Shown here: one piece after another, positions 1 to 21,819 of the stretch
Position numbering within the stretch: position 1 is the first letter of the stretch
How the letters are laid out: each line of letters starts with the position of its first letter
Origin: a virus
Lineage: Duplodnaviria; Heunggongvirae; Uroviricota; Caudoviricetes
Direction: 5' to 3' (one strand)
Length of the DNA: 21,819 bases
IMG/VR virus record: IMGVR_UViG_3300048590_001376
Program-made: the position numbers and the translations under genes
The notes under the pieces: model-generated
The model's database searches: none
Told to the model about the DNA's origin: nothing
The model's input: the letters and a program-made list of their open reading frames with translations, nothing else

Positions 1-867
1 ATGCAAACGACAACGGTTCGCATCTCAGATTTGCAAACTCATCCCCTTCAACAGCCGACGTATGGTGACCTTGCGGCTCATGAATTTGCAGCACTGAAGG
101 CAGACATCGCCCGTCGAGGAGTCCGCTCTCCGATTCACGTCACTCGGGCCGGGATGATCATCGACGGTCATCAGCGTGTTCGCGCTTGTCGCGAGCTTGG
201 AATTGAGGAGATCAGTGCCATCATCTGCGAGGAAGAGGGCCAGCCGGAGATTGATGAGAGCTTCGTTTTGGCGAATCTCGTGCGGCGTCAGCTGGACCCT
301 GTAGCCAAAGCGAAGGCCGTTCAGATGCTCGTGGACATCGAGCGTCGACGGATCAATGACGAAGATTCTCAAGAACCCGGCGATTTGCGCGATCGCATCG
401 CCAAGCATCTTGGGGGAAACATCTCGGGACGCACGGTGGATCGCCTCTTGCAGCTGGCGCGTTTACCCGCTCCGATCCATCAGGCCGTTTCAGCAGGGCA
501 TTTGCCGATGACGAAAGCCCTGCGGCTTCATCAGTGCTCGTCAGGCCAGTTGGAAATCGTCGCCAACCGCATTTCTGCGGGTGAGTCACCGCGTACTGTC
601 GTAGATTCGGTCCTTCCGCGCAAGAAGGCCGATCGACAGGAAGCCGAAGAAACGCCAGCTGTTGCGTATGCCATGCTGGTTGACTTCCTTGCCGAGAAGC
701 TGTCGTGCTTCGAGGCTCAACCGGAATCACTGGTCGGAACGGCGGGAGATCACGAAGCAACCGCCAACGTGTTGGACCGCTCAGCGCGGTTCCTGCATGT
801 GATGCGTGATCACGAGCAGGCTGCTCGCCAGCAGGCACTGCTCGATATTCAAGAGTTGCTGAGTTGA
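1..867 (+). CDS. ParB/Srx-like N-terminal domain protein with central HTH (288 aa)
   Basis: N-terminus VRISDLQTHP; ParB box GVRSPIHV...IIDGHQRVRACRELG (GxxRxxA); ANLVRRQLDPVAKAKAV; HTH-like LRDRIAKHLGGNISGRTVDRLLQL. Confidence 0.85.
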   Translation: MQTTTVRISDLQTHPLQQPTYGDLAAHEFAALKADIARRGVRSPIHVTRAGMIIDGHQRVRACRELGIEEISAIICEEEGQPEIDESFVLANLVRRQLDPVAKAKAVQMLVDIERRRINDEDSQEPGDLRDRIAKHLGGNISGRTVDRLLQLARLPAPIHQAVSAGHLPMTKALRLHQCSSGQLEIVANRISAGESPRTVVDSVLPRKKADRQEAEETPAVAYAMLVDFLAEKLSCFEAQPESLVGTAGDHEATANVLDRSARFLHVMRDHEQAARQQALLDIQELLS

Positions 868-874
868 CCCGGCT

Positions 875-887
875 GGACACTGTGTCC
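875..887. promoter_or_regulatory. Perfect palindrome GGACAC-T-GTGTCC, candidate protein-binding (parS/operator-like) site
   Basis: 6-1-6 inverted repeat in the 67-bp gap between the ParB-like gene and the next ORF. A 1-nt spacer cannot form an RNA hairpin loop, so a DNA site is more likely. Confidence 0.4.
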
Positions 888-934
888 GGAAGTGGTGTGG
901 TAGTTAAGTACCGCGTTGCAAATGTGTCGGTGAA

Positions 935-2464
935 GTGATGTCTTCCAATCCCCCTCAAACACGAACGATTGCCTACCACCGCAGCACCTGTGCTGTCTCG
1001 CTGGCTCCCGAGGACTTGCAGCGTCTCGGCGGGGCCATCACCGTTCCGAAACGCGTGCCGAGAGCAGATCCGCTTCATGGATACGATGTGGTTGAGGCAC
1101 AGGAACCTTGGCTGGGAGGTGATCGTGTTCCGAATCTTGGTTTGCGTGAATTCCTGGCCTATCGGGCGATCCAGCGGGGACTCCAATTACAGGAAGTGGC
1201 GACGAACCAAATTGCGCCACTTCCCGCCCCTGCGTGCCGCAATCAACTCCTTTGGCCGAGCTGGATTGATTTCGTCCACCAGTATGAACTGGGGTTGGTT
1301 CGCATCTCCAACCAGGTTGATGTGCCCCAGATGATTGCCGAACTTGTGATCGCTTTTCCAGGGCGACGCATCATGGTTCTCGGAAAGGTCGCAACACTTC
1401 GAAGCCACTTTGCCTCATTGATGCGTCTTCTCCCGGCCGAATTCCGCAAAAACCGTCGCATGGCATTGGTGCATGCCGGAAGGCCGCTGAGGATCGAAGA
1501 TGACCATGAGTTTCCTCGATTGATCCTCTGCACTCCGACGGTGGCAGCAGACCTCGAATCCGAAAAGTGCGACATTGTTGTCATGCTCGACGCATTCGAG
1601 TGTCTGCACGAGCGAATGGCGTGGCCCTTGATCCAAATGGATGGGCGGTTCCGCCTGTTTGGACTGTTGCCCGCCAGTCGTGCGCCGAAGCCCTACGAAG
1701 CGGCTCGACTCCGTGTGACGTTCGGGTTTCGACAGATTGATCTGCTTGGGAAGGGCCGTGTCCGTCGAGATACCTCTTACTCGCTGGTGTGCCAAAGCGG
1801 AGAGGCCCCGCAAGGATCAGTCCTGGAGCATCCCGTTGTCGGTGGTCGTCGCACTCGCCCGTCCATTGCCCCCGTCCGTGCGTATGTCCACCACCACTAT
1901 CGAAACAACATGATTGCGCGTCTCGCCCGGAAGCTCCGGGGCGGCCAGCGGATCGAGAATCCTCGGTACAGTGAGATCGCGCGTTGGTGCCGTCTCCAAG
2001 TTCAGCGGCCCATGAGTGTCATGATCGTTGTGGATCGGCTCGACCACGCGGTCCTCCTGCACGCGCTGCTCAACGACTGGCCGATAGTCGCTGAACCGTC
2101 AAATCTGGACGGCATCCCCGCAACTGTCTGTCGCTGGATCAATCGCCGTATCTCGCAGTGGCTGCCGTGCCAGATCGTGGTGGCTGATGCGTTCCGAAGG
2201 ACGAAGGGACACCAGGTGGATGTCGTGATCTGGGCCAGCGGCGGGTCGATGGCCCAAATCCCTGAGGAATGGCTCTACACCCGCGAGGACGCAGGCCATC
2301 CGCTGCTGATCGTCGACTTTGTTGATGACTTCGCCCCGGATGCTCGGCGATTGAGTCGAAAGCGTGCCCAAGCTCTCGAAACCCGCGACATTTTCCGGTT
2401 CGGTCAATCACCCGTACTTGGTCGCATCCGCCAGTTTGAACGCCAGATCGGAGGGACACGATGA
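935..2464 (+). CDS. Degenerate (probably ATPase-dead) superfamily-2 helicase-like protein (509 aa)
   Basis: SF2 motif order is retained but catalytic residues are lost: no GxGKT (GLVRISNQVDVP), LILCTPT (Ib-like), DIVVMLDAFE (in place of DExH), RLFGLLPA (III-like), RNNMIA, VMIVVDRLDHAVLL (IV-like), VDVVIWASGG, LLIVDFVDD. No QxxGR motif VI. Confidence 0.6.
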   Translation: MMSSNPPQTRTIAYHRSTCAVSLAPEDLQRLGGAITVPKRVPRADPLHGYDVVEAQEPWLGGDRVPNLGLREFLAYRAIQRGLQLQEVATNQIAPLPAPACRNQLLWPSWIDFVHQYELGLVRISNQVDVPQMIAELVIAFPGRRIMVLGKVATLRSHFASLMRLLPAEFRKNRRMALVHAGRPLRIEDDHEFPRLILCTPTVAADLESEKCDIVVMLDAFECLHERMAWPLIQMDGRFRLFGLLPASRAPKPYEAARLRVTFGFRQIDLLGKGRVRRDTSYSLVCQSGEAPQGSVLEHPVVGGRRTRPSIAPVRAYVHHHYRNNMIARLARKLRGGQRIENPRYSEIARWCRLQVQRPMSVMIVVDRLDHAVLLHALLNDWPIVAEPSNLDGIPATVCRWINRRISQWLPCQIVVADAFRRTKGHQVDVVIWASGGSMAQIPEEWLYTREDAGHPLLIVDFVDDFAPDARRLSRKRAQALETRDIFRFGQSPVLGRIRQFERQIGGTR

Positions 2465-3690
2465 GTATCAGTGGATCTCCGACACGCAGGTTTGCTGACC
2501 GCCACTTTCAGCGGTCGTGCGAACCACGCCGCAGGCGGGAGCCTTATCGGGTACTTAATCCGGCGGAATTCGACTTGGCCAAATTCGCCAATGCGGACAA
2601 TCTCTACGTGGCGTTCCAGCAATTGGTGGACGAGGGTGGTCACGGCGCGGGGATTGATGGCTTTCGACCCGAGCATTTTTCCGATGCGGAACTCTCTCCC
2701 ATCCTGCGGAGTGTCTCGAAGGCTTTCGAGAAAGAGGACGATCAACCGATCGCTTATCGTCCTTATCCGACTCGCCGAATGGAAATTCCCAAGTCGGCGA
2801 CCAAGGTCCGTACCTTGGCTTTGCAGCGGTTCACCGATCGAGCAGTAGCGAAAGCTCTGATGAATTGCCTAACGCCCTTCTGGGAGCGGGTGATTAGACG
2901 ACGCAGTGTCTGGCAGATTTATGCCCAGCTCGACCGCGAGATTCGCCGTCGTCGAATCTACGTGCTGGCGATCGACGACATCCAAGATTGCTTTCCGAAC
3001 GCACCTCGCGAGGAAGTCCTTTACTGGCTCTTCCGTCATATCAATAACGAGGAATTGCTCGATCTCATCGAACAAATCGTCCTTGGCCATGAAGGCCAAG
3101 ATCAATTGACCGGCTTGGATCAAGGTTCGCCGTCCAGCCCGGTCGCGGTAGACGTGTTGCTCTACCACAGACTCGACAGCGAGTTGGAAACACTGTCGAG
3201 GAACACGCCGCAGTACCGCTACGTCGATAACCTGACGTATCTGTGCCGCGACGTCCGTGAGGCTGCCAGTGTGCTCGCGATTGCGCGGGAACTTGTTGAA
3301 CGCATCGGTTTCCGACTTAAAGGAACCGACGGTGATCCACAAGACCTTCGCGATCCGAGTTACAACCGAGTGATTCTGGGATTGATCCCGACATGGCAGA
3401 ACGGCCGTCTGTCTTTCTCGATCCCCCAGAAAGCCTTCGACCATTTGGAAGAAGGTTTCCGCTTTGCGAATTCAGCCGCGAGACCCTTGGACAACGCTCT
3501 TGGGCGTTGTCGAGGCTGGCTAAATTCACTCGGACCTGCCCTCACGAACGCAGTAACCCCGGAAGTAGTCAACCGTGTCGTCGACATGGCGCGCCTGGAA
3601 GGTTTCCGAAATGTGACCCGCAAGGACATGTTTCTGACAGCCGAGAAAGCGCGCAGAGCCTGGTGCCGAGTATTGGAAGGTGCCCGATGA
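2461..3690 (+). CDS. Group-II-intron-like reverse transcriptase with YVDN active-site motif, no endonuclease domain (409 aa)
   Basis: RT0 GAGIDG; RT1/2 KVRTLALQRFTDRAVAKAL; motif A YVLAIDDIQDCF; motif B GLDQGSPSSP; motif C YRYVDNL (3220-3231 TACGTCGATAAC = YVDN); RT7 ILGL; thumb-like CRGWLNSL. Start overlaps the upstream stop (ATGA). Confidence 0.9.
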   Translation: MSISGSPTRRFADRHFQRSCEPRRRREPYRVLNPAEFDLAKFANADNLYVAFQQLVDEGGHGAGIDGFRPEHFSDAELSPILRSVSKAFEKEDDQPIAYRPYPTRRMEIPKSATKVRTLALQRFTDRAVAKALMNCLTPFWERVIRRRSVWQIYAQLDREIRRRRIYVLAIDDIQDCFPNAPREEVLYWLFRHINNEELLDLIEQIVLGHEGQDQLTGLDQGSPSSPVAVDVLLYHRLDSELETLSRNTPQYRYVDNLTYLCRDVREAASVLAIARELVERIGFRLKGTDGDPQDLRDPSYNRVILGLIPTWQNGRLSFSIPQKAFDHLEEGFRFANSAARPLDNALGRCRGWLNSLGPALTNAVTPEVVNRVVDMARLEGFRNVTRKDMFLTAEKARRAWCRVLEGAR

Positions 3691-3699
3691 ATATGTCTA

Positions 3700-4215
3700 C
3701 GGATACGACCATTGGACCTGACATCGTTTCCTCCGAGACGTTTGTTGGCATTCCTCTTACTACTCCTTCTCGGTGCTGCCGCACACCGACGCCCCTCCGT
3801 TTCCGCGAGGGAATGTGGAAGAGTTATTCCACGAGTTTTTCGATGTTCCAGCGCGAACCAACGATTCAGCAAGGGAGTGAACGTCTGATGTAAGGCAACT
3901 CAGGTTTCTGACAGTTCAGATAGCCATCCGACAGATTGCAGGGCAGTCGCTGAAGGTGCTGGATCGTTCGATTCTCCACGTGGGTGGAGCGGACAATACC
4001 AAGCTGCCGCCGAGGAGGTTCCGTTTCCACGCAGTCACCTGGAATCGGTCACCACTTCGGAGGTTGGCTCTCAACCAGCACCCGCAAACCTCGTTCACAC
4101 ACCAGCCCATAATGGGTTGGCTTCACATTCATCCGTCATCGCTGCCAGGGAGTGCTTTGATGTTGGGCGCGAAGGAAATTCGATCGTGTCTCGCAAGAGA
4201 AAGCACCAATGGACC
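3700..4215 (+). ncRNA. Candidate structured non-coding RNA downstream of the RT
   Basis: Stems found by eye: 3749-3756/3807-3815; 3770-3775/3784-3789; 3815-3820/3827-3832; 11-bp 3860-3870/3958-3968; 3907-3911/3916-3920; 3974-3979/3984-3989; 4102-4109/4113-4120; TCTC-GCAA-GAGA GNRA hairpin 4189-4200. G.U pairs and the GNRA loop favour the + strand. Boundaries are approximate. Confidence 0.5.
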
Positions 4216-4242
4216 GCCACGCTTGTCCCGTGGGGTACACTG

Positions 4243-4383
4243 ATGGCGAACCCCAATCATCGGCATTTTGGCAAGACGCGGGAGCAACGCATCGACGTCG
4301 CAATTGCCATCATCCGCCAGACGCTGGTCGATTGGCTGGCCGATTTTACGGTGGTTGAGATGCCAGAAGTGCATCTCGTCTAA
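4243..4383 (+). CDS. Small hypothetical protein (46 aa, MANPNHRHFGK...) directly upstream of the recombinase
   Basis: ATG at 4243 inside ORF 4117-4383; protein-like amphipathic sequence; followed by hairpin AGCCGA-N7-TCGGCT. Confidence 0.4.
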   Translation: MANPNHRHFGKTREQRIDVAIAIIRQTLVDWLADFTVVEMPEVHLV

Positions 4384-4455
4384 GCCGACTGGCAATCGGC
4401 TGACGCATACCAGATCAATCAGATTGGGACCATCAACGAAGGAGTCAGCAACAGC

Positions 4456-6153
4456 ATGCGCAAGAGCAACGCCCAGATCATGAAGGCGAAGGATGCGGTC
4501 ACGCGAAAGTGTGGCCTTTACGGACGTGTCTCGACTTTGCGTCAAGCCAAGGTCGAAGAAGGTGGGTTGGACACCCAGTTCAGCTGCATGGAGAAGACGG
4601 TCGATTTCGAGAACGAGAAAGCGATCGGCGAAACATGGGAAATCGTCGACCGCTATCGGGAGGAGGGGCGGTCCGGGAAGGATCTGGAACGTCCTGAGTT
4701 CAAGCGGTTGATGGCAGACGTCCAGAGCGGTCGAATCAACACCGTGATCGTCTACAAGATCGATCGGATTACCCGCTCACTCCGCGACTTCTACACGCTT
4801 TGGGAGACGTTCGAGGAGTATGACGTCCAGTTCGTGTCGTTGTACGAGAAGTTTGACACGACAACGGCTGTCGGGCGAGCCATGCTGAAGCTCATTCTTG
4901 TCTTCGCAGAGCTTGAACGCGAACAGACGGCGGAGCGAACCGCCGCAACGATGCAGCATCGTGCCGAGCAGGGCCTGTGGAATGGCGGAGTTCGGCTGGG
5001 CTACGATCTCGATCCGAACAACAAGGGGGTATTGAAGGTCAATCCGGACGAGAAGGTCATCGTTGTGAACGATTTCTTCAAGAAGTGCCTCGAACTCGGA
5101 TCAGCAGGCAAAGTGGTCCAGCACCTGGCGAAGCAGGGGATTCGACGAAAGCAGTACACCAATCGCAACGGGAAGGTCGTCGGCGGAGGACCCTACTACA
5201 AGCAACCGGTCATGAACGTCCTCACGGACAAAGTCTATCTCGGCATGATCGTCCACAACGGCCAGGCATATCCCGGCCAGCACGAAGCGATCGTGGAGGA
5301 AGACCTGTTCATGCAGGTTCAGGATTTGATCCGGCGAAACTCCGAAACCCGCACGAATGCACTGGCTCAGGAAGAACACGTTTTCCTGCTGCAAGGACTC
5401 GCCCGATGCGGGAAGTGCGGCAGTTTCATGACTCCCAAATGGAGTTCCGGACGAGGTGGCGTGCGGAACTTCTACTACTGCTGCACCCGGCAGTCGCACA
5501 GCATGGGGACCGAATGCACGACTCCCTACGTGCCCGCCGGAACGATTGAGAATTTCGTGGTTGAACAGATCAGCGCGTGGGCCAAGGACCGTGACGAGAT
5601 CGAGCGGGCGGTTCAGGCGGCCTGCAAGTTTCGGGAGATTGAAGTCACCAACCTGACGCAGGAGCTGAGTGCAATCCGTGCCCGCTTACGCGAGACGCAG
5701 GCCGGATTGAGCCAACTGGTGACCGCGATTCAATCAGGAAAGAGCTTCCGAGCTGTGGAAGAACGGATGGAGGCTCTCGAACAGGACCGGACTGCGCTCG
5801 AAGAACGCATCAACCGCCTGGAACTGGAACGGAGCAGCAAAGAGCAGGAGACGCTGTCGTCGGACGTGATCGCCGAGACCTATTGCGATTTCCCGTTCAT
5901 CGTCAGCCGCTTGCGGCAGGAGGGCAACCTTCACGGCCTGAAAGACCTGCTCGCCTGCTATATCGCGGCGATTGACATCCATCAGGAAGAGGAGGACCCG
6001 AGCAGCGGCCACATGAACATCATGCTGTTCGAGGAGGAGCTTCCAGGCTGGAAACCCCATTTGACGCAACTCAATGGGGCGCAAGAAAAAACGCTCACGT
6101 TCCAGCCGTTAACCGGCTGGAACTGTGAGCGTGTGGAAAGGCTCCCCGACTAG
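4456..6153 (+). CDS. Large serine recombinase (resolvase + recombinase + zinc-ribbon + coiled-coil domains, 565 aa)
   Basis: Catalytic YGRVST; EEGRSGKDLERPEFKRLM; VYKIDRITRS; FAELEREQTAERT; Zn ribbon CGKCG...YYCC...C; coiled coil; GAAGGAG RBS upstream. Confidence 0.97.
   Translation: MRKSNAQIMKAKDAVTRKCGLYGRVSTLRQAKVEEGGLDTQFSCMEKTVDFENEKAIGETWEIVDRYREEGRSGKDLERPEFKRLMADVQSGRINTVIVYKIDRITRSLRDFYTLWETFEEYDVQFVSLYEKFDTTTAVGRAMLKLILVFAELEREQTAERTAATMQHRAEQGLWNGGVRLGYDLDPNNKGVLKVNPDEKVIVVNDFFKKCLELGSAGKVVQHLAKQGIRRKQYTNRNGKVVGGGPYYKQPVMNVLTDKVYLGMIVHNGQAYPGQHEAIVEEDLFMQVQDLIRRNSETRTNALAQEEHVFLLQGLARCGKCGSFMTPKWSSGRGGVRNFYYCCTRQSHSMGTECTTPYVPAGTIENFVVEQISAWAKDRDEIERAVQAACKFREIEVTNLTQELSAIRARLRETQAGLSQLVTAIQSGKSFRAVEERMEALEQDRTALEERINRLELERSSKEQETLSSDVIAETYCDFPFIVSRLRQEGNLHGLKDLLACYIAAIDIHQEEEDPSSGHMNIMLFEEELPGWKPHLTQLNGAQEKTLTFQPLTGWNCERVERLPD
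6086..6132 (-). terminator. Intrinsic terminator-like hairpin (18-bp stem, 1-nt bulge, 5-nt loop) followed by a T-run on the minus strand
   Basis: ACGCTCAC-GTTCCAGCCG (6091-6108), loop TTAAC, CGGCTGGAAC-T-GTGAGCGT (6114-6132); A-run 6086-6091 reads TTTTTT on the minus strand; begins 7 nt beyond the tRNA-like 3' end. Confidence 0.75.
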
Positions 6154-6166
6154 GACTCGAACCTAG
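6140..6166 (-). other. tRNA 3'-end fragment (T-arm + acceptor 3' strand; tRNA-Asn or tRNA-Gln type), probable attachment (att) core
   Basis: Minus strand CTAGG-TTCGAGT-CCTAG-TCGGGGA-G-CC gives a perfect T-stem/loop, A72, G73 and CC. The sequence 5' of the T-arm shows no anticodon or D arm, so this is not a full tRNA. Confidence 0.85.
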
Positions 6167-6197
6167 TACGTCATGGATGGCCGTACACTTCAACTGG

Positions 6198-6686
6198 TCA
6201 TTCATCCGCATCGACTATGCCGTTCGCAACTGCCCAAACAATCAGGCCGGCGCTGCTGCGTGCGCCGATCTTCTTCCGCAGAATCAGGCGGAAGGACTCG
6301 ACGGTTTTCACGCTGATACGCAGCCGCCGTGCCGTTTGTTTGATCGTTTCGTCGCGGCACAGGGCCACTAGGACTTGCCGCTCTCGCGGTGTCAGCTCTG
6401 GAGCTGATGCCAGTCGCCTCTGCCAGTGCGCCACAAACAGGTCGCCGACGTGCTCGACCACTCCGCTGAACAGGAAGCCGTCTAGCTTCAGCGTGCGCAC
6501 ACAATACGCGACCGCACGCTGCTCGAACTGGAAATTGGCAATCGCGAGTTTGAAATCCGCCAGATCGCGAGCGTCGATCCAGGACCAGACGGAGGTTCCG
6601 GCAACCCGCTGGTGCAGTGAGCGATTGCTTACCAATAGAATCTTTCCCGTGCGATCCAGCAGTGTTATGCCCCTCATGCTCAACAT
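6198..6686 (-). CDS. PAS-like sensor domain + LuxR/NarL-family HTH transcriptional regulator (162 aa)
   Basis: N-terminal GITLLDRTGKILLVSN...SWIDARD resembles the PAS consensus; C-terminal LTPRERQVLVAL...TIKQTARRLRISVKTVESFRLILRKKIG is a classic LuxR HTH. Confidence 0.85.
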   Translation of the reverse strand: MLSMRGITLLDRTGKILLVSNRSLHQRVAGTSVWSWIDARDLADFKLAIANFQFEQRAVAYCVRTLKLDGFLFSGVVEHVGDLFVAHWQRRLASAPELTPRERQVLVALCRDETIKQTARRLRISVKTVESFRLILRKKIGARSSAGLIVWAVANGIVDADE

Positions 6687-6721
6687 TGCTCAAAGCTGCC
6701 CCCTAGAAGATGCTTGTTCGG

Positions 6722-6739
6722 CTCAGGGTTTTCCCTGAG
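6722..6739. promoter_or_regulatory. 18-bp palindrome CTCAGGG-TTTT-CCCTGAG between divergent regulator and integrase genes (operator or terminator)
   Basis: Perfect 7-bp arms, 35 bp upstream of the LuxR-type start. It is followed by TTTT on +, so a terminator reading is also possible. Confidence 0.45.
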
Positions 6740-6898
6740 TTTTCGCCGCTGCTGTTCGTCGAGTGTTACTGAATAGGGTTAGTCGGTCGCGATGGACGGC
6801 CGCCCACTATGGAAGTGGACTGCCAAAGGATGGTGAAGGAACAAGTCGCATGATGCCCCACGGATGGTCCCCGCAGGCTTTCGTGAGAGGGACCAGTT

Positions 6899-7729
6899 AT
6901 GACACTGGGCGACTTTGTGGCGTTGTACGCCAGCCAACGTGATATCGAGGCGGGAACCGTCGAACAGTTGCGGTACGCCGTCTTGTCGTTCGACCGATGG
7001 CTGAAGCGCGCTGCGACGCTACATGACTTATCGGATAAAAATGTCAACAACTGGATTATTGCCCGCATTGAGGCGGGCATTGCGCGAAAGACCGTCAAGG
7101 GTCAGCGGGGGGCAATCCTTAGCCTCTGGAGAGCTGCCACCGAGGAAGGGATGCTCGACACTGAGCCGAGCAAGATCAGGCCCGTCAAAGTGCCGATCGT
7201 CATGCCGGTCGCCTGGCAGAAGTCTCAGATCAAGTCGCTCTTGAAGGCTGCCGAAGCGGCGCCGGGCAGCTTTGCTTGCGGCATTAAGCGATCGAGCTAT
7301 CTGACTGCGTGGTTGCTCGTGGGCTACTACAGCGGATTGCGGCCGGGTGATCTGCTTGGCCTGACGAGCGACATGATCGATGACGACAGCCAGCTCGTGA
7401 AGACCCAGAAGAAGACTGGCTGGCCGGTTGTTCGGCCGTTGCCATCTGACGCCATGGCGGCCCTGGCCGCGATCAACTTTCGCGATCGTTCGCAGATTTT
7501 CCCTGTCCCTAAAAAGACGCTCGACGACTGGTGGAAGTGGCTCAAGCGCATTGCCGGCGTGCCGGGCTCGCCGAAGTGGATGCGGCGATCTGGCGCTACG
7601 CACTGCGAAGCGGAGCACCCCGGCTCGGCGATGCAGTTTCTGGGCCACAAAACCGCCGGATTGGCGTACAAACACTACGTCGATCCCAAGCAGCTCTGCC
7701 ACAAGCCGCCCTGTCCGCCGCCGCTGTAG
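6899..7729 (+). CDS. Tyrosine recombinase/integrase lacking an arm-binding domain (276 aa)
   Basis: Core-binding domain at the N-terminus; catalytic set SGLR(R), KTQKKT(K), KWMRRS (K-x-x-R for H-x-x-R), LGH, KHY(Y); RBS GAGAGGGA. Confidence 0.92.
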   Translation: MTLGDFVALYASQRDIEAGTVEQLRYAVLSFDRWLKRAATLHDLSDKNVNNWIIARIEAGIARKTVKGQRGAILSLWRAATEEGMLDTEPSKIRPVKVPIVMPVAWQKSQIKSLLKAAEAAPGSFACGIKRSSYLTAWLLVGYYSGLRPGDLLGLTSDMIDDDSQLVKTQKKTGWPVVRPLPSDAMAALAAINFRDRSQIFPVPKKTLDDWWKWLKRIAGVPGSPKWMRRSGATHCEAEHPGSAMQFLGHKTAGLAYKHYVDPKQLCHKPPCPPPL

Positions 7730-7741
7730 GCGAAATTGCGC

Positions 7742-7770
7742 TTGCTCTCGCTTGCGCCAGTGTCAAGAAT
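7742..7770 (+). promoter_or_regulatory. Possible sigma70-type promoter for the downstream moron gene
   Basis: TTGCTC-17 bp-AAGAAT in a relatively AT-rich gap; weak consensus match. Confidence 0.2.
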
Positions 7771-7812
7771 TGAATGCAGATGGATTAAATTCAGTATTGC
7801 CGGAGTCCCGCC

Positions 7813-8256
7813 ATGACACGCGCCCTCTTTCTGACTGTCGCCCTGACCATTGCCATCGCTTTCAGCTTCCATGCGGCTGCGGCCGTGGAGGTCGCTGACC
7901 TAAAATGGAGCGAATTTGTCCGCGACTGCGGCGTTAAGGCGCAGGAATCAAACAAGGTTCGATCGCAGAGCGTTTTCAAAAGCAAGTACGAGGGCAAGGT
8001 GATCGGCTGGTTTGGCACGGTCAACATGGTTCAAGAGCAGCCGTTGGGCGATGGTTATCTGATTAGCGTCACCATGAGACCCTCTGAGGCTCCAGTGACG
8101 CATTCGGACCTGAAATTATTCGTGCCGGAAAAACTCAAGGACCGCGTTCTGCCGCTCGATAAAGGCAACAAGATCGCCTTCATCGCCAGGATCACCACGC
8201 AAGGCGGCAGTATTCTCGATCACCAACTCGACTGCCTGCTGTTTGAGAAACGCTAG
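7813..8256 (+). CDS. Secreted hypothetical protein, possible OB-fold (147 aa)
   Basis: Signal peptide MTRALFLTVALTIAIAFSFHAAAA; KYEGKVIGWFGTV...KGNKIAFIARI pattern is reminiscent of secreted OB-fold proteins. Confidence 0.7.
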   Translation: MTRALFLTVALTIAIAFSFHAAAAVEVADLKWSEFVRDCGVKAQESNKVRSQSVFKSKYEGKVIGWFGTVNMVQEQPLGDGYLISVTMRPSEAPVTHSDLKLFVPEKLKDRVLPLDKGNKIAFIARITTQGGSILDHQLDCLLFEKR

Positions 8257-8498
8257 CGAGCCCCCCGCATCCACTTCTCGACGAACTCGCGGTATCGGCC
8301 AAGGCATTCGGGGTGAATCAAATTCTCAGCGAGTGCGTAGATGACCTTGCTGCCGTTGTCGACCGATTCGCCATGCACGATCGCGCCACGCATGCCAAGC
8401 AGTCGCATTTCTCGCCACTTGCCAAACACCATGGCGCGGACGACATAGCAACCCATTGGCTCGCGCTGACGAAACCGCCTTGGCAACCAGAGCATCAT
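8253..8498 (-). CDS. Hypothetical protein (81 aa), last gene of the minus-strand operon
   Basis: ATG at 8498 overlaps the upstream stop (ATGA); start moved from the ORF-track 8543. Confidence 0.55.
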   Translation of the reverse strand: MMLWLPRRFRQREPMGCYVVRAMVFGKWREMRLLGMRGAIVHGESVDNGSKVIYALAENLIHPECLGRYREFVEKWMRGAR

Positions 8499-9256
8499 CG
8501 AAAGCCCTCCATGTCTTTGACCCATTCCATTGCCAGCCGACAATCCATGACGCCGCCAGGATTAGCCAGGCTGGAGTGCTTCTCGCCGACATGCTGCACG
8601 AAGCTCGGCGAGTGATACCACATGGCATACTGATTCTCCGACAGAAACTTCGCGAACCAGAAATCAGCCGTAACGACGCTCGCACCGGAATCCGGCGGGG
8701 CCTGCAACAGGTGTTCACCGATCTCGCGCGGAATAACATAGCATTGAGCGCCGAGCTTCATCTGCTTGATGCCGCGATGCAAATGCCAGCCGCGACGCTC
8801 GGCCATTTGGCGGCAAGTGAATAGGTTCACGACTTCCTTAGCCTCCAAGACCGGCCTTTGCCGCTCCAGCCACGATCGCAAATTGGCGGCAATCGCAATA
8901 TCGTCCTGCGCCACCAGTAGGTGCGTGGCGCGTGGCGACATGTCGATCAAGTAGCCGATCGTCGATAGCAGATTCGGCCAGGGGCCGGCAGGGCCGTCGT
9001 TGAAGTGCAGCGGGTAGCCGCGGCATGTCGTCGGCAGGCTGTCGAGCGTGTCGGGCGGGTCGAGTACGGTGTCGCCGGATAGTCCCTCCTCGTCCGCGAC
9101 GGCTGTTTCCAGCAATTCGTCAGAAAAATGCCCCGCCTCGGCGCAGATTGTCAGCTCGGGCCAGCCGGCAGCCTTGATATTACTGATCGTTTCCCACAGG
9201 TACGACGGCTCGCGCGGCGCCGTCGTGACGCCCACTGCCCAAGTTATAGCTCGCAT
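8495..9256 (-). CDS. GT-A fold glycosyltransferase-like protein (253 aa)
   Basis: Start MRAITWAVGVTTAPRE with RBS GGGAGAG; LLVAQDD (DxD-like); GAQCYVIPR; HSPSFVQHVG. Confidence 0.7.
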   Translation of the reverse strand: MRAITWAVGVTTAPREPSYLWETISNIKAAGWPELTICAEAGHFSDELLETAVADEEGLSGDTVLDPPDTLDSLPTTCRGYPLHFNDGPAGPWPNLLSTIGYLIDMSPRATHLLVAQDDIAIAANLRSWLERQRPVLEAKEVVNLFTCRQMAERRGWHLHRGIKQMKLGAQCYVIPREIGEHLLQAPPDSGASVVTADFWFAKFLSENQYAMWYHSPSFVQHVGEKHSSLANPGGVMDCRLAMEWVKDMEGFR

Positions 9257-9954
9257 GGTGCTTCTCTCCCTTTCAAAGTGTGGCGAATACGGTACAGCGC
9301 CGGCAGCTCGATCGGCTCGCCATCCGTGCCGAGATACTTGCGAAAAGCAGGGTCTTCGATGGTGCGCTGCCACGACTCGGCTGGCTCCTGATAGACCGAG
9401 TGCGGCAAGTAGCCTTTGGTGCGAGCTACGCTGCCGCGCACGATCTGTAGACCGCCGATCGCACGGCTATGACTGACGAGCTCGAAGTCATCGGGGTTGA
9501 TTTCGTGGATCGCTGGTTCGACCGCGGCCTCGATGTAGCGATCGCCGATGGCGTGCGACTTATGCTTGTGGACAAGTCGCGGATAAACCAGCGGGCCATC
9601 GACGACCAGCAATTGAGGCAGTGCCGCCAAGCAGCCATTGTGGAACACGTAGTCGCAATCGGTCAGCCAGACCCAATCGGCGAACGTGCTCTTGCAGGCT
9701 ATGTTGCGTCCGATTGCCCGCCGCAGAAGATGCCGCCGGTGCATGGGTAATGGATTGACCGCCAGATGCGGAATCGCTTCGGCCGCCAGATAAAACCAAT
9801 TGACCGTCCGTTGAGTTGCCGCATCCTCGGTCGGGCAATAGCAGATCGTCACGGTCGTTTCGACGAATGGCGGCGCGTGTTGGATGAGGCTCGACAATTG
9901 GTACGTGAGCAGCCGGCTGTAGTGCCAGCAGTGGACGATGATTTCCAGTTTCAC
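9244..9954 (-). CDS. GT2-like glycosyltransferase (236 aa)
   Basis: GTG start overlaps the upstream TGA (GTGA); RAIGRNIA...ADWVWLTDCDY DxD motif. Confidence 0.7.
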   Translation of the reverse strand: MKLEIIVHCWHYSRLLTYQLSSLIQHAPPFVETTVTICYCPTEDAATQRTVNWFYLAAEAIPHLAVNPLPMHRRHLLRRAIGRNIACKSTFADWVWLTDCDYVFHNGCLAALPQLLVVDGPLVYPRLVHKHKSHAIGDRYIEAAVEPAIHEINPDDFELVSHSRAIGGLQIVRGSVARTKGYLPHSVYQEPAESWQRTIEDPAFRKYLGTDGEPIELPALYRIRHTLKGREAPCEL

Positions 9955-10760
9955 AGCAGCCTCGCTAGCGCTGTATCGCCCGCCGGCTGCCATCGCTTCA
10001 CGCGAGCGATATTGCGGCGGACGCATTCGTCGTATTCCTTTTTCCACAGTGGATGCGCCCAGCGGCCAATGTGCTTGCCGCCGTGCAAATGAATCACCTT
10101 CGGGCAATGCGTCTCAACCCCATACCGACACGACAGGTTCCAGCGATCGGCCGCGATAACGTGATGGTGCTTACGGACCAAAAGCTGCATGGCCAGCTCG
10201 TCGGCCAGGATGCAGCCTGCCGCGTCGCCGGCAGCGGTCAGCCGCTCCCATTCAGGCAGGATGGGGTGCCCGTGGTACCAGGCCACGACGCCGGTATTGA
10301 TGGCGACATGCGGATCACCGAGCGACCTGTGAAGCAATTGCTTGACTTCCATGCCATTGCACTCAACCGCAGACCATTGCCGGAGTCGCTTGACGATTAA
10401 GGGCGTTTCGGTCGACCAATTTGAGAACCGTGTCACAACCAGCGAGCCAAACCCAAAGATCGGCGACAGGTTGTCGGCGACGATCGTGTCGGAGTCCAGG
10501 AATAGAGTTTTAGAGAACGGCGTACTGCGCCAGAGCATCGCCTTGGTGACATAAGGTTTGCCGGCCGAGACAATGCGAATCTTCTCGCAGTCGAGCGCGC
10601 TACAGATCGCGTCTACTGTCTTGGCGGTGCTGCGATTGTGCCGCGAAGTCGAATCCAGCACGGCGATCGGCCCGGACCAGAACTTGCGGAGTGAATAGAT
10701 GGAAACCAGCATCCGCACCAGATGCGTGTTGCCATCATTAAAATAAATGACTCCATTCAT
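9951..10760 (-). CDS. GT8-like nucleotide-diphospho-sugar transferase (269 aa)
   Basis: SIYSLRK; TPFSKTLFLDSDT; INTGVV; DELAMQ; RWN; VIHLHGGK. Confidence 0.8.
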   Translation of the reverse strand: MNGVIYFNDGNTHLVRMLVSIYSLRKFWSGPIAVLDSTSRHNRSTAKTVDAICSALDCEKIRIVSAGKPYVTKAMLWRSTPFSKTLFLDSDTIVADNLSPIFGFGSLVVTRFSNWSTETPLIVKRLRQWSAVECNGMEVKQLLHRSLGDPHVAINTGVVAWYHGHPILPEWERLTAAGDAAGCILADELAMQLLVRKHHHVIAADRWNLSCRYGVETHCPKVIHLHGGKHIGRWAHPLWKKEYDECVRRNIARVKRWQPAGDTALARLL

Positions 10761-10783
10761 TTAGATACTTTTATACTGGACGT

Positions 10784-11635
10784 TCACTGGTGGACTTCCG
10801 GGATCGACTCTCCCCGGTACTCGATCACGCGGGCGCCGTGCGGCAAGTCGTCGCCAGGGCTCCACGACTCCCAGCTTGACCTGCAATTCACGTACATCTG
10901 CCGGTTGATGCCATGCTGCTCTTTCCCCTCGCCGCGATGCTCGTAATAGCGGTTAGTCGCCATGCGCTCGCGGGGCGAACGGGCAAACCCTAAGTGCACG
11001 CACTGAGGGCCGGAGAATGGCGACTTAAACATGCGCTTGGTGGGCGCGTAGCCCGGCAGCTCTGGCCAGTTGTGATTTTTCGTGTAGCGTAAACCAGGAC
11101 ACCAGCGAAACACGCGGACGTGCTCGACGCTCCAGTAGCCGCCGACCACTTCATGTCGAAACAGTGGTTCGTGGGCAATGCTCGGCGGGCGCCAGATGTG
11201 CCGCTGATGCAGACGAAAACAACGATGCTCGCGGTCCAGATCGACAAGCTCGTTGATGCGCAGTTGATCTTCGCGGCTGTAAAACTCATCTTGATCGATT
11301 ACTATGAACATATCGGGCCGTACTTCATCGGCAATCTCCATGTATCTATTGCGTCCCTCGCACTTTCCTTGTGCTGGGTCTGTGTGTCGCATCCATCCGT
11401 GATGAATGACGGTGACTCTTTCGTCGCAAGTAGACAGTCTATCTAAGATTTCTGTAGTTGCGTCAATCGACAGGCCATGATGCGACACCATGCTCGGCGA
11501 CGCCGCGGCGTAGGCGTGGTCGGCGGCCTCAACGAAAATCCATGCGGCCAGTCCAGGCCAATTGGCATGCTGTGCGTAGTTCTTTTCGATGAACTCCGCT
11601 TCATTCAGGCAGAGCGTGACGAGGGCGACTTTCAT
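10784..11635 (-). CDS. GT2-like glycosyltransferase (283 aa)
   Basis: KVALVTLCLNEAEFIE; SIDATTEIL; FIVIDQDEFY; VHLGF. Confidence 0.75.
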   Translation of the reverse strand: MKVALVTLCLNEAEFIEKNYAQHANWPGLAAWIFVEAADHAYAAASPSMVSHHGLSIDATTEILDRLSTCDERVTVIHHGWMRHTDPAQGKCEGRNRYMEIADEVRPDMFIVIDQDEFYSREDQLRINELVDLDREHRCFRLHQRHIWRPPSIAHEPLFRHEVVGGYWSVEHVRVFRWCPGLRYTKNHNWPELPGYAPTKRMFKSPFSGPQCVHLGFARSPRERMATNRYYEHRGEGKEQHGINRQMYVNCRSSWESWSPGDDLPHGARVIEYRGESIPEVHQ

Positions 11636-12480
11636 TGGTGAACCCCTTTGTCCCCCAGGCAGATGACCGGCTTGCCGGAAACGCGGGCGATTTCCGGGGC
11701 CTGGTCAGAGGAGCTTTCGATGAACAGGGTCGCGCCACAATCGCGATACTGCTCGCCTTTGTAGCGGCCGTAATTGCATTGCCGACGGCGATCGGCCGCC
11801 GTGGGGTAGCTGCTCAGGATCAGTCGGCCATACTTGACGCCATGGCGCTTAAGCCAGGATTCGGTTTGCTCTCGCCAGCGCTCCAGTCGGCAACTAATCA
11901 GGGCGCCGACTGGCACTCGTGGCAAATGCAAAGGCACGGCGTTTTCAATGGCGGCGACATATTCCGGCCCATCGTTGTCAAAGACGGGCGAGTCCACGCA
12001 CAGCACGCCGTCGATGTCGAGCATGGCATCGAATAGTTCTGAATGCTGCATCAGATTCCACTCGAAGTACCGCTGCGGCGAGATGTTCTTGTGGTACAGA
12101 TCGACATCCAACGCCACGTCGATTCCAGGGTCGCGGTAAACCGCCGCGAAAGTAAAGCTCAAACCATTGATGGAGCTATTAATGCAAGTCTTCACCGCCC
12201 TGAGCGACGACCCGCGATAGATCGAGTCATCGACAACCAGGACGCGATATTGCGACTTGACTGGCAGTGGGGATAGGCGATTTCCTGATTTTGGAAAGTG
12301 CCCGTCGCATAGCGAATAAATGTCAGTCAGTGGCAAATGCAAATGCGTCGCCAGCATCGCGGCCGGGATCATGCCGCTGCGCGGTACGCCAGCGATAATG
12401 TCGATGCCGCGCGGCAGCTTGGGCGCGAAGGCCAGGATGTCGCTGTAGAGCTGCTGATAGGTAACGTAAGTGACACTCAC
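11632..12480 (-). CDS. Phosphoribosyltransferase-fold domain fused to a HAD-like phosphatase domain (282 aa)
   Basis: IAGVPRSGMIPAAMLA and RVLVVDDSIYRGSSL (PRPP-binding loop); C-terminal MLDIDGVLC (HAD motif I); LFIESS. Confidence 0.8.
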   Translation of the reverse strand: MSVTYVTYQQLYSDILAFAPKLPRGIDIIAGVPRSGMIPAAMLATHLHLPLTDIYSLCDGHFPKSGNRLSPLPVKSQYRVLVVDDSIYRGSSLRAVKTCINSSINGLSFTFAAVYRDPGIDVALDVDLYHKNISPQRYFEWNLMQHSELFDAMLDIDGVLCVDSPVFDNDGPEYVAAIENAVPLHLPRVPVGALISCRLERWREQTESWLKRHGVKYGRLILSSYPTAADRRRQCNYGRYKGEQYRDCGATLFIESSSDQAPEIARVSGKPVICLGDKGVHQ

Positions 12481-13001
12481 TTGACACCCCGCATTCCCAG
12501 GCTAATTGGACCATGCGCGTGACCGCGCTCGCGGCCAGTCAGGCGATGCACTTCACGAAAGCCGGCGGCCTCGAAGCATCGCCGCAAGTGCCTCTCGTCA
12601 AAGCAGGCGCGGTGCCAGTTCGGATCGGGGCCGTAGGTGAAGAGTCGTCCGTTCACCCATGTCATCACGTCGCCATCGTCATTGTGCTTTCGCCAGTTGT
12701 CGGCAGGCTCGCCGTCGAGATAGGCGCTGACGATCACGGCGAAGTTGGGCACCCAGATTTCCAGCGGAGCGCAGGGTTTCAAGATGCGATGTACTTCGCG
12801 CAGTGCATCGATCGTGCGGAACCAGGGAACGTGTTCGAGGACGTGGCTGCCGTACACCAGATCGAACGTCTCGTCATTGAACGGCAGGCGATCCTCGCCC
12901 CAGTTGGCCACGAAAACGATATGCGGCCCAGGTACGCAATCGAGCGTGATCCAGTCCGGGCCGAGCTTGTTGGGGCCTGGTCCAATTTCCAGTCGCTTCA
13001 T
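12477..13001 (-). CDS. Class I SAM-dependent methyltransferase (type 11-like, 174 aa)
   Basis: MKRLEIGPGP; LPFNDETFDLVYGSHVLEHV; EVHRILKP. ATG at 13001 overlaps the HNH stop (ATGA). Confidence 0.85.
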   Translation of the reverse strand: MKRLEIGPGPNKLGPDWITLDCVPGPHIVFVANWGEDRLPFNDETFDLVYGSHVLEHVPWFRTIDALREVHRILKPCAPLEIWVPNFAVIVSAYLDGEPADNWRKHNDDGDVMTWVNGRLFTYGPDPNWHRACFDERHLRRCFEAAGFREVHRLTGRERGHAHGPISLGMRGVK

Positions 13002-13573
13002 GCCGCAGCCACCCTTTTGCGACTGATTTTTGTAAGCCACGACCAATTTCTTCCCGACATAATCGAATCAACGGAGCCACGCGACACATGAAGTTCAGCA
13101 GCAATGGACGAGCGGCTCTCCCCATCATTGCAACGTCTAACTATTTCCAATACTCGGCATTCATTTAGCCTTGCACTACCGTTCTCACTTCCACGCAAAA
13201 CCACACGATTAAAACGTCCGTGGTCTTTTTTGTCTTGCTCGTTGTCTGATTGCGTTCCCCAAGCAAGGTTGTCCGGCATGTTGTTGGCTCTATTTCCATC
13301 AATATGCCGACACTGCAACCCTTGTGGCCTCGGTCCATGGAACGCTGTTGCGATAATCCAATTGACCAGTACGTGACATCGCTCGCCTTTGTCATTCAAG
13401 ATATCAGTTTCGATGTATCCACTAACTTTGTTTCTGTGACCAACGATTTGCCTTAAGTTATCTCGCTTCCGTCGCATTGGCCCTTTAGTCCAACGTGTCC
13501 ATAGTGTCCCATCGCCTCTAGCGAAGTACCCTGCAAATCCTGAAACTTCACGAATGTCTGCTTCGCTAAACAT
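12998..13573 (-). CDS. HNH homing-type endonuclease with C-terminal HTH (191 aa)
   Basis: IIATAFHGPRPQGLQCRHIDGNRANNMPDNLAWGTQSDNEQD; C-terminal GESRSSIAAELHVSRGSVDSI; lower GC than flanks (26/60 GC at 13141-13200 vs 36/60 at 12661-12720). Confidence 0.9.
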   Translation of the reverse strand: MFSEADIREVSGFAGYFARGDGTLWTRWTKGPMRRKRDNLRQIVGHRNKVSGYIETDILNDKGERCHVLVNWIIATAFHGPRPQGLQCRHIDGNRANNMPDNLAWGTQSDNEQDKKDHGRFNRVVLRGSENGSARLNECRVLEIVRRCNDGESRSSIAAELHVSRGSVDSIMSGRNWSWLTKISRKRVAAA

Positions 13574-14573
13574 TGATCGCCGACATCCAGTTACTTACGT
13601 GCACTTCTGGTCTATGCTTATCTGACTCACGGTGATTGCATTGCGTCAACAGCGACATCGCTCTTGCCAGCGAATCAATGTCACCCAGCGGCGCGACAGA
13701 AACGGAGCTGGATACTTCAGATTCTCTTAGGTAACTGCCTGTTGCAGACGCTATGACGGGCCGCCCGCGAGCTACCGCTTCTGCAACTGTCAAATCCAGT
13801 CCTTGGCTGTACGCCGTAGGAACAATCAACGCAGAATGCTCGTCATAGACTCCCGGCATGAGCTGCCGCGGCGACTTTGAGACGACATCCAACGGAATGC
13901 CAGCCTTACTGGCTGCTTTCTTGGCCACCGCGAACAGCCGCTCTCCATGTCCAGAAATCGCCGCGCAAAGCAGTCGCGGCGATTTAGGGGGATCGACGAT
14001 CGGCTTGGCGAAAAATCCAGGTGCGATCGGGTTGTAAACCAACCGGGCGTGCGGAATGCCGAGCAAATCCTTGAGCATCCAGTGCTCGTGTCGAGAGATT
14101 CCTATCACGGCGTCGGCTTGCATGAGCGATTCGCGCTCATGCACCATGCCAACGAAATCGAACTGCGGAGCCGGACCCTGGCCGAGCTTGTAGAGATTCC
14201 ACTTGGTTAAAGCCGAGCCCCAGCAGAATCCGTGCAGCGTGATGGCGACTTTCTTGACGCCGCGCGGTCGGCCAGCCCACCACAAGCGATCCGTGTCAAA
14301 ACTGTCCAGGTGGATGATGTCGGGCCGGATTGATTCGCACGCTTCCCGGCAGCGACTGGCGAATTCGTCGGAGTAAGCCAGTGGCTTGCAGTCCAGGTGG
14401 TGGACATGCACGAACGCATCCATCACGTCTGCTTCGCCGCGGTGTGCTCCAGTCGTGAGAATGTGAACTTCGTGCCCTGCCTTGGCCAGCGCATGGGCGC
14501 GATCTTGCGCGACGAAACCCATTCCGCCAGGGCGGTGCGTCGGATAAATGCGGCTTACCGAAACAATCTTCAT
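13566..14573 (-). CDS. GT4-family (GT-B fold) glycosyltransferase (335 aa)
   Basis: MKIVSVSRIYP...GGM; LAKAGHEVHILT; PDIIHL; IGIS; VYNPI; QGLDLTVAEAVARGRPVIAS; GDIDSLARA. Confidence 0.9.
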   Translation of the reverse strand: MKIVSVSRIYPTHRPGGMGFVAQDRAHALAKAGHEVHILTTGAHRGEADVMDAFVHVHHLDCKPLAYSDEFASRCREACESIRPDIIHLDSFDTDRLWWAGRPRGVKKVAITLHGFCWGSALTKWNLYKLGQGPAPQFDFVGMVHERESLMQADAVIGISRHEHWMLKDLLGIPHARLVYNPIAPGFFAKPIVDPPKSPRLLCAAISGHGERLFAVAKKAASKAGIPLDVVSKSPRQLMPGVYDEHSALIVPTAYSQGLDLTVAEAVARGRPVIASATGSYLRESEVSSSVSVAPLGDIDSLARAMSLLTQCNHRESDKHRPEVHVSNWMSAINV

Positions 14574-15835
14574 GCTGGCTTCCTGAGTTCATAAGCCACG
14601 GCATTTGCATCTTCCTGCCGGCACTTTCCGCCAATCGCGGTGGCGTGTTCGTATTGAAAAAAATACGGATCGCCAGCTAGCTGACAGCCGCTTGGCTGAA
14701 CGATCAATCGCTGATGGTCGACCCAGGATAGCACTCGCTGTGGATCGGGCCTGGCGATCTGGTCGAAGCTCTCGCGCGATGAATGACTGGATACGATCAA
14801 TAATCGGCCGCCGGGCCTGATGCGACGGGCTAGTGCAGCGGCAATCGCTGGTATCTCGGTTTCTCCAGGCAAATTGTGCTGAATCGCCCAGGTGGCTGTC
14901 ACAACGTCGTAGTAGCCCTCGCCGATCGAATCGAGGCTGGAGGAGCAATAGGCGGTCAATTCGACACCCAGCCTGCCTGCGACGGCATGCTGCTTTCCCG
15001 GACTCGTTGAATCGCGGTCCACTGTAGAAACAGTGCACCCGCGCAGCGCCATTTGAGAAGGCATCTCTCCGTCGCGAGCCCCGAAATCAAGCACCCTGTC
15101 ACCGATCTTGATTCGCTCCAGCACCCAGCGTTGAGCGAAGTAATGCGCGGCAGTCAGCCGCTTCAAATTGAGCCGCGACCGCTCCAGCCAGGGCTGCACT
15201 AAGTCGATCGGCATCAAGTGCGGCAGCAACAGTTCCGTGATTGCCGCCAAGCGATCAAGTCTGGCGTGACCCCAGGTGCAATGCAGTGTTACCACCAGCG
15301 GGCATTGAGTGTCGCACCACAGCGGAACTTCTTCAGTCAACGGCTCGGTGTGATCATAGAGCGGCCGGAACGCCGGCAGGTGAACGACATGCCCATCTAC
15401 GGCAACTGGATAGTTTCCATGCTGGTGATGCTCGTGATCGAAACCGCCGAAGAAGTAGCCTTCGTGATCGGCGGCAGTCGCCAAGTTCCAGTCTCGCACA
15501 GTGGCGGGAGTGTACTTATTGAAGGGGGCGATATACGACCGGCATTTTGCCGCCGTGCGGAAGCGATGGATTGCATCGGCCATTTGCTGGCGAGTGACGT
15601 TCGCGCCTCGCGCATGATCGCAGCCATGGACCGATAGCTCCTCGCGGCCAGCGAGATTCTCTTGGAGCCATTTCAACTCGCGATCCCCAATGCAGCTTGG
15701 GATGGCCCCGTAATAGACCGGCAAGCCCGACAGGCCGGCAGCCTTGCGCCAGGCGGCGAAGTATTCCAGGCCGTAGTCGGGGCTGTGATCCGGGAGCCAG
15801 CCTACGTCATCGACACGCAAGATAAAGCGGGCCAT
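14570..15835 (-). CDS. Fusion: polysaccharide-deacetylase-like (NodB-type) N-domain + class I SAM methyltransferase C-domain (421 aa)
   Basis: FILRVDDV, LSVHGCDH, YIAPFN, VTLH; then GDRVLDFGARDG, YDVVTATWAIQH, IRPGGRLLI. Confidence 0.75.
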   Translation of the reverse strand: MARFILRVDDVGWLPDHSPDYGLEYFAAWRKAAGLSGLPVYYGAIPSCIGDRELKWLQENLAGREELSVHGCDHARGANVTRQQMADAIHRFRTAAKCRSYIAPFNKYTPATVRDWNLATAADHEGYFFGGFDHEHHQHGNYPVAVDGHVVHLPAFRPLYDHTEPLTEEVPLWCDTQCPLVVTLHCTWGHARLDRLAAITELLLPHLMPIDLVQPWLERSRLNLKRLTAAHYFAQRWVLERIKIGDRVLDFGARDGEMPSQMALRGCTVSTVDRDSTSPGKQHAVAGRLGVELTAYCSSSLDSIGEGYYDVVTATWAIQHNLPGETEIPAIAAALARRIRPGGRLLIVSSHSSRESFDQIARPDPQRVLSWVDHQRLIVQPSGCQLAGDPYFFQYEHATAIGGKCRQEDANAVAYELRKPA

Positions 15836-15837
15836 GC

Positions 15838-16602
15838 CTACCTCGAAACGAGTGATTGCCAGCCGATTTGATCGGCCCAGTGAATGAATTCGCTGCGCAC
15901 TTGCTTGAATAAAGGCATGCTCGACAAAGCGTCGTTGTCGGGAAGCTCCATGCCGTTGATCCAGGTCGACCGATCCAGGTTTTCAGGCAAGATGTACGTC
16001 GGCAGATTGAGGGCGCGCTGCAACCCCAGGCAAAGAGACAGGTCGTCGTGGCGAGCGACTTCGATGCGAGCCTGCTCGCCGTATGCGTCGATCAAGTCCC
16101 AGTTGAACTGAATGACGTGATGCAAGTCGCGCGTGCGGAAAAAGTGCGCGCGGCAGCCCATGTCGACCCGAATGGGCTCTCGCTGGAGCGGCACGTTACG
16201 GGCCTTGTAATGCCAGGGCGGGACACGATGACCGTGATACTCAAAGATGCGGCCGATCTGGCAGAGCGTGGAGAATTGCCCTCGCAGCTTTTTGGCGGTG
16301 TCCTGGAAAGTTTCGAGCATCCGCCAGCCGGGTGACAGGTCGTCATCCAGAAACAGGCAATACTCCGCATAACTGGCCAGCGCGGGGATAAACCGGCAGG
16401 GCGGCCCGTAGTTCGGCCGCTCGACGCGAAAGTAAGCATCGAACCGGCAAGCGTCACAGGCCGGCAGCTCGTATCCACTCTCGGCGTTGTCGATGCAAGC
16501 GACTGCGATCGGTGCCACTGACTGCCGCTTGATCGCGTACAAAATCTGCGCGATGTTTTGCGGCCTGCGCCAGTTCGTGAGGACGATCATGCAGTCACTC
16601 AT
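15838..16602 (-). CDS. GT2-like glycosyltransferase (254 aa)
   Basis: IVLTNWRRPQNI; ACIDNA; YCLFLDDDL; HDDLSLC. Confidence 0.75.
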   Translation of the reverse strand: MSDCMIVLTNWRRPQNIAQILYAIKRQSVAPIAVACIDNAESGYELPACDACRFDAYFRVERPNYGPPCRFIPALASYAEYCLFLDDDLSPGWRMLETFQDTAKKLRGQFSTLCQIGRIFEYHGHRVPPWHYKARNVPLQREPIRVDMGCRAHFFRTRDLHHVIQFNWDLIDAYGEQARIEVARHDDLSLCLGLQRALNLPTYILPENLDRSTWINGMELPDNDALSSMPLFKQVRSEFIHWADQIGWQSLVSR

Positions 16603-17234
16603 TGATTCAGCTCCTGAACGCCGTAGAACATGGCGCTGTCATCGGACGTGCGCCAGCGAGCGCCGTCCTCGACGCGCCAGACACGCTCCATCGTCTTGTA
16701 GTCCGGCGGCTGCTCGAATGGCGTAACGCAAGAGGGCTCGAACAGGCAGATGCGGTTGTTCGGTTGCGCGGCAAACGTGCCGTCATCCAGCGCGATCAGG
16801 TGATGACACTTCCAGCCAGCATTCCCAGCGGATTCAGCGGCGGGCGAACCCCAGTAGTCAACCGTAAACATGTAGACGCCGCCGATCACTTTGCGATCGG
16901 CCAGGCTGACGCGGCAGCGCATGCCAGACAGATAGGCGTACTCGACCACAGCGACATTCGCCGAGAAGCAATCCCAGAGCTGCCGGCGCCAAGGGTCATC
17001 ATGCGGCACGCTGGCCACACGGTCGCGGCGGTGCGCCAGCGCGTGAATCGGCAGTCGGCCGATATGGGCTCCGTTGTTCAATAGGACGTTGAAGCCCAGC
17101 GCTCGGCCTGGAATGGACGTGATCGAGTGACAGATGCCGGGCGCGTACTCGCCCATGCCCTTCTGGAAGTTGTAAAGGAACTCACTTCGCACCAGCACTT
17201 CGAACCGCGGGCAGTCGGCGTTTAGCTCCGGCAT
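16599..17234 (-). CDS. Hypothetical protein of a type recalled from environmental phages (211 aa)
   Basis: Motifs SIPGRALGF, RLPIHAL, QLWDCFS, YMFTVDY, KCHHLIALDDGTFAAQPNNR. Phage association is from memory and unverified. Confidence 0.65.
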   Translation of the reverse strand: MPELNADCPRFEVLVRSEFLYNFQKGMGEYAPGICHSITSIPGRALGFNVLLNNGAHIGRLPIHALAHRRDRVASVPHDDPWRRQLWDCFSANVAVVEYAYLSGMRCRVSLADRKVIGGVYMFTVDYWGSPAAESAGNAGWKCHHLIALDDGTFAAQPNNRICLFEPSCVTPFEQPPDYKTMERVWRVEDGARWRTSDDSAMFYGVQELNQ

Positions 17235-17959
17235 GTCAACGCCTCCTGTGCGGCTCGCTCCAGCTTGAATGGCGGAACGTGCTCCCAGCCGTTTCCGCGA
17301 GCGCTGATCGGCATGAAGTGCGCTCCAGTGCGGACGGCACAGAACCAGAGAAACGTGTCGTGCGAATAGATGGGCGGCGGGTGCTTGGCGGCGATCGCAG
17401 CCATGCTACGAGTCCAGTTGGTCTGCCCGAAGAACATCCAGGACGTGATTCGCTTGTGCATGACGCGATCGCCATGGCGAGCAAACCCCGGATCAACCAA
17501 CTCTTCACCCAATTTGATGCGGTTAGCCCAGGCTTCAAGCTGCTCGATGGCGTTGGCAGGCTTGGTGTATCCCCAGCGCGGCGCGATGAAAGAATAGTTC
17601 CGCTTGAACCACCAGTCGGAGTACCACTGCGACGGCTCGCGGGCGATGACATCCGTGTCGAGCTTGAGATAGTACGGAGTCTGGATGTAGTCGGCCGCCG
17701 CCACGAATGACCACAGCATCTTGGCTCGCTGGTTTGGAAACGAACCAAACCTGCGCGGCGGCCAGCTCGCAAACGTCACATGCGGATGATCGATGCCGAT
17801 GATGTCGAGCGTGCTGGGTCCACAACTTGACGTATCAAGCATGACCAGCAGCGGATGCTCCATAATCTCCGGCCGGTGCGCTCGCCACGTCGGCCAGGAC
17901 AATTGAAGTTCGCGCGCGTGTTCGGCGTCCACTGCCAGAATGAGAGTCCAGTCCTGCAT
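17222..17959 (-). CDS. GT-A fold glycosyltransferase-like protein (245 aa)
   Basis: YYLKLDTDV DxD motif; HDTFLW; GGAG RBS. Confidence 0.65.
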   Translation of the reverse strand: MQDWTLILAVDAEHARELQLSWPTWRAHRPEIMEHPLLVMLDTSSCGPSTLDIIGIDHPHVTFASWPPRRFGSFPNQRAKMLWSFVAAADYIQTPYYLKLDTDVIAREPSQWYSDWWFKRNYSFIAPRWGYTKPANAIEQLEAWANRIKLGEELVDPGFARHGDRVMHKRITSWMFFGQTNWTRSMAAIAAKHPPPIYSHDTFLWFCAVRTGAHFMPISARGNGWEHVPPFKLERAAQEALTCRS

Positions 17960-17984
17960 GGGCTCCGTGCCCCTCGATCGACTG

Positions 17985-18797
17985 CTAGTCGTTTAGTTCG
18001 TACCAGCCCCTGGCGTCCAGCAACCCTTGCTGAATACCCCCGGAAGCCGCACCGATGGCGGCGTTGTAAGAGCATGATTCAAAAACCGTCAACCCAGATT
18101 TTTGGTTGCAATTGAAAATTTTCAGCCCGGCGGAATCGAAGTGAGGTTTCAGGTCGGCCAGCATTTGGGCCATCTTTTTGTAGATGCTGTTATTGGCGTG
18201 CTCGTACCACTCGGCGTGGTGCTGGCCCAGCGCCACGTCAAATGCGTAGGGCCGGTCAGCGCGCATGGAAAAGTCGCAGCCCAACAGGTAGATCGTGCGA
18301 AAGCCCAGCACGTACAACACCTTGAGGGCCGCGAACAGTACGTCCTTACAATAGGGGTAAGTGCCCCCTCGCACGTCGTTGTGCCCCCAGTTGACCGACG
18401 CCTCCTCGATCCACACTGCCGGCCGAAAGTGATCATTGCGCGCGTAGCCAACGACCCCTGGCAGGGTGCCAGCGACGATCGGAGCGGCCGGATAAGCCGG
18501 CCCGTTTGGCGTCTGGCGGCGGATACCACAATCGAGCTGCGTTTGCGGCACGAACTTCATCGCTGCCGGATCGAGCCAGATCGCATCGTGAATCTTCCAG
18601 GCGCGATCGACGTAGATCATCGAATTGCAGCGAACCAGGGCGGGCGAATTGTTCACGCCCATGACGTAGCAGCCTCGCCGCGTTAGCAGCGAAAGATCGA
18701 GCTGTTTTGCGCTAGGTCCAGACAGCAACAAAAATGCCTGGCCATTGCGATACAGATTGGCCAGCGATAGCGGCTGGCCCTGGCCGCTTACGAACAT
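17985..18797 (-). CDS. Maf/MptE-like (DUF115-type) putative glycosyltransferase (270 aa)
   Basis: AFLLLSGPS; VMGVNNS; LYVLGFRTIYLLGCDF; IFNCN. Start set at MFVSG, coupled to the kinase gene end. Confidence 0.65.
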   Translation of the reverse strand: MFVSGQGQPLSLANLYRNGQAFLLLSGPSAKQLDLSLLTRRGCYVMGVNNSPALVRCNSMIYVDRAWKIHDAIWLDPAAMKFVPQTQLDCGIRRQTPNGPAYPAAPIVAGTLPGVVGYARNDHFRPAVWIEEASVNWGHNDVRGGTYPYCKDVLFAALKVLYVLGFRTIYLLGCDFSMRADRPYAFDVALGQHHAEWYEHANNSIYKKMAQMLADLKPHFDSAGLKIFNCNQKSGLTVFESCSYNAAIGAASGGIQQGLLDARGWYELND

Positions 18798-19729
18798 GCC
18801 ACCGTGCTCGCCCAATCCCTGATTTCATGCGGATAGATCGGCTCCGTGCCAATCCGCTCGACGCTCATTGACGCCACCACACTCGCGAACTGACATGCTT
18901 CAAAAGTTGGGACGCCGGCCGCAGTGCAACACGCCAGCGCCGCCAGATAGCAGTCACCGGCGCCGGTCGTATCGGCGACCCGTGTTGAAATCGCTGGAAT
19001 CCATACCGGCGACGCATGGCCTGTCCTCCAGAGCTGCGATCCTTGTTCCGCGTGGGTGATGATGCGAATTGGCGAGCAGGCGGATTGCCCGTAGTCCTCT
19101 GCGAAAAACAGATGACTTCCCTTCACGCAATGCGCCCCGTCGTACCGCGACCATTCGGTGCGCTTGTGCGGATCAACCAGCACCTGATTGCCGCTCTCGC
19201 AGAGTCGCCGAGCCTGCCGGTAATTCACGGCCCCTCGCCCATAATCGGCCAGAGCGATCGTCTTGACATCCATGCCTAAGACTTGATCGACGAGCTGTTC
19301 CGACAACAAGGCGGGAACCAGACCGTCCGGTTCGTAGCTGCCTTGCATCCGCACGTCGGAACCAATGACCGATCGCGTTTTGACCGGATTGCGCCAGTCT
19401 TTAGTGTAGATCAATCGCAGCGAAAGATTCTCGATGCTCTCCAGGTAGTCGACCGGCTCATGGGCAGCGGCGAAGAAGATCGAGTGAAACTCCACGCGAG
19501 CCCCCAGCGCGGCGGCGTAGCAGGCGACGTTGGCAGCCCCGCCGGGGATCGTTGCCTTGCGAATCAGATCGCAGGACACATGCTGCGCATTGCGCTTGGA
19601 TGCACGCGGATTCGCCAGATGCAGATACAGATCGACGAGCGTGTCGCCGCACACCTGAATCTGGACCCCGCGAATCGAGTCCAAGATGGCGTCCACATCA
19701 CACTTGGCCGTAATACTTGGTGTCTTCAT
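18788..19729 (-). CDS. PfkB-family sugar kinase, HldE/RfaE kinase-domain-like (313 aa)
   Basis: VCGDTLVDLY; PGGAANVA; ADYGRG; VLVDP; VADTTGAGDC. Start moved to MKTPS (19729). Confidence 0.85.
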   Translation of the reverse strand: MKTPSITAKCDVDAILDSIRGVQIQVCGDTLVDLYLHLANPRASKRNAQHVSCDLIRKATIPGGAANVACYAAALGARVEFHSIFFAAAHEPVDYLESIENLSLRLIYTKDWRNPVKTRSVIGSDVRMQGSYEPDGLVPALLSEQLVDQVLGMDVKTIALADYGRGAVNYRQARRLCESGNQVLVDPHKRTEWSRYDGAHCVKGSHLFFAEDYGQSACSPIRIITHAEQGSQLWRTGHASPVWIPAISTRVADTTGAGDCYLAALACCTAAGVPTFEACQFASVVASMSVERIGTEPIYPHEIRDWASTVACS

Positions 19730-20234
19730 TCGTCCACTCAATCGTTGGTGCTTTAGGAAGTCGCAGTGTCTCGGTGATCCATTGGCGGTATTCCGGCACT
19801 CCCAGCCGCGCGTAGGACACGATGACAAACGGCAGCCGGAGGCGAGTCACGCCAAAGAAAATCTCTTTGTATGCCCGTGTAGTGTTTTGTCGCGCGTGAT
19901 TCAGGTCGCTGACATGGCCAGCGCGAACCTGACTGCGCTCAATGGCGTATTGATCGCGGACCATGACCAGGACAGTGGTGTCCCGATAACCCCAGGCCCG
20001 CAAGTTACTGACGATCTGCATGAAATTCGGCCAATGTCCCCCATGCGGAAAAGAGCGATAAAACGCCAGGCGATCCGGCTGCGGCTCAGGTTTGACGATC
20101 GGGTAATCTGGCAGCGACCCGTCGATGGGTTGATCGATTTTCCCCCGGCCCCAACAGCCGGCATCGACCAGCATGGAAACCATGAGGCGATTGCCGCTCG
20201 ATTCAGGTCCGCAAACAAAAAACGCACGCCTCAT
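19698..20234 (-). CDS. Sulfotransferase-like P-loop protein (178 aa)
   Basis: FFVCGPESSGNRL (PAPS-binding-like loop); VLVMVRD; IVSY. Confidence 0.6.
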   Translation of the reverse strand: MRRAFFVCGPESSGNRLMVSMLVDAGCWGRGKIDQPIDGSLPDYPIVKPEPQPDRLAFYRSFPHGGHWPNFMQIVSNLRAWGYRDTTVLVMVRDQYAIERSQVRAGHVSDLNHARQNTTRAYKEIFFGVTRLRLPFVIVSYARLGVPEYRQWITETLRLPKAPTIEWTNEDTKYYGQV

Positions 20235-20623
20235 CGCAGCCTCGCGATCGTCTGACTGGTTGAATGCCCTGGCACGAGCGGCAACAGGACCAGTCGCCGA
20301 GCATGCCCTGCCCCGGTTACGTCGCGACCGGCGTAGTCACCCCCCTTGACCAATACGTCAGGTTGAATCCGCTTCACCAACTCCGACAACTCCTCTTCGG
20401 TGTCAAACACATGAACTTCGCTTACATAACGCAAAGCGGAAACGATGCAAATACGTTCGTGCTGACTGTAGATCGGCCGCCCCGACCCTTTGAGTCTTTG
20501 CACCGATTGGTCGCTGTTGATCGCCACGACAAGGTGATCGCCCAGCAGTCGGCAGCGGCGCAGGAAGTCGACGTGGCCGGCGTGCAATAGGTCAAAACAG
20601 CCATTGGTCATCACGGTGAGCAT
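20231..20623 (-). CDS. Cytidylyltransferase-superfamily nucleotidyltransferase, HldE/RfaE domain-II-like (130 aa)
   Basis: TNGCFDLLHAGH; LVVAINSDQSVQRLKG..RPI; PDVLVKGGDY; STSQTI. Confidence 0.92.
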   Translation of the reverse strand: MLTVMTNGCFDLLHAGHVDFLRRCRLLGDHLVVAINSDQSVQRLKGSGRPIYSQHERICIVSALRYVSEVHVFDTEEELSELVKRIQPDVLVKGGDYAGRDVTGAGHARRLVLLPLVPGHSTSQTIARLR

Positions 20624-21819
20624 GGTCGGTCCAAGCGAAACAGTCCGATTTCATGGTCGCGGTAGATCGTTAATTTCCAGTCTGGGAGCTTCCGGCGAAC
20701 CAGCTTGATGAACCGGTTGCGATCGTGCCATTCGCCGACGATCGTGCGGATGCGGTGCATCTGCTGACAGTGCTCGATGATCGAGAACTCGCCGCCTTCA
20801 CAATCCAACTTCAATAGGATGTCATGGCAATCGGTTTTCGACAGAATCTCATCCATGGTCACACGCGGAACAACTCTGCCAAGCTGACTGACGCGACAGC
20901 CGCCGGTGTGTTCCTTTGTCCCTAGCGAGACCTCCAAGTGGATTGGCTCAGGGTCATAGGTGCAGGCAGCCTGGATGATGCTGGCTCGCGGGCAATTGCG
21001 ATGCGCTACGGCGACGTTCTCTTCGGCAGGCTCGACGGCGATCAGCGCCGCGGACGGCCAGAGCTGCGAAGCCAGCTGCGTGAAGAAGCCGCAATGCGCC
21101 CCGATGTCGATGACGCACTGCGGGCGCCAGCCAAGCTGGCGGACGCGGTAGTCGTCCTGCTCGAAAATCTCCCGCCAGATATACAAGTCTTCGGCTTTCC
21201 ACCGACGGCGCAGCCACGATCCGTCGACGCGCACCAGCTCGCCATCGGGCGATGGCCCGCCGGCGGACAGCAGCCTCTCGGCCGTCGATGCCAGGTCGCC
21301 GCCCAGGTCGTCGTATATCCGGTATCGATAGTGGTCATCGAAGACCCGGCCGCCGAAAGTTCGGTTCTTGCGCGGTAGGAATTGAACGTGGTTTCTCGGA
21401 ACCAGGTGGGTGACGTTATCGGCAATGTTATAGCTATGTGCAGGATGATGATTGAGCCACACTCCAATGGTCGGCGTCGCCGTGGCGCCGGCGACGTGCA
21501 ACGGCCCAGAATCGACCCCGACAAACAGCGTGCAGCGACTAATAAGGGCTGCCAGGCTCGTTCCATGTTGTGGCTGATGGTAATTGCCGGCACTTAGGCT
21601 GACAGCGCCATGCAACTCGGCATTTCCGTCGAAATTGACGACGACGGGCGTGTAGCCCATGTCGCGGACTTTCTGCGTCAACTGTCCCCATGTAGATCCG
21701 GGCGGATTCTTGGCGGTCGGAAAGCTGCGGCCCCGCTGATGAATCAGCACCACATTTCCATATGGAGCCAGCCATCGATCGGCATACTCGACCTCTTGGT
21801 CACTGGGCGACAACTGCCC
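20611..21819 (-). CDS. 5'-truncated fusion: GT9 (heptosyltransferase-like) domain + FkbM-family methyltransferase
   Basis: LISRCTLFVGVDSGPLHVAGATATPTIGVW (GT9); VIDIGAHCGFF, AVEP, LLKLDCEGGEF (FkbM). Frame is open to the window edge (GGG CAG TTG), so the true start is probably outside. Confidence 0.85.
   Translation of the reverse strand, partial: GQLSPSDQEVEYADRWLAPYGNVVLIHQRGRSFPTAKNPPGSTWGQLTQKVRDMGYTPVVVNFDGNAELHGAVSLSAGNYHQPQHGTSLAALISRCTLFVGVDSGPLHVAGATATPTIGVWLNHHPAHSYNIADNVTHLVPRNHVQFLPRKNRTFGGRVFDDHYRYRIYDDLGGDLASTAERLLSAGGPSPDGELVRVDGSWLRRRWKAEDLYIWREIFEQDDYRVRQLGWRPQCVIDIGAHCGFFTQLASQLWPSAALIAVEPAEENVAVAHRNCPRASIIQAACTYDPEPIHLEVSLGTKEHTGGCRVSQLGRVVPRVTMDEILSKTDCHDILLKLDCEGGEFSIIEHCQQMHRIRTIVGEWHDRNRFIKLVRRKLPDWKLTIYRDHEIGLFRLDRPCSP

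Follow-up and report, generated by a model that had tools for sequence, protein, structure and literature searches.

Organization of the locus

The window, which is the whole stretch of DNA analysed here (21,819 nucleotides), contains the features collected in Table 1. An earlier, sequence-only inspection (the first-pass annotation) had described five parts, namely a ParB-like gene, a dead SF2 helicase, a YVDN reverse transcriptase (RT), a structured RNA and a large serine recombinase, and all five were found at the positions given. Within this arrangement, positions 935-3860 are a single copy of a conserved three-part module composed of the helicase-fold protein P509, the RT and a noncoding RNA (ncRNA) of approximately 100 nt, the co-occurrence of which persists across deep divergence.

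Table 1. Features of the locus and the evidence on which each assignment is based
Feature	Position	Strand	Evidence or remark
ParB/Srx-like DNA-binding protein, 288 aa, DGHQR motif and HTH	1-867	+	ParB_N and TIGR00180, below cut-off
P509, SF2-helicase fold without ATPase motifs (pseudo-helicase)	935-2464	+	AF2, Foldseek, family alignment
RT	2461-3690	+	RVT_1
C/U pyrimidine-rich tract before the hairpins	3745-3772	+	Same place in nearly all relatives
SL1, 4-5 bp stem G(Y)GC / GC(R)C, UNCC loop	3773-3784	+	UA<->CG compensatory changes (MAFFT and CM alignments)
SL2, CCCUC...GAGGG here, 5-9 bp in relatives	3793-3811	+	Helices 2 and 3 of the CM alignment, 84-92% paired, compensatory change in 4/5 pairs
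SL3, GUGGAA / UUCCAC, 6-nt loop	3815-3832	+	98% paired, compensatory change in 5/6 pairs
Single-stranded box GCGA(G/A)CC, near-invariant; next base here is A (...CCA)	3853-3860	+	3' edge of the conserved module
SD-like GGGAG, then ATG-TAA start-stop mini-ORF	3873-3893	+	Recurs in 11/18 loci
Large serine recombinase	4456-6153	+	Resolvase, Recombinase and Zn_ribbon_recom, all above cut-off

The five-part unit proposed by the first-pass annotation does not recur; only the combination of P509, RT and RNA is constant. The serine recombinase is peculiar to this contig, stands beside none of approximately 25 independent P509-RT loci, and belongs to the host integrative element, not to the RT module. 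The ParB-like open reading frame falls below the cut-offs of the two models that detect it (ParB_N, 22.5 bits against 26.3, E 1e-4; TIGR00180, 44.9 bits against 58.45, E 1e-11), no ParA partner was seen in L020, and a ParB-like gene lies directly upstream of the module in 9 of 17 loci and is absent from the other 8. A MerR-like gene recurs in 7 of the 17. Where the ParB-like and MerR-like genes are 92-95% identical, P509 and RT reach only 53-60%, as in L037 with its ParB-like identity of 95%; by such comparisons, these two genes behave as the backbone of the carrier element, outside the RT core. At the 3' end of the recombinase there is a fragment resembling a tRNA T-arm, and a search for a second att or tRNA-fragment copy marking the ends of the L020 element found no repeat within 21.5 kb.

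The reverse transcriptase and its active site

The motif A Asp and the motif B QGSP of the RT are intact, and motif C reads YVDN (RYVDNL), as first annotated. Across the family, motif C takes the form [YFW]xD[ND], and D256 and N257 do not vary among 21 relatives. All of 42 RT sequences compared retain the Asp of motif A, the QGSP and the leading Asp of motif C, which reads DN in 37 and DD in 5, the two types being interleaved on the tree. Together with the retention of the catalytic residues, this interleaving looks like selection acting on the active site. An Asn at the second position of motif C could leave the polymerase weak or dead. Active mononegavirus polymerases carry GDN in place of GDD.

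The nearest solved sequences to the RT family profile are group II intron RTs (1e-24), with G2L4 at 2e-8, and the AF2 model of the RT aligns with the GsI-IIC RT at a TM of 0.61. The first-pass annotation had set the RT apart from the intron, DGR, retron and CRISPR types, and this separation was borne out. With the group II maturase model TIGR04416 it scores 90.4 bits, far short of the required 300; ribozyme RNA (domains I-VI) produced no Rfam match in positions 1-6200 at the gathering threshold, nor when the limit was relaxed to E<=1; and a coupled protein gene rather than intron RNA lies upstream of the RT open reading frame. The retron model St85 reaches 32.7 bits where 235 are required, with no Rfam retron RNA and no VTG triplet in the RT translation. 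Direct repeats of at least 30 nt above approximately 74% identity, which could serve as a DGR TR/VR pair, do not occur in the window, no Avd-like open reading frame was found, and neither Cas domains (window and neighbours) nor a repeat array were detected.

The pseudo-helicase P509 and its pairing with the RT

P509 is 509 aa long as an open reading frame, with the ATG at 938 as the likelier start, in agreement with a 508-aa database entry, and matched no family in Pfam, NCBIfam or PADLOC. Its AF2 model (pLDDT 89, pTM 0.87) comprises an N-terminal beta domain and the two RecA-like domains by which SF2 helicases are recognized, and the top Foldseek matches are XPB, UvsW, FANCM and Mtr4, at a probability of 1.0. 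In the family alignment, neither the GxGKT/S of Walker A nor the DExx of Walker B is present in P509 or in distant members; no Lys or Glu occurs among the invariant or near-invariant columns, and the motif II position reads LDA. The description as a dead SF2 helicase is thus well founded, and since Walker A and B are missing throughout the superfamily, P509 is not a motor by the canonical mechanism. Homologues of P509 number 1608 representatives within 1.84e9 proteins, and its nearest look-alikes are ResIII/DEAD helicases of phages and mobile elements, including fusions with AEP primases.

This RT was found 3' of every P509-like gene checked (approximately 35 loci) wherever the sequence allowed, including P509-like matches as remote as E 1e-11. 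The translational coupling first noticed at the ATGA of 2461-2464 is present, as the start and stop codons of the two genes overlap there, with GGAGGG 6 nt upstream, and an overlap of 4 nt or 1 nt is conserved among relatives. In the AFDB entry A0A517XV55, a 998-aa 'reverse transcriptase', residues 32-494 match P509 (E 2.6e-22), and this protein is, by its sequence, a natural P509-RT fusion. Co-folding of P509 with the RT, a prediction run on alignments built for this analysis, gave an ipSAE of 0.74 against 0.01 for the best control; of 80 solved complexes 58 attained that mark, as did 2 of 110 mismatched pairs. The runs share at least 53% of contacts with a partner pLDDT of at least 83, and the predicted interface places the N-terminal beta domain of P509 on the fingers and thumb of the RT. 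This controlled co-fold supports binding between the two modelled proteins.

The structured RNA downstream of the RT

The ncRNA normally lies 40-90 nt 3' of the RT stop codon and consists of three hairpins supported by covariation, together with an invariant GCGA(G/A)CC box. The hairpin-rich noncoding stretch of the first-pass annotation can be upheld in part: of the 765-nt spacer between RT and recombinase, only approximately 130 nt are conserved, the conserved and covarying part being about 3745-3860 by comparison with relatives, and the remainder shares nothing but a 59-nt patch (4098-4155) with the nearest relative having downstream sequence. The duplication of a tripartite motif at 3775-3820 and 4003-4044, which was considered as a DRT2-like repeat unit, is missing from relatives, with no second copy in 17 other loci. 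A long-range helix between the C/U tract and a purine tract past the box was also rejected, scoring no better than composition-matched shuffles (z -1.8 to +1.3).

The covariance model (CM) places the RNA directly 3' of the RT 19 times, and in 2 further genomes. In the resulting alignment, 94% of cells are paired and 13 of 16 pairs show compensatory changes, counts that derive partly from a model-fitted alignment; none of 500 shuffles matched these pairing values, slid controls were 22-62% paired, and the covariation of SL1 and SL3 is visible in a plain MAFFT alignment too. SL1 is followed by an A/C-rich single strand. The SL3 counterpart in the nearest relative, L024, is CUGGAA/UUCCAG, and in the window SL3 is followed by a U-run and also scores as terminator-like. 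The box, which often reads CCA, lies 72-85 nt from the start of SL1 in 18 loci and approximately 120 nt from it in L001 and L019. Nucleotide homology stops exactly at the box, both between the window and L024 and between L006 and L008, two copies in one genome. Beyond it, 11 of 18 loci have an SD with a start and a stop within 6 codons, where shuffling gives an expectation of 1.6 (0/1000), in a test devised post hoc.

In L059, an orphan ncRNA lies 2.2 kb upstream instead of 3' of the RT, which means that the picture of an RNA acting in cis as a 3' UTR is not universal. Among distant loci of the YxDD type, some with little downstream sequence, the CM found no such RNA in L055-L057 and none 3' of the RT in L059 and L060.

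Distribution and carrier elements

The module recurs widely in the phylum Planctomycetota, where P509 is present in 9 of 401 sampled genomes, and its distribution is patchy, multi-copy and mosaic. One genome holds at least 4 module loci, some of them broken, and copies within the same genome are only 82-89% identical. L006 and L033 carry 5'-truncated copies that retain the 3' RNA, and the comparison of L037 with the window shows a sharp recombination breakpoint inside P509; neither target-site duplications nor defined 5' ends of the module were found. The modules are borne by integrative elements that encode integrases, TraG/VirD4, DUF927, DUF1580 and transposases, and the earlier view of the RT as cargo of such an element agrees with what is seen in the window, L059 and L060. 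DNA-binding regulators (ParB-like, MerR-like and XRE-like) are the recurrent neighbours. No recurrent nuclease, TIR, SLATT or similar effector adjoins the module among the neighbours examined.

Neither a Pfam family nor a PADLOC class was found for the P509-RT pairing, and literature searches on YVDN, on G2L with helicases and on Planctomycetes RTs did not return it, with publication elsewhere still possible; the RT apparently represents a branch not previously described.

Proposed function and alternative explanations

The module is best explained as a ribonucleoprotein (RNP) cargo of Planctomycetota integrative elements, probably serving in conflict with phages or between elements, an explanation for which our confidence is evenly balanced. 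The RNA would be bound by P509 and the RT joined in a 1:1 complex, and initially in cis, where it makes up the 3' end of the mRNA that encodes both. P509 would act as a nucleic-acid clamp or sensor, not as a motor, while the RT would still be a polymerase, with an Asp/Asn swap at the second position of motif C and the other palm motifs kept, and would probably copy a short RNA-defined template beside the hairpins. Like DRT and retron systems, the whole module would probably serve its element in conflicts with phages or competing elements. Such a defence role is plausible; as no PADLOC model is specific to the module, the term is used by analogy only. An RNP of the helicase-fold protein, RT and RNA was one of two readings offered by the first-pass annotation, and it fits the obligatory pairing, the fusion, the conserved overlap, the co-fold and the covariation.

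Alternatively, the RT of the YVDN clade may be non-polymerising and, in complex with the dead P509, may bind RNA and regulate the element's expression or life cycle. The complex could, for example, attach to the 3' UTR of its own operon and to the SD/start-stop site next to it. Such a regulator would account for the changes at catalytic positions in both proteins, for the RNA within the 3' UTR of the operon beside the conserved SD and mini-ORF, and for the DNA-binding regulators among the neighbours. It is considered unlikely, however, given the universally kept motif A, QGSP and first motif C residues, the interleaved DD and DN types and the precedent of GDN polymerases.

The second reading of the first-pass annotation, in which the module fills a Rep/primase-helicase slot, is disfavoured and judged distinctly unlikely. 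The RT and the helicase-like protein would here make or prime the DNA of the excised element with ParB as partner, in keeping with the ParB-like gene immediately upstream in about half of the loci, the phage and AEP-fused helicases most similar to P509, and the recombinase adjoining the module in the window. Against this, P509 lacks ATPase motifs superfamily-wide, a DUF927 gene of the primase-helicase type already adjoins the module in L059, and ParB is backbone, not core, missing from many loci and seen with no ParA.

Little chance is given to a non-intron retroelement, in which copying of the P509-RT transcript would start at a 3' recognition structure that ends in ...GCGAGCC(A) and the resulting copies would be inserted, with P509 as RNA-binding protein and the ParB-like protein as a nuclease that might supply the nick. 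Homology between copies that ends exactly at the box, often at CCA, several loci in one genome, the truncated copies of L006 and L033 and the orphan ncRNA of L059 would suit such a process, but the divergence of copies inside one genome, the missing target-site duplications and 5' ends, and a mosaic breakpoint expected of ordinary recombination speak against it, and cassette replacement also yields truncated remnants. More broadly, and with only a slim prospect, the module may be a retroelement that copies itself, or a device that maintains a genome by means of an RT, of a kind not known in bacteria: the RNA-binding pseudo-helicase and the YVDN RT would start DNA synthesis at the same 3' structure, a process that, if true, would resemble LINE 3' UTRs, CCA-ended fungal retroplasmid transcripts or a telomerase-like short template and would leave truncated copies and orphan RNAs like those mentioned. 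A group II intron whose RNA has decayed beyond recognition can hardly be credited, despite the sequence and fold relationship, in view of the missing intron RNA, the low maturase score, an operon partner and a different RNA conserved across deep divergence, and evident purifying selection on a family of approximately 1600 clusters.

Intron-free bacterial RTs have repeatedly shown unexpected chemistry, as in DRT2, DRT3, DRT9, DRT10 and G2L4. The branch described here is large, its partner protein amounting to approximately 1600 clusters at 50% identity, and unusual in its obligate motorless helicase-fold partner, its covarying RNA with an invariant 7-nt box and the Asp/Asn switch in its catalytic triad. 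It raises the questions of what a DN-type RT produces, what a dead helicase is for, and whether the module acts in defence, element maintenance or mobility; because the module is compact (approximately 3 kb) and clonable, questions of function are directly testable.

Comparison with known systems

P509 shares the two-RecA fold and an N-terminal domain with SF2 helicases of the XPB, UvsW and phage ResIII types, but it lacks the Walker A Lys, the DExx Glu and the arginine-finger motif, and an RT invariably accompanies it or is fused to it. The RT itself is closest to group II and G2L RTs (GsI-IIC, G2L4) with no intron RNA, as judged by profile and fold rather than by a reference tree, and G2L RTs likewise lack intron RNA (PMC8632793). 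It differs from them in having a pseudo-helicase as obligate partner, a dedicated ncRNA of three hairpins and a YVDN motif C, whereas G2L4 works alone, in DNA repair; no association of G2L RTs with a helicase-like gene was found in the G2L literature searched.

Class 2 DRT systems (DRT2, DRT9, DRT10/UG17) and retrons resemble the module in that their RT works with a structured ncRNA of its own, in some cases joined by a partner protein, and in being compact, patchy and borne by mobile elements. The best specific PADLOC match of the RT is UG17 (4e-13, 46.9 bits), which does not exceed the other RT models and lies far behind both PDLC01136, the generic RT model (90.4 bits), and the group II model. 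DRT10 has a SLATT effector and an ncRNA upstream of the RT (10.64898/2026.04.29.721553), whereas the RNA of the module is usually downstream and no SLATT was seen among those neighbours, a part of the total, that were scanned with Pfam. In contrast to retrons, the module has no msr/msd.

A eukaryotic parallel, drawn as analogy and not as homology, is offered by the spliceosomal pair Prp8-Brr2, in which a protein derived from a group II RT and an SF2 helicase with an inactive cassette act together on structured RNA. Prp8 has lost the polymerase residues altogether, whereas the RT of the module keeps most of them.

Organization of the locus

The anatomy of the locus is well supported as a predicted 1:1 complex of a pseudo-helicase (P509) and a reverse transcriptase (RT) with a dedicated structured RNA (ncRNA), a cargo module of integrative elements in Planctomycetota. 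The five ORFs and regions described in the first-pass annotation were all present where it had placed them. The RT start codon overlaps the P509 stop codon as ATGA, with GGAGGG located 6 nt upstream of the RT start, and initiation at ATG 938 gives the 508-aa form of P509 found in databases. On the 174-kb metagenome contig that includes the window, the region 5' of the window contains a divergent MerR-like gene, p186 (186 aa), a PD-(D/E)XK nuclease, and numerous ORFs that match no family.

Features of the window and their coordinates
Feature	Coordinates	Strand	Remarks
ParB/Srx-like protein	1-867	+	ParB_N and TIGR00180 matches, both below cut-off; DGHQR motif
P509, 509 aa	935-2464	+	no Pfam, NCBIfam or PADLOC family
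RT, 409 aa	2461-3690	+	RVT_1
ncRNA hairpin SL1	3773-3784	+	
ncRNA hairpin SL2	3793-3811	+	
ncRNA hairpin SL3	3815-3832	+	
GCGA(G/A)CC box	3853-3859	+	
Mini-ORF	3873-3893		SD-like tract, ATG-TAA
Large serine recombinase	4456-6153	+	all three defining domains
Tyrosine-type recombinase-like gene	6899-7729		matches below cut-off; located just past the serine recombinase and a GerE/LuxR-type gene
HNH endonuclease with HTH domains	12998-13573	-	within the glycan operon; lowest-GC part of the window (0.51)
Glycan operon	remainder of window	-	

The second recombinase suggests that two elements lie side by side. The end of the serine recombinase gene overlaps a long hairpin (window 6038-6267, corresponding to 15101-15330 of L020, the locus from the window's own contig), together with a sequence resembling, in reverse complement, the T-arm and acceptor 3' end of a tRNA. 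These features agree with the earlier idea of an att site. ARAGORN found no tRNA at 6038-6267, and no second copy of the fragment was present in the 21.5 kb of L020 searched.

The pseudo-helicase P509

The AF2 model of P509, based on a 27-sequence alignment (pLDDT 89, pTM 0.87), predicts an N-terminal beta domain followed by two RecA-like domains, for which the top solved matches in Foldseek are XPB, UvsW, FANCM, and Mtr4 (probability 1.0 each), while its neighbours in the ESM Atlas are phage ResIII/DEAD helicases of ~450-500 aa. The alignment contains no Lys or Glu among its invariant or near-invariant columns and has LDA at the position of motif II. Very distant members likewise lack Lys and Glu in such columns. 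The initial description of a dead SF2 helicase is thus confirmed, and the loss of the ATPase motifs is ancestral to the family. When 1.84 billion representatives were searched with the family profile, 1608 matched at E<=1e-3, of which 377 matched at E<=1e-30; almost all are ~500 aa long. The few with a name are listed as "hypothetical protein" and come from Planctomycetota, Thalassoglobus among them.

The reverse transcriptase

The nearest relatives of the RT by sequence are group II intron RTs, with TIGR04416 scoring 90 bits against a 300-bit cut-off and the family profile matching solved group II intron RTs at 1e-24, Cas6-RT-Cas1 at 7e-15, and G2L4 at 2e-8. The predicted fold points in the same direction, the AF2 model (pLDDT 84.7) aligning with GsI-IIC RT at TM 0.61 across fingers, palm, and thumb. 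A search of window 1-6200 with Rfam, relaxed to E<=1, gave neither an intron or retron RNA nor any other, and neither TR/VR repeats nor Cas genes were found, consistent with the first-pass annotation, which had noted an RT devoid of intron, DGR, retron, and CRISPR hallmarks. The best specific PADLOC class is UG17/DRT10, a weak match (4e-13); the hallmarks of DRT10 are a SLATT effector and an ncRNA located upstream (10.64898/2026.04.29.721553), neither of which was found here, the SLATT search covering the neighbours scanned with Pfam. The protein is therefore an intron-less, group-II-like RT.

Its motif C reads RYVDNL, with D256 and N257 invariant in 21 relatives. Among 42 family RTs, all retain the catalytic Asp of motif A; in motif C, 37 carry DN and five carry DD (L051, L053, L054, L055, and L060). 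With the most distant member as root, the tree has DD forms at its base, followed by L059 and L018 with DN, L060 with DD, and a DN crown, so that the two states are interleaved. A switch between Asp and Asn by a single transition, in a palm that is otherwise conserved, speaks for a working active site rather than decay. In L055, a distant YADD-type member (5492-9219, minus strand), a 159-aa ORF lies between the P509-like gene and the RT, which is 586 aa long and has a weak RNase H-like C-terminal match (E 9e-4).

Pairing of P509 with the RT

Wherever sequence permits, P509 and the RT are same-strand neighbours in the first 37 loci, and a 4-nt or 1-nt overlap between them is conserved across relatives. 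P509-like genes occurred in 9 of 401 sampled Planctomycetota genomes; all of these genes, including matches as weak as E 1e-11, precede an RT of the same family. A natural fusion also exists: the top AFDB cluster match to P509 has 998 aa and carries the annotation reverse transcriptase, and its residues 32-494 align to P509 (E 2.6e-22). Co-folding, which had been proposed as a check, gave an ipSAE of 0.74 against 0.01 for the best control, with at least 53% of contacts in common between runs and partner pLDDT of at least 83; in the benchmark, 58 of 80 solved complexes attained the ipSAE mark, compared with 2 of 110 mismatched pairs. The prediction supports binding of P509 to the RT, placing the P509 N-terminal beta domain (residues 39-54) against RT residues 66-102, with further contacts from the RT thumb and C-terminus. 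No P509-RT-like complex is known to have been solved, so this outcome is unlikely to stem from the model's memory.

The structured RNA and the sequence beyond it

The ncRNA layout recurs 40-90 nt past the RT stop, and farther in L010 and L011, where a tandem repeat is inserted, in the order C/U-rich tract, SL1 (G(Y)GC, UNCC loop, GC(R)C), A/C-rich linker, SL2, SL3 (GUGGGA/UCCCAC), a variable 20-30 nt, and the near-invariant box, often followed by A. The inserted array consists of ~8-9-nt units (GGTCTTAAG / GGTCTCAAG) over ~150 nt (L010 3023-3180 and L011 9877-10030), both loci being copies from one MAG. A covariance model built on six sequences detects the ncRNA immediately 3' of the RT at 19 sites, and also in two additional genomes. 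In the model-fitted alignment on which the counts rest, 94% of cells are paired and compensatory changes occur in 13 of 16 pairs, values reached in 0 of 500 shuffles, with slid partners 22-62% paired; a plain MAFFT alignment already shows covariation in SL1 and SL3. The hairpin-rich spacer noted at first thus contains real covarying hairpins, but conservation covers only ~130 nt of its 765 nt; a duplicated motif proposed at 4003-4044 was not found in relatives, and the proposed long-range helices fall in the non-conserved part.

Homology between the window and L024, its nearest relative with downstream sequence (RT identity 77%), spans the RT to the box and ends there, as it does between L006 and L008, two copies in one genome; the conserved unit therefore has its 3' edge at the box. 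Just past it, in window 3860-4155 and L024 2158-2462, the two are at first unrelated over a similar length (238 vs 246 nt) and then share a 59-nt patch of 80% identity (window 4098-4155), within which a short ORF, MGW...PSSLPGSA, may start.

Module and carrier element

Clustering of the neighbours at 17 independent loci placed a ParB-like gene directly upstream in nine, a MerR-like gene in seven, and an XRE-like HTH gene in four, with no effector-like gene recurring beside the module. The serine recombinase was seen only in the window's contig among the fetched loci, and the proposed five-part synteny does not hold. The window and L037 share 90-98% identity over p186, ParB, and the first ~40 P509 codons, followed by a sharp fall to ~55-60% at window ~1054; ParB and MerR thus belong to a conserved backbone of the element, and diverged P509-RT cassettes enter this backbone by recombination. 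The carriers of L059 (tyrosine integrase, TraG/VirD4, DUF927, DUF1580, excisionase-like HTH) and L060 (large ParB_N protein, DUF1580, transposases) are plainly mobile elements, and one complete genome holds at least four loci, among them broken or truncated ones. A pair of ~291-aa and ~81-aa genes without a family (L020 2285-3522, also in L004, L009, and L016; 56-79% identity), located at a variable distance on either side of the module, may itself constitute a small mobile unit.

Possible functions and relation to known systems

A role in conflict against phages or rival elements is favoured, given the analogy with RT-ncRNA systems and the patchy, mosaic, multi-copy, and element-borne distribution of the module; no recognisable effector was found at module loci. 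That the module instead acts as an RNA-binding pseudo-enzyme regulator is unlikely. A replication or priming module, in which the RT and helicase-like protein would occupy the Rep/primase-helicase slot beside ParB as first suggested, is disfavoured and quite improbable, in that P509 lacks motor motifs, L059 already has its own DUF927 gene, and ParB belongs to the element backbone. A true retroelement with the box as its 3' end is also quite improbable.

Several observations bear on these rival readings. In L033, a full P509-RT-ncRNA copy is directly followed by a 5'-truncated RT fragment of another lineage (L033 11624-12434), 206 aa long and beginning near motif B, which has a second ncRNA copy of its own (32 bits). 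L006 retains RT and RNA, with P509 reduced to its C-terminal 203 aa. L059 has no ncRNA after its RT and carries an orphan ncRNA (4733-4832, 47.5 bits), complete with the C/U tract, the three hairpins, and the box, just past a broken DDE transposase and 2.2 kb upstream of P509. Finally, an SD-like purine tract, a start, and a stop after 0-5 further codons lie 10-30 nt past the box in 11 of 18 loci (the window, L002, L004, L005, L009, L012, L026, L027, L029, L033, and L036), against ~1.6 of 18 expected from shuffles in a test devised after the pattern had been seen.

PADLOC 2.0, Pfam, and NCBIfam contain no model for P509 or its RT class, and full-text literature searches returned no paper on their pairing. 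The P509-RT-ncRNA module is placed here among domesticated group-II-like RT modules that have their own RNA.

Follow-up and report, generated by a model that had tools for sequence, protein, structure and literature searches.

A G2L5-class reverse transcriptase with Asp-Asn in motif C, its predicted helicase-fold partner and a conserved RNA element at its 3' side

Can a reverse transcriptase (RT) work with Asp-Asn in motif C, where the catalytic pair Asp-Asp is usual? The question is raised by an RT gene lying in the 21,819-nt stretch of DNA analysed here (referred to as the window), and it extends beyond a single locus, as G2L5, the class to which this gene can be assigned, was in 2008 the only bacterial RT class to be singled out for its incomplete catalytic triad. 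The same locus bears on the role of a domesticated group II intron RT that is paired with what looks like a dead helicase. The window provides no new motif. Nevertheless, the restriction of one motif C position to two residues, a partner of helicase-like fold and a candidate cognate RNA together make the module amenable to expression and assay. The features of the module and its surroundings are collected in Table 1.

The unusual motif C was first pointed out in an earlier note made from the sequence alone, and the bases and the reading frame are as claimed there. Motifs A and B are intact, with D172/D173 and QGSP in place, and the open reading frame (ORF) is uninterrupted. The shortening between RT2 and RT3 described in that note is true of the subclade of the window RT, from which approximately eight residues are absent; the stretch in question is the 'syGfrpgrs' of the wider family and of the GsI-IIC RT. 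The C-terminus had been called short and thumb-like, and only the latter part of this description stands. The thumb (domain X) is complete, with a length of around 110 aa, the profile alignment to the GsI-IIC RT spans both the thumb and its GW motif, and the protein carries no DNA-binding or endonuclease domain. The residue five positions past D173, F178, occupies the steric-gate position and is conserved in at least 90% of an alignment of 103 family members, in which D173 is invariant. The structure predicted with AF2 (pLDDT 93) matches 6ar1 in Foldseek with a TM score of 0.64 over 369 columns, so that the GsI-IIC RT is the top PDB match by fold as well as by profile.

Table 1. Positions of the RT module, its sequence motifs and the neighbouring genes in the window
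Feature	Position	Strand	Remarks
ParB/Srx-like HTH protein (P0003)	1..867	+	ParB_N 1.2e-4 (below cut-off); TIGR00180 1e-11
Partner gene (P0002)	935..2464	+	509 aa; predicted SF2 helicase fold with N-terminal domain, like T4 UvsW / XPB
RT gene	2461..3690	+	409 aa, uninterrupted ORF; Pfam RVT_1 5.6e-11
Motif A 'LAIDDIQDCF', D172-D173	2974..2979	+	D173 is the catalytic Asp
Motif B Q221-G222-S223-P224 (QGSP)	3121..3132	+	Q221 and G222 invariant (103-sequence alignment)
Motif C Y254-V255-D256-N257	3220..3231	+	TAC GTC GAT AAC in frame
Motif D L286-K287	3316..3321	+	K287 (3319-3321) at the general-acid lysine position; conserved in at least 90%
Structured RNA element	3770..3871	+	~100 nt, three hairpins; covariance models and RNAalifold
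Hairpin 1	3773-3784	+	GTGC-TGCC-GCAC; elsewhere GCGC/GCGC, GTGCGC/GCGCAC
A/C-rich linker	3785-3792	+	after hairpin 1; A+C 83% in the loci compared
Hairpin 2	3793-3811	+	stem sequence varies between loci
Hairpin 3	3815-3832	+	followed by T-run; variants TGGAA/TTCCA, CGGGA/TCCCG, TGGGA/TCCCA
Conserved GCGAACC	3853-3859	+	across loci GGCGAGCC or GCGAACC, ~20 nt past hairpin 3
Large serine recombinase	4456-6153		Resolvase, Recombinase and Zn-ribbon domains
Tyrosine recombinase-like ORF (weak)	6899-7729		adjoins the module in the window only

HMMER, run exhaustively over 1.84 billion cluster representatives, returned 206 proteins at E<=1e-30, and the occupancy of single columns was counted in a joint alignment of 177 sequences. 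Column 257 holds Asn in 161 of 175 sequences and Asp in the remaining 14/175, with no third residue, and column 256 is Asp in 175/175. Among the motif A columns, D173 is present in 174/174 and D172 in 147/177. A word-indexed search gave 30 homologues with 40–100% identity, and all of those covering the motif C column read RY[VA]DN. The asparagine is kept in relatives down to about 28% identity. In planctomycete genomic loci, motif C takes the form Y/F-V-D-N in 18 of 18 cases, and all genomic matches belong to Planctomycetota. A comparison of the window RT with the metagenomic homologue L019 (77% identical; 404 codons, dS ~0.7) yielded dN/dS of 0.19–0.22, indicating purifying selection.

These results bear on the two explanations that had been put forward for the asparagine, a lineage-specific active site, with altered chemistry such as short or untemplated synthesis, priming or mere RNA binding as a proposal, or a single G>A lesion, for which an alignment of homologues and dN/dS of the RT had been named as checks. 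The alignment is dominated by Asn, with Asp as the sole alternative, and the RT is under purifying selection; both outcomes, together with the uniform motif in the 18 loci, speak for the lineage-specific site. AAC is one transition away from GAC, and a private mutation or sequencing error of the window copy could have arisen in this way, but the prevalence of Asn among the relatives, its presence in every locus from other genomes and an intact, selected ORF leave that reading with practically no credence. The lesion is refuted because close homologues do not carry YxDD. The residue N257 is the native, selected state of the family and no mutation of the window copy.

The 14 sequences with Asp-Asp are scattered over a tree built with the motif C columns left out; 12 D/N changes are needed to account for them, and at least nine are forced by well-supported branches. 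Since only Asn and Asp are found at position 257 and the switches between them number at least 9–12, the site is constrained to two isosteric residues that replace each other repeatedly, as would be predicted for a ligand of metal or water. Other elements of the active site are similarly stable. In the alignment of 103 sequences, with a mean identity of 27%, K111, R117, D173, F178, Q221, G222, D256, K287 and G307 are invariant or nearly so; G307 is the primer-grip residue, and the set serves dNTP and metal binding and catalysis. An additional Asp at position 172 was considered as compensation for the lost one. D172 accompanies 87% of the DN rows vs 50% of the DD rows, yet 20 DN rows do without it, and the statistics of this trend ignore phylogeny and multiple testing, hence it was not relied on.

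The Asp-Asn motif has a history in the literature. Simon and Zimmerly (2008; PMC2602772) defined G2L5 from Planctomyces (Gimesia) maris and Blastopirellula marina, and characterised it by "DD to DN" in RT domain 5, an N-terminal extension of ~500 aa, a retained domain X motif and the absence of intron RNA. The original class comprised three sequences (references gi 149173121, 149176144 and 87308561; PMC2602772), and the DD to DN change was taken as loss of polymerase activity (PMC2602772). Papers after 2008 merely mention G2L5, and no functional study of it was found in the literature searched. Because the DN change was published for G2L5 in 2008, the motif in the window is a published family trait.

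Several lines of evidence place the window RT close to group II intron RTs. The profile of the 103 family members finds the GsI-IIC RT as its best match in PDB (4e-55), with an alignment that extends into the thumb, and the maturase motif of domain X is kept at G352-W353 ('rGWi' vs 'GWI(N)YF' in the thumbs of the GsI-IIC and E. rectale RTs), while Pfam GIIM gave no match to the window RT at E<=0.1. The best NCBIfam match, TIGR04416 (group II RT), reaches 90 bits with a cut-off of 300, and a score below the equivalog cut-off is expected of a non-intron relative. PADLOC assigns the generic RT model (3e-26) and ranks RT_UG17 second (4e-13, 46.9 bits). Neither a group II intron RNA nor any other Rfam family was detected in the window at E<=1, nor an Rfam intron family in seven related loci at the gathering score.

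Judged against the published class traits, the window RT matches G2L5, with which it shares the group II-like RT, the lack of intron RNA, DN in motif C, the domain X motif and planctomycete hosts. The two differ in architecture and in the size of the known family. A module of ~500 aa is fused to the RT in the published class, whereas the window RT has no N-terminal extension and the homologous 509-aa module is encoded by a separate upstream gene; the original three sequences compare with at least 206 clusters here. The nearest stand-in for the G2L5 references is a Gimesia sp. locus (L018), which encodes a fused protein, 30% identical to the window RT and reading RYVDNL. The YxDN trait is thus known already, and the window holds a split-architecture member of the class. 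Relative to the literature searched, the restriction of position 257 to Asn and Asp with repeated switching is new, and so are the predicted helicase fold and the dead motifs of the partner, the equivalence of split and fused forms and the conserved 3' RNA; neither the helicase fold of the module nor the RNA element is mentioned in the literature searched.

The partner gene ends in a TGA that overlaps the ATG of the RT gene (ATGA, 2461-2464), and the two genes are translationally coupled. The partner protein had no match in Pfam, PADLOC or NCBIfam, and its sequence profile found nothing in PDB at E<=10; it was identified by fold comparison alone. Its AF2 model (pLDDT 87, pTM 0.86) matches XPB in Foldseek at 4e-11, and VIA-align superimposes it on T4 UvsW with Z scores of 16.4 (250 residues) and 16.1 (400 residues). 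A Walker A motif (GxGKT) is absent in 25/25 members of the partner family, and at the place of motif II most of the 25 read L-D-A, with DExx in none of them. By the usual motif signatures the partner, which lacks both, cannot act as an ATPase, and judging from the predicted model it is helicase-like in fold only.

In 14 of the 18 loci, a homologue of the partner immediately precedes the RT. Among the others, the partner is fragmentary in L001 and L004, and L010 is cut by the contig end. In L018 the module is fused N-terminally to an RT of the RY[AV]DNL type (928 aa). The same fusion is present in P0105, P0112, P0177 and P0182 (921–941 aa). An HMM of the split partners, aligned over almost the whole length of the model, matches these fused proteins with E values of 1e-37 to 1e-49. 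Since the same module is fused in other members, the window holds the published fusion in its split form.

The RT gene is followed by a conserved RNA element. Six loci share a motif, TGCTGCCGCACAC with at most one mismatch, at a distance of +41 to +89 nt from the stop codon of the RT; a search of 363 kb on both strands gave a single further match. Covariance models, R1 built from three sequences and R2 rebuilt from 15, match 17 loci with E values from 1e-21 to 2e-3, in every case on the plus strand and shortly past the 3' end of the RT gene. In the 15-sequence alignment, which was fitted to the model so that the pairing counts lean towards structure, 94.8% of cells pair vs 76% in shuffles. Compensatory changes were noted in 15 of 17 pairs, none of 500 shuffles reached the observed values, slid pairing partners gave only 31–58% pairing, and RNAalifold returned the identical three helices. 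MAFFT alignments misplace hairpin 2, which is resolved by realignment to the covariance model; the differing stems of this hairpin are plain in the raw sequences, and the G-U pairs point to a transcript of the plus strand. A pyrimidine-rich tract, read by eye across loci, precedes hairpin 1 on its 5' side. In the window, hairpin 3 together with its T-run scores terminator-like. A complete 6.6-Mb genome matches the RNA model at its two RT loci only, with no solo or truncated copies, and three fused-type loci gave no match to it. The element corresponds to no Rfam family, and no description of it was found in the literature searched. A 68-aa ORF covering the element (3687-3893) was rejected as a gene, as it differs from L019 by a 1-nt indel and mostly non-synonymous changes and the spacing from the RT stop to hairpin 1 differs modulo 3 from locus to locus.

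Further observations concern the flanks of the element. A purine-rich, Shine-Dalgarno-like motif (AAGGGAG, AGGAGG; ~3880-3895 in the window) recurs 20–30 nt past the GCGAGCC block, often with a start codon next and a stop within a few codons. Alternatively, it might pair with the pyrimidine-rich stretch preceding hairpin 1 and so close the element as a whole. In two copies from one MAG (L009:9822-10022 and L008:2968-3180), a tandem array of ~25 units of 8 nt (GGGTCTTA or GTCTCAAG), G/T-rich in the coding strand, reaches from the last RT codons to the RNA element. Downstream of the element, positions 4098-4155 of the window are ~80% identical to L019 amid diverged sequence, and include 24 identical bases at ~4131-4154 (TCCGTCATCGCTGCCAGGGAGTGC); an ORF of L019 begins there, and in the window the serine recombinase gene starts at 4456.

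The genes around the module vary. Homologues of the ParB/Srx-like protein adjoin it in 5 of 18 loci, being frequent but not constant, and HTH proteins of the MerR or XRE type recur upstream in other loci. The serine recombinase was dismissed as a component of the module, as none of the 18 loci has a homologue beside the RT. Two recombinases beside the module in the window only suggest, from gene order, that the module may sit there at the edge of an integrated element. The minus strand of the window at 8495-21819 carries a sugar-modification cluster with GT4 and GT9 glycosyltransferases, several methyltransferases, a PfkB kinase and a cytidylyltransferase (heptose-type activation), and a phosphoribosyltransferase-like protein; an HNH endonuclease with an HTH is encoded within this region (12998-13573). 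Two genomes contain two copies of the module each, with ~89% DNA identity. Some copies are decaying: only fragments of the partner remain in L004 (9443-9994) and L001 (5041-5157), and the RT is spread over two frames in L012 (9887-11309). In L004, the RT is intact and the RNA element is kept despite the fragmentary partner. About eight common gene families lie downstream of the RT in one genome (L002:12228-21043) and upstream in the other (L007:697-6967), an exchange to be expected of an element that is circularly permuted or has integrated differently. In the complete genome, a tRNA gene is located 2.5 kb downstream of an RT copy (L006:13615-13688) and is a candidate integration site. Carriage by phages or plasmids was considered and rejected: no family members were found in IMG/VR contigs, and the plasmid matches are ordinary ltrA genes with 26% identity.

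How may such an RT work? With the dNTP- and metal-binding residues invariant or nearly so, and position 257 admitting only Asn and Asp, we lean towards a polymerase that is still active, though with its metal site altered, rather than a dead RNA-binding scaffold. The RT would still act as a nucleotidyl transferase, its catalytic metals held by D256 and the motif A Asp, and N257 would keep the carbonyl ligand at the cost of one negative charge. Such a change probably affects the preference or affinity for the metal (e.g., Mn2+ dependence), the rate or the processivity, without abolishing catalysis; an altered metal dependence is therefore what we would on the whole expect, perhaps with slow or short synthesis. 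The association of the genes suggests that the RT acts together with the ATPase-dead UvsW/XPB-like partner. The three-hairpin RNA at its 3' side, associated in the same manner, is a putative cognate binding site of the RT and possibly a template. Defence, mobile-element maintenance and repair are candidate roles of the module.

Polymerases with Asn at this place are not without precedent. The L polymerases of non-segmented negative-strand RNA viruses have GDN. The RTs of the nematode Cer/Belpaoviridae retroelements read YVDN (PMC554778, PMC9094657), and in the birnavirus polymerase, where the motif is ADN, Asn occupies the corresponding position and the nearby ion is still bound (PMC3394715). 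The second motif C Asp links catalytic ion A to a non-catalytic one, and Mn2+ rescues mutants of the poliovirus polymerase and HIV RT at this residue (PMC3394715). Retroviral RTs are inactivated by mutation of either Asp of motif C (PMC554778), which counts against an active RT here.

It is this intolerance of retroviral RTs, along with a partner that is itself inactivated, that keeps under consideration a pseudo-enzyme in which the DD to DN change marks the loss of the polymerase, leaving the RT as a maturase-like RNA-binding scaffold that works with the inactivated partner, for example in an RNA-sensing or regulatory role while bound to the hairpins at the 3' side. The suggestion was made for G2L5 in 2008 (PMC2602772), and it would suit the conserved thumb/X domain with its maturase-type GW, the structured and conserved RNA adjoining the gene, and the partner family lacking Walker A and DExx throughout. 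As the partner has lost its own enzymatic motifs, the module as a whole could be non-catalytic, and the conserved aspartates could serve metal-dependent binding of RNA or nucleotides without chemistry. However, a scaffold needs neither invariant D173, D256, Q221, R117 and K287 nor a steric-gate F178, and it does not need a position limited to Asn and Asp with repeated switches between them. The residue limits at 257 combined with the conserved core are hard to square with mere RNA binding, and Asn does occur at the corresponding position of active polymerases. On balance, we regard the loss of polymerase activity as unlikely, though still deserving serious weight.

Two further readings start from the RNA. 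The hairpins might be remnants of domains IV-VI of a mobile group II intron with a strongly reduced ribozyme: of the families described so far, group II intron RTs come nearest to this RT, two genomes carry two copies each and some copies are decaying. Against it, the hairpins have only 4–7 bp and include no domain V-like helix, Rfam finds nothing in the window (E<=1) or in the seven loci (gathering score), the RNA model occurs in the complete 6.6-Mb genome only at the two RT loci, and no possible intron could include the partner gene; we consider a degenerate intron highly improbable. The RT, the apparently dead helicase-fold partner and the 3' RNA might constitute a planctomycete ribonucleoprotein retro-system not described so far and specialised in limited DNA synthesis, a speculation to which we assign a low probability. 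Such a system might produce short or repeated cDNA from the A/C-rich linker, with hairpin 1 as the template boundary (cf. telomerase and DRT10), and the 8-nt G/T-rich arrays of L008/L009 could be a trace of its products. The telomerase-like A-B-A' direct repeats by which DRT10 templates are defined show no excess in the linker: the test gave 42 vs 40.2+/-2.8 in shuffles matched for composition, with 1533 of 5000 shuffles scoring at least as high (p ~0.3).

Several known systems resemble the module of the window in part. The RTs of Belpaoviridae (Cer7-13, Atlas virus) and the birnavirus polymerase (ADN) share Asn in place of the second motif C Asp and their lineages evidently replicate; these polymerases are unrelated to the window RT and the likeness is confined to one position. 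DRT10/UG17 (formerly G2L3), a telomerase-like defence RT, also combines an RT with a dedicated structured RNA. Its template immediately follows a stable stem-loop on the 3' side, and the window has an A/C-rich single-stranded linker after hairpin 1. DRT10 differs from the window RT in its YVDD motif, its SLATT partner and the place of its ncRNA, which precedes the genes, whereas the RNA of the window is 3' of the RT. Membership in UG17/DRT10 was rejected, since the 46.9-bit match, compared with 90 bits for the group II type, covers the generic RT core only and there is no SLATT protein. The G2L4 RT of Pseudomonas aeruginosa is a distant relative that is matched by the family profile at 4e-21 and by fold. 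Unlike the window family, it keeps both aspartates and has neither a helicase-like partner nor an associated RNA. Both are free-standing group II-like RTs with a thumb and no intron. G2L4 is a domesticated group II intron-like RT that takes part in double-strand break repair, and its motif C, too, carries a family-specific change (YIDD), which in G2L4 is tied to a changed activity.

Follow-up and report, generated by a model that had tools for sequence, protein, structure and literature searches.

Is the DNA that follows the reverse transcriptase (RT) gene of this locus the source of an RNA with which the enzyme works, and if so, how much of it? The window analysed here, by which we mean the entire stretch of 21,819 nucleotides, contains a gap of 765 nt (3691-4455) between the RT gene and a downstream recombinase gene, and the interval under study is the first 500 nt of this gap. 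A first-pass annotation, made from the letters alone, had described the interval as a densely structured non-coding RNA of about 500 nt, serving as the template or scaffold of the RT or, alternatively, as a structured replication origin. In its place we find a conserved element of about 100-130 nt (3765-3866, perhaps 3745-3895), and none of the helices that had been listed is part of it.

The reverse transcriptase and its gene neighborhood

The RT is encoded in a cassette of three co-oriented genes, for a ParB-like protein, a 509-aa protein and the RT itself, which is kept across homologous loci (Table 1). The ParB-like protein is matched by Pfam ParB_N (E=1.2e-4) and by TIGR00180 parB_part (E=1.1e-11, a match below the cutoff of TIGR00180), and an upstream ParB-like gene is likewise present in L026, L027, L032 and L036. 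The 509-aa protein, whose gene lies 5' of the RT in about 22 loci, found no match in a Pfam search. AlphaFold2 yielded a high-confidence model of it (pLDDT 87.9, pTM 0.86), the best Foldseek matches of which are XPB, UvsW and Snf2-type proteins (E down to 1e-11), and on the basis of this model the protein is predicted to adopt the SF2 helicase fold. The conserved columns in the alignment of its family include neither a Walker-A lysine nor a DExH box. On the 3' side of the cassette, a large serine recombinase is followed farther downstream in the window by a tyrosine recombinase, and in six other loci (L006, L007, L010, L011, L013 and L023) the 3' neighbors are an HTH_17 (Xis-like) gene and/or a tyrosine integrase. 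These neighbors suggest that the cassette adjoins the recombination module of integrative elements. A search of viral contigs for relatives recovered none. The probable small gene 5' of the serine recombinase differs from its counterpart in L033 by 7 SNPs, 5 of which fall at third codon positions and 2 of which alter a residue. Near-identical strains display a block of low divergence at 1600-4296. Among the near-identical metagenome contigs L032-L035 three SNPs are found in 3691-4296, a per-base rate as low as that in the RT, and hence these contigs are uninformative on constraint.

The best NCBIfam match of the RT is TIGR04416, with 90 bits against a cutoff of 300, and this match spans only positions 2-245 of the 353 in the model, the maturase part being unmatched. 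In comparisons with profiles of PDB entries the best matches are the RTs of group II introns (E about 1e-24). Motif C reads YVDN, and its aspartate and asparagine (D256 and N257) do not vary among 23 homologues. About 30 homologues of the RT were recovered, all of them from Planctomycetota, including one of 30% identity in a Gimesia MAG (L016). Searches with the Rfam intron models found no match near the RT, either at the gathering threshold across the window or at E up to 10 in 3600-4500. By these features of its sequence the RT appears to be group-II-intron-like and to resemble the orphan class G2L5. That class was defined by a change from DD to DN together with an N-terminal extension of about 500 aa (Simon & Zimmerly 2008, PMC2602772); it has been an orphan since 2008, with an altered active site and "few clues" to its function. 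Its members include RTs of Planctomyces/Gimesia maris and Blastopirellula marina (Toro & Nisa-Martinez 2014, PMC4244168), and G2L5 RTs are located in mobile DNA (PMC8934634). A conserved maturase (domain X) motif also counts as a criterion of the class. The published accounts of the class consulted here, later papers included, describe no function, RNA partner, ParB-like gene or helicase fold. The RT of the window shares with G2L5 a group-II-like sequence without an intron ribozyme, DN in place of DD, a planctomycete host and a location in mobile DNA. However, the N-terminal part of about 500 aa is fused to the RT in G2L5, whereas here the partner of similar size has an ORF of its own, which is coupled to the RT in translation. 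A search for longer relatives in which the SF2-like part and the RT are fused found none, which is weak evidence; since no fused form was found and the likeness is judged by published hallmarks, we label the family "G2L5-like".

A conserved element 3' of the RT

The element was delineated with three covariance models: 1) R1 was built on a seed of 15 sequences from a MAFFT-based alignment in which helix P2 is misaligned, and was used for searches but not for pair counts. In addition to its seeds it matches L008, L006 and L004 and, weakly, L012 and L001. 2) R2 was seeded with 7 sequences of the distant subgroup, the window and the subgroup to which it belongs being left out, and matches the window at 3767-3866 as well as 11 further non-seed sequences. 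3) R3 was seeded with 6 close relatives, and recovers 11 sequences from distant subgroups. The reciprocal recovery by R2 and R3 cross-validates the element between subgroups. In all, the element is present in 21 distinct loci, with a second copy in L027, and the identity of the accompanying RTs ranges from 34 to 82%. It is always on the RT strand and starts 60-90 nt past the RT stop, or about 210-250 nt past it in L008 and L009, where a repeat array intervenes. An nhmmer profile likewise matched the element solely on the RT strand and directly 3' of the RT. The relatives without a model match are L016, in which a terminator directly follows the RT, and L005/L019 and L017, which have look-alikes recognizable only by eye. 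A scan against Rfam, which the first-pass annotation had recommended, matched no known family to the element, either at the gathering threshold or at E up to 10; the RNA class is absent from Rfam. ARAGORN found 0 tRNA-like genes in the window.

Table 1. Features of the window in order of position; paired coordinates are the two strands of a helix
Feature	Position	Strand	Remarks
ParB-like gene	1-867	+	First gene of the conserved cassette; N-terminal ParB/CTPase-type domain and HTH region
509-aa SF2-helicase-fold protein (predicted)	935-2464	+	AlphaFold2 and Foldseek; 3' end overlaps the RT start (ATGA)
Reverse transcriptase, 409 aa	2461-3690	+	RVT_1, E=5.6e-11
Pyrimidine-rich tract	3750-3771	+	5' of P1; in most homologous loci (alignments, raw sequences)
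Conserved RNA core (covariance-model match)	3765-3866	+	R1 79.1 bits; R2 E=2.4e-5; R3 98.5 bits
P1 hairpin, GUGC-UGCC-GCAC	3773-3776/3781-3784	+	Loop U-R/C-C-C
P4 long-range helix	3787-3792/3851-3855	+	A3789 bulged; RNAalifold on unfitted alignment
P2 hairpin	3793-3797/3807-3811	+	5 bp in the window, 5-8 bp in other loci
P3 hairpin, GUGGAA-GAGUUA-UUCCAC	3815-3820/3827-3832	+	94-96% of cells pair
Single-stranded tail, A-(A/G)-C-C-(A/G)	3856-3860	+	Directly 3' of P4; AACCA in the window; conserved columns
12-bp helix and nested hairpins	3860-3968	+	Present in the sequence; chance-level; unconserved
Possible 3' extension	3867-3895	+	Purine box (AAGGGAGUG) and CUGAUG box; nhmmer match reaches 3892
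Putative degenerate second copy of RT 3' end and RNA	3896-4160	+	Collinear repeats; no RNA-model match
24-nt block, unexplained	4132-4155	+	Identical in L018
Probable small gene, 46 aa from ATG	4243-4383	+	5' of the recombinase, outside the RNA element
Large serine recombinase	4456-6153	+	Pfam Resolvase, Recombinase, Zn_ribbon_recom

In 5' to 3' order the element is composed of the P1 hairpin, a three-way junction that is closed by P4 and holds P2 and P3, and an A-N-C-C-A tail. P4 joins the linker after P1 to the "GYGCG" of a conserved GYGCGA(G/A)CC box and thereby closes the junction, its 3' strand being formed by the "GCG" of this box. The pyrimidine tract, three hairpins and the box can be traced in the raw sequences across loci, and homologues folded singly display hairpins at matching relative places. 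Covariation in homologous loci, which the first-pass annotation had proposed as a check, was indeed found for P1, P4, P2 and P3 within 3773-3855, in helices that the annotation had not listed: 1) the second pair of P1 covaries between U-A and C-G (12 and 4-6 sequences, respectively). 2) In the R3 alignment 85.7% of the P4 cells pair and compensatory changes occur in 4 of its 5 pairs; P4 is weaker in the distant subgroup, e.g. in L010. 3) All 7 model pairs of P2 show compensatory changes, and one inner pair cycles through C-G, U.G and U-A. 4) The outer pair of P3 (3815/3832) is G-C in the window versus C-G in L018. Across the R3 alignment 91.5% of cells pair and 20 of 23 pairs display compensatory changes, a result matched by 0 of 500 shuffles, and the R2 alignment gives similar counts, both alignments being model-fitted, which inflates pairing; in a control with the partners slid by 1-3 columns pairing falls to 30-57%. 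From a MAFFT alignment unfitted to any model RNAalifold recovers P1, and from an unfitted alignment of six close sequences it recovers P1, P2, P3 and P4. This result, together with the reciprocal recovery by R2 and R3, indicates that the covariation signal is real and that compensating mutations preserve four helices across about 20 related loci.

Thermodynamically the core does not stand out (z = -0.9 for 3755-3895). We set folding energy aside as a criterion, because sub-windows are indistinguishable from shuffles by this measure, which speaks neither for nor against the core. Boxes akin to the purine and CUGAUG boxes of the possible 3' extension occur in many loci, and RNAalifold over that stretch gave no helix and no supported pairing. 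Three further candidates were discarded. A pseudoknot between the P1 loop and a GGCG box was dropped for want of covariation, as judged by eye. In most loci the 5' pyrimidine tract and a 3' GGAG box can be drawn as a closing helix; both sides are of low complexity and RNAalifold is silent on it. A match of the 8-nt repeat of L009 to "GAGACCC" in the P3 of that locus was left unused, with an estimated chance expectation of about 10%.

The RNA as a probable partner of the RT

The RNA and the RT are linked in the history of the loci. In the genome G001 the paralogous loci L004 and L006 share a tract of 88.7% identity, which begins near RT codon 57 and stops precisely where the RNA match ends, with the genes upstream of the tract being much more diverged; we take this to be a gene-conversion tract that ends at the 3' edge of the RNA. 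In L027 the second RNA copy comes after a second, truncated RT of 206 aa. The RT fragment is nearest to the L020 and L007 RTs (53%, versus 41% to the adjacent first RT) and the second RNA is nearest to that of L007 (75%), which places both in the L007/L020 lineage. The conversion tract and the truncated copy suggest that the 3' part of the RT moves together with the RNA as one unit. When five carrier genomes were searched in their entirety, 4 of them gave matches, all at RT loci; a genome has 1-2 copies, each accompanied by the complete cassette. Among the carriers, Maioricimonas sp. JC845 (L007) and Planctomycetales bacterium 10988 (L004 and L006) have genomes assembled from isolates.

That the element is an RNA cognate to the RT is supported by its conservation and covariation, by the constancy of its position and strand, and by its co-inheritance with the RT, all read from sequence; neither the extent of 500 nt nor the helices listed in the earlier proposal are supported. 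We think it probable that the element is the 3' part of the operon transcript and is bound by the RT as its cognate partner, to form a ribonucleoprotein. We infer transcription, binding by the RT and any cDNA synthesis along the following lines: the RNA would be made as the 3' part of the transcript of the ParB-like/SF2-like/RT operon, in which about the first 200 nt past the RT stop would encode the structured RNA with its core at 3765-3866. The G2L5-like RT would bind its own RNA, by analogy with the RTs of group II introns, retrons and DRTs, and the ribonucleoprotein of RT and RNA would be the working unit. The RNA may act as a scaffold, or as both primer and template for a short cDNA, the start of which would most plausibly lie near the conserved tail or in the variable linker between P3 and P4.

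In many loci the element separates the RT operon from the recombination module, a location that would also be in keeping with a cis-regulatory RNA of the 3' UTR or intergenic region, i.e. a terminator, attenuator, processive-antitermination or stability element that controls read-through into the xis-int or serine recombinase genes or sets the decay of the mRNA. A simple scan flagged P3 as terminator-like on account of the U-run after it, which is seen in the window, L018, L007 and L010, and strong terminators lie 3' of the element in L013, L014 and L021. However, this U-run is not conserved, yet the conserved P4 and tail lie past it. Moreover, the distance from the RT stop is tightly kept, whereas the 3' genes vary in both distance and identity, and in L030, L003 and L027 no recombinase is seen among the downstream genes that were examined. 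The conversion tract and the truncated duplicate, too, pair the RNA with the RT and not with the genes downstream. A primarily regulatory role is, in our view, unlikely.

Conservation might instead act on the DNA, if the element were a binding or centromere-like site of the ParB-like protein, a recombination site or the origin of the integrative element. ParB proteins need a site in cis, the cassette itself encodes a ParB-like protein and is part of integrative elements, and P1 is a short interrupted palindrome. The overall counts of G.U versus A.C over all model pairs (25 versus 19) are not decisive, and hence the strand call is made from the inner-stem positions only. Nearly all A.C cells belong to edge pairs or to the two sequences whose P2 is bulged, and the inner-stem positions cycle through C-G, U.G and U-A (7 G.U, 0 A.C) and through G-C, G.U and A-U, a pattern that fits a plus-strand RNA. 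Along with these G.U intermediates that have no A.C counterparts, three features argue against a DNA site: 1) the helices stay paired as their sequences change, unlike what is seen in the evolution of protein-binding sites. 2) The best-conserved letters are those of the loops and of the single-stranded tail. 3) The element lacks symmetry and keeps to the RT strand in every case. A role at the DNA level is thus disfavoured and appears improbable to us, and the replication origin that the first-pass annotation had offered as an alternative is unsupported by the present results.

That the whole of 3700-4215 is one large structured RNA of 500 nt is largely refuted, and we give this idea very little credence. 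The stems named for it do exist: CTCCAC/GTGGAG, CCAGCCCA/TGGGTTGG and the CUC-GCAA-GAG hairpin are found in the sequence and in the MFE folds, and the long-range helix, reported as 11 bp, is present as 12 bp with one G.U (3860-3871/3957-3968). They do not exceed chance, as 27% of the dinucleotide-shuffled versions of 3691-4455 also include a helix of 11 bp or more. Of the sub-windows on the plus strand two fold like shuffles (z = +0.1 for 3896-4040 and +0.3 for 4041-4185), and the value for the core was given above; in favor of the larger RNA are z = -2.0 for 3855-3975 and z = -2.9 for the entire gap (-2.2 on the minus strand), the values for the gap being from 20 shuffles only. The identity of the 24-nt block at 4132-4155 in L018 would likewise speak for it. 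L018, which is the closest relative with downstream DNA (its RT is 77% identical), keeps 3694-3859 at 84% and 4098-4155 at 80%, the latter inclusive of the identical 24-nt block. By contrast, 3860-4097, the site of the long helix and its nested stems, is unconserved and cannot be aligned with L018, and distant loci share nothing past about 3895.

The part of the interval beyond the element is accounted for by a decayed duplicate. Repeat pairs occur at offsets of 274-276 (3627-3688 with 3901-3964, and 3869-3879 with 4144-4154) and of 224 (3796-3820 with 4020-4044), and 13 6-mers match within the corresponding diagonal band, compared with 0.7 +/- 1.5 in the background. Only this collinear signal reaches significance; one local alignment of the putative duplicate, taken by itself, falls short of it (z about 2). 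In one frame 3902-3966 reads FLT...A.R...VL(D/E), like the C-terminus of the RT. From the collinear repeats and this frame we read 3896-4160 as a decayed copy of the 3' end of the RT plus the RNA. With filters off, the RNA models find one intact copy in 3600-4500 (3765-3866) and no second intact copy in 3880-4460. A tandem duplication would explain why AGGGARTG occurs three times, at 3808, 3872 and 4147, as the first-pass annotation had correctly observed. The segment 3870-4215 would then comprise the decayed duplicate and spacer, with hairpins at the level of chance.

Finally, a small protein translated in a coupled fashion from an ATG overlapping the RT stop, for which speak an ATGA overlap at this stop in about half of the loci, the ORFs of 65-68 aa annotated by gene callers and the hydrophobic runs that the pyrimidine tract gives in some frames, is highly improbable: translation of the DNA past the RT stop places the conserved motif in three different frames among loci, which indicates conservation at the level of nucleotides, the lengths and ends of the ORFs differ, substitutions between the window and L018 fall on the codon phases as 10/14/13, i.e. 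without a third-position bias, along with one 1-nt indel between these closest relatives, and covariation accounts for the conservation, so that the interval is not conserved as protein-coding sequence.

Relation to known RT-RNA systems and to G2L5

RT systems with a cis-encoded RNA are already known in the form of retrons and DRT2, DRT3, DRT9 and DRT10; what is new here is an RNA without an Rfam match, for an RT class without a described RNA. Also unlike the known systems are the ParB-like and ATPase-motif-less SF2-fold partners, the DN site and the place beside recombinases. The ncRNAs of the class 2 UG/DRT systems (DRT2, DRT3, DRT9 and DRT10/UG17; PMC13174585, PMC12632851) are likewise encoded in cis beside the RT gene, about 100-300 nt in length, defined by covariation and built of several stem-loops around short single-stranded segments, and that of DRT3 likewise lies downstream of its RT genes. 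However, they display no sequence or Rfam similarity to the RNA described here, and by score the RT is nearer to those of group II introns (90 bits) than to UG17 (47 bits): in PADLOC the best DRT-type match is RT_UG17 with 46.9 bits, while the generic RT model scores 90 bits. SLATT or another DRT effector is absent, the partners being instead the ParB-like and SF2-like proteins. The active site is DN; a template motif and a defined, tandem-repeat cDNA are features of the DRTs.

Retrons likewise combine an RT with a dedicated structured RNA beside its gene that co-evolves with it. Their msr-msd RNA, however, is upstream and is characterized by a1/a2 repeats and a branching G, whereas the RNA here is 3' of the RT and of a different architecture, with a coupled ORF on the upstream side, and the retron RT models score 32.7 bits on this RT against a cutoff of 235. 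The RTs of group II introns, to which the RT domain is most similar, work only with their own RNA around the ORF; here domains V/VI are unmatched, and a coupled protein gene takes the upstream position in place of domains I-III. A diversity-generating retroelement was also considered and rejected: the hypervariable patch at 1354-1561 is not repeated anywhere else in the window, as a template repeat or otherwise, and all types of substitution occur in it, without an adenine-specific pattern.

The RT of the Mauriceville retroplasmid initiates at a 3' tRNA-like/CCA end, and the RTs of non-LTR retrotransposons recognize the 3' UTR. As in these elements, the RT transcript would carry a structured element at its 3' end, with a single-stranded N-C-C-A after the closing helix, and 5'-truncated copies of RT plus RNA are found downstream, here in two lineages. 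In contrast to them, there is no tRNA-like gene according to ARAGORN, the copies number 1-2 per genome and no target-site features were seen. It is conceivable, though we regard it as doubtful, that the cassette is a working retroelement of a novel type, in which the DN-type RT would recognize the junction-plus-NCCA 3' end of its own transcript and start a cDNA there, in the manner of the retroplasmid and non-LTR enzymes. In such an element work on the DNA target or product would fall to the SF2-fold and ParB-like proteins, and incomplete cDNAs would recombine back into the locus. Recombination of this kind would explain 1) the 5'-truncated copies of the RT 3' end plus RNA downstream in the lineage of the window and L018 and in L027; 2) the G001 tract, which starts within the RT and stops exactly where the RNA ends; and 3) the low-divergence block at 1600-4296.

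For the reading that we favor, namely a ribonucleoprotein of the RT and its cognate RNA, the active site bears on what the RNA would do. With DN instead of DD, the RT may not polymerise, and in that case a scaffold or regulatory role alone would be left. The active polymerases of non-segmented negative-strand RNA viruses have GDN in place of GDD, but the D186N mutant of HIV-1 RT, in which the second aspartate is changed, is inactive. Hence, the DN motif does not settle the activity of the RT.

The present findings offer a first handle on an RT class that has been unexplained since 2008. RTs with the hallmarks of G2L5 are now linked to an RNA of about 100 nt that is supported by covariation, and also to a ParB-like protein, to a partner predicted to have a helicase fold without the ATPase motifs, and to a place beside the recombinase of planctomycete integrative elements. 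Thereby binding of the RNA by the RT, polymerisation at a DN site and the nature of the product become testable questions. An active enzyme would exemplify an RT that works with DN at motif C, and an inactive one would represent a bacterial RT fold kept solely as an RNA-binding scaffold.

Strain-level variation across the cassette

The strain-level metagenome contigs L032-L035 differ by just 7-10 SNPs over a block of the window that starts midway along the SF2-like gene and takes in the RT, the RNA element and the decayed copy. Several percent divergence is seen among the same contigs in the ParB-like gene, over the initial third of the SF2-like gene, in the segment 4297-4452 and in the serine recombinase gene. 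Because the block is near-identical and its flanks have diverged to this extent, sequence comparison suggests recombination breakpoints at ~1561-1600 and at 4296. The SF2-like gene also contains a hypervariable patch (residues ~146-200), with ~70 substitutions in 200 nt between the window and contigs L032-L034, which are otherwise ~99.7% identical to the window across 1600-4230. We rejected a DGR reading of this patch, as substitutions of all kinds are represented and no template-like repeat was found within the window; it may instead be a tract exchanged by recombination, or a surface of RecA-like domain 1 may be under diversifying selection.

Coordinates of features in the window and in homologous RT loci (L-numbers)
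Locus	Coordinates	Strand	Feature
Window	1354-1561		hypervariable patch
Window	1600-4296		low-divergence block
Window	4132-4155		24-nt conserved block
Window	4243-4383	+	probable small gene, 46 aa from ATG (ORF open from 4117)
L001	9091-9177		partial RNA-model match
L004	6171-7386		tract shared with L006
L006	6093-7319		tract shared with L004
L004	7642-9950		CRISPR-like array
L008	~3010-3190		8-nt tandem repeats
L009	7110-7310		8-nt tandem repeats
L013	7122-7160		terminator hairpin
L014	~7283-7320		terminator hairpin
L021	~1554-1595		terminator hairpin
L027	7624-8435		tandem second module

RT and RNA copies at other loci

The two cassettes of the complete genome of Planctomycetales bacterium 10988 (L004 and L006) share a tract of 88.7% identity that is limited to the RT, from ~codon 57, and the RNA, with its 3' limit at the 3' edge of the RNA. 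At L027 we observed a tandem second module comprising a 5'-truncated RT (206 aa, beginning at the QGSP motif) and its own RNA copy, both of the lineage of L007 (Maioricimonas sp. JC845) and L020, unlike the full cassette immediately upstream. A partial, P1/P2-like match to the RNA model lies close to the contig end in L001, 2.7 kb downstream of the RT as against the usual ~70 nt, suggesting that an insertion separates the RT from its RNA.

Sequences adjoining the RNA element

Directly upstream of the serine recombinase, the window encodes a probable small gene, for which no Pfam match was found. It differs from L033 by 7 SNPs, 5 of them at third codon positions and 2 residue-changing, and may specify a recombination directionality factor or a regulator. 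A separate 24-nt block, TCCGTCATCGCTGCCAGGGAGTGC, recurs without change in L018, whose RT is just 77% identical to that of the window; the surrounding DNA is poorly conserved between the two, and the block is not present in loci more distant than L018.

Repeat arrays were also noted. The CRISPR-like array, seen at the single locus L004, begins ~255 nt 3' of the RNA element. In it a ~36-nt repeat, GTGCTCAACGCCTGACGGCGTCATTGAATGAATCAC, occurs 33 times at a spacing of 70-76 nt; the 3' end of this repeat is loosely similar to the GAAUGAA/CUGAAUCAC boxes in some RNA tails. L008 and L009, paralogous loci of a single MAG, carry ~21-25 copies of an 8-nt unit (GGGTCTTA, GGGTCTCA or AAGGTCTC) extending from the final RT codons to just 5' of the RNA element. 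For one variant, the reverse complement GAGACCC is found within P3 at L009, in its loop and 3' strand, a 7-nt match with a chance expectation of ~10%.

Transcript end and RT stop overlap

Strong intrinsic-terminator hairpins lie 0-41 nt 3' of the RNA element in three loci, where transcription may terminate at them and so define the transcript's 3' end; none comparable was detected after the element in a further 16 loci that were scanned. About half of the loci have an ATG that overlaps the stop codon of the RT (ATGA), namely the window, L002, L013, L014, L017, L018, L022, L023, L025, L027, L030 and L031. This ATG is taken by gene callers as the start of ORFs of 41-87 aa, the products of which show no conservation among loci; translation from it into the RNA element could affect RNA folding.
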